Assembly (NCBI GenBank): GCA_013239625.1
Contig: MU053810.1
Coordinates: 3,876,071 to 3,940,070, forward strand
Source of the DNA: Lama guanicoe
Lineage: Eukaryota
Length of the DNA: 64,000 nt
Direction: 5' to 3'
Shown here one piece after another: positions 1-64,000 of the stretch. The notes below the pieces were generated by a model. That model saw only the letters and a list, made by a program, of their open reading frames with translations, had not been told where the DNA came from and made no database searches. How positions within the stretch are numbered: the stretch's first letter is position 1; each line of letters begins with the position of its first letter. Position numbers and translations under genes: made by a program.

Positions 1-239
1 AGTTTCTAGGTTTGAAATATGACTCAATTCATTTTCAGTTAGCACAGATCAATATTCAGAAACACATATTAGCGTTTTTTATCCACCATATCTAAGTATC
101 AATTTTACAAATTGGCTGAAAAAAGTCTTGCATTCACCCAGAAACCAAACATCTTAGGATGGCAAAGGAAAGTGATATTACCCTTGCTTAAGTACCCATC
201 CCGTGTGTGAATATTTTCCTGCAACAATAAGGTCCTTAC

Positions 240-300
240 CCTTCAGTGAAAGCTGAGAGGATATCGGATCACTGACCAGGTCTACATACTTGTTGTCCAT
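240..300 (-). CDS. C10orf67: C10orf67-like exon MDNKYVDLVSDPISSQLSLK(G); phase 0 to 1; the final exon lies left of the window
   Basis: Acceptor ttacctgcag|ATG, donor AAGG|gtaagg, 61 nt. Resembles human [21 protein letters not shown] as recalled. Confidence 0.8.
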
Positions 301-386
301 CTGCAGGTAAATCAAAAAGTTCCATTACTGAGCTTGAATGATACTGACAGATTAAATGTTTAATAAGGAAGAAATAATCTACCTAC

Positions 387-470
387 CGACGATGAGTGAT
401 GAACACTTCCAGAAGACACTGACTCTGTTACCAAGTTCATTTTGGACTGCACATGTAAGGGTTTAACTTT
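387..470 (-). CDS. C10orf67: C10orf67-like exon KVKPLHVQSKMNLVTESVSSGSVHHSSS
   Basis: tgtctttcag|AAA...TCG|gtaggt, 84 nt, phase 0-0. Resembles human KVKPLFVQSR. An 86-nt intron separates it from the next exon. Confidence 0.8.
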
Positions 471-1289
471 CTGAAAGACACAGACAGTATGTACCGTGTT
501 ATCCAGGGGCAATAATGATCAGCCCAAAGGGATGGAGAATGTTCTTCAACCCTGAGTTAACCAAGATATGAAAATTATGCTCCTAACTTACTTGCTGGGG
601 AAATCCTTTCCTTTAAATCCAAGGAATAGATCCCTTCCTTACTCAGGCTACTTTGAGAGAAAATTCAAGAAAAATGTTTTCCTTGTTGTCTCTTCTGACT
701 CTACTTCCTTCTGACTATCCCTATGCCATCTGGGATTTACTGACATACGTGGTCAGGTACTACAAAGCCCAGGGCAGCCTGGATCCTGGAAGCTACACTG
801 TAGTGGTCCTAATTCCCAGGAACTGAATGGTGAAAAGCAAAACGTTTTTCAAAGAACTAAAATCCAATCACGTTGTTTCTTGTAAGTTCACAACTAAAAC
901 AAAATGACACAGAAATATCAAAGGTTGAGCAAAGTTAACAGTAAAAGACAAGAAGACATTAATAGAATGGATAACAGACAATTTAGAATTCACAGCTAGA
1001 CAGAACCCAACAAGCTATGAATGAAGTCTAATCCATAAAAAAGATATGACAGTGAAGCATCTCCCTGAGTTGAATGAGAAAGTAACATAATATATAACAC
1101 ACAGCAACAGCGAACAATCCTCATGAGCTTTTCCTTGACAGCTACACCTACTAGCTTGTAGAGCACAGCCTCAAACCTTAAAAAGAAATCTTTGCCATTG
1201 ATTTATTTAACTAAATGTCTGGTATCTTTTTGGGTCTTGGGATTCTGAAATAAACTACTGGCTCAAGACATTCAAGAAATACAATTCAA

Positions 1290-2830
1290 CAACACCCCAA
1301 GCAAAATGCTAGCGGATTTTTTAAAAAAGAAATTGACTTGCAGATTCTAAAATGTATATGGAAGTACTAAGGATAGAGAATTGCCAAGACAATCTTGGAG
1401 AAGAGGAATAAAATTGAAGGACTTATACTACCTAATTTCAAGACTTACTATAAAGTTATTAATTAAGAATGGTATAGTATCGGCAAAGGGACAGACAGAT
1501 ACATAGACCAACAGAACAAAATAGAGGGTTTTGAAATAGACTCATATACACATAACCAATTGATTTGGAACAAAGGAGCCAGTAAAATTCAATGGGAAAA
1601 GAAAGATCAAAATTATACCATAAGAAGTATATGTGGAATGTGAGATATAGTTCTACAATCTGCAAAAGAAAAAAAGAGCTAAGTTGATCTTTATTAAAAT
1701 TAGAAACTCTGACTTTCAAAGGACATTGTTCTGAAAATGGAAGGAAAAACTACAGACTAGGGAGAAATATTTTCAGTACATATATCTGACAAAACACATA
1801 TGTATCCAAAACACATAACAAAATATTGTAACTTAGTAAAAATTAACAACAGACAAAAGTCGGGAGAGGAGAGGCCGGGGAGTTGTTGTTTAATGGGTAT
1901 AGAGTTTCTGTTTTGTAAGATTAAGGGGGTTCAGGTGATTGGTCCCACAACAGTGTGACTGTACTGGACATTGTTAAACTATACATTTAAAAATGGTTAC
2001 AATGTGGAGGGGGGAGTATAGCTCAGTGGTAGAGCATCTGCTTAGCATGCATGAGGTCCTGGGTTCAATTCCCAGTACCTCCATTAAAAAAAAGGTTAAA
2101 AAAAATGGTCGGGATGGCAAATTCCGTTATGCGTATTTTACCACAATTTAAAAAAAAGTCTTGGATAGTCTTTTTACAAAAGAAGATCTAAGAATGGCCA
2201 ATAAACACATGAAAAGATGCTTAAGATTATTTATCAGGGAAATGCAAGTTGACACTTCAATGGAGTACTATCTTAGGATGGTTAAAATTTAAAAACTGAT
2301 ATTATCAAGTTAGCAAAGATGTGGAGCAAAAGAAACACTCAAACATTGCAGGTGGGAGGGAAAATGATACAATCACTGTGGAACAGCGGCAATTTCTTAT
2401 AAACACATATACTCCTATATTGCAGCCATTCTATCCTTACGTAAGACTTACAAAAACGTATTTCCACAAACGACTTGCACAAGAATGTTTATAGCTGCTT
2501 TTTAGTCTCCACCAGGAGGGGAATGGATAAACAAATTACGGCTTATTCATACAACAGAATACTATTCAGTCAGTACAGACCACAGGATACCACTGACATG
2601 AATTTTAACAACAGGCAAAACTAAACTGTCATGGGAGAAATCAGAACACGTTGGTTTGACGTGGGGAGGTACTGTCTGGGAAGGGACACGAGGGCACTTT
2701 CAGGGATGATGGAAATGTCCTACCCCTGCATTGAGGTGACAGCTACACACAGATCAAAACTCTTCACATGATACCCTTAATACTGGTGCACTTTACCTAT
2801 GTAAAGTACACCTCAAGAGTAAGAAAATGT
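1290..2830 (+). mobile_element. Old fragmented L1 (ORF2 3' part and 3'UTR), interrupted by a SINE
   Basis: Degenerate L1 motifs (acttatactacctaatttcaagacttactataaag, atggccaataaacacatgaaaagatgct). Confidence 0.8.
2006..2105 (+). mobile_element. tRNA-derived SINE (camelid vic-1-like) inserted in an old L1
   Basis: A-box tagctcagtggtaga, B-box gggttcaattccc, A-rich tail. Confidence 0.85.
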
Positions 2831-2836
2831 TAAACC

Positions 2837-4338
2837 TTTTCTTTTCATAGCTTTTATTCAAATATGTAGCTTAAAAATTTAAAGTTTCTTTTTTAAAATT
2901 TTATTATTTATTTTAATACAAAGCTTTGGCATTAGCAATCTTACGAAAAAATAAAGTGTACTAAAAATAAATGCTTGTGTGGCATGATTGGTAAATGATG
3001 CACAAAAATAGGTTCTTTTTTCCTTCAAGGCAATAGTCAGAAAGCATTTTTTTCCTTCTTCAAAACCATTCTACCTCATTAGCATTCAAGCTAGCTGTGG
3101 CTCTGATGATCATGTAGCAGAGTGTGCGAGCACTGAGGAGACCAAAGCTGGCAATAATAATAAACCATTCTTTTGTCACTGCGATGTTGATCTCTCCCGT
3201 TCTAGGAGTGAGCTCCCTGTCCTGAGGAAGAGGTGAGATCCCCAAAGTTCGAAGTTCGAAGTGGCTCAAGGCCAAGGGAGTTGTCACTGGCAAGGTCACC
3301 TAGGGCTGATCCCCGGTTAACTGCTTGGGTTCTGGTGAGCCTCTCCGCGTCAAATGCTACGTTATCAGTACACGGCAAATTTTGCACAATTCCCAGGGCC
3401 TTTAAAATATTGTTTGCACGTAGGACAGGTACAGTGTTCGCTAAGCCAGGGATCCACGCAGGATTTGTGGAAAACATGCTTGCAGGGGAGGATCCGGACA
3501 ACATTGTTCTGCTTATAGCTCTCTATGCGGACTGCGCAATGATGGAAGTCTGGGTCTGTCTGCTTATCACCCTGTTTTACGGTTCTGGTTGTCAATTTGC
3601 TGATGGCTTTCTTGGCTGCATCTCCAAGGCGATGCTGGTTCCTGTCCCGAGCGTTCGTGTACCTGATCTTCTGAATGAAGTAGAATATAAGCCAGGCTGA
3701 AGAAATAATCATCAAAACAATAAAGGATATTGACACGAAGACCAGAGAGCCACAGCTGAAGTTCTTTGGCGGCATTCGGTTTCCAACAGCTATTGTCATT
3801 TGTGCAGAGATGTTTTTCTCCAGATAACTCAAAATGTCCTTACCCCTAAAGTCTGTAATCATGACAGCAATAATATCTCCAGTGCCTGGATGAGTCATGG
3901 TGACTGGCCCCTCGGCTTTATTATTGTAGATGACTACAGCCACCGTATTGTGGAAAGCAGCCCGCTATTTTCTCTTTAAACGTGCAGTTTCCCCTCTGCA
4001 GCAAGGCAATCCACTGTTTGATGTTGGGAGGGACAAAGAACCGTGTTTGAGGATCACAGCCCAGATGATCAGCAACTCCGTGGACGGGCAGCGGCGCCAG
4101 CACCTGACCGCGGACCTCGGCCTTGGGCGAGCCGAGCCCGTAGCGCCCGCGGTCCATGCGGAACGTGAGCAGGGCGCCGCGGCCGGGCTGCTGCACCGTC
4201 CCGTTGACGAGCGCCGTGTAGTAGCCCTGGCTCGCGTTGCCCGCCCGCGCCGGCCACACGCCGCAGGCCGCAGGTCAGCAGCGCGAGCGCGGCGAGCCGG
4301 GCCGGGCCCGCCCGCAGGCCGGCGCTGCGGCGAGAGCC
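2837..4338 (-). pseudogene. RNF130: Processed pseudogene of RNF130 (Goliath PA-TM-RING E3 ligase)
   Basis: Intronless. RNF130 peptide blocks ([64 protein letters not shown]2, C-terminal NANEVEWF) are split over several frames. The start ATG is absent, a RING Cys is changed to Arg (CAVRIESY), and there is a 7-bp duplication near 3245-3260. The 3'UTR has AATAAA at 2853-2858 and a short A tract. Confidence 0.95.
4079..4335. promoter_or_regulatory. CpG island carried in by the RNF130 retrocopy 5' end
   Basis: About 45 CpGs in ~255 bp by manual count, in an otherwise CpG-poor window. Confidence 0.7.
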
Positions 4339-5336
4339 AAAAATGTGAAGTTTCCCTATCAGCATCTATCTTGTCTACACTGTGGGTGAAGGCACTATTC
4401 TAACCTTGGGGTGTAGAACAGACCAGTCTGGGATCTTGTGGAATTTATAACCCGTAAGGGAAGAAGCCCTGTTTGTCATGTGCACTATCTTATCCCAGCC
4501 TGGAGCAGAGTGCTTGGCACATATTTGTACTCAGCAAATATCTGTGAATGGATGAGTGACCACAGTGCAGAGACCCAAGAGAAAATGTTACTTTACCCAA
4601 AATGCATTCATTCATCATTCTCTCCTCTTCCCTCACTTCCTGTCTGTTTTTCTTAAATATTTGCCATCCACACTGATGGTGTCTTCAGTGCCTACATACT
4701 GTGTAGCTGTACAGATGAGGATTCATGAGCCTGAATCCCAACCAAGCAGTGGCACACAGATGTATTCTCGACTAGATGGAGTGCTGTCCCTCCCCCACAG
4801 GAAGACAGAGTGCATGGACATCTGAGAGCAGGGCCAAGATTTTTCTCAAGGAAAAGACTGGCTCTATTAATATGCCTGGACTGGTATAATTTCAAGATTT
4901 TAGAAGTTTGTTTCATAAAGTCTGGACAATTCAAATTTGGATCAAAAAATTTTACTAGATAATCTTTTAAAAGCCCGATGTTTTAGTAGCACAACATTCT
5001 CATGGGTCCTCCAATGTTTAGTTTGTCCAGCTGATTAAATATCTAAACTTCAGTTGAGAAGAGGAAAAACCAAAAGGAAAAGAAAGAGACTACATATACT
5101 CCCAGCAATGTAGACCAGACTCGGAACACTTCCTCAGCAAGGTTCATATTAGTATGTAAATTTAGTTACAAATTAGAAACAATGTTATCTTGCCGATGTT
5201 CTTAAGTTCTTTGATCTCTTGCAGCAAGTTGAATTTAGAAAATCGTCTTAAAGCGAAAATTGTTGAAAAATTTTTAAAAGAAAGTGATTTTAGATTGTAA
5301 GCCTCTTGACACAAGAAACCATATTTTATATTTCTT

Positions 5337-5427
5337 CTTTATTTTATTTTTTATTGTGAAAAAATCCTTGGGTTTATTTTTTTTAACATTTTTTATTGAT
5401 TTATAATCATTTTACAATGTTGTATCA
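5337..5427 (-). mobile_element. Extremely 5'-truncated L1 with a probable short 3' transduction
   Basis: The L1 terminus matches the one at ~58575-58615. 17-bp TSD catattttatatttctt at 5320-5336 and 5428-5444. Confidence 0.8.
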
Positions 5428-6078
5428 CATATTTTATATTTCTTGTGACCTTTCCCACAAACATGACTTGTCCCCAGAACACTTAGTATCATAGCAGTTT
5501 CTCAGCAGCATTTATAGTATGTTAATTAACTGATTGTTTGCAATTTATTGATTACATTTCTATCCCAGGCATCATTTACCTTCACAGTTACAACTCCCAA
5601 GTAAAAACATTCAGTAAGTGTTTGGTTTTTTAAAAAGTCTATTTTAGAATTGGACTCTAACTACAGGTGATTTCTAGTGTGAAAATGAATGGCTTGGTAC
5701 TCAGAGCAGACTCTTTTACCTCCTTTTTCCCTTTGGAAGTGACTGGATACTTGGATCTTGAGCTGTGGTATCTTCCCACTTTCCATCCATACCCACAGTC
5801 AGGTTGACAGATGCTTCCCAGCTGGAATGAGTCACCCCTTCTCTGAGATTTTTCACTTGCCTCTACGATAGCTCAACCATGTTGCGGGGTAACAATTTGT
5901 GTATACATCTATATCGCACATTAGATGAGCTCTTTGGGTTTAGACACTCTGCCTTATGCCGTCAGCATCTAGCAGAATGACTGTCATCTCCAGAGCCTCT
6001 AACGTCAGGGGTCAGCACATGTGAAATAGGTTCAGGAAGGCATGTTGCAGATATCATCAAAGAGACCAAGAGCATCTA

Positions 6079-6240
<162 letters not shown>

Positions 6241-8956
6241 TCAGTCCTATGCTCATGCAATTAGAAACTAGAGTTTTCGATGTAAGAGCAAAGGGATACA
6301 AGTAAAAATGTCAACATGTTGGTATGAACTTATTTCTTTCATTTTTAAAACTACCTATCTTCCCGCCCTGAAAAGCAAACAGGAGGGAAGAGCCGCACGG
6401 GATATTAACACATACCATAGAAATCACAGTATAAGAACAGTTTGGAGAGGAAAAATAAATGGAATAGGGTAGGAACACTGAAACAGATTCCAGAATGTAC
6501 TAGAACACAGTGTATGACTAAAGTGGCCCCACAACCCAATCTAGAAAGGGTGGGCTGTTTAGTAGATGGTGCTGGGGAAAGTACTTCCCTTGGCATAGGA
6601 AGGCGACCTCCCAATGGAGTGAAGACCTAAACATGAGAGGTAAATCAAGAAGGCTTGTATAAAAGCGTGCGAGAACATTTTAGTGGAGATGGGGAAGGAC
6701 TCTCTAAACACAAACCTAGGGCAAAAATACTGATGGATAAGAACTAAGAATTTCTGTACAATAAAGGACAGCATACACAAAGTTAATAGACTGGGAGAAG
6801 AAATATATAACATCTAAAATTGACGAAGAATACATAAAGGAATTTCACAACCGACAAGAAAGCAAAAGATGAAAACAGTTCACAAAAGAGGGAGGTCCTT
6901 TGGAGGGAAAACAGATTGAAAAAAGTTTTTGAGAGTCAGATATTAACAAATATTAGGACTCAGTCCTTGTATGTCTCTGCTTTTCTCCAACACTCACTCT
7001 TAGTTGATCTCATTTAATCTCATGGCTTTAAATGCCATCTGTGCTAATGCATCCCAAATGTATGTGCCCAGCCTCAACTTTCTTCTGAACTCCAGACTCA
7101 TGTGCTCATTACTGCCGTTAGACATCTATCCTTAAGTGACTACAGCATCATAAATTTAATGTCTCAAAACTGAACTGACTTCCCACCAAAATGTGCTTGC
7201 TTGTTTCAGTTGAAGGCGACTCTATCTTTCCCGTCATTTAGGTAAAATCCTTGCAATCATCCTTGACTTCTTTCTTTCCCACTTTATCTCCAATCTTTCA
7301 ACACATCCTACTTGCAAAATATACCCCAAATTTAATCATTTCTTAACACCTCCACTGCTCCCATCCCAGTCAAACCACCATCTTGTTTTGCTTAAGAGAG
7401 GGTTATTCTTTCTGGAGTTCCTAACTTTCCTCCTTGCTTTTCCTCTGACTTCTCTAGGGCCTTTTATCAACACAGAGGTCAGAATAATTCTTGTAAGACA
7501 TCAGGTCAGTTTGGGTCTTTCCTTAGTTCAAGATTTTCCAATGAGGTTTTAGGGCACCAACTCATTATTCTGAATATTGACAAATAAAGGGAATCAAGCA
7601 TTTATCTTATCTCACCTGAAACCATATTTCAGGGTAACTAAACAGTTGGGAGAAATTTTTTCTTGAATAGAATTCAGCTAAGAAATGCAGAAGGTAAGAT
7701 AAAATTCAAGAGTCACCAATTTGCAACCCCTAATGAAATCTTGGATCATGGTTTGTGATCCCTGATGGATGTTCAAATTATTTGGAGAAAGGACAATGGT
7801 GAATTTTACCATATGTGAACTAGGCTGATAACACATGAATAAAATACAGCCAGACATTATGTGCCTTAAGAGGTGATTCAATGGAAATTACACAGAACTT
7901 CGAGGGAAGTAGTCTTGCCTAAAATACTGAACCTGAGTCAATCAACTCTGGATTTAAAGATCAGTTTGTAGAAAATACAGCTGAAGAAGGAAATACAGAT
8001 AGAGGAACCACACACCTACACACATGCACATTAACAATTAGCCAAATCCTGAATGTGAGACAGTCTATGTAACAAATGGGCATATTCCTCTAGAAAAACA
8101 ATGGATTGGAGAAAATGGGGAGGTAAGTGGGACCATTACAGAAAAAAAATAAATATTTAAAGGAGACAACACCCTAATGCAGTGGTCCACCTATCCTGCC
8201 TGGATCCCAATTTAAATAAACAACTGTAAAAGATTTCCTTAAGATAATCAAGAAGTCTGAATATGATCTGGTCAGTAAGTAATACTAAAGAATTTATATT
8301 GCTAACTGTATTAAGTGTGATAATGACCCACTAGGCATGTAAATGAGAAAATTTTCTTATTGATTAAAAACAAAGCTTCTAGTGATTTCCCATTTCAAAG
8401 AAAAACTCCAAGTCTTCTACCTCACCGACCTCCTCTACCACTCTCCCCTGCTCACACCACTCCAGCCAGCTAGCTTCCTCACTGTCCTTGAACACACAAG
8501 CAAGCTCCCACCCCAGGACCCTTGCACTTGACATTCTTTCACCTGGAAGTCTCTTCCAGGTAATCATATTGGCATGCTCCCTCACTCATTCAGGTCTCTA
8601 TATTTGAAGACAAATATCATTATGTGCAAATGAGCAGGAAAATGATTAATAGTTCTATAGAGGAAGATGATCGTGTAACTCTGATTAAACCAGGTTATCA
8701 GGTCTGTCCATCCTGTTGATCATTTAAATTTGAAACACTGAGATCCAAAATAAAGCAGAGACTTGAATTATTTTTCCTTTGAAGTGACTTTGACAACCCT
8801 TCTATTTTAGGCCAACTATTTTGCATTTCTTGTTAGAAGTGTGTGGGCATTTTATATTAGTTAATATATATAGATAAACACAAGGCCCCCAATTTCCTTA
8901 AAAGATGGTTGGTTGTATTTTTATAAATAGAATTTATATATATCACCATAGCATAC

Positions 8957-9022
8957 CTGTTCCTGAGAATTAAGAATTTCTTTTCCCAGATTTTGTTCAT
9001 CTGATCTGATTCCTTCTGACAC
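8957..9022 (-). CDS. C10orf67: C10orf67-like exon (R)CQKESDQMNKIWEKKFLILRN(S)
   Basis: ttattacag|G...AG|gtatgc, 66 nt, phase 2-2. Resembles human NKSWEKRFFILRNS. Confidence 0.9.
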
Positions 9023-9096
9023 CTGTAATAAATTTAGAGATGGTTAAATATTGTATTAGCTGCAAATGAACAATTATGAATTATTATTACCAGTAC

Positions 9097-9179
9097 CTCT
9101 CTGTCTTCTTTTTCTGTTTCTCTAACTTAGCCTTTAATATTTCTATTTCCTCTTCCAAAACACGTTTCTCTTCTTCAAT
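9097..9179 (-). CDS. C10orf67: C10orf67-like exon IEEEKRVLEEEIEILKAKLEKQKKKTE(R), coiled coil
   Basis: ttttctgttgaaag|ATT...AG|gtactg, 83 nt, phase 0 to 2, followed by a 74-nt intron. Confidence 0.88.
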
Positions 9180-9862
9180 CTTTCAACAGAAAATACATCA
9201 CAAAGTTAATTACATGAACAGTCCACCCCATTTCTCCCTAAATCTGAAAGTCTATTTCGATTAGTGGGCATATTCTAACTACCATAAAAAGTATTTTGAG
9301 GGAACAATGAGTTACCCTTACTTGCAAATTCCCATAAATTGGAAACATTTAGGATCCCATGCCTCCATTTCCTGTAAACGATTCACTTAAAAACAGCTGG
9401 CTCTAGGCAACATTACAAAGCAACCAAAATGTATCTCCATTGCCCCTCCCCTTACCAGGTGCCACTTTTTCTAAATCTCTTCCTCATAGGCAGCAGCTAC
9501 CACCAGTTACTCTATTTCCTCTTTCTATAAAAAGAGTCCTCAGGAAAGGATCTGACCAACTCAGTCACATTAGAGCTTTCTGTCATTTCTCAGTATTCCT
9601 TATATTTCACAAGGGGACAAAGTTTTAGCAAAGAAATGAATCTGTAACAATGGAATTTCAGGCATGTCCTGAATGACATTTCTTTGGGTGTAGGAGGGGT
9701 GTAGCCCAGAATCGTACTATAGAGGCAATCAGGTCTTCTGTCTCTTCATTAGACTGATACTTTGTGTAGCTTTCAAAGCCACTGCTACTTTCTAAGAATA
9801 GTCAGCATCTATATAAACAATAATTAGGTTAAAAATAATGGTCATATTAGTCAGTATTATAC

Positions 9863-9922
9863 CTTAGTCACTGATGGTGTTGCCTCTTCTTCATGCATCA
9901 CAACAGGTACAGCATGTTTAAC
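9863..9922 (-). CDS. C10orf67: Candidate C10orf67 exon VKHAVPVVMHEEEATPSVTK
   Basis: Strong acceptor ttttctttccag|GTT, donor AAG|gtataa, 60 nt, phase 0-0, no stop. I recall no human counterpart. Confidence 0.55.
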
Positions 9923-11204
9923 CTGGAAAGAAAATAAACCAAAGTGAATATAACATTTCAAATCAATGCATAAAGACATGGTCTTTCGGCAGCTTACAGA
10001 AAGGCAAATGAGTTTAAAAGTATGCCAACGCCAGTCCCGCAAGGGTCATGACTGCCTTATTTAATTTACAAGACTCAGTGTTTATCCATTGCATTTGCAA
10101 TTGAACAGCTACATCCCATTAAAATCAACTTTCTCACTACGGATGTTTTTTAATACATTACTTTGTAATTATATATTGGTCAAATTTTACCATTATACTT
10201 TTTTTTTTTAATGAACTGGGCAGTTATCACCCAGTAAAGTTACAAACTTAAAAAAAAAAAACCTTTACTTTTTCTCAACTATCTTGTGGATTAAATTTAA
10301 TTAATCCCAGTTACAGATATTAAAAAGCTGCATTTCAAAATGGTTAAGTAAATCACATACTGCAGGTTTTTTAGATTTTAATGCATTCATTTGCTCATTT
10401 ACTTAACCATAAATGAATAAACTTTTATTTTAAGTAATAATTATAATGAATTTTCACTACTATACCTCTCCAATGATGCAGAGAGCAGATGGCAGTGAGA
10501 AAATATACTGAATATAAAAATCTGCTTGATTAGCTGTCCCTCTATTCCTATACAGCCGATGGAAAAAATTGCTTCTTATTAGCACCACTGTCTTATCTAG
10601 TGGATTCTATGACCAGAAAGCCCTTGATCTGTTGCCCATTTTGGTCGAATGGGCTCTGCCAAGCAGGGTTATCCTTAATTTCTCCTTTTTCTTGTGCCCA
10701 TATCATCCTGCATATTGAATTTTTAAAATTTTTAGTTAAGAGTATTCTCGAGTAATTTATCTTGATTTGGATTCCATAAACCTTTTGAGTCTTTACATGT
10801 TCAAAATATCTTTTTCTTATATACTCAATTTAGACTTTAGCTGGATATAAAAAAGTTCAAACTTTTTTCTTCCTTTTGAAAACTTTGCCTTATTTTTTTA
10901 TGGATATGTATCCTGATGAGAAAATTAATGTTTTCTTTTTTTGTCTCATTGTAGGTAAACTGGATTTTTCCCCCTCTTTTCAATTCTCAGAGACCTAAAA
11001 TTTCTCCACAATGTACCTGTATCAGTTCTAAGACACTTATTCCCTGTCTTGTTCAGCATTTTAGCATCTTTGAAACTGAGATGTCTTCTAGTTGGTGTGT
11101 ATGTCGTAATTTAATTGGCAACAGGTTTTCCTTGCTAGTGGTACATAAAATAATGGTGTATCTTACAATCAGGGGCATCTGAGATTTGATTTTTTATAAA
11201 GTTG

Positions 11205-11370
11205 AGGGAACTATATTCAATATCTTGTAATCATTTTTAATGAAAAAATATGAAAACAAATATGTGTGTGTGTGTGTGTATATATACACATGCATGACTG
11301 GGACTTTGCGCTGTTCACCAGAAACTGACACATTGCAACTGACTACACTCCAATTAGGAAAAAAAAAGAA
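11205..11370 (+). mobile_element. L1 3' end fragment with a (TG)n tract
   Basis: gggaactatattcaatatcttgtaat...ccagaaactgacacattg motif followed by an A tail. Confidence 0.75.
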
Positions 11371-14300
11371 GAGTTGACATTCTGCTTTTCTTTTCAACCC
11401 TGGTTAGCCCTTGGTGGGTCTGTCCCTCTGAATATTAATGTTTTTTCCCCTTAGCTAATGAAAGTTTTATTTTTTTATTACTGTCTTACTTCCACTGTAT
11501 CTGTTTTCTTTTCTGAAAACTCTGTTGGAAAGGTATTATACCTCTGGGATCTACCCTCTGTATTTTAACTTTTCTCATGATCTCTAACTGCCGCTTTGCA
11601 CTATGTTCTAAGAGACTTTTTTTTTTGTGCTTTATCTCCTAGATTATTAGTTAAGCTCTTTAGCTGGGTCAATCTTATTATTCAGCCTGCCCAAAGCCTT
11701 TTTTTGTTTGTTTGTTTGTTTGTTTGTTTGTTGTTACTTCCAAGAAAGTGTTCTATTCCTCAAACTGTTCCTTTTCATGGTAACCTGTCCTTGCTTAATG
11801 GATAAAAGTTTCTCTTGAATGTTTCTCCAAAATGTATTTATTTTTTAAAATGTCTTTTAAGTTCTTATCTGTTTCCTAGATTAACTCTTTCCTACAGGTC
11901 CAACTGCTTTGTTCATGCTCTTTGTTCCTTCACTTATTAAATACTTACTATGTGCCATACGTACTTGCTATGTGTCCTACTATGTGTCCGGAAAAGTTCT
12001 AAGCACTAAAGGTACAACAGAAAACAAGGAGAGCTAAAGTAGAGGAGTTATATTAGAAAGGAATTATGAAAGAGAATTTGGGGCACTTTTTGAGTGAGAA
12101 GATAATTGTCTATAATTTCTTATGTGGCAACTAGATGGAGAATGGAACCATTTACAACGATTAAAAAAATAATAGCAATACAGACAATTTTATGCTAGTT
12201 TTCTTTTTTTCTTCTTCTTTTCCTTTATTTTTTTGGTAAATTCAGATTCTGACACTTTGAGTTTGAGACACCCACGGCACAAATGAAAGCATGTAAAAGG
12301 TAACCAGGACAAGGGCTTGGAATCTGGAAGTACCGTTGATCCTAGGAGTTATCAGTGTGTTAGTAGATGCTAAAGACTCGGATAAGACTATTCATGAAAT
12401 TTCTAGAAAGAGAAGAACAGAAGGTCAGTAATGGAGGCCTGTGCCCAGGTGTGGCCGATGCACAGTTCGGATTTATCCCCAGGCTGACAAGATTCTCAGC
12501 ACTGCCTTAATCCTGAACTGGGACCCTAACCCACTGCTCTTCCATTAACTCACTGAAGTCCCGCTCCATCAGTGCCCACAGTCCTGGAGAGCTTTCTGGT
12601 GGTCCTACAACTACCCAGATTATTGTTCCCTTGGTTGTCTATATAGCGCCCTGGAGAAAACTACCACCTCCCACCACCAGCAGAGTGACTCAGTCTTCCC
12701 AAGGTCCATGTGACAGGCAGCAAGCCAAAAACAGAGCCTAAGGCACAACACCACCAGCTGAACAAAACAATGAAAGCCTTTTGTTACCATTAGCCTTCTG
12801 TGGCCTCCGAAAAGTGGGAGTCCCCCAAGTCATAGGAGGCATGCATTTTGGGGGCTCCCTCCACCTGTTTGTTCTCAAAGAGCACAATCCACTTGAATTG
12901 CCTCTCTGACCAGGTCACAAGCAATACAGAGTAAGTTCACTGCCATCTGGATTACAGTGGACCAAGGAAATCACTGGGGTAAGAGCCCAGACTTTGGCAG
13001 GCCCTTGCCCATATGCTAATGGGAACAAGCTAATGCAAATTTAAAAAACGAATCCACAGGAAGTTAGGAAAACAAATTGGCAAAACCAAGTAGGTGTCCA
13101 CTTAGAAAGACATCTACATTTACTTATTTCACTGCACCTGAAGTCCCATCAGTAACTGCAAGTCTATTAAAAAAGAAAAAAAAAGAAAGATTCTGTTTAA
13201 AGTCACCTACAGTAAAAACTAGGACAGATTTTTAAGGCCCTCTTTTCCTGACTCTTACATAATGATCAACTCCGTCATAGCTAGAGATAAGACTGTACTA
13301 AAGCGTATCTTCTGTAAAGCAAATAACTATTCAGTCTCTCCCAAAGACAATACTGTTAGAATAATAAAACAGCACATGTAGACTAGAGTGTTTGCTCTCC
13401 AGTTTGAGATGAACTTTCAACTCTCCTGCAGCACGTTATTTTGAATCCTGGCTCTGTCCACAGTAAACTGTCATTTTGTTTTGCCAGCTGCTGACATTCC
13501 ACTTTCTCTGGAATACATGTCCTGGTCCTTATGTGGCTACTTTATTGACAGGTGCAAATGCTGGACTGCCAAACAACAGGTAGAGGTGACAATGAATGGT
13601 AATATAAATGTAGATCACTCCCTAAGTAGGAAAATGTAAAATAATAATAAAAATAATCAAACACTGTGTTTAGAAATAATTCATTATAAATATTTCTCAT
13701 TTTCTTTTGAATTTGTACATATTTTTATAACTAAAAATCCATAAAATTAAGAAATAGTTTTACTTATAAGAGAAATTACGATTCTTAAATTTGTTTCCCA
13801 CTTTTAAGCACTTAAAACATGTTTTAAAAAACCCAACACTTAAAACACATAATCTAAATTTGGTATCAACAGCCCAGGTTTGCAACAACAGAAGTGCAAT
13901 TATGTTTCTAATTCACAAACATTCCTCTGAAACTTTGGCCATTTGTCCCAGGTTTAATGCCTCCTTAATTCTCTCCTTTAAACCGTCAAATACATTACTA
14001 TCAAAACAATCTTTCTAACTCATGAAGAAAGATGATCTTCTGTCCCTAAAATTTCATTAATCTTGACTTTCACATTATCTTTTTTTTTTTCTGATTACCT
14101 TCTAAACAAACAACTATTTTTGAACACCAGTAATGTACGACTGGGTGGTGGCTGGTGTAGGGGAGAGAGGAGAGCGATGCAGTTGCAGCCTGTGTGCTTA
14201 CAGTTTGGTGAGAAGAGACTTAAGGATGAGGAACGCTGAGGATATAGCACAGGAGGTTGTCTCTAAGCAAGCCCTAATCACTGTGTAGGCCCGAAGTCCA

Positions 14301-15554
14301 AACAAAACACTGACCTCCGCATATCAGTGGTAAATTTTTTTCTAACAAAATCATTAGCATTCAATTTCAAAATTCTTTCAAAAATAGGACAAGACTCCTT
14401 ATTTGATGTACCCCAAGGGTGCCACTCCACATCTGCCAAGGGGCCGTGAGACATCTTGGCAGATGACTGGACTATGAAGCCCTATAGAAACCAGGCTGAT
14501 TCAGGTTATATGCAAACCTCAAGCACATCTGCCCAGTGGCCTGGAAGGTCACGGAAGTCTATACAGGTTGGTCTCTTCACCTGGCTCCGCATCACCCTAG
14601 ACTTCATGTTCACTGCAGGAAGTCAGGACTACAGAAGCAGCACATACATCTCTCATCAAATGATTCTATCTAAAACCTTTATAACCACAACTCTTCCATG
14701 ACGGTAATCTCTCTATGAAAGATGATAAAACCATTGTTTATAATAACAAAAGAATAGCAAAAATGTCTTCAAAAGGCACTAGTAAATTGATAGATATTGC
14801 TTAAGTAAATTGTGCTACTTCTGTGGAGTGAAATACTGTACATGATTAATTACACACATACATAGATAGATATAGATATTCAGTGGCATTGAACAACATT
14901 CCCTGTAACTTGCTGTGTGTGCAAATCTGCATGATTTGTCTGCAAGGATGCTCACAAGAGGTTTTCAATGATTATCTCTGGGTGGCAGGATTCTTTTTTC
15001 TTTCTTCTTTTGATGTTTCTTTACTGAGCAAATTTTGTGTAATAAGTATGAATCCGTTAAAAAAAAATAATGGAACACATCTGGCTCCCTCATAGGATGC
15101 AAAAAAATGCCACTCCCACACTAACAACAAGAAAAATCCAGACACACTACAAAATCACAACTTTTCTTGAACTCATCAGAAAACTGAGGTCACAACCAGG
15201 TAACTGAACTCCAGAGAGGAACAAGCCCTTCCAAGGCGAGAAGAGACAAATAAACAGCCTCACCCACAGCAGAAGGAACACCATGGCAGGGGTAACACAA
15301 GCAGGCAAGAAAAATAAGCTAAAATACAAAGTAGCGGGGAGCAGGTACAGGCTAGCAGGGCGGACTGAAGTAGCTGAGAGCCCATGTTAACAGGGGAGTT
15401 CTCACTCACAGCTTTGTCTCTGTCCCCACAAATGCTTGTGAGAAAAGCTGAGGGCAGGACAGGAAACTTGTGAATCAGGCAGGCTTGAATGGACAAATAA
15501 GAGTTTCACAGTGACTTTCTGCAGAGCTCTTATAAAATTTATTTTAAAAATTGG

Positions 15555-15586
15555 ATTTTTTTTTTTTCGTAGGGGAGGGTAGGTCT

Positions 15587-15617
<31 letters not shown>

Positions 15618-15695
15618 GAGGAAGTACTGGGGATTGAACCCATGACCCCCTGCATGCTAAGCATGTGCTCTACCACTTGAGCTATACCCTCCTCA
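15555..15695 (-). mobile_element. tRNA-derived SINE (vic-1-like)
   Basis: Reverse complement of gtatagctcaagtggtagagcacatgcttagcatgca...gggttcaatccccag, with a (AAAT)n tail. Confidence 0.85.
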
Positions 15696-17122
15696 CTGAA
15701 ATGCTATCTTTACCACTGAAGACTAAGCTCTTTGGTGGGAGGTTTCTGGAGGTTCCTACCAACTGCAGTGACTTCTCACTGATCCCTTGTCCACTAGCTG
15801 CTTGGGTGCTTCCATCTGAATGTTTTTTTGTTGCTTTCCTAATAGGTGTTCGCCTAGCTCTTCCAATGGTTGTAAAAGAATCTAAAATTATTAAAATCTT
15901 TCTCGTTTTAATATAAAAGTTACCTTTAAAATATGCATATGCCTTACTTAATGTAAACCAGACAGAAATGTCATGTTATCTGGGTCAGAATCCACTTGCA
16001 GACTCTCAGTTAAGAGACGGACTAGAATCACACCCTATATTGTTCAAGCTCATGTCCATCATTCTGGTGGCATGAAGCCCAATATGGGTTCCCATGTGCT
16101 TTCAGCCACTGAACTAACTAGACTCCATACACTTCACGGCACTGGTGTAGGTAACTCCTTATTCTATTCTGGAGATACGTATTATTACAGTCGACAGAGA
16201 AATGTCTCCCACATAGAGACTGGTGACGGAGACCCTCAGGCTATTTTTAAGATACTTTAAAGTCTAAATATCAGTGTACCTTGATTCCCTAATAAAGTTG
16301 CATAGGCTAATAAAACATTAGAACTCTTACAGTTTGGCCTGCATAAAGTAAGTACAGTGAGCTATGACTGGTTGTCTAAGGTTGATCAGAAATACAAGTT
16401 AGGAGTGATAGGTAAGAGGTGAATAAATAAGGGAAGAGCAAATAACTGTCCTTTGATTACTTCAGTTTTTTGATGAACAAGCAGAGACTTCATGGAGGAA
16501 AAGAAATCAAAAAGGCATTACATGAAGAAAAGTCTTAAGTACCACTGTCTGCGAAAAGACATTCCTAAAGAAAGGGGAACTGATGTATGTTTTAACTTAT
16601 ATAAACTAATTCCCAGGATTTGAGGAGAAACCTGGGACCTGGGGTGACTCGGCTTGAAGAGGTCAAGGCTGGAGAAAATGACAGGTTGGCAGAGTTGGAT
16701 CCAAGGAGCATGGCCAATAGTCCAACAGCAGCAGCCGATGGAGTGTTGCTGCCTTAGGCTGATGTGGGCTAGTGTCCATCCTGGGGCTGTTTGACAGCAG
16801 TGAGTCTGTGATGGAAGTCACAGCAGGACTGGGATAGGCCATGATGGTCATTAGGATGAGGGGCAGCATGACAAGAGTTCAGGGGCTGAGGCTCCAGTCT
16901 GGGCAGCGTCAGGACTCTGGTCAAATGACCTGGTGTTCGAGACTGGCCCCAACTCCCAGTGTGAGCTGGAAAGAAACCCACAGCTAAAACCCAGGTAGAT
17001 GGAGTAGAGTAACCCCATGCAGTGAGATGGTGGCCCTGCGGGCTCCTGGATGACGTTTCTTCTGTTCCCACCAAGATGTCACCCATGGTCAGGTCCTAGC
17101 ATCTGCCCAGGACTGACAGTGT

Positions 17123-19063
17123 AGATGAACTCTACGTGTATACACTCTGGTTATCATTTTCCGGCTTTCCTCTTTTAAATATTTTATTATGTTGAGGGAG
17201 ATGGACTTAAAAATTGTCTGAAGGGTTTTTACCATCTTTACTGCATGTAAATGAAGAATAGAAACTGATAACAAATCTCAAGTTTATCTTTTCCTGATTT
17301 CCACACCAATAACTTAGGTCCTTAAATTATACTAAAATATTAGAATTTCTACAAGTAAATTGTTATAATTGTTCCCCAACAAAAATAAACAAGAAGAAAA
17401 CAAGGCGTAAAACCTCTCAGGTGATTTTTAATTTAAAAAAATTTATCAACACAACATTGTAAACTGACTATAACTCAATAAAAATAGGGAAAAATTTTAA
17501 AAAGGAAAAGAAAAACATTTAAAATTTTTTTCATTTGTGAACAAACATTGGATATTATTTTCACTAAAAAATTTTTAGTTCCACATATACTGAAAATATT
17601 TAACTTATCATCAAACTACTCAGAATAAAATAATACAGAAAGTAAAAGCCACCTTCAATTGAATTTTAAGTATGATATTATTCAGATTTTTTTCAGTTTT
17701 GGTCTCTGAGAGCAGAATCTAAAGACGAATTCACTTTAGTGGCAAATGAAAAACTTGGTTTTAAAATAAAACAAGTAATTGCAGTTATGATTTCAATTGT
17801 CTCTACATTTTAAAGTTGTTCATGTTAGGAAACAAAGATCCAGTATGGTAAAGAAAATTCTTTTGGGTTAACATAATCTGTTAAAATACAGTAAATATTC
17901 TTTGGCAGCCCCTGAAGACGATCATATCCTAGCTCTGGGTTATTCCACCACCCGGGGGGAGGGGGCAAGATCGACAAGGAGCAAAATGCTGGCTTTCCCA
18001 CGTAGCTCTGAAGAGCTATGAACTGCCTGCTTTATCAACCCAAGCCCAGGGGAAAAATAATGATATAATGAAACAATGAACGGACTATATTAATTTCTTC
18101 TCTGATGGAGCTTATTTTCAACTTCACAGGCAAACCAATCAGGGGAAAGGGATGTATAGGAAAGGGGTGGGAAAGATTTTCCTCTCACCCACCTGGCCTC
18201 TAGCACTATATACCATCATAGTTCTATATCCTATAGTAGTAATAATTTTTAAAAAATTACTAGCTTGCAGGGTGACTATGGCCATAACCGCAAAACAACT
18301 GCAGAATATTTCACCTCACAGTTCTTGAATGCCAAAAGAATATGTTCTAGAGTTTTTATTAAAGTTTTTTATGATGTACAGATTGCTGTGTGTGGAGTGA
18401 AGTTGAAGAATGGGAGTATGACTGACTTTGTCCTGTGTCCCATTTCCCACACAGAAGGACCCTGATGCTTTCTGCAGATCTAAGCACTCACCATATGTCC
18501 CATCAGCATCGACAGGTTACCCCGTGAAAGCTCAGAAGTCTTCTAGGGGAGCATTTACTGGGTGCAACCTTAATTAACTAATTACCCTGGAGCGGGGAGG
18601 GGAAAAACCTGGGAATCCAATGTAACCTTGTTACGTGAAACCTCAGTATTTGAAATGTTTCAGAGCTATCAAAAAATAAACTTTACACCAAAACGCTGTC
18701 CAAATACAAATCTCATGTTGGGAAATCTTTCATAAATAGGAATCAGACAGCAATGTTCCTACCGGGCTGTTCAGACTGGCTAAACACTCGGTTTATCGCT
18801 GTGTGCGCACTGTGTGAAGCACGTGGTGCCGTTCCCACCAAATGACACAGATTTCAAAAAATAAGTATGACTAATTAGATAAGGTAAATGACTGATGTAA
18901 AAAAGTTCCTGCAGCAAGCTCTCCGTTTGGTCATTTACACGCAGTAAAGATGATAAAACCCTTCAGAGACTATTTTTAAGTCCAACTACCTTGACATAAT
19001 AAAACATTTAAGAGAGAGAAGCAGGGAAATGATAACCAGAGTGCATACACGCAGACTTCATCT
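17123..19063. repeat. Inverted repeat with arms 17123-17254 and 18931-19063 (~85% identity) and a ~1.68 kb spacer
   Basis: The reverse complement of the left arm aligns to the right arm with about 16 substitutions and 2 small indels (manual alignment). Confidence 0.9.
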
Positions 19064-19425
19064 GGGATAAGGAATACAGCACGCACGGAAGTGATGGAAG
19101 GGAGTAGCAGGATTATTAAGAGTAACAGGATTATTCCTCGCAAAGGTGTATATGAAAGCAGTAACGGGGAGCTAGAAAAATATATTTCTCTTTAACATCG
19201 AGTCAATTCCCATGAAAATGCTTACGTCATCTCTCCCCTCCCCACCCCCGCCCAGTTTTAACTTATTGTTACACATTAACTTCAGAGTCTCCCTGCTGAA
19301 CAAAATGGACTGTTAAAGCTTTGGAAACATCTAGGTAGCAATCAGTCTGGTCAGAAGGAAAGGCTGTGACACGAAGGGAAAATCCTACTGAAATGACACC
19401 CTCTCAGAGACCCTGTCTGCCCCTG

Positions 19426-19439
19426 TCTCCCCCTGCTGG
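19426..19439 (-). promoter_or_regulatory. Candidate CTCF motif
   Basis: Minus strand ccagcagggggaga; motif match only. Confidence 0.3.
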
Positions 19440-21290
19440 TGCATTTTCCATCGGGGGCGGTATTTCTGCCCCTCATGGCTGTGACTTTGGAAGCTCAATT
19501 TTGAGCTGTCCATTGGGGCCACTGGAGTTTCTAATCTGCAATTCTAGGGTTTAGTTTCTGCCCTGGGCCTGCAGTGAGGACCGGGCAGCTCCCCTGGCTG
19601 CCGTGAGCTCAGGGTGGAGGCTCCGTTGCTCTGTCCCCATCAGTTGCTGGAATCCTGCTCTGCAATCCTCCCTGCCATCCTCTCAGAGCTTTGGACCACA
19701 GACCCCTGCACATGACCTGATTTCATGGCAGCTGACAGAGCTTTCTGGAACAGGACATCACCTCCACCACAGGCTCCTTAAGGCTCAGGCTTGGACCAGA
19801 GCCCCTCACCCAGTAAGGCTGGGCCCCCACCAAGGTCAGCAGGCAGCACCTCACACTCAGCCCAGGGGGTTGCTTTTTGGTTGTTTTGCTTTTTGTTTTC
19901 TCATGGGCCTCTCCCCATCAAACAAACAAACAAACAAACAAACAAAACCCAACTTGCCAAACCTGGATTCTAAACATCTTACATCTAGGACCCAGTCACT
20001 GGTGAAGTCATACACTGTAGTCCCCAAATGTCATTCTCTCCTCCTTGGGAAATAACATTGATTTCCAGTTGTTGATACTTCCTAACTTTCTGCAAAGTGT
20101 GAGTGATTTCAGAGAAGAATGCCTTTTCTACCCAGTGGGGTGACCTGCAGTGGTATAACGCCCTGGCCTTTCTCTGCCTGCTCTCCGCCTCCTAAGCTGG
20201 GTTCCAGCAGTGAGCACCTGCCTGAGGAGTCAGCGAGAGGACCAGATCTCTTCTCACCCCTGCTTGGAGTGAGGATGACACAGCGAGCAAGATTCTGCTC
20301 TGCTCTCCTGCCCTAAATGTTGGAGAGGCAGATCTGCCCCCTGCGGGGGAAGGAGGAAGAACATGGGGACACGTGGAAACAACACAAAGGCGTAAGGGAA
20401 AACAAAATGTGCTAGTGGACAGACAGAGTCTTTCCAGGAAGGGCTGTACCTTGGCTGTGTGTGTCACCAGCCGGCCTCTAAGCTTTCTGAAAGTCAGCGT
20501 GGAGAAGGACCCTGGACTGGCTGCATGATTCCCAGTGCCCGCTGGACACGTCAACTGCTCAGAGAAGTGCAACTCTTCCCATAACTAACTGCAGAAGAAA
20601 GTTTCCCCACCGGCTCCTTACAAAGGAGGACCGAGTAATGCAGTTAGCAGCATCTTTGCACTGTCCACACAATAAGCCAACACTGAGTCGAATGTCACAG
20701 ATCTGCTTCTTAACATGCCTTTAACGCAGACCAGCAGGACCACCGCAGTCAGGCAGAAGGGATTCTGATTATTTGGAGGCAAGTGGGGCAAGGAGAGCAA
20801 TACCATATAATTCATGCACACATGTCCCTGACAGTACGAGTTAATCCTCTGTAGATTTAGAACAGTCCATGAGCAAATGGACTGTACACACGCATGTCCT
20901 TCAGGGAATCTTCAGGAAGCTTCTGATAGATACTGGGCAGTAATGAATTAGAGGTGATACATCCCAGAAAGTGCTTGCAATGTGGCTTCTCCATCTTCCT
21001 AATTTAATAGAGAGCCATGAAGGCTTAGTGACTCGGTGAAATAAACCACCAAGCTAAGGATAATGGTGGCATCCTCCTGGGTGAGGGGACTGAAAAGGAC
21101 ATGCCGTTGCTGGGAAGAGCAGCCAGAGCCCCTGCCCAGCTGCGTGCAGAGGGAGCGGGGGGGAGTGGGGGGTTGGAGGCTGCGGGCTCCATGCTGGACA
21201 GGAGGAGGGGTGTGGAGGCTGCAGCAGCACAGTGGCCTCTCTGCAGATGAAGGAAGTGTCACAGGGCATCATCCTGTGAGTGGGTCTTAC

Positions 21291-21458
21291 CGTGGGCTGC
21301 TCTTCCTTTAAAGGCTTCATTGGACTCTTGACTCGTTTGGTCTTAAAATGCAATAAACTGATGGAGGAGGAATGTGGCCTCGAAACACCTGCACTCTTGG
21401 GCTGTGAGGGCTGCGGGGACAAAGTGGTTTCTTTCTCCTTGAGTGTTTCTCTGATGCC
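21291..21458 (-). CDS. C10orf67: C10orf67-like exon GIRETLKEKE...KPLKEEQPT (56 aa, Ser/Pro/Lys-rich)
   Basis: ttttttgtgccag|GGC...ACG|gtaaga, 168 nt, phase 0-0. LSP, RPHS and LKE motifs match human as recalled. Confidence 0.85.
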
Positions 21459-22104
21459 CTGGCACAAAAAAACCATTCTGTTATCCTCGTTTCATGCTTC
21501 AGGTCCATGCCCCTCCCTTGGCCTCCCTTGCCCGCCTCTCCTGAACTAGAATCCCAGGGCTGAAGTTTTCACCCCCAAAGGGCCTGGATCTGTTCTTGCT
21601 CCCAGGCCCACCATTCCCCTTCCACCCCCCCACCCACTTGGCCTGATATAGTTTGCAGGAGGGGCCTGTTTTTCTGCTTCTCCCACTGATGCTCCTGTAC
21701 TAAGAACATGCCAACAGATCAGTGTTTCCTGGAAGCACCTGGAAAGGTGGGGGTCTTCATGGAGTGGGGTGAGCTGTAGCTTGAGGTGTGTATCTTCTTT
21801 GTAAGGAGGTGGGAGAGCAGCAGGTAGGAATGAAGGGACAGGAGTCTGAAGGGACAGGGCACTGAGCCTAAGATCTGGCACATCAGATGGCACCTTCCAC
21901 TCACTCTCTCCCCACTACTCTCCACCATTAGCCTCCTGGTCACCCATTCACCCTTCTTGCCTCACTCTTAAGCATTTTCTCCTTCAAACTAAGATGTTGG
22001 AAAGTGAAAAGCCTCGGGGTGGTATGTACAATTTCTTCAACCCAGATGCCCAAATCAAAGCTGAACAGAATAAAAAAGAAAAAAAAAAGAACTTAAAAGC
22101 AAAC

Positions 22105-22164
22105 CTTGGTGCCTGTGGCGTCAAACTTTCTTCTCATTTCAATGTCCTCTTTCTGTTTATTAAC
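22105..22164 (-). CDS. C10orf67: C10orf67-like exon VNKQKEDIEMRRKFDATGTK
   Basis: aatctcacag|GTT...AAG|gtttgc, 60 nt. Resembles human INKQKEDKEMRKKY. Confidence 0.87.
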
Positions 22165-22689
22165 CTGTGAGATTAAAGACCCATATCATTTGTTATCATT
22201 TGCAAAGATTAAAAAAGAGGCTTTTCAGTAAAACTTCCTTAAGCAATGAAAGAGTAGCACTTTAAACATTTCACTGCCAAAACTATTATGGGAATATAAG
22301 TTATAATCTTGAATATGAATTAGAAGAGAAAATAAATTTGTACCCAGGAAAAAAGTACTTATAAGTGAACAGGAATAGATAAAATTGTAAATATTTAAAG
22401 TCACTGGCATGTGTTTATTTCTTTAAGCATAACAGGCATTATACGAAAACATGCATTCTTTGCTTATGAGGTAATAATTTGTTTCATGTATTATTATAAT
22501 AGCTATAAATCCCAGGCTTTTTAAGATATTTTTGCAGAAATTTCAGATAGTAGCCAAACTTCAGTAATTTAATGAAAAAACTTTAGCTTAAAAAGTTAAT
22601 TCTAATTTCCAGGCAAAAAGGCATTTTATCAATGTGTATGTGTGTGTGTATATATATGTATATATATATATACACACTTTGATATATAT

Positions 22690-23155
22690 TTAAATTGAGA
22701 TATTATTGACATGTAACAGGTGTACAACATAATGATTCAATATTTGCATATATTACAAAATGATCACAATGAGTCTAGCTAACACCTATCATTATACATG
22801 TTATAATTTTTTCTTATATTGGGAACTTCTGCTCTCTTAGCAGCTTTCAGATAAGCAATACAGCATTATTAACAATACAGCATTATTAACTACAGTCACC
22901 ATGTTGTACATTATATTCCCCTAACTTACTTTTTATTACTATAAATTTGTGCCTTCTGAACACCTTTACCCATTTAATCCCGCACCTCACACCTCTGGCA
23001 ACTGTGAATCTGTTCTCTGTATCTATGAGTTTGGGTTTTGTTTTTTTTAATCCACCTATATGTGAGATCATATGGTATCTATTTTTCTCCATCTGACTTA
23101 TTTCACTTAGCATAATTTCCTCAAAGCCCATCTATGTTGTTGCAAATGGCAAAAA
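22690..23155 (-). mobile_element. L1 3' end
   Basis: The ORF track shows the L1 ORF2 C-terminal peptide IMLSEISQMEKNRYHMISHI. Confidence 0.85.
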
Positions 23156-23396
23156 AAAGAAAAAATTAATGCATGTTTCAATAATATTAAGTTTTTTTTC
23201 ATAATATAAATTTATGAGTAATGCTAGTGATTTTAATTCTGGCTGATCTTTTTATGAAATTAAACAATGATGAGAAATACATCTAACCATTCATTTCATT
23301 GGTATCTGAACAACAACAACAGATTTTCAAACCTCTCTCTCACCTACTGATATAGAGCAGAATTCAACAGAAAGCAGGTCTGTCTCATGAAATCTT

Positions 23397-26978
<3,582 letters not shown>

Positions 26979-27229
26979 CTGTCTCATGAAATCTTGGAAA
27001 CAGGAAGGATAGTAACTGATGCCCAGGAGGGACTGTATTTAGAGGGTCTTGGTGAGTTTTAACTCAAGGCTGATGTTATAACTAAGCTCCATCATAATGG
27101 TTTGAAATCATTTTCTCCATATAATTATAAGAAATTGCTAAAAAAATTAATAAGTTCTCTCTCATTCACTAAAAATACATTTACTGAGTGCACATTATAT
27201 GCCGGACACTAAAAACATACATAAAGCCA

Positions 27230-29020
27230 CATCCATCAAAGAAAACAATTGATAAATTAGAATTTAAAGTAAAAAAAAAATTTTTCTCATCAAAACACAG
27301 TGTTAAGAAAATGAACAGAAAAGGCACAACTGGTGGGGAAATAGTTACAAAACATGTATCTGTCAAAAGACTGGTACCCAAGAGACAGTTTCTGTATTGT
27401 GGTGGTATGTTTAGTTTTGAAGAACCTGTCAAACTGTTTCTCTAGGTATCCAATTTGTCTGCCCTTATTCACAAATAAAATTTTAAAAACTTCAATGTTT
27501 TAGAATGGCCTTTTCTTTTGAAATAATTGTAGATTCACATGCAATTGTAAGAAATAATACAGCAAGACCTTGTGATGCTCTTTACCCAGTTTCCCCTAAA
27601 GGTAACATTTTGCAAAACTATAGTACAATATCACAATTAGGATACTGGCAATTATGATCCACCAATCTTATTCAGACTTCTCTAGTATACATTCATGCAC
27701 GTACTTCTATGCAATGATATCATCTGTGTATGTTTCTCTATAACCACAGTCAAGATACAGAAGAGTACCACCACCACAGGGATCTCCCCTGCTGCCCTTT
27801 TAAAACCACATCCACCTCCTTTATTGTGCCCCCTCCCCATCCTTAACCCTGGCAACCACATTTTTAAAACTCTGTCTTTTCAAAAGAGTTATATAAATGA
27901 ATCATACAAAGGTAATCTTTGGGGATTGTTTTTTTCCATTCAGCGTAATTCTTTGGATTCGTCCAGGCTGCAACTGCAGCATTAGACTATTCTTTTTTAT
28001 TGCTAAGTAGTATTGCGTAGTATGGATGTACCACAGTTTAACCATTTATCTGTTTAATGACATGGGAGTTGCTTCCAGCTTTGTAAAATTGCTGTCTGCT
28101 CTTTAATGTTTGCTAGATTCTCTAATGAAACCACCCAGACCTAGAGATTCCTTTCTCAGGAGCTTTTAAATTATGGATTCAATTTTTATTATTTTTACTA
28201 TTAAGATCACCTATTTTTCATCTTGGTTGAATTTTGGTAGTTACTGTTTTTTGAGGACTTGCTCCATTTTTTTCCAAGTTGTAAAATTTATGAGCAGAAA
28301 GTTGTTTGTAGTTTCCCTGAGCATCCTTCTGAAGACTTTAGTTTCTATATTGATATCCCATTTCATCCTTAATCTTGGAGATGTGTGTCTTTTACCCCAT
28401 CTACTTCCATGCTTTTTTAGTCTTGCTAGAAGTTTATCATTTTTATTGATTTATTTTCAAAAATGAGATCTTTATTCATAGATTTTCTCTGTTGTTTCAG
28501 TATTTTCAACTTCACTTATTTCTGCCATTATCTTCATTATTTTCTTCCTTTGCCTCTTCTTTTTCTGACTGCTTGAGGTAGGAACTTAGGTTACTGATTT
28601 AAGATCTTTTCCCTCTTCTCTGCTGTAGGTATTTAGTGATTTCCCTCTCAGCACCGTTTCTAGCTATATCTAACATGCTTGATATGTTTTATTTTTCATT
28701 CAGTTCTTTGTACCTAAAAAAATATATATATATATATATTGAGACTTCTTTTTAACTGATGAACTATTTGGAAGCTTGTTGTTTAATTTCCAAGTGTTTA
28801 AAGATTTTCCCCTTATCTTTTGTAGTTTGATTCAATCTTGATCAGCAAACCTATTTTGCAAGATTATAGTTTTTAAAAATGCGTTCAGGTGTATTTTATG
28901 GCCCAGAATGTGGTCTATTGCAGGGAGAGTCCCATAGGTACCAGGAGAAAAAGCATTCTGCTGTTGTTGTATAGAGTGTTCCCTATATGCCAATTAAACC
29001 CTATTGGCTGATGATGTTTC
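27230..29020. mobile_element. Cluster of old L1 fragments (mostly minus strand)
   Basis: Degenerate L1M-type 3'UTR and ORF2 motifs (agattcacatgcaattgtaagaaataatacag; gttgtttaatttccaagtgttt). Confidence 0.7.
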
Positions 29021-30147
29021 CTAGTGGAGGTTAAACAAGAGAGAAGTAAGATTATAGGAGAAGAGATAGTTAAGATGTCATAACTATGGTAATCCAGGTG
29101 AAAAATGTTGGTGGCTTGACCAGGGGATAACAGGGGCATGATGAAGATGAAGATGGGATTATGAGCTGTAATTTTAGAGATAATTAGCTAGATTTTTCCA
29201 TTTGAATGAATTGATGGTGGTGATGAACAGCAAGGGAAAGAAAGAAATCAAATTCAAGATGCCTGAAACATCCAAATGTGGATGTTTAGTTGGCAAATGG
29301 AATTTTAAGGCTGGAATGTTAAGGAGAGGTGTGGACTGGAAATAAAAAGTTGGAAGTCATAAGAATACGAGTGATGTGGAATGGATAGCTCACCAAGGAA
29401 GAGGCTACAGAGAAATACAAGAGAACCCACTACACTCAGTGGAGGAAACTCAACATTTAGAAGACTCCAAAAGGAGGAAAACCAGCAAGGTAGAACAAGA
29501 ATGAGACAACTGGGGTGGAGGCCTCCAAAAATCTCATCCTGTAACAGCACCAGCTTGAAGTCAGGATCTTATTACTTAAATCAGGACCAGGAGCAAATGA
29601 GGCCCTTTGACTAAGTCTATCTTGATTAGAAGACACAGGAACTAAAGAGGCAAGTTATCTGATCCCACAGCCAAGATACCATGGTAGGACATAGGATGAC
29701 CTCGAAAGACCCTTGCCTTGGGTCATGGATGTATCTATTCCTACTGGAAATGTGTGATGGTTCCTAGGCACAGAAATTCAGACATGTACTTTATTAGAGT
29801 AAATATCTGGGTTATCAAAATATCAGTTTTCTAGCTGAATGACCAAACACTGCCATGTTACATACACTAGAACTGGGCAGACTTGAAGTGTGGCTCAGAG
29901 GGAACCCAGGCAACAAGGGGACCTGTTATGAGATCAAAGCTGACTGCAGGGACAACTCAGTGCTGTGCCCTCAAAATGAGAAGCTAGAGTAACATGTGCG
30001 ACTGCTTTCAATCTCAAGTCTGGATTTTTCCTAGAAATAAGGTGCACTGGAATGAAGTAGATGGAAAATCAGTTAAGGACAAGAGTTCAGTTATGATACT
30101 CTTCTGATGAGAACACTCTTTTTTGTTAGCTTCATGAGAAATGAAAG

Positions 30148-32147
30148 TTCAGGATACAAAATCTACAGATAAAAGTCAGTAGCATTTCTACACACTAATG
30201 ATGAATTATCTGAGAGAGAATAAAGAAAATAACCCCATTTATAACAGCATCAAAAACAATAAAATATTTAAGAATATGTGTAACCAAGGGGGTGAAAAAA
30301 TCTCTATACTGGAAAAGACACTGATGACAGAAATTGAAGAACACACAAATAAATGGAAAGAAACTTTGTGTTCATAGATTGGAAGAATCAATATTGTTAA
30401 AATATCTATATTACTCAGTCACCTATAGATTCAATATAATCCCTATCAAGATTCCAATGACACTTTTTACAGAAGTAGAAAAAACAATCCTAAAATGTAT
30501 ATGGAACCGTACAGACCCCAGAAAACCAAAGCAGTCCTGAGAAAGAAGAATAAAGCCAGAGGAATCACATTTTCTGATTTCAAATATATTATAAAGCTAT
30601 AAAATCAAAACAGTATGGTACTAGCATTAAGAACAGAGACATAAATCAATGGAACAGCATCAAGAATATGATCAACTAATATTTGACAAGGCAGACAAAA
30701 ATACTCAGTGGAGAAAAGACACTCTATTCACTAATCAGTGCTGGGAAAACTGGATAGTCCCATGTAAAAGAATGCAACTAGACCCCTGTATCTGACACCT
30801 CTCACAAAAATTAACCCAAAATGGATTAAAGACTTAAATTAAAGACTGGAAGCCATAAAACTCCTAAAGAAAAACATAGGGGAAAAGCTTTTTGACATGG
30901 GTCTCAGCAATGATTTTTTTTTTGGATATGACACCTAAAACACAAGTAACAAAATAAAAAATAAACAAATTGGGACTAAATCAAACTAGAAAGCTTCTGC
31001 ACAGCAAAAGAAACAATCAACAGAACGAAAAGGCAAACTACAGAATGGGAGATAACATTTGGAAACCATGTATGTCATAGGGGTTAATATCCAAAATATA
31101 TAAAGATCTCATACAACACAATAGCAAAAAAATCCAAATAGCCCAATTAATAAATGGGCAGATGACCTGAGTAGACATTTTTCCAAAGAAGATATTCAAA
31201 TGGTCAACTGGTACTTTTATTTTCAGGAAAGTGCAAATCAAAACCACAATGAGATATCACTTCCCAATTGTTAGAATCGCCATTGTCAAAAAGGCAAGTG
31301 GTAACAAGTGTCGGCAAAGATGTGAAGGAAAGGGAACCCCTGTGCACTGTGGGAATGCAAACTGGTGTAGCCACTATGGAAAACAGCACACAGGTTTCTC
31401 AAAAAATTAAAAAGAGAAGTACCATATGATCCAGCAATCCCACTTCTGGGTATTTATCCAAAGGAATCAAAACACTAACTTGAAAAGATATATGCACACC
31501 ATGTTCACTGAACCATTATTTACAATAGCCAAGACATGGAAGCAACCTAAGAGTCCACTGATAGATGTATGGATAAAGAAGATGTGGTGTATTTGTACAG
31601 TGGAATATTATCCAGCCATGGATAAAAAGGCAGTCTTGCCATTTGCAACAACATGGATGGACCTGGAGGGCATCATGCTAAGTGAAATAAGTCAGACAGA
31701 GAAAGGCAAATACGTGTGACGTATGACCTCACTTTTATGTGGAATCTTTAAAAACAACAACAACAACAACAAAAAATCCCTAAACCCCTAGATACAGAGA
31801 ACAGATTGGTGGTTGTCTGAGGCAGGGGATGAAGGAGGGGTTGGAAAAACAGGTAAAGGTGGTCAAAAGATAGAAACTTCCAGTTTAAAGATAAATAAGT
31901 CCTGGGGATACAATGTACAACATAGTGACTGCAGTTAACCATACTGTATTGTATATTTGAAACTCGCTAAGAGAATAAATCTTAAAAGTTCTCATCACAG
32001 GAAAAAAATTGTATACATTTGTATGGTAATGAATATTAACTACTAGATTGATGGCAGTGATCATTTTGCAATACATGCATATATCAAATCATTATGCTGC
32101 ATTCCTGAAACTAATATACAGTTATATGGCAATTATATCTCAGTTTT
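30148..32147 (+). mobile_element. 5'-truncated L1, ~2 kb, decayed ORF2 and 3'UTR
   Basis: ORF2 peptides [24 protein letters not shown] and FATTWMDLEGIMLSEISQTEK. Confidence 0.92.
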
Positions 32148-34093
32148 ACACACACACACAAAAAGGATAAATAAAAGCCACTAAGCGTAGGAATCACAAA
32201 AAGATTCAAAATTATTTTATATGCTTCTCTCAAAGCCAATCCAAGGACACAGCTGCTCCATACTTTACTACTGACCTCTACTTACTGATCCTAGTGGTTT
32301 ACTTCAAGCTCTTTGACTTTTTAAACTAGGCTCTTAATAGGCCAGAAAATAAACTGTATTGAAAAAGTAATAGTCAAGCATGGAACAAAAGCCCTTCAGT
32401 GAGAAAGTTCTTTTAATTTTTACACAATGACTCTGGTCAACACCACCTTCTCCCACTCCTCCATCTAGTCAAAATCACAAATCTCCATTTCTGGAAAAAT
32501 GCACTAGAGCAACGAAGGAAGCCCAGTCACAAAGCCAGCCTTCCTCTGAGGGGACAACAGACGCCCTTGGTGGGGGTGGGGGTGCCAAACAGTGGTCTCG
32601 CTGGACCCAAAGGCATGCCATGGAAACCCAGTCATAAGAACCTTAAGTGCACTCCCTCTACTGAAACCGTGAACCCCCGAACCAGTTCTGAGCATGCTGA
32701 AGGCTCTTTGCAGTTGTGAGGTTTGCGGTGCAAAATCTCGCTGCTTGGCAACAAGCGTGGTGCGCAACTTCTAAACTTCTAGGCAACAAAATAAAACGCG
32801 ATTGGTTCCCCCATGGGCAGGAGAATAGCACCGGCAAGCGCTTACAGTTCAAATAAAGAGGCAAAGCAATTCAGAGACCGTGGGGTCTGTTCACAGCCTA
32901 GGCATAAGCTCACTGATTAAGTAGTTTAATTTCTTGTCTAATACTGCTGACGAACTGACAGTTTAACATTGGCTTACCGCTCTATAAAAATACATTTCCA
33001 TTCATGACAATGTGCACATTCAGTTGTTTGTTTTCAGAAGCAACTCCTGGACTTGGGGGTAATGACAGAAGAGGATGGGATGAGGCAGGAGAAATCTACC
33101 AAGAAAACTCCATCACAGAGACAATTTTTATATGTCAGGTGTTTAAAAGTAAAGAATTCAAAAGAAACATATTTGTTAACACATGGTTTCGGTGGCTAGC
33201 TAACCACGATTGTTTTCCTAGCCTGCATTCCCAAGCTGGTTTCATAGAAGGCTTTATTGTAGTCCCCGAGCATTGTTTTGCATTAATTTCTATGACAAGG
33301 CACCCAAAACACATGGTGCTGAGAGTAACAAAACAGAGTTAGGGAAACAGTCATGACTTGGCACAAAGTGTGACAAGCTGTAAAAAAGGGAATGTTTCAA
33401 TATCTGAAGTGGTGTTGATTTCCTATGAACAACCTTTTCTCTTCTAAACAGTATCATATTCTTTTCAAGCACATTTAGAACGCAAGTCAAGCTGTGTTTT
33501 ATTTTTGATTATAATAAACACAGTCAGTTTACTGTAACAAAGACATACTCGTGGTGATCAGTTGAAAGCCAGAGTACAACACCATAAGATGGGCAGGGGG
33601 TGAGGTGGGGGATCCTGGGGGGTGGGTAGTCAACTGATAAAATAAAAGACCAGCCGTCTGGAAAGTTCTCTTAAAAGAACATAAAAAGGCAGTGTTTTCT
33701 TATGAGACCAACACAGAATGCCAAAATATCTGGCTAGCCTCTTTTTTGTTTTCACTTATGGCAATTTGTAACTAAAAATAGCAAATCCTTCAAAATATTG
33801 GGCTCTCATATTTGTTTTTTTAATCCCTATAATAAACAAGAATTTTGCAAACTGTTTTAAATTGTAATACTCTTTCTTATGTAAGACTCTTCTACATAGT
33901 ATGTTAATTACAGTACCACCTAAACTGTTTTCTTCAAAACAATCATTAAAAATGTTTATAATTATGCACGCATTTAGATTGATAAAAGTGAAATGAAAAG
34001 TTCACAGCAAATAGTTACAAATAAAGCTTATAAAACTTTCATAATTAAACTCCTGGATACAAATTTATTAAGAAATAATGTAAATCCTCTTAC

Positions 34094-34159
34094 CACTTCT
34101 TGAACCAATGATTTTTCAAAATCAAGCTCATACAGTAATTTGTCTCTACCATCCATTAG
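34094..34159 (-). CDS. C10orf67: C10orf67-like exon LMDGRDKLLYELDFEKSLVQEV, copy A of a duplicated exon
   Basis: ttctcttgcag|CTA...GTG|gtaaga, 66 nt, phase 0-0. Resembles human [22 protein letters not shown]. Confidence 0.87.
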
Positions 34160-36195
34160 CTGCAAGAGAAGAATATTACATTTTGATTAAAGATAAGAAC
34201 AGAGCACCTGAGATTCCTCCTTAATAAAATTTAGTTAAACATATTTTGATTCTAAATGTGAGGGGAAAATGGATCCCAGTATAATCAAAGCAAAAAAAAA
34301 AAAGTCCACAGATTATCATGTAATAATAATATATTATTATACAACTATTATATTTTATTATGTAAACAAGCAAAATATACACAGAAAATGCCAATTTTTT
34401 ACAGCCTTTCTCACCCCACTTCCCCCAAAATGTGGTAACAATACATAATAAAGAAAGTCCTAGTTTATCAAAAAGAGCCATTTTGTTTCACTCTTTATAT
34501 GACCCATTTCTCTTATTTTAAGTTTTTGTGCTATACTTATATGCACATCAAGCCATATTATGCCAGTTGAAAATAGCCATCAAAGCATATACTGTGGGAC
34601 CTTTGTAGTAATTTGGCTTGTCTCATTACTTTAAATGATTGTCATTTGTGTGTGGTATATACACTGACAAAATTCAGCAACTTCTTTTGACATCCATTCC
34701 ATTCAATTAATTCATATACTTATTAACTTAATAAACGTGTTTGGAGCACCTTTTGGATGCGAGGCATTTTGTTGGGCTGTGGAGGTATAAAAATGAAAAG
34801 CAGATCCCTTCCCTGGAGCATCTATATAGTACAGTAGGGGAGCAATGTGAAAAAAATGACTGTAACACGCAAGCAAAAAGGTCACTCAATCAAATCTTCA
34901 GGTAGTCCAAAAGCATAAAAATCCACATCACCTAGCAACCGTAATTACAACAAGATCTCTATGCCTGGTGGTAATGGCACAGAAGTGCTATTGGACAAGG
35001 GTCTTGAAGGATCTGTAGAAGTTCAACAAGCTAGAGAAGAAGAAAGGCAAAGATGATGGCAATCAAAACAGCAAAGTAACCACAGAGAAGCATGGAGTGA
35101 TGGAGGAACTGGGAAGAGTCTGGTGTTTCTGGACCCAGGGCACGTCTAGACAGGAATGGCAGGAACTGAAGGCAGACGGTGATCCAAGGGGAAATTATGA
35201 GGGTCCTTGCCCACCTTGGTTAGGAGTAGAGGTCAGAAAGGTGTGATGCAGAGAACAGGGGTAAGTTCAGATCAGAGCACTGCTGCTTACTAGCTGTGGA
35301 GGTAAATTAATTCTATGCTTCAAGTCTTAGTTTTCTCTTCTCTAAATTAGTATAACAAAACTGACATTGAAGACTTTTTCTGAAAAGAATTTGAGACAGT
35401 AAATGTGAAAGTGCTTAGCTGTTCCTGGCACATAAAAATCACCTAGAATGTTTTGGGATCTCCTGATTTTATACTGAAGGCAATGGGAAACCAGTGAAGG
35501 TTTCAGCACGTAGGATGAGGGTATCAGATCCCATGGCAGCAACGTGGAAGCCAGATTTGCAGGGGGATGAGCTTGAAGACAGGAAAATGAAGTAGGACCT
35601 GATGGACGTGAGGAGGACCTCCATCAAGTCTGTGACAATGTTCCTGCAGAGAAAGGAGAATGGAGATACATTTTGGAGAGAAAGTCTACAGACCTAATGA
35701 CCAACTAGACACAAGGTGTCAAGGAGAGAGTAGAGGAAGACCTTAGATTTGTCTCTGGTCCTCTGGACAGATGGCAATGTCATTCATTTAAGTGGTGAAT
35801 ACGGTCAAGTCCAGATTTACAGAGTAATGAATTCAAGTTTTGACACTGGGTTTGAGGAACATGGAAGGCATTTTTGTTCAGCAAATATTTTTAAGAGCTG
35901 ATAATAAAGGATACAAAGATAAGACATGGTTATTGACCTCCATGGAGCAAAAATTGTTTTAAATTGTAATACTCTTTCTTATGTAAGACTCTTCTACATA
36001 GTATGTTAATTACAGTACCACCTAAACTGTTTTCTTCAAAACAATCATTAAAAATGTTTATAATTATGCACGCATTTAGATTGATAAAAGTGAAATGAAA
36101 AGTTCACAGCAAATAGTTACAAATAAAGCTTATAAAACTTTCATAATTAAACTCCTGGATACAAATTTACTAAGAAATAATGTAAATCCTCTTAC

Positions 36196-36261
36196 CACTT
36201 CTTGAACCAATGATTTTTCAAAATCAAGCTCATACAGTAATTTGTCTCTACCATCCATTAG
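36196..36261 (-). CDS. C10orf67: C10orf67-like exon LMDGRDKLLYELDFEKSLVQEV, copy B (identical)
   Basis: Same 66 nt and same splice sites as 34094-34159, offset by 2102 bp. Confidence 0.8.
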
Positions 36262-39200
36262 CTGCAAGAGAAGAATATTACATTTTGATTAAAGATAAGA
36301 ACAGAGCACCTGAGATTCCTCCTTAATAAAATTTAGTTAAACATATTTTGATTCTAAATGTGAGGGGAAATGGATCCCAGTATAATCAAAGCAAAAAAAA
36401 AAAAGTCCACAGATTATCATGTAATAATAATATATTATTATACAACTATTATATTTTATTATGTAAACAAGCAAAATATACACAGAAAATGCCAATTTTT
36501 TACAGCCTTTCTCACCCCACTTCCCCCAAAATGTGGTAATAATACATAATAAAGAAAGTCCTAGTTTATCAAAAAGAGCCATTTTGTTTTACTCTTTATA
36601 TGACCCATTTCTCTTATTTTAAGTTTTTGTGCTATACTTATATGCACATCAAGCCATATTATGCCAGTTGAAAATAGCCATCAAAGCATATACTGTGGGA
36701 CCTTTGTAGTAATTTGGCTTGTCTCATTACTTTAAATGATTGTCATTTGTGTGTGGTATATACACTGACAAAATTCAGCAACTTCTTTTGACATCCATTC
36801 CATTCAATTAATTCATATACTTATTAACTTAATAAACGTGTTTGGAGCACCTTTTGGATGCGAGGCATTTTGTTGGGCTGTGGAGGTATAAAAATGAAAA
36901 GCAGATCCCTTCCCTGGAGCATCTATATAGTACAGTAGGGGAGCAATGTGAAAAAAATGACTGTAACACGCAAGCAAAAAGGTCACTCAATCAAATCTTC
37001 AGGTAGTCCAAAAGCATAAAAATCCACATCACCTAGCAACCGTAATTACAACAAGATCTCTATGCCTGGTGGTAATGGCACAGAAGTGCTATTGGACAAG
37101 GGTCTTGAAGGATCTGTAGAAGTTCAACAAGCTAGAGAAGAAGAAAGGCAAAGATGATGGCAATCAAAACAGCAAAGTAACCACAGAGAAGCATGGAGTG
37201 ATGGAGGAACTGGGAAGAGTCTGGTGTTTCTGGACCCAGGGCACGTCTAGACAGGAATGGCAGGAACTGAAGGCAGACGGTGATCCAAGGGGAAATTATG
37301 AGGGTCCTTGCCCACCTTGGTTAGGAGTAGAGGTCAGAAAGGTGTGATGCAGAGAACAGGGGTAAGTTCAGATCAGAGCACTGCTGCTTACTAGCTGTGG
37401 AGGTAAATTAATTCTATGCTTCAAGTCTTAGTTTTCTCTTCTCTAAATTAGTATAACAAAACTGACATTGAAGACTTTTTCTGAAAAGAAAATGAGACAG
37501 TAAATGTGAAAGTGCTTAGCTGTTCCTGGCACATAAAAATCACCTAGAATGTTTTGGGATCTCCTGATTTTATACTGAAGGCAATGGGAAACCAGTGAAG
37601 GTTTCAGCACGTAGGATGAGGGTATCAGATCCCATGGCAGCAACGTGGAAGCCAGATTTGCAGGGGGATGAGCTTGGAGACAGGAAAATGAAGTAGGACC
37701 TGACGGACGTGAGGAGGACCTCCATCAAGTCTGTGACAATGTTCCTGCAGAGAAAGGAGAATGGAGATACATTTTGGAGAGAAAGTCTACAGACCTAATG
37801 ACCAACTAGACACAAGGTGTCAAGGAGAGAGTAGAGGAAGACCTTAGATTTGTCTCTGGTCCTCTGGACAGATGGCAATGTCATTCATTTAAGTGGTGAA
37901 TACGGTCAAGTCCAGATTTACAGAGTAATGAATTCAAGTTTTGACACTGGGTTTGAGGAACATGGAAGGCATTTTTGTTCAGCAAATATTTTTAAGAGCT
38001 GATAATAAAGGATACAAAGATAAGACATGGTTATTGACCTCCATGGAGCAAACAGTCCCAGGTATGTGAGCAAATAGTCCCAGGCACAGTGGAAGTCCCT
38101 AATTACCATAGGGGACAGGAGGGGACTGTCAAGGAAGTCTTCGCAGGGCATGTAACAAGGAAATTGAGGATGAAGATGGAAGTGATATTATGTATGTAGT
38201 GTTCAGGGAAAACATGAAGCAGGAGAGAAAGTCTGGAGGTCAACGGTAAACAGATGTGCCAGTTATAGGAGAGTCTAAGGTCAGCCAGAGAGAAAACAAT
38301 GACAACCAAGGATAAAGAGAATTCCCAGGACAGCATTCTCGTGAAAGATGGAGGAAGAGAAACTATCGACAAGTATTGCTCACGAAAGAGTGAAAAAATC
38401 AGAAGCAAGCATTGCTGCAGAAGGCATCTCTGACATGGGGCATAGATCTGTCATGCAGAAGATTCAAGAAGGAATAAGACTGAAAAGGACTGAGGGCAAG
38501 AGGAATCTCATTGTGACCTTATCAATGGGAAAAACTAGCAGTGGGGGCGTGAAGAAGGGACTGTTAGACACAGATTTCTTTTTGTTGATATTTGAAGAAG
38601 AGGGAATGGTGATGGCTTCAGGGGTGGTCAAGGTCAGGGGATACCACCCAGGATGATGCCTTGGCTATGTCTGTAGGCTGGAGGGAAATGCTTAAAGGCA
38701 CAAGAGAGAGAAAGGCTGATGAAGAAATCCCAAAAGAGGAGGAAGGAAGAGATGGAGTCAGGCAAACAGGTGGATGGATAGGTCAAGGCAAAGAAGAATG
38801 TCCCTTCTTCTGATGAGAAGGTGTAAAGGTGAGGCTAGGTACGCTAAGTGACAGGGTGAGCAAGAGAGTGCAGCGGAGAAAACAAATCCAGGTGCCTGCC
38901 ATGTTCTTTGTGAGTTACTCCAGGAGGAGAGGAGGAACAGAGATGGAATTGAGGAAAGTAGCGGTGATGGGCAGAGTGCTAGTGGGCAGTGAGAAAGCGT
39001 GCCAATTAGACCCAAGTGAAAGGATGGGGAGAGGGAGCGCACAGTGACTCTGGGTTAAAGCTCCATATGCATCTTGCAGTGTCACCTAAATCAAGGATCG
39101 GCTGTCTCCAAAGGTACAGGGCAGTCCCCGAGCAGGGCTGGGGAGCGGGGAGCACTGGTTGTATGAGAGCCTCAGAAGGTGGTGTAGTTGAAGCTGTGAA

Positions 39201-39445
39201 AGGCTGGACAGAGGCTTTAGAGAAAGTAAATCAATGAGAAGTGGAAGGAAACGAAAAGATTTCGTGTTAAGTCATTATATCTTAGTCTAAAAAGAAGCGT
39301 CATCAAGTTTCCAATGGGCATCAATTACTGGCCGCTGGCCACACCCTTCCTTCCTCCTTAGATCTCTCAGTTATCTCTACTCTCTGTTGTGCTTTTCCCT
39401 TCTCATTCTTCTTCCCAATGACATCATTTGAAAATACTCTAGTTT

Positions 39446-39567
39446 TGTGGGGGAAGGTAGTGCTCAGTGGCAGAGCACATGCTTAGCGTGCACGAGGTCC
39501 TGGGTTCATCTCCCAGTACCTCCATTAAAATGAATAAATCAATTAATAAACCTAATTACCTCCCCCC
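39446..39567 (+). mobile_element. tRNA-derived SINE (vic-1-like)
   Basis: A/B boxes; 15-bp TSD aaaatactctagttt at 39431-39445 and 39568-39582. Confidence 0.88.
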
Positions 39568-40113
39568 AAAATACTCTAGTTTCATCTTTTAAAAAATTCC
39601 TCCCTCAATCCCATGTCCCCCTCCAACTCCTCCCTGACGTCTCCCTGGCCACCTGCAGCCAAACTTCTAGACAGTTGCCCACGTTCACTGTTCCCACTTG
39701 TGCATTCACCCCCTTTTCTCTACTGCTTCCAGAATCCAGTCAAATGACACTCATGAATTAACAGATGCCAAAGCTAACTGTCCAATCTTCCCTTTTTAGC
39801 CTTTCACACACCTGGCCTCTGGCAACACTGGCCACACTGAATGCTTCCTTCCTTTTTGAGACTCTCATGCTTGGCTTCTGTGATAGCCTCTGCCCTGCTT
39901 CCCTCCTGCCCTACTCCTGTTCCCATTCTCATCTGAATGTTACCCAGCTTTCACTTCTCTCTCTCCTTTATCTCTCCCACCTTCAACCTTATCAAATTCA
40001 TAACTTTTACTGCCTAATCATCTCTTGAACTCATCCTCTCCTTCATCTCCAGGGTCACAGTCCTCTTTCTGTTTCAGGACTTTGTAGTTGCCCTGGTTTA
40101 TACGAGAAACCTT

Positions 40114-41499
40114 GGTTTTTCTTTCTTTCTTTCTTTCTTTTTTTTTGGTCCTGGCGGCAGCAGGGCTGACCGGCGGTGCCCACCCTTCAGGTTTCTGTGC
40201 CTCCGTTCCGCTCTCCACCTGCTCGCTGCCCACTTCGCCACCATGACAGAACAGGCCATCTCCTTCGCCAAGGACTTCCCGGCCAGAGGCATCGCCGCCG
40301 CCATCTCCAAGACAGCCGTGGCCCCGATCGAGTGGGTCAAGCTGCTGCTGCTGCAGGTGCATCATGCCAGTAAGCAGACTGCGGCCGACAAGCAGTACAA
40401 AGGCGTCGTGGACTGCATCGTGCACATCCCCAAGGAGCAGGGCGTGCTGTCCTTCTGGAGGGGCAACCTGGCCAATGTTACCTGCCACTTCCCCACGCAA
40501 GCCCTCAACTTCACCTTCAAGGACAAGTACAAGCAGATCTTCCTGGGGGGTGTGGACAAGCACATGCAGTTCTGGAGGTATTTTGCTGGCAATCTGGCCT
40601 CTGGAGGTGCAGCTGGAGCCACCTCCCTCTGCTTTGTCTACCTGCTGGATTTCGCCAGAACCTGCCTGGCAGCCGATGTGGGGAAGTCCAGCGAGGAGCG
40701 GGAGTTCAAAGGCCTAGGAGACTGTCTGGTGAAGATCGTGAAGTCTGAAGTAGTCCGAGGCCTGTACCAGGGCTTCAACATCTCCGTGCAGGGCATCATC
40801 ATCTACTGGCCGCCTACTTCTGCATGTATGACACGGCCAAAGGCATGCTCCCCGACCCCCAAAACACCCACATCATGGTAAGCTGGATGATCGCGCAGAG
40901 GTGATGGCCATGGCCAGCGTGGTCTCCCACTCTCTCGATACCGTGCACCGGTGATGATGCAGTCTGGCCGCAAAGGAGCCGACATCATGTACAGGGGTAC
41001 CCTGGACTGCTGGTGGAAGATCTTCAGAGATGAAGAGGGCAAAGCCTTCTTCAAGGGTGCCTTCGTGCTGGTCCTGTACAACGGACTGAACAAGGTCATC
41101 TAGGCGCCGCAGGCCCGGGCCTGCAGGGCCCCAGAGAGTGATACTGACACCTAACTGTTATGGACCATTGACCTTTGAGAAATTCCAGGCCTTGCGGGGG
41201 GCTGGGCAGCTCTGGCCAAGGGCGCATTGTCACTGTGGCCATCGACACTGCAGGTCCACGCGTTGATTGGGGAATTAAGGCGTCTTCGTGGGTCCACTAG
41301 TGAGGCAGCTCTGCCAAGGCACACCTAGACTCCCAGTACTTGTAGGACAAACCCATGTTTAAGTATTTATTTAAAACAAATCATGTCTCCCATTTGTACT
41401 TAGGCACTGTTCTCTTTTGCATAGCTGAATACTTGCAGTTATGTTCTAAGTTGGGCATTCAGCTACAGAATAAAAACAGGACTCCAAAAAAAAAAAAAA
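40114..41499 (+). pseudogene. SLC25A6: Processed pseudogene of ADP/ATP translocase 3 (ANT3)
   Basis: [13 protein letters not shown]-terminus and ..LNKVI* end (40243-41103) fit ANT3. Intronless, with frameshifts after ~40810, loss of the RRRMMM motif and deletion of WSNVLRGMGGA. AATAAA at 41469-41474, poly(A), TSD agaaacctt at 40105-40113 and 41500-41508. Confidence 0.93.
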
Positions 41500-41563
41500 A
41501 GAAACCTTATAACTGATCTCTCTGGCTTTGAATTTTTCCTCCCTGCCATTTGTTTTCTTTCTG

Positions 41564-41781
41564 CATTGTATATTCTTGCCTCCTTTGTCGAAGATTAACT
41601 GACCATAGGTCTGTGGGTTTATTTCTGGGCTCTCTTTTCTAATCCATTGATCCATAAGTCTGTTTTTATTCCAATACCATGCTGTTTTGATTACTGTAGC
41701 TCTGTAGTATTGTCTGAAGTCTGGGAGGGTTATTCCTCCAGCTTCGTTCTTTTTCTTCAAAAATGCTTTGGCAATTCTTGG
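41564..41781 (-). mobile_element. Tail-less internal L1 ORF2 fragment with a TSD
   Basis: Peptide [37 protein letters not shown]; 14-bp direct repeat ttgttttctttctg at 41550-41563 and 41782-41795. Confidence 0.88.
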
Positions 41782-43204
41782 TTGTTTTCTTTCTGAAACA
41801 CAGATCTGATCTTGCCCCAACGTTCAAAGCTCCCATCCACTCAGAAGGCAACTCAAACTCCTTGGCATGAATAACAGCCCTCCAAAATATGCCCTGCTTC
41901 TCACCACCCTGTTCCCACAAACCCTCCAGCCTTAGCAAGTTGCGTGCATGCCCCCTTCTCACATTCTGGCTCTTCCCACCTCCCCTTCATCCTTTCCTGG
42001 CTAATTCTAACCTCTCTCCTGGGACTCAGCTCAGTGTCCTTCCTCCAAACTTCCCTGCTCCCTTACAGCCCAGGCTGGGTGTGCCCCCACAGCAGCTGAT
42101 GCTGCTGTGTCCTGATGCCAACCACACCTGGGCTGCGATCTCTGACCACTGGCCTGTCCCCTCAGAAAGGAATTCACAGTGTAGCCATAGCTGGGACACA
42201 GATTCAGCTGTCATTAGATTACTGAAATTCAAATGTAAAATTTACTGAATCCCATACACAACAATGCTGAGCCCAGGACGATGGCCAGAAGTCATCCTCC
42301 CCAAATTCAGTTCCATCTTCAGCTTGTTTTTACTTGCACCAGGGCTGAAAAGGAGACCCTGTGGCTCATCCAGAGGCTCCAGAGCGGCGCATTACCGTTC
42401 TTCCATCTTTTGCTTACTCCTTCCACACACCCACACTTCCTCCTCTTCCTGCCCCAACACAAATTCTCACCACTTAGTCTCACCGGATTCCACCTCAAGC
42501 TGTACGCACCCCAGTCACAAAGAGCTCCACAAGTGGACCTGACACTGTGCAGCTCTTCCCCCCCAGCCACCTGGAAAAATCAGTTCGAGCGCAGGAGAGT
42601 GAGATGGGTGCGGAACTGCTGAAGTCTTTCCAGACCCTTCCAGGTCAAGCCCAGCATCTCTTCTCTATGTACGTCCTTCTGTTACGGTCCCCATCACACT
42701 GGCCTGTGGGTTCTGTCCCTCCCTCTAGACTAGCTCTCCTCCACAACGGGACTCTGTGTGTGTGTGATGTGCGTATAAAATTTTTGTATCTCAGCAGTGC
42801 CTGGTGCTCAAAGGCATCTACCAAACATGCCAAATTAATTGATTTAGCGAAGGATACTGGAAACAAACCAGGAAATATCAGCCCCCATTTGTTCAACAAT
42901 TCCTGATCTGCTTTTCAACTGATGAAGCTCTCTGACGTATGTTATCTCATTCCATCCACACAGTGAGCCCATGAGACTTGGGAAGAAAGAGTCGAGAAGA
43001 AAGGGGATAAGGAACAGGATAAGGGGCTGTAGTGTCAGAAATAGAAGAGGAACCCAGGGTTCTAGATTCCTTGTGCTCAATACCAAATCGGGCCTATATT
43101 CTTGGCCTTGGTGGAGGCCCAGTGCATATGAAGGAAAAAAAACCAAAAGAGCCAGAATCCAAAAAATGATCAAACAGACTAGGGGTCTGCTATATTTATC
43201 TAGA

Positions 43205-43700
43205 ACAGAGCTGTCAAATAAAAATATAATGTGACTCACAGACATAATTTGGAACTTTACAGTAGCCTTGTTAAAAAGGTAAAAGAAACAGGTGAAATTG
43301 ATTTTAATATATTTTATTTATCCCAATAGGTACCCAAAATACTATTTCAATGTGTAATAATCAATCTTAAAAACCATTAGTGAGATATTTCACATTTCTT
43401 ACAGTACCTAAGTCTTTGAAATCCAGTGTGATTTTTCACTTACTGTGCATCTCAATTTAGGGGCTAAAATTCCACTGGAGATACTCAATTTATATCTAGA
43501 TTTCATTAAATATACAGGTAAAAAAGTAGATTCACATATTCGAGTTATTCAAAACATACATGAAGGTTTTTCACTAACTGAAACAAATATCAATTTCTAC
43601 ATTAAAATTAAAACTAAATATAATTAAAATTCCACTTCTCAGCTGTACTAGACCCAAGTGTTCAATAGCCACGTGTGGCTGGTGACAACCACTGGGCAGT
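43205..43700. mobile_element. hAT-Charlie (MER3/MER33-like) DNA transposon relic
   Basis: cagagctgtcaaata...tcaatagccacgtgtggctggtgac ends typical of the MER3/MER33 family; family assigned from memory. Confidence 0.65.
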
Positions 43701-45010
43701 GCGGAGCTAGAAAGCTCAGGCAGCATTTAATAGAAATATTTAAGCTCACACAGGGTCTAACCAGCCACTCGATAGGGATGTTTCTTTCTAATCAATGGCT
43801 TAATGGTGAGACTTTTTGCTTTAATTTTCTTGAACTCTCCCCAAAGACTAGTAGGCTCACCCAACTCATCCCTACCAGTGACAGTACAGAATGAACAGCC
43901 TGGCAAACATTTGCATAAACCGAGATGGTTCCCTTGCAGGTGATTAATTGAAACCAGAAACCTGAGATCTCATTCTCACTCTCAGAAGTTGATGCCAAGA
44001 AGGTTAAACTTTTCTGTTCACAGACTCTTGTTATCTTGGTAAGAATGGCATTTGCACTGTCACCATTGAAAATAGGATGAAGCACAAGAAAATGACATCA
44101 CGTTGTAGAAGCCTGTGATGGATTCAGTGACGACAGAAAACATCCCCCAACTCTGACCCATCATGGGACGCAGTTCTTTTAAAAACAGTTCTTGGAGGTA
44201 ATTTTATCTAAAACCTAAGAATACCTTCAACTGTAAAATCAGGTTGAAATCTGGATCTAAACTTAGTCACACGAGCACTAGACGTGAGGCTAGTGTGACT
44301 GAGGAATTGAAGTTTTATCTAATTTTAATTAATCTTCATTAAAAAATTGATATTCAATCCAGTTACTGGAAAGCATTTACATTTATTTGGAATAATTCAG
44401 GGATGTAAATCCACATTTTTATCTGTAAATTTTATGAACTCTAACTACATTCTCATTCTGTGAAGCACTCATAGAGCATTTTTATAAGTATGCCAGACAC
44501 TGTGCTGAGCGCTGGGAGGATACCAGAAACTGAGAGACAGTGCTGCCTCTGGGTCACGGGGCCATCGCAGGACAGCCTGACCATCACAGGCAAGGGTTTT
44601 GAAAGCTGCCACAGCTGCAACACTTGTGAGAACGAAGGAAGCACAAAGCAGGAGCACCTGACCTGTGGGTGGACCTGCCATGGTCCGGCCCATCGGATGC
44701 ACCAGGAAACACCAGAAGAATTCCCTGCTCTAAATAGAGATTACCTGGGTAACACAAACCCAGTCCATTTATATACAGGAAAATGAACCTAAACCAACAT
44801 CTAATTGGAAAATAAGACTGTTTATTCTTGATAACATAATTTTTCCACAAGCACATCTCTGGACTCCTATGTTACATGATTTTTCAATTTCTCACAATCA
44901 ACAAGGTAGGCATGCCTGTCACACTGGGACTGTGCAGGCGTTTAATGCTATTGAAGACATGGGTTTAAATCTCTATGCAACCCAAATCAAAGAAAACAAT
45001 AATTCATTTT

Positions 45011-45241
45011 CAATTGAAGTATAGTCAGTTTACAATGTTGTGTTCATTTCTGGTGTACAGCACAGTGATTCAGTTATATATATAATACATGTATGTAATT
45101 ATATATATAATATATATATAAAATACATATATATATAACTTTTTTATAAACGTTTTCATATTCTTTTTTCATTATAGGCTATTACAAAGTAGTGAATATA
45201 AGTTCTCTGTGCTACATGGTAGGATCTTGTTTATTTTATAT
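45011..45241 (-). mobile_element. L1 3' end with a TA-rich tract
   Basis: tacaatgttgtgttcatttctggtgtacagcacagtgattcag motif; near-perfect TSD agaaaaca(a/t)taattcatttt at 44990-45010 and 45242-45261. Confidence 0.8.
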
Positions 45242-45433
45242 AGAAAACATTAATTCATTTTTAAGCTGGAATCCTTTTTCATTACTAGAGATCCTACCCA
45301 AATAATGGGAGAGACTAAATACAGAAGTCAGCTTTTCTCTGCATCACAAGGGGGACACAGTGTTATTTCACCAATTATGCTGATATTTCCATTTAAAAGA
45401 GTCATCCATCAATGTAAAAAAAAGTTACAGTAC

Positions 45434-45492
45434 CTTTTTAATGGTTTTATGATCCTGTTCTGCCTTCTCTTTCAGACTTATAATTTCATCTT
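45434..45492 (-). CDS. C10orf67: C10orf67-like exon (E)DEIISLKEKAEQDHKTIKK
   Basis: tttgtttacag|AA...AAG|gtactg, 59 nt, phase 1 to 0. Resembles human [20 protein letters not shown]. Confidence 0.9.
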
Positions 45493-46476
45493 CTGTAAAC
45501 AAAAGGAGAGAGGGGCCAACCATGAAATTACAAGCTTATGCCCCTGTATTCAATCTGCCTGCTTCAGGGCAGGCTGTACACCACTGGCAGGCATGGTGGA
45601 CGCAAGTCCTAGCAGGACTGTGACCTTCACAACTGCCCTTGACATTCACAGCCTTCTTCCTGCTGTTCAGACGGCTGGTCAGATAGGGATTAAGAACTAA
45701 GTTCAAGATCCAAGTATGGCTGAGGATTGCAAGCTTTTCACCGAGACCAGCGATGGACACTTCTGCTGTTAGTCACAGCCAATACAAACTACTTTAGCAG
45801 GTGGCACTTATGACTCAGTAAGAACCACCCAAACCTGAAAAAAGCACTGTTACATTGTGTCAGAAGAGAAATGAAACTACACTGGCTGGTATAATTACAT
45901 ATTCAAGGAATACAGTCCTGCATCTGACTTTATCAATGTTTTGCTATAAGTTTTCTATTGCTTACTCAGAGCTTTTCATTCTGCAGATTAAGGGCAAAAT
46001 TATATAAACAACATAAATATAAAGAGAACAGTACATGTCAATACTTTAGAGCACTCTAACTTTGATGATGTAAATGCAACATTTACCAATGTTTATGGTA
46101 TGTAAAAAGAAGGGGCGGGAGGGTTCTACAAATGGAAATTGGTACTTAAAATTTGTCCCTAAAATTGAAGGTAAAGTAGTAAACAGTATGATATTTTCTG
46201 AAGGCTAACTCTGTTTCTCCACAAAGCATATCCCAATATGTATGCTTAAGTATTAAAATGTTACACATTTTTAGATAATCGATTAAGCACATGAAACAGA
46301 AGTCAGCAAAAGTTTGTTTATAATATTTCTAAGCGATGTAGAGCACTGATTAGCATATTTTTTCAAAGGCCAATACTTGGCTTAAGAAATAACCACCCTG
46401 AGTTAAAAACGTGTGGCTAGGGGAGTACGACCAAGTTCCGTTCCAAGAAAAGAATGAAAATCAAAAATGACTATCA

Positions 46477-46737
<261 letters not shown>

Positions 46738-49700
46738 CTAAAAGATGGAGAATTCCATATTTCTAAGCCGGGAGCCAAGGATTTAAATATGCAACACAAG
46801 ACAATACAGAGACACAAGAGCTATCATATAATTTTCTGAATTCTATTACACACTTATAATATGAATAGTAAAAAGGAAGGAGACTAAATGGAGCTTGCTG
46901 GAAGAAAGGCTGCAGTCCGTTCTGTACAAAGACCACAGCACATGGGGACAGTTTATTGACAGGAATAATGCATATCATACTGTTTGTGTGCCCTCATCAT
47001 TCAGGTCAATTCATTATGGAGGCTGTGTCCGGGGAGGCAGCTGGGGCCCCTCCACCCACCCTTCCCTCTGTGTGCATCTGAAGTGCTGTCCGCGCGTAAC
47101 TAGGCAGGCCGCGGGGACCGCGGACGGGCAGCGCCAGGGGGTGGCAAAGCGCATGGCTAGGGAGGGGGGCTTGTTGCCTTTGTGGCATTTCCCAGTGTCA
47201 GCGCTGCCAGTGTCAGGAGGAGCACATCACATGTCAAAGTGGTGACGTTTCCAGGCTGGGAGCCGCATGGAGTCCATCAGGCACACGGATATCCACACAG
47301 TTGGTTTTCTGCTGGGTGGAGGAGCCACCCAGAGGCAATTCATATTCTGAACATTAACATGGCTTTGCATGCCTGTCACACTGGGACTGTGCAGGCGTTT
47401 AATGCTATTGAAGACATGGGTTTAAATCTCTATGCAAACAGTGATTACCTTGTAAGAAGGTTTCAGGATAACTTCCAACAAAAGACTTTTAAAGTTATAG
47501 TTTTAGTAAAGCAAGCTCATTTACATTTTTATTATGTGTGTCTTTTGTTTAAATCTTGCCATGTCCATTATGGGAGAAGCTTTTTCTTACACGATAGAAG
47601 CTTATTGGGAAAGCTACCCTCCTTTTCTTCTTCTCATCTGGTTCAAAGCTATTGAAAACATCTGAATATACTTGCTTATGGCTGTCTAGATTTTCCTGCC
47701 ACACACTGTTTTTTTAAATCAAGACGTAATGAATTGGAGAAGCTGGTGCAAAACTTTATACTTCATGATGGTAACATATTAAATTGATTATGCAATTAAA
47801 TTTATTATTTCAAAATATTAAAGTGCCTGCTTGAAAGTCATTATATTGTTACGCTAAAAGAGACGTGTCTATATATGCCTTCCTTCAAAATTAATATAGA
47901 CACTAGAAGTACTTTTGAACTTTAATCTTGAGATGAATTATAATTTATTTCTTGTAGCAATGCTATGATTGCAAATACACAAGAATAAAATCTCCTCTTG
48001 AAAATAAAATCATCTCTCCCAAGATAACTGGTGTCTTTTTGAACCTGTATTTTATTTAACTCTAGAGATATCTGAAAGCAAATTATTAAAATGTTTTCCT
48101 CTGTGGTCATAATGGTTTGAGAGAAAAAATGAGTAGTGACAGTGCTTTGCAGGACATTCATAAACCCTTAAAAAACAAGTGACTTACTACTGAAGTTAGT
48201 TATGTCAGCATTAACACTTAATGTTAAATTTTGCACTAAGCCCGATTATGAATCTTCACGATTTTGATTCACCATTCCACTTAAATTGTTTGAGCCCAAT
48301 TCATTCTTAATTAATGAGAACTAACAAAGGTAAAAGCTAAGAAACTATGCTGTTTTCTTAATAAAGGAAAAATCCCAGTCATTAGTTTCCTATCCCACAT
48401 GGTTAAATTTGAGAACATCACAGAATGTATTTATAGACTAAAAAAGCTTTTTAAAAAACAAACAATATTTTCCTTAATAGACTGAAGTGTAGATTTCCTA
48501 ACAGTGGCAGAAAATGAACACCCACAGCGGATTAGGTGAGCACCCCCATTACTGTTAACTAAATACGAACTATTTAAATTAATCAGATGAAGTATAAAAA
48601 TTACAAGTGACAGCAGCTAATACCTAAATGGTATTCTAAAAATCTCATAGAAAAGCAGGAAACAGGGAAACATGTTCAACTCAAGGCTTTTGTTATTCCT
48701 CCCCCCACAAATCCACCAACAGCCCCTGTTCTGAGAGGTTAACCTTTAGCTCTGTCCCCACCATCTGTCAGCTGCAGGAACTGCAGGTCATTAACTATTC
48801 AGATTCCCACAGCAATGAGGACACTCATTAGCAAAATGAACAAAGGGATAGTTCTGGGCGGCTACGGTCATCTGTTACACTTTGAGTGGCAGGTTTTGTG
48901 GTGGTGTTCCTTCTACCATCTGCCCATACCACTAACTTTGCCTGACTTAAACCATGAGACTTCTGTAAAATGAACTGCGTTAATAAATGAAAGTTAAGAA
49001 GGATGGAGATCATTAAAAGGGGGTTAACTAGTTTAAGCAATTTCAAGTCACATTCTCGTCAAAGACAGTTTGTGTGGGACCCATGATCACTCTTGAATTT
49101 TACATTCATAAAGTAACTTGCCAATTTAGAGTTTTCCTCTCGTGCAGTGAGAGTTAGGACTTTCAGGTGGTGGCTGACATGGCATTTCTCCTGTGAACAG
49201 TCACGAGATGTGCAGTATCACTGTTTCCGGGTTTCAGAATTCCAAACTGAGTCATCAAAGAATTGTTTCTGAAGACAAGTGCGGAGTCTGAAGACTCGAG
49301 CCTTGCTAGAATGTGGTCCAAGCACCAGGAGACTCAGCAGCATGTGGGAGCTTTTGGGAAATGCAGGATCTCAGGGCTCAGCCCAGACCTCCTGTCAGAA
49401 TCTGTATCTTAACAAGAGCTGCAGGTGACCCCCCTACACACAATAAAGTCTGAGCCGCACTGTTTGGAGCACCACATGTGCCCTCCCAGCAGTCTCCCTT
49501 CTGCCACATTGGCGTCTTAATTCTGTAGGCTCCACGTAGAGGACTCGGACATCTCAATTTGATGGTGGGGTTGCGGGGGAGTGTGTGGAGCAGTCCCGAT
49601 GTGTGCCCATGCTGCATGACAGTCACAGAGAAGAGCAGGTGCTTCCCCTGTGAGTGACAACCAGGAAAGCAGCACACTAGGCAGTGCAGCCCTGCAGAGC

Positions 49701-50400
49701 TGCCACTCTGGAATGACAGCTCTGTTTCCGAACTGTCAGCCACAAGCAGCTACGTTCACCTACGAGGGTGGGAGTATGGGCGATGGTCGCACAGTGCATC
49801 CATGTTGGGGTAGGAAAGAAAACTACAAAGTTTTTCCAAAATGACCACTCTGCAATGGAAAACATGCCTGTGCACAGAAAGACAGACACACGCTAGTAAT
49901 TATCAAGAGGATTTATCAACATACAGCATGACAACCTGGTAACTACAGCGGTATGCATTAAGTCATAGTGGCTTTTCACAAAACCCAAAACCCAAAAGGC
50001 ACTTGAAGGAAGTTGCTCTTGGGGAAAATTCAGCATTAAGGATGTTCTGACCTGGAGAGATGGAAGCTTCTGTAACTTGAAGAGCTTCTTTTTTCCGATT
50101 TCCATTTTGTCATAAATAGAGGTTAAACTAGCTGTTTATCAAACTTTCCCTTTCCTATCACAGTCTTAGATTTCTCTAAAATAGTCCTGGAGAGATACTA
50201 TGACTATTAATGACAAAGCAATTTATGGAACTGAACTATGAGTAAGAAAAAACTAGAGCATGTCCTCACTGATTATTCAATTTGCTTATTTCACGTTTTC
50301 TTCAAGCGATTTCCATTGCCACTTTGAAAATTTCTAATTGTTTCTCCAAATCTAATCTCAGATACCAGGCGTCTCTGGGTTTTTTTTTTTCTTCCTAACA

Positions 50401-50414
50401 CCACTAGAGGGAGC
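50401..50414 (+). promoter_or_regulatory. Candidate CTCF motif
   Basis: ccactagagggagc versus core consensus CCASYAGRKGGCRS; motif match only. Confidence 0.4.
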
Positions 50415-52664
50415 AGCTGTATTAGATGAAATTTCTAATTTAAAAGGGTACAGCACCCAGAACTTGAGTGGCACGGAGTTCTGGGAAAGCTAGAGGATTT
50501 CTAAAACGTATTTTTCAGAAGTTGATTTTTATATAAGCCATGATCCACCTCTGCAGCGTTCACATCCCAAATGCACATTAGCTCTGCTCTGCACTGCCCT
50601 CAGGCAGCCTTTGTTTTATTGGGGTCCTAAGGAGTTGGGAGAGATGTCCAATGACCAGTTATCAGGAGTGTCTCACTTCTTCAGACCTTAGGGTGTTTAT
50701 AGAAATACTGATGTGTCGTCCTTGGGGACAAACTGCAGTAGAACAACCAGGTCTTCAGGAAGGCAACCTGAGCCAGGGAACAACACCCTCCCTGCTTGTA
50801 GAAGAGCAGGGTGAGTCTCCTACGTCTGGTGGTCCTCACCAAGCCTCTGTCCGTCTTCCAGGACATCCAGACAGACCAGCTAATGGGTTGAGGACACTTA
50901 GAGGTATAAACACGCCAAGAAAGACCTCCTGTTTTACTGGAAAGAGCTCAATTACTGAATTGGGATGTTCTCAACAGTCTAGATGTCTGTTCAGTGCATT
51001 TCATGATGTGTAAACCAGATGGTCGTAAGAACTAGTGTATTTCCTCATAATGATAACTCGAATTTATATGCATGCCTTTCCTCAAGAAACTCAAAGCAGT
51101 TCACATTCAATATGACAGGTCTCCTCCTCATACCTCTGTCTGTTGGCTAGGCAGGTATCACGGCCCGTTTCACAAATGGGGAATAAATGCACCAAAATTG
51201 CCCTGCCAATCGATGCAGGATATCGTTAGCCAAGGCAGGATTCAAAGCCAAAATTATTACAGCTTTTTTTGCCCTTTCTATTACATAATTTTCTCCAAAA
51301 AATAAGAGTAAATGTAGACCCAAGAAAAGAATGGAAAAATTGGATCCTCCAAGGCAATCAGAACATGTAAAATGAAGTAATATTCAACTTTATTAGATCG
51401 ACAATCATACTACTTAATACTACATTGCTTAGAAGCAGCTCCAAGTTTTTTTCTTTAAACACAAACAATAATCCTAATAGATTAAAAAAAAAGCAAACAC
51501 CCCTTCAGCAGTTAGTAAACAAAGTCCTTTAGAATGGTGCAAGTTCAATTCCTTAGCTCTTCTAACTTTGGAGTTTTGAATAGCGTGGGATTTAGATAAA
51601 GCACAGATTGCACTTAAAGGGCCCAGCACCCACAAGTGTTTCTTCCTAGTGTTAACACTTTGATGTATAACTTCTCAGGTTTTTTTCTGTATATGTTATA
51701 CGCATGGCTCAATATTTATGTGTGTATATGGACATGCATTAATATATTGTACATTAATTATAATGACATTATGATATAAATATATACAATAATATAATCC
51801 CTTATATATTATAATGTATATATACACAAATAAACTGCAACCTTTCATTCTGACTATAGACGATAAAGCCCCACCTCCTTATGTGGTCCCTTGGATTCAG
51901 GTGAGGAGGTCCCCCTGATGAGGTACCTGAAACCTGCTAGTTGATACTCAACAGATTGCTATTCTCTGGCCTCTCGGTTAGCCTCTCCTACTCAGACAAT
52001 CCACTTCTTGCTCTTAGAACCTAGTAACAAAAATCCCTCTGGCTCTGGACTGCGGTTGGGCCAAGACAGCCAGTGGCTCAGAGCTGACTTGAGATGGAAA
52101 TGAACTTGCCCTCAGAGTCCACATTTTTCCAGATCCTTAAAAGTCTCCTCCTTGACAGACACCTAAGCTCTCCTTTCTCACCTATCTTCCCATTTCTGTT
52201 CTCATCAGTCTTCTGTCTGAGCAGGAAAGCCACTCCTGGCTCCCACTGCAACCGGGAGAACAGGGTGAAAACCCTCTGAGAATTTTCCTTGCGGACAGTA
52301 TTTCTACGTAAGATCATCTTGCGCCAAGTTTGTTTCTTGGAAGCTTTGAGATTATTTTGTGTCTTTCGAATTGTCTGGACTGCAAAAAAGGGTGGGAATC
52401 TTCAGAATTAAAACAAAAATCTATTCACAGGCTCCTCTCGTGTGCGATAATTTTTGCAGTGGGAGATAGGTTATTTTATTTCCATTATAAATAAAAGTTG
52501 AGAATAATTATATTACTCCTATTTATAATTATCATGGGTTTTCTAGAATGTGCTGTTGAAAAGAAAAGTGTTGGACTGGTTTACGCTGTGGAGAGATTCC
52601 CAGTTGATTTTATCAACTGTAGTTCCTCTCTCCCTAACGCAGCTTGTAGACAGTTGTAACTTTA

Positions 52665-52916
<252 letters not shown>

Positions 52917-54017
52917 CTATTTCATGTTTTATTCAAGCTTCTGTCTTATAAAGTTACTTTTGCAAGTTGCACATGTCTTAGTAAACAACTATATTTATAT
53001 TGAACAGTAATGGAAAACAGCACAGTATTATTTTGTGAAACACAAAGCATGGTGTCTTTCCCTAACTGCATCAGCTATGCAAATGATAATAATAATAGGG
53101 AATCTTAATTGTAAATCCACATCATAACGGTGAATGTCCAACTTCAATCCTCCTCTAGAAAGGAAGCTAGCAAAAAACTTTTAATATGTAAAAAGGAAGT
53201 GAACTTCGGTGGTGTAGTCAATTCCCTCAATGGTTTGGAACAGAGACGTGGATACTTACTTCCAAGATATAAAAATCCCATTTTCAGCACTGACACACAA
53301 AACCATACTGTCCATTTTGGGCTCTTTTGGGAATTATGGGAGAACTATTTTATTTTTTATCACTTGTTCATTACTAAATACATTTGGACACATGGACATA
53401 TGAGAAATGTAGTAAAACCTAACCATATCTGCTAATATACTTAATATTATATTTCAAAGAGCTAGATTTACAAACTAAAATTGTTTTACTGGTATATAAT
53501 GAGTATCAGCAGACTGAAAAGAAGAATGTTATATTGAGGTAGCGTTAAGAGTCAAGCTAAGGACATAACACTGACATAGTCTACACAGCACCAATGGAAA
53601 AAAATCAGTAAATGAATATGTAGTCGAATTAAAAAGAGTGAAAACAGAACAATCCATATGACAATATTCCCTTTTTAATTGGGTGATTTTAAAGAACAGT
53701 GTTAAGTACACAGACCTGTTCTTCATATCTTTTCTTTTCTAGGTCTACAGATCAAATGCTCTGCAGAGGCCAAGAGAGTTAACCCACTAGTGTCCTGAGC
53801 ATAAGTTACTGGGCATCTCAAATTCAACAGGTCCAAAGAGCAGTCACCATCTTCACACTCCTCCTATCTGCCTCCCCCATAACAGCAGCACAAGCCGGAA
53901 TCCCATTTTCTGTCATTTTAAGCCCCTTCTACTCCCTCACTAACTCACCAAATTTGCTCAACCCACCCCCAAATCACTCCCGAAATTACCCTCTCCTTCC
54001 CTGTTCCACTCCCATCC

Positions 54018-54293
54018 TGTTACCAAAGCAAAACATGCGCAGTAAAGCCAGCCTACTGACGCCAGGTTGTGAAGAAAAGTGCAGCGTTTACTGCAGGGCA
54101 CCATGCAAGAAGCCTGGGACAGCCGGTGCTGAAACACCCGGACTCCCCATCGACTTCAGGAAAGCATTTTTAAAGGCCAGGTGAGGGAGGGGCCTCAGAT
54201 ACTGTTATTTAGACACTTCAGGGAGGAGCTGAAACAGAGGATTCAGGGAGGGGTCTGTCCCAGGAAGGCCCCAGAGGGTCCTGATTGGTTACA
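54018..54293. mobile_element. Probable solo LTR
   Basis: TG...CA ends with short inverted termini tgttacc/ggttaca; flanks atcc/atca. Confidence 0.55.
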
Positions 54294-55774
54294 ATCATCA
54301 TCCCTGTCTTGCTCACCTGGACTATTGCAACAGTCCTTAACTTACCTCCCTGCATCTTCGTTTGTCCTCTCCAATCAATCTCCAGCCTGTGGCCAAAATG
54401 ACCTTTCCTAAACTGCAACTCTCCCCGGCTCCCACAGGGTAAAGTCTAACTCTTAGCATGATGGACAAAACTGCACCCCTCAGGGCCTGCTGCCAGCTCA
54501 CCTGGCTCCTGTTTCGTGCTAGCCTTCTCTCCCTTTCCCCACCAGACTGGGCATCGTACCGGTGTTGGCACGCAGCACACCATTTCCCGGAAGCACGTGG
54601 TGATCAGGCCTCCGTGCCTCTGCACTTGGAACTCCTAGGCCAGCTGGGGAGCTCTTACTTGTCAGTCTCCTGAATGGCATTAGAACAAGGGGGCCTGGGT
54701 CTGCAGACCGGCTCTGTCACTTAGCAGCTTTGTGACCTTGAAAAAGTTTCTTAAATCCCTCGCCTCAGTTTTATCATCTGTGAAATGGGCCAAATAATAA
54801 TGCCACCTGAATTGCCATGAGAATTCAGTAAGATAATGCATGTAAACAATTTTGGATGGTGTCTACAGCGCAATTTGCTCCCCATCTGTGTTTTATCTTA
54901 GCATTTGTTGTTCTTGTTACTGTTTGTCATTCAAACCCAGATGCCACGCATTCTGGGAAGCCTGAGCACCACTCTCCTACCCATCCCCCTTCTGGTGCTG
55001 GCTTCTTTCTATACCTTATAAACATTCTTTTGGGGTCCATTTATTTATTGCTTGTTTTTTGCTTACTAATTTTTATGTTCTGAATATGATGGGTTTATTT
55101 TCCTCCTAAAAAAACAGCAGAGCAAAGATGCATCCGACAAGCTGGCCAAATCATCTCCTTGATGACACAGCATAAACCATCCTGGGGGAGTTCATTTAAA
55201 ATCCCACCAGGACTGTGCTGAGACACTGCACACATCCCGCTGTGCTGGGCCTGCCTCTAGGGTGCGCTCAGCCCCTCTGGACTTCAGGGCAGGGAGGGCC
55301 ACAGTTCTTCAGAAGAACAAGAAGTTTCAGTTTTGACATTACAAAAATTAATCGTTCAGGCCCAAACACATTGGATTCACTTCTCTTCATCTTCCAGAAT
55401 GTTTCTGATGTTTTACTAGTGTTTATCGAACACCCTGGACTCAAGAATAGGTAAGCAGAAAGCAGCTGGGTTTTTTTTTTCTCACCACCCCTCCAAATAT
55501 AATCTCCTGCCTCATGTTTTTCCTCTTAGAACTCTCAGAAAAGTTCCATGTCTTTTTTTTAAACTCTCAGCAACAAAATTGAATTTAAAAAAAAGGAAGA
55601 AAGCAAGAGCCAAAAAACCCCCCAAAACCCCCTAGCTCAAAATCCCCAAATCCCAATCCAGCCTACTCTTCCTACCCATCAAAGCTCCTGACCTTTCCCA
55701 GTTCTGGCCTCCCTTAGATTGGCAGCCTTCAGGGAAGGAGAGCAGTTGGGCCTGGCTTCGCTTTCTAACATCCA

Positions 55775-56145
55775 GAGATTTGGTCAAACACCAGCCTAGA
55801 TGTTGTTATGAAGGTACTTTTCATGTGAGATTAACACTGAAATCAACAGACACTGAGTAAAGCAGACTACCCCACTGCAGGTGGGCCTCATCATATCAGT
55901 TGAAGGTCTTCAGAGAAAGACTGAGGTCCCTGGAGGAAGAGGGAAGTCTATCAGCAGAGTGTCTTCGGACTCAAGCTGTAACATCAACTCTTCCCTGGGT
56001 CTGCAGCCTGCTGGCCTACTTTGCAGGTTTCAGACTTGCCAGCCCCTACAAGCATGTGAGCAAACTCCTTAAGATAAATCTTTATCTGTCTCTTTCTGTA
56101 CATACATCCTATTGGTTGTCTTTCTCTAGAGAGTCCTGACTAATC
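55775..56145 (+). mobile_element. MLT2-like (ERVL) LTR fragment
   Basis: tggtcaaacac...gagtaaagcagact...gtgggcctcatc...ctattggttgtctttctctagagagtcctgactaat. Confidence 0.75.
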
Positions 56146-57533
56146 AACATCTACATCTAAAGACCACACAGTCACACCAACACCACCTATTCCAACCCAA
56201 CACCACAGTGTTTATTATGGCTTGTCTCCTTTCCAGAGTATAATACCTTCTCTGGCAGTAAGAAAACTGGTGCCCATGATGTTCGATGCACTGACATTTG
56301 CTCCATCCTCCCTGAAGTACCTAATATCCTGACCACACCGCACTCTGAGAGCTTGGTTCTGATGCAGGGAACGAGGAAGGGGAAGAGGCAGGAGTGTGTC
56401 TTTTGGTCTTTTCATTCACAATGGCAAGAAAATTTTGTTTTGGACTTTAATTCCTTTGGCCTTATAAGAATAATTAATATTTATATTAAAATTTTTCCTT
56501 TGACAGTTGAAAGTGAGAAGGAGTTAATATTTAAATCTGGGGCACAGATACTGGCTTTTTATTATAGAGTAATTTTATGATGTCATTTGACCTCATGGGC
56601 AAAATCTCTTGACAGACAGAATTGGTCAACACAGCTGGACATAATCTGGAGTAAGAAATTAACCAGGAAGTAAATTCTCAATATTGGAGACAATGTGATC
56701 TTGGAGTTTAATGTAAATGATGCACTCTTCTAACCCAGTGCTGAGTCTTCCGGGGCACCGGTGGTCTCAGGACCCCCAGAGGAGCATGGCTGTTATTGGT
56801 GAGGGCTGCATCACGAAGGCGGGAGCAGGGCTTTCCTCTCCAAGGCCGAGACACACACTGAGTTGATCACAGGCTAAATGGTTGAGCTCAATATGTTAAG
56901 TGAAGAAGAAGAACCCAGGGAACGTTGTTTCCTTCCATGTAGAGGGACATCCTCCAACAATTATCTGATTAAGACGTTGGAAGAAGGAACTTGGTCATAT
57001 CTTGGCCATCACCTCCCCCTTCCCTTTCTCTTTGGGGGAGCAGATGCTCTGCCCCAGTGGGAGCAGACCTCCCCAGCCCCGTGCTGCCTGTGATGGGAGT
57101 TAATCTACCAAACTGTGGGATTTAGCACTGAGTAGCCTGTCTTCTCAGTAAAACCAATCATCTCCATCTGCTGGCTCCCTGACTTCATTTTTTAACTGAT
57201 CCAGAACTTGGGTGGGAGAGATGGGTATTATTTATCAAGTTTCACAGACACTCCAATAATACTTATCTTTCAAGGTTGCAAATCTAGGTAGGTCATGAAA
57301 GCTGCTTAGAATTCTACAACAATTCTTTGATGTCTTTGAGATAAAATATCAATTCCTTGGTTTCCCTTCCTGGATCTCCTCTCACCACTTTCTCCAGCCC
57401 CGTCTTCCAGTCGTAACAAAGACCTGCCAGTTCCCTGGCTGTGCCTTGAAACTTAATGCCCCTCTGTTGTCAAATGGGCCACTTCCCTGTCTTTCTCCTA
57501 TTTTCCCTAAGCTCATCAAAATTCATCATCCTT

Positions 57534-58010
57534 TGTTGGGACCCAGTGTAAGCTGCCCCTCAATGGCATATTGATTACTTTGAATTAAAATTACTTAAGA
57601 AATGGTCAGTGCAAGAGGGGGTACTTCGACCCTCTTTTCTGTCTTCCTGAAAGCAGGAAATAAATCTCCCATAAGAAAGGTACCCTCCCTGCATCTGGAG
57701 GTAGGTGGATACACTAATCACCAGAGAGGAAATTCAACCTGAGAAACCCACACTCTGTTCACATTCTTTATTTACTGGGCACTCAAAACCTGTTTCTTTG
57801 TCCTGTTAATCCCTCAATGTATTGTTTCTTTGTCTAAAAATAAAAGCTTCCTGTGTTGGTTACTTCTTAGGTCTCACTTTTGTAAGACTTCCATGTGCAC
57901 AAATGAAAATTTGTTTCTTTTTCTCCTGTGAATCTGCCTTGTGTCAACAGTATTCTGAGTCCAGCCAGAAGTTGAGAGGGGTGGAGGGGGAAATTTCTCC
58001 CTCCCCCACA
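57534..58010 (+). mobile_element. Solo LTR (ERV1-class by TSD length)
   Basis: TG...CA termini, 477 bp, 4-bp TSD cctt at 57530-57533 and 58011-58014, internal AATAAA near 57839. Confidence 0.8.
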
Positions 58011-58569
58011 CCTTCAAGGCTTAGCTCAAGAATCACTTCCTCTTTAAAGTCTTTCTTAACTATCCTTCCAAATAACCAGGCAGCCATCAGGTGCACACCT
58101 CTACTACAAGCTGGAATTGCTACATTTCTTACCTTCCATGACCCTAGATTTGAGTGCAAGGACTGTTTTTACCTCTGCCACAAAATCAGATGATGGAAAA
58201 ATATCTGATCAAACGAACAGTTAAAGCACGCAACATCATGCATTGCCTTTGATTTATGTAGTGTTTACTAGGAACTCATGACCCACGTCCAGTACTGTGG
58301 TGTAGACCAAGTTTTCTTTGCATCTTTCCTGGTTATGTAATTTTTGAAAGATGCTAAATTAGTAAATCCTAAAAGTTCTCATCATAAGGAAAAAAATATT
58401 TTTTAGTAACTATATGAGGAGATGGATGTTAACTAAACATATAGTGGTAATTATTTTGCAATATGTGTAAGTCAAGTCATTACATGATATCCTTTAAACT
58501 TATATAGTGCTTACATTGATTCTATCTCAGTAAAACTGGAAAAAGTGCATCCTGAATACTTTAAATATT

Positions 58570-60269
58570 TTTTAAAAAATTTTTCATTGATTTATAATCA
58601 TTTTACAATGTTGTGTCAAATTCCAGTGTTGAGTACAATTTTTCAGTTATACATGAACATATATATTCATTGTCACATTTTCTGTCTCTGTGAGCTACCA
58701 TAAAATCTTGTATATATTTCCTTGTGCCTATATACAGTATAATTTTGTTTATCTATTCTACAATTTTAAAATCCCAGTCTATCTCTTCCCACCCCCCGCC
58801 CTCTTGGCAACTATAAGTTTGTATTCTATGTCTGTAGTCTATTTCTGTTTTGTATTTATGCTTTGTTTGTTTGTTTTTAGATTCCTCATATGAGCGATCT
58901 CATATGGTATTTTCTTTCTCTTTCTGGCTTACTTCACTTAGAATGACATTCTCCAGGAACATCCATGTTGCTGCAAATGGCATTATGTTGTCGGTTTTTA
59001 TGGCTGAGTAGTATTCCATTGTATAAATATACCACTTCTTCTTTATCCAGTCATCTGTTGATGGACATTTAGGCTGTTTCCATGTCTTGGCTATTGTAAA
59101 TAGTGCTGCTATGAACATTGGGGTGCAGGTGTCATCCTGAAGTAGGGTTCCTTCTGGATATAAGCCCAGGAGTGGGATTCCTGGGTCATATGGTAAGTCT
59201 ATTCCTAGTCTTTTGAGGAATCTCCATAGTGTTTTCCACAGTGGCTGCACCAAACTGCATTCCCACTAGCAGTGAAGGAGGGTTCCCTTTTCTCCACAGC
59301 CTCTCTAGCATTTGTCATTTGTGGATTTCTGAATGCTGGCCATTCTGACTGGTGTGAGGTGATACCTCATTGCAGTTTTGATTTGCATTTCTCTGATAAT
59401 TAGTGATATTGAGCATTTTTTCATGTAATTTGTATGTCTTTCTTGGAGAACTGTTTGTTTAGGTCTTCTGCCCATTTTTGGATTGGGTTGTTTATTTTTT
59501 TCTTATTAAGTTGTATGAGCTGCTTATATATTCTGGAGATCAAGCCTTTGTCGGTTTCATTTGCAAAAATTGTCGGTTTCATTTGCAAAAATTTTTTTTC
59601 CCAATCCGTAGGTTTTTTTGTCTTACTTATGGTTTCCTTTGCTGTGCAGAAGCTTGTAAGTTTCATTAGGTCCCATTTGTTTATTCTTGCTTTTATTTCT
59701 ATTGCTTGTGTAGACTGTCCTAGGAGATCATTTTTGAGATGTATGTCAGATGATGCTTTGCCTATATTTTCCTCTAGGAGGTTTATTGTATCTTGTCTTA
59801 TGTTTAAGTCTTTGATCCATTTTGAGTTGATTTTTGTGTATGGTGTGAGGGAGTGTTCTAGCTTCATTGTTTTACATGCTGCTGTCCAGTTTTCCCAACA
59901 CCATTTGCTGTCTTTATTCTATTGTATATTCTTGCCTCCTTTCTCGAAGATTAGTTGACCAGAAGTTTGTGGGTTCACTTCTGGGCTCTCTGTTCTGTTC
60001 CATTGGTCTATATGTCTGTTTCTGTACCAATACCATGCTGTCTTGATTACTGTAGCTTTCCAGTATTGTCTGAAGTCTGGGAGAGTTATTCCTCCAGCCT
60101 CTTTCTTTCTCTTCAGTAATGCTTTGGCAATTCTAGGTCTTTGATGGTTCCATATAAATTTTATTATGATTTGTTCCAGTTCTGTGAAATATGCCCTGGG
60201 TAATTTGATAGGGATTGCATTAAATCTGTAGATTGCCCTGGGCAGTGTGACCGTTTTAACAATATTGAA
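58570..60269 (-). mobile_element. Young 5'-truncated L1, 1.7 kb
   Basis: Well-preserved ORF2 peptides ([39 protein letters not shown]); 17-bp TSD tgaatactttaaatatt at 58553-58569 and 60270-60286; internal 22-bp tandem duplication near 59548-59592. Confidence 0.95.
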
Positions 60270-61235
60270 TGAATACTTTAAATATTATTAATAGCATTAT
60301 TTCTATTTCATGAAAAATAAATATAAAAAAATACACAGCCAACGGTCTGCTTCAGGAAGACTCCTCTCACTCCCAGGGCCTCAAACTAGAATAAGGACGG
60401 ATAACTTTTCTCATGCTCCTGGGATTTTGAAGTTCCTCAGAGTCACTAGGGAGACACTGCTCGTGGTTCTGGTTACGTATTTATCCTGCATGTTACGAGA
60501 GGACTAACCAACCAGAGGGCATTTTAAGAGCATGAGCAGGTTGCTGAGGAATCTGGAATCTTCTTCATATGAGGACAAATGGAGATGGTGGCCCAGCCAG
60601 AGGGGAGAAGGCACGAATAACAGGGTTTTCCCCAAATATCCGAGTGAGGATGTGCGGAAAAGGAGTTAGTTTCATTTCCTTTTCGTTCTGAATGCTGATT
60701 ATGGTCACACCAAAAAGGAAGGCACTCAGATAAACACTTAGGTATTAAGCTTTGCATTTTTCGTAATCCATTTGAGTTTAAAGCTAGTCCTTTAGGTCTT
60801 TCTATAGAAATGTTATAAGTATGCCACACATGAGGCACTCTGCACAGGGCCTGGGCTGCAGTAAGTCAGTCACTTAGTGACAACAGCTTTCATTGTCATT
60901 AATTACCTGCCTAGGGAGAAGGAGGATGTTTCCCCAAGCATTGTCACTCACTGTTCTATAACTGATGCCCCGTCACCAGTGTCACCTAAGACAAAAGAAG
61001 TGGAGCCCCAGTCTACATTAGATTCAAGGAGATCAGGTATGCACAGGACAGTGGAGGTACAGCTTATCCAGGGCTCTCTCTGCTCCTCTGTAACCTCTCC
61101 TCAGTGTAAACATCCCTCCATCCCCCTCTCCTCCTCCAAACTCCCCCAGTAGTCCATCACCTAAGGTCCTCTGTCCAGCCCAGTTTTACTGATGGAAGAA
61201 AGAATACCCACTAAGAAGGTAATGACTTCATTCAT

Positions 61236-61249
61236 TAGCCCCCTGCTGG
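61236..61249 (-). promoter_or_regulatory. Candidate CTCF motif
   Basis: Minus strand ccagcagggggcta; motif match only. Confidence 0.4.
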
Positions 61250-61490
61250 TAAAGGAGAGGGAGGTGATTTAAGGGAACGAAATGCTGATGGTTATATTTC
61301 CAGCACTCTCGGGCCAAGGCTTCTGAACAACGGGAAGCCTTCTTCCCTTACTGTGCCACCCTAAGAGATCTCGTCCACACATAGAACCCTGCAAGAACAC
61401 GTCAGCATACATTCTATAAATATCCCCATGGCCCACTGGGTAAAGTTCTAGGCTAGTCCCAAAGTATTCTATGTATAAGAAAATCCTCAA

Positions 61491-61760
61491 AAACAAATGT
61501 CATATGGTATCACTTATATGTGGAATCTTAAAAATGATACAAATGAACTTATTTACAGAACAGAAACAGACTCACAGACATAGAAAATAAACTTATGGTT
61601 GTCAAGGAGGAGGGGGGAGGGATAAATTGGGAGTTTGGGATTAGCGGATACAAACTATTATAAATAAAACAGAAAAAAACAACAAGGATTTACTGTATAG
61701 GACAGGCAACTATATTCAATGCCTTGGAGTACCCTATAATGAAAAAGAGTAAGAAAAAGA

Positions 61761-61824
<64 letters not shown>

Positions 61825-61911
61825 CTGTGCAGCTATGCTGTACACCAGAAACTAATACAACACCGTAAATCAATGATAGTTCAATTAAAAAAGAGAGAGA
61901 GAGAGAGAGAA
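61491..61911 (+). mobile_element. L1 3' end containing a (TG)n(TA)n microsatellite and an (AG)n tail
   Basis: catatggtatcacttatatgtggaatct motif; flanking repeat aaatcctcaa at 61481-61490 and 61916-61925. Confidence 0.85.
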
Positions 61912-62346
61912 AAGGAAATCCTCAACATCCAGTGTAGATGGAGAACAGAATAAAGCTGCGAAGTCTCCCTAAAATTCTCTTTTAAAAGATCTAGGAGACC
62001 ATTATCTAAAGAAGCTTTCAAGCACATGCAGCAAGGCACAGGAAGTGAGCATCTTCCGAACCTGAAAGCAAAATTAAACATGACATGAAAGAAGTCAATC
62101 ACACAAGAGCACATATTGTACAATCCCATTTATATAAAATGTTCAGAATAGGTAAATCTGTAGAGATAGTAGACTAGAGGTTGCAGGAGGTTTGGAACAG
62201 GAGACGGAAGGGAGAAGGGAGAAACAGAGTGACTACTGATGGGTACAAGCTTTCCTTCTGGGGGTGATGAAAATGTTTTAAAATTAGATTATGATGATGG
62301 TTGCACAACTCTGTAAATATAATAACAGCCACTGAACTGTACACTT

Positions 62347-62479
62347 TGTTTTTAAATTTTAATTACTTTTTTTTTGTTTGAGGGGGTTATCAGGTTGGTT
62401 TGTTTATTTATTTATTCTTAATGGCGATAACTGGGGGACTGAACCCAGGACTTCATGCATGCTAAGCACACACTCCCCG
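62347..62479 (-). mobile_element. 5'-truncated tRNA-derived SINE within an old L1 3' end
   Basis: Reverse complement of gcttagcatgcatgaagtcctgggttcagtcccc; flanked by the direct repeat tgtacactt. Confidence 0.8.
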
Positions 62480-63094
62480 TGTACACTTGAAATGAGTGAA
62501 TTTTATGCTATATAAATTATATCTCAATAAAGCTGCTGAAAAATCAATGGTTTCCATCTACATCAAAATAGACTCTTAAAATATGGCTAAAAACGATTTC
62601 ATTCTCTAAAGACATAAAATATAATATTTAGGAAAAACTTAGTTCCATGAAAAAGATACTCAATGTACGCAAATAAACTATGAAACTTTATTGAGATACA
62701 TGAAGACATAGGGAATCAAAAAAATATTCTTGGATAGGAAGATTGACAATTATAAAGGATACAAACTTCTTCCAAAACTCATGAATAAATTTCCAACCAG
62801 TTTCATTTGAATACAAATGCTAAGGGAGGCCTTTATGGAAAAGAAGTAGATATAATTATTTAAAAATTAATCTGGATGAATACAAAAGCAAAGACATTTT
62901 TGGGAAGAAGAACTAATGAAAAAAGACCCAAACATACCAGATATTAAAACGTATTATAATGGTAAAATATTAAATACCAAAGAAAGCAATGGATAGATAT
63001 AATACTGCATAGGTAATCTTAACATAGAGCCACAAAACAGCAGAAATAACCTTGAGATAAATGATTATTTATCTGATTACTGATGTATGATGAA

Positions 63095-63685
63095 TGTTAA
63101 GTTAGTTAAACATGGAGGCCATCAAACTGAGGTGGCTGTAATACCTTCACAGCCTACGTAAGCAAACCTGTGCCTGTAAATGCCTCAAGGTTAATAAATT
63201 AATACCTGAGGACAACCAGTCACAAACAGCCAACTAGCCTTTTCCACAGAAGGCAAACACTTAAGCTACAGCCAATCAAATAATTCCCTTCCTTTGCTTC
63301 CACCTTTCCTCTATAAGTTTTTCCCCTGACTCCCGTGTTGCAGCGCTCCTAAACAATTCTGTTCTATTGCTGCCTGACTTGAATCAATTTTTGCACAAAT
63401 AAATTCATTAAAAATACTCGTACCATTTATATATTCCCTCTCATTTTATTGAAATACAATAAACAGACAATATTATATTAGTTTCAGGTGTTCAACATAG
63501 TGGTTCAATATTTGTGTACATTACCAAATAATCACAGTAAGTCTAGTTACCATCTGTCACCATACAAACTTATTACAATATCATTGACTAGAGTCCCTAC
63601 TCCTTACATTACCTCCCCATGACTTATTTATTTTTGCTGAAATAAACTTAAAAATTTAATATGCCTCAGTTTATCATTTAATATG
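63095..63685 (+). mobile_element. ERV1-type LTR (MER34/39-like) interrupted by a minus-strand L1 3' fragment (~63425-63635)
   Basis: TG start, ccaatc, TATA-like ctataag and aataaa; the LTR tail resumes after the L1 piece. Confidence 0.6.
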
Positions 63686-64000
63686 ATGGAAACATCATAT
63701 ATCAACAGAAAAGGAAAAGTTCCTAAACAAAAGATATTGGGAAAATTGCTTATTAATTTGAAAGCTAGTGACAGTCTCCCAAACTTTTATTCCTCCAGTC
63801 TTTCTAAGGGTTTTATATGCTCCCAAATCCCTCTGTTCTGAGGGACCCAGAGTAGTGTGTTTTCTTATCTGAATCAGAGCTGATACATTTCCAAGACCAA
63901 AAAAAGAAAAGGTGGTGTAAGTTTTAGTAAAATACTTTCTTTTATCTGCAAATAAAGTACTATATCACACAAGAAATTGTTTTAATAGTTAAAAAGATTT

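Follow-up and report, generated by a model that had tools for sequence, protein, structure and literature searches.

Exons of the poorly known gene C10orf67 lie in order on the minus strand, from 52862 to 241, of the 64-kb stretch of guanaco DNA analysed here (the window). The first-pass annotation had already named this gene, and the exon order, a 52-amino-acid exon that is 100% identical to C10orf67 of alpaca and dromedary, and the domains (the exon at 6097-6183 matches DUF4724, and the alpaca protein P0013 carries DUF4709 and DUF4724) all agree with it. A search of the ESM Atlas with the 52-amino-acid exon returned only unnamed short coiled-coil-like clusters, with recognition below threshold. 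The window contains no N, and within it self-BLAST finds a single pair of long near-identical repeats, two head-to-tail units of about 2.1 kb (33847-35951 and 35955-38053; 99.6% alike) inside C10orf67. The features of this region are as follows (strand is given where a feature has one):

33847-33852: left outer breakpoint, microhomology GCAAAC (exact 6 bases).
33853-35951: unit copy 1, downstream in the transcript direction (unit alignment).
35952-35954: junction insertion AAT replacing the microhomology C (possible template AAATTGT at 33859-33865, not significant).
35955-38053: unit copy 2, closing with the right outer GCAAAC at 38048-38053 (unit alignment).
34068/36170, 34439/36540, 34489/36590, 35390-1/37491-2, 35576/37677 and 35603/37704: differences within the unit (copy 1/copy 2).
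45434-45492, minus strand: upstream neighbour exon, ending in phase 0 (protein mapping and X16 RNA).
36196-36261, minus strand: first of the two 66-nt coding exons in transcript order, phase 0-0 (protein mapping and an RNA contig of run X16).
34160-36195, minus strand: GT-AG intron of 2036 nt newly formed between the exon copies, spanning the junction.
34094-34159, minus strand: second of the two 66-nt coding exons in transcript order, phase 0-0 (P0013 residues 267-288).
22105-22164, minus strand: downstream neighbour exon, starting in phase 0 (protein mapping and X16 RNA).

The self-BLAST alignment of 33849-35951 with 35951-38052 has 2103 columns at 99.57% identity, with 8 mismatches and 1 gap, the latter a 1-base indel within an A run (34266). 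Of the 8 mismatches, 7 are substitutions that fall in 6 events within the 2098 bases of the unit; the eighth is the junction base. The 66-nt exon (LMDGRDKLLYELDFEKSLVQEV) is the same in both copies, as are the 40 bases ahead of its acceptor and its GTAAGAG donor, which bears out the earlier description of near-identical units each carrying an identical exon with intact splice sites. The exon is symmetric, as had been said (66 nt = 3 x 22, phase 0-0). The assembly thus holds adjacent direct copies, each with a complete exon and its splice sites, the arrangement by which a tandem exon duplication is recognised. A Pfam search with the 22-residue exon found no family, and its 66-nt pattern had no match in metagenome contigs, a collection without the locus. 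Rfam gives a single tRNA-like match on 30000-48000, at 39453-39524, outside the unit. The PTF1A pancreatic enhancer, which is reported from an intron of human C10orf67 (c.1570+4090; PMC12118367), was considered as part of the duplication and set aside; it should lie near codon 523, past the last exon of the window (241-300) and more than 30 kb from the unit.

The exon is used in a relative. An RNA contig of run X16, a camel-like sample, has the 66-nt exon spliced once between its neighbours at a depth of 130; it lies on 36194-36263 with no differing letter, and its loose ends run into both neighbouring exons. The sample appears to be single-copy.

Both outer ends of the duplicated region carry GCAAAC (33847-33852 and 38048-38053), exactly 6 bases in common, as the first-pass annotation had it. 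Random breakpoint pairs share at least 6 bases in 0.2% of cases when placed exactly, and in 2.2% when up to 3 bases of slack are allowed, so the match exceeds chance expectation. The extra bases it had noticed at the junction are also there: the unit end runs to 35951 (equivalent to 38052), AAT follows, and the unit start resumes from 35955 (equivalent to 33853), so that AAT stands for C with a net gain of 2 bases (35944-35960, GGAGCAAAAATTGTTTT). Five of the 6 microhomology bases are retained, and since the full word was not used as a clean overlap we count this against a biological reading. That the 3 extra bases were templated is a weak reading and not above chance: the 7-base word at 33859-33865 that might have supplied AAT is equalled by 7, 10, 16 and 18 of 62 random trimers at radii of 15, 25, 50 and 70 bases, respectively. 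Of the proposed signature of template switching or microhomology-mediated end joining, the microhomology is supported, and a templated insertion is weak. The junction resembles those of the polymerase theta type (GDBr, PMC11724358) in the short word common to the two breakpoints and in the handful of additional bases at the join, for which nearby sequence could be a source; it differs in that its 3-base insertion has no local template above chance, and, as tandem duplications are set aside in that work, the likeness is one of analogy. If the junction is present in the animal's DNA, a DNA end that had broken or stalled in the right GCAAAC may have been joined again to the left one, about 2.1 kb back, through a microhomology-guided template switch or end joining that would have left the 3-base scar. 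Because GCAAAC stands at both outer breakpoints, we favour a biological origin; an assembler that joined two allele contigs would have no reason to pick a shared word.

The two copies differ by 0.33% (7 substitutions in 2098 bases), about one tenth of the distance to the camel-like sample, so that an origin of both from one chromosome would date the duplication to about 0.7-3.5 Myr ago. Published camelid rates of heterozygous SNPs are 0.0018-0.0030 (PMC7331169), and under such heterozygosity the probability of 7 or more substitutions is 0.09-0.44. Since the difference fits camelid heterozygosity, the units are either two alleles, joined by the cell or by the assembler, or the products of a duplication 0.7-3.5 Myr ago. 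In the biological case different alleles would have been joined in a heterozygote, or the copies of one chromosome would have drifted for that time; a fresh sister-chromatid copy does not fit. The event had been called young, and this holds only in part: a recent origin requires two different alleles, and a one-chromosome origin would place it at 0.7-3.5 Myr. Transitions make up 5 of the 6 substitution events between the copies. At 37491-2 and 37704 X16 agrees with copy 1, and at 37677 it shows no departure from copy 2 (the latter rests on a missing row); with derived letters on both copies and mostly transitions, neither is just an error-ridden version of the other.

The same divergence is what would be expected if the animal were heterozygous over these 2.1 kb and the assembler had set its two alleles in series and closed the join, in which case each chromosome would have one exon and the differences would be SNPs. 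The first-pass annotation was right to name such merging of haplotypes as the rival. False exon gains of this kind are a documented class of error (Ko et al. 2022, PMC9516828), to which the guanaco units are similar in being adjacent and in differing at the level of heterozygosity, and there are short-read camelid assemblies built with 2-kb mate-pair libraries. None of the 134 homologs that were fetched has the exon twice, as this explanation would also have it. The units are unlike typical heterotype false duplications in that their breakpoints share a 6-mer (0.2-2.2% by chance) and that no gap separates the copies, nor is there any in the 64 kb; gapless false duplications are described in the same source as arising through wrong gap filling. 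We regard this explanation as a serious possibility, though not the probable one.

The 22-residue block is single-copy in 122 of the 134 homologs. Each of the 5 alpaca proteins fetched has a single copy of the exon, and so do 10 of the 11 from Camelus; the eleventh is a fragment that ends before it. The camelid protein cluster was covered in 15 of its 42 members. An age above 0.7 Myr should have made the duplication widespread, and the single exon of the homologs argues weakly against it, since a second exon identical to the first may be overlooked in gene models. The DNA runs X1, X2 and X3 place only chance pieces of 18-24 bases on 35880-39300 despite a word share of 0.86, and an apparent joint from 36409 to 37488, with 21 letters a side, is a chance pair; these are filtered contigs in which holes are uninformative, and we count them neither way. 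The stretch 35880-36109 is covered by none of the 4 runs (3 DNA and 1 RNA, all as filtered contigs), and no read or contig in them spans the junction. The word shares themselves (best 0.86, with 14 of 24 rows at least 0.81) are blind to copy number, as a single-copy animal could reach 0.94-0.96. We think that this is probably a real and ordinary intragenic tandem duplication in a lineage or a haplotype of South American camelids. The fuller account that we favour, in which a real duplication arose by microhomology-guided rejoining and both exons are included by default, has in our view about an even chance of being correct in all its parts.

If the duplication is real both exons should be spliced in: inclusion of both is the default outcome because their splice signals are identical, each has about 1.8 kb of upstream intron, they lie 2 kb apart and the frame is kept. 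The copies share equal length, equal phase and homology (here identity over 66 nt) with mutually exclusive pairs, and the first-pass annotation had suggested that such splicing might begin here. Three general routes that enforce mutual exclusion are described in PMC5740500 (steric clash, U2/U12 mismatch, and frameshift on joint inclusion), and we found a feature for none of the three, the intron being 2036 nt long, the sites being of the same U2-type GT-AG class, and the exon being 3 x 22. A choice between the copies might also be made by competing RNA pairing, for which there is one candidate:

45335-45348, minus strand: 14 bases that can pair with 37343-37356 in one unit and with 35242-35255 in the other; geometry like that of a docking site, not above chance.

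This putative docking site lies 86-99 bases behind the upstream donor, and its two duplicated candidate selectors each lie 1.08 kb ahead of an exon, an arrangement that Ivanov and Pervouchine (PMC6071210) had predicted, with 14 perfect pairs and a core of -22.4 kcal/mol. None of 20 shuffles of the unit pairs as well with the 300-base stretch, which was picked after the match had been seen; on the other hand, at least 14 pairs arise in 53 of 300 shuffles when the whole upstream intron is searched and in 86 of 300 when both introns are, and when 62 flanking 300-base windows are ordered by duplex energy, with G+C unmatched, the near-donor stretch comes 15th. Neither flanking intron forms a diverged inverted repeat with the unit. 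In 6 of the 134 homolog models, which come from other mammals, precisely the 66-nt exon is left out, so it may be skippable, and a real duplication in which mostly one copy is spliced in, by skipping or by mutually exclusive choice, is conceivable. We consider it unlikely, and with intron length, splice-site class and exon length as described and the RNA pair not outstanding, the suggestion of mutually exclusive splicing is not supported. If it were true, identical exons would leave the protein as it is, and the copies could later serve as raw material from which to diverge. We hold it very improbable that a mutually exclusive pair is being born here, a copied arm of an older long-range hairpin having given, in line with a published model, two selectors that compete for one docking site before the exons diverge. 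The gene would be one linked to hypoxia response and to selection in high-altitude mammals, and the lineage a high-altitude one; were it true and segregating, carriers and non-carriers would offer a direct test of how exon choice begins.

To return to inclusion of both exons, its effect would fall on a long coiled coil. A helix is predicted over residues 211-304, with a block pLDDT of 92-95 across the exon (residues 267-288). Its hydrophobic period is 3.50, and the best heptad register is the same in 211-245, 246-266 and 267-288. This supports the coiled-coil setting proposed earlier and the effect of 22 residues as three heptads plus one. A helix rises 1.5 angstrom per residue. Double inclusion would add 22 residues, or about 33 angstrom, to the continuous helix with a one-residue skip in the heptad register; in the sequence, doubling the exon cuts the periodicity power at 3.5 from 1.38 to 0.81. 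One-residue insertions can be absorbed through delocalisation or a pi-turn (PMC4786415).

Tandem exon duplication is a known kind of event, of which this is probably a further instance; a 2002 survey cited by Ivanov and Pervouchine (2022; PMC9013439) put internal gene duplication at about 10% of animal genes. The guanaco units are like the tandem exon duplications of animal genes in that paper in being a head-to-tail copy of more than 1 kb that holds one exon and flanking intron in its own gene, and unlike the typical ones in that the exons are identical, the units are 99.6% alike overall, and they are known from the assembly alone. They are adjacent and of equal length and phase like mutually exclusive homologous exons (Martinez-Gomez et al. 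2022, PMC9741552; Hatje et al. 2017, PMC5740500), whereas those pairs are mostly ancient, diverged and used one at a time; the two guanaco exons do not differ at all, and no feature that would enforce exclusion turned up. We found no literature report of a camelid C10orf67 duplication; the gene does not occur in the main text and two supplement files of PMC7331169. C10orf67 has been reported as selected in three Tibetan domestic mammals, and its knock-down as lowering apoptosis in hypoxia (10.1101/743955).

If the two units are an artefact, they matter only as an annotation trap in this assembly. If they are real, they would constitute a structural allele in Andean camelids that is worth genotyping, with no link to altitude from the present data, and a clean, datable first step of exon duplication, with identical symmetric exons, intact signals and known breakpoints. 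Such an allele would gauge how the spliceosome handles two identical exons and how far a conserved coiled coil tolerates a skip.

Self-comparison of the 64-kb window, which is free of N, detects near-identity over a long stretch only once, between 33849-35951 and 35951-38052 (99.57% identity over 2103 columns), inside C10orf67. Self-comparison and a direct check of the sequence show that the first-pass annotation described this tandem 2.1-kb unit, its exons, its GCAAAC ends and its junction correctly; the observation thus stands, and its interpretation is supported in part. The features are:

33847-33852 and 38048-38053: GCAAAC, at both outer ends of the duplication
35952-35954: AAT of the junction, with the unit end up to 35951 and the unit start from 35955 on
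36196-36261 and 34094-34159, minus strand: exon copies of 66 bases, the same in both units

The acceptors and donors of the two exon copies are likewise identical. Seven substitutions in six events (five of the six transitions) and one base within an A run distinguish the copies inside the unit; the alignment's remaining mismatch, the eighth, falls on the junction base, outside the unit proper. The unit also contains a perfect 18-base A+T-rich palindrome (36424-36441, above 30 of 30 shuffles).

Named C10orf67 proteins, which carry DUF4709 and DUF4724 domains, map onto the minus strand exon by exon from 52862 down to 241, and alpaca and dromedary C10orf67 match the 52-residue exon 52707-52862 with 100% identity. 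At most sites where alpaca and Camelus differ, the window has the alpaca residue, and three residues separate it from the alpaca models; it thus represents a South American camelid haplotype distinct from that of the alpaca annotation. Little is known of C10orf67: in three Tibetan domestic mammals it has been described as under selection, and its knock-down as reducing apoptosis in hypoxia (10.1101/743955); for an interaction with NOD2, BRET gave support and co-immunoprecipitation did not (PMC5094585); PMC6598621 yielded nothing on the locus. Among 134 proteins (16 camelid ones, supplemented with the others among the best 120 of 206 matches), 122 have one copy of the 22-residue exon, 12 have none (six of these by an exact skip of the 66 nt) and none has two. 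It is single-copy in 15 of the 16 camelid proteins, the other being a fragment that ends upstream of it; 15 of the 42 members of the camelid C10orf67 cluster were among those listed. The older alpaca model P0002 reads ...EKSLVISQVNKQ in place of ...EKSLVQEVVNKQ, with different splice sites where the 66-nt exon ends and where the following one begins; although located at the duplicated exon, this deviation is probably a modelling slip.

The exon is real, since a 357-base contig of RNA run X16 matches 36194-36263 without difference and its loose ends continue into the neighbouring exons at 45434 and 22164. The X16 sample appears to be Old World camel-like, because those ends contain a Camelus residue and because 81 of the 2422 letters of its long intronic contig deviate from the window. 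It includes the exon once, and one contig spans 36880 to 39297 unbroken, past the unit's right end, which, from the way such contigs break at branches, suggests that this sample has a single unit.

We lean towards a real duplication in a South American camelid lineage or haplotype. Tandem duplication of exons is frequent, affecting about 10% of animal genes in a survey cited in PMC9013439, and the C10orf67 case, known here from the assembly, behaves as an ordinary internal tandem duplication would and satisfies the sequence-level tests for one. There is a smaller but appreciable chance that two alleles were placed in a row during assembly: seven differences in 2098 bases are what two alleles would be expected to show (P(≥7) 0.09-0.44; published heterozygous rates are 0.0018-0.0030, PMC7331169), false duplications without a gap exist (PMC9516828), and no second animal or gene model shows the duplication. 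Three DNA runs produced nothing beyond chance matches of 18-24 bases, and none of the runs, the RNA run included, covers the junction; such holes prove nothing. The exon is not present in the metagenome contig collection. A literature search, most subscription papers being outside its scope, found no earlier report of this duplication.

The unit copies are 0.33% apart, or 0.10 (0.04-0.21) of their distance to X16. With a Camelini-Lamini split at ~17 million years (PMC12849490), an origin of both copies on one chromosome would date the duplication to about 1.7 (0.7-3.5) million years, close to the 2-3 million years of Lama-Vicugna (PMC7331169), and at least one species would then be expected to carry it commonly. 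Had the event been truly recent, two different alleles must have been joined in it, as an assembler likewise does; given the copy distance, the proposal of a young and polymorphic duplication is therefore tenable only in an inter-homologue version.

If the duplication is real, it would have arisen most simply when a DNA end, broken or stalled at the right GCAAAC, was joined again at the left one. A brief copying excursion across AAATTGT (33859-33865) may account for the extra AAT and would resemble the templated insertions attributed to polymerase theta (PMC11724358); the match is not evidence for this, because an equally long local word exists for 7 to 18 of 62 random trimers.

Other features lie nearby. 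An intronless, frameshifted PA-domain and RING-H2 ubiquitin ligase copy (3365-4400, minus strand; both domains confirmed with Pfam), presumably RNF130/RNF149-like, occupies a C10orf67 intron. The introns directly downstream and upstream of the duplicated exon hold, respectively, an intronless, frameshifted paxillin-like copy (24800-27040, minus strand; Paxillin and LIM domains in Pfam) and an intronless mitochondrial carrier copy (40100-41100, plus strand; Mito_carr), which we take to be ADP/ATP translocase-like. This makes three processed copies in 64 kb of a single gene, a large number, which would be consistent with the locus being open in the germ line. An exact 71-base direct repeat (44910-44980 and 47367-47437, 2457 bases apart), possibly a young templated insertion, flanks exons 45434-45492 and 46590-46737 and is a possible substrate for their deletion or doubling. 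Short units of 17 and 22 bases stand in tandem as two perfect copies each (22856-22890 and 59548-59593), and a tRNA-like Rfam match within a dispersed repeat (39453-39524, plus strand) most probably represents the head of a tRNA-derived SINE.

The structure of alpaca model P0013, predicted from a 62-sequence alignment, is poorly defined overall (pTM 0.22) and includes a helix at 211-304, with block pLDDT 92-95 across the exon (267-288). Hydrophobic columns over this helix have a period of 3.50, which suggests a coiled coil with a partner, and the best heptad register is common to 211-245, 246-266 and 267-288 and different in 289-304. Because the exon lies in a continuous register, double inclusion would add three heptads and a skip, so period and register bear out the predicted three-heptads-plus-one effect; with the exon doubled, the power at 3.5 falls from 1.38 to 0.81. 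Skips are harder to absorb than stutters, and are accommodated through delocalisation or a pi-turn (PMC4786415).

Inclusion of both exons would be the default expectation, since nearby signals are shared, the copies are 2036 bases apart and the frame is kept. Incipient mutually exclusive splicing, also proposed, is not supported: none of the enforcing routes listed in PMC5740500 applies to the two exons, which do not pass as a pair with enforced mutual exclusion, and functional cases are mostly ancient (PMC9741552). The remaining candidate lead for exon choice is the 14-base stretch 45335-45348, behind the upstream donor, which is complementary to a stretch now in both units, the same geometry as in the competing-pairing model of PMC6071210. 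In a post hoc test 0 of 20 shuffles outdid this pairing, but 53 of 300 and 86 of 300 reached it in tests over whole introns, where it does not exceed chance, and it ranks 15 of 62 windows. Even if the exons were chosen one at a time, the protein would still be unchanged, because they are identical.
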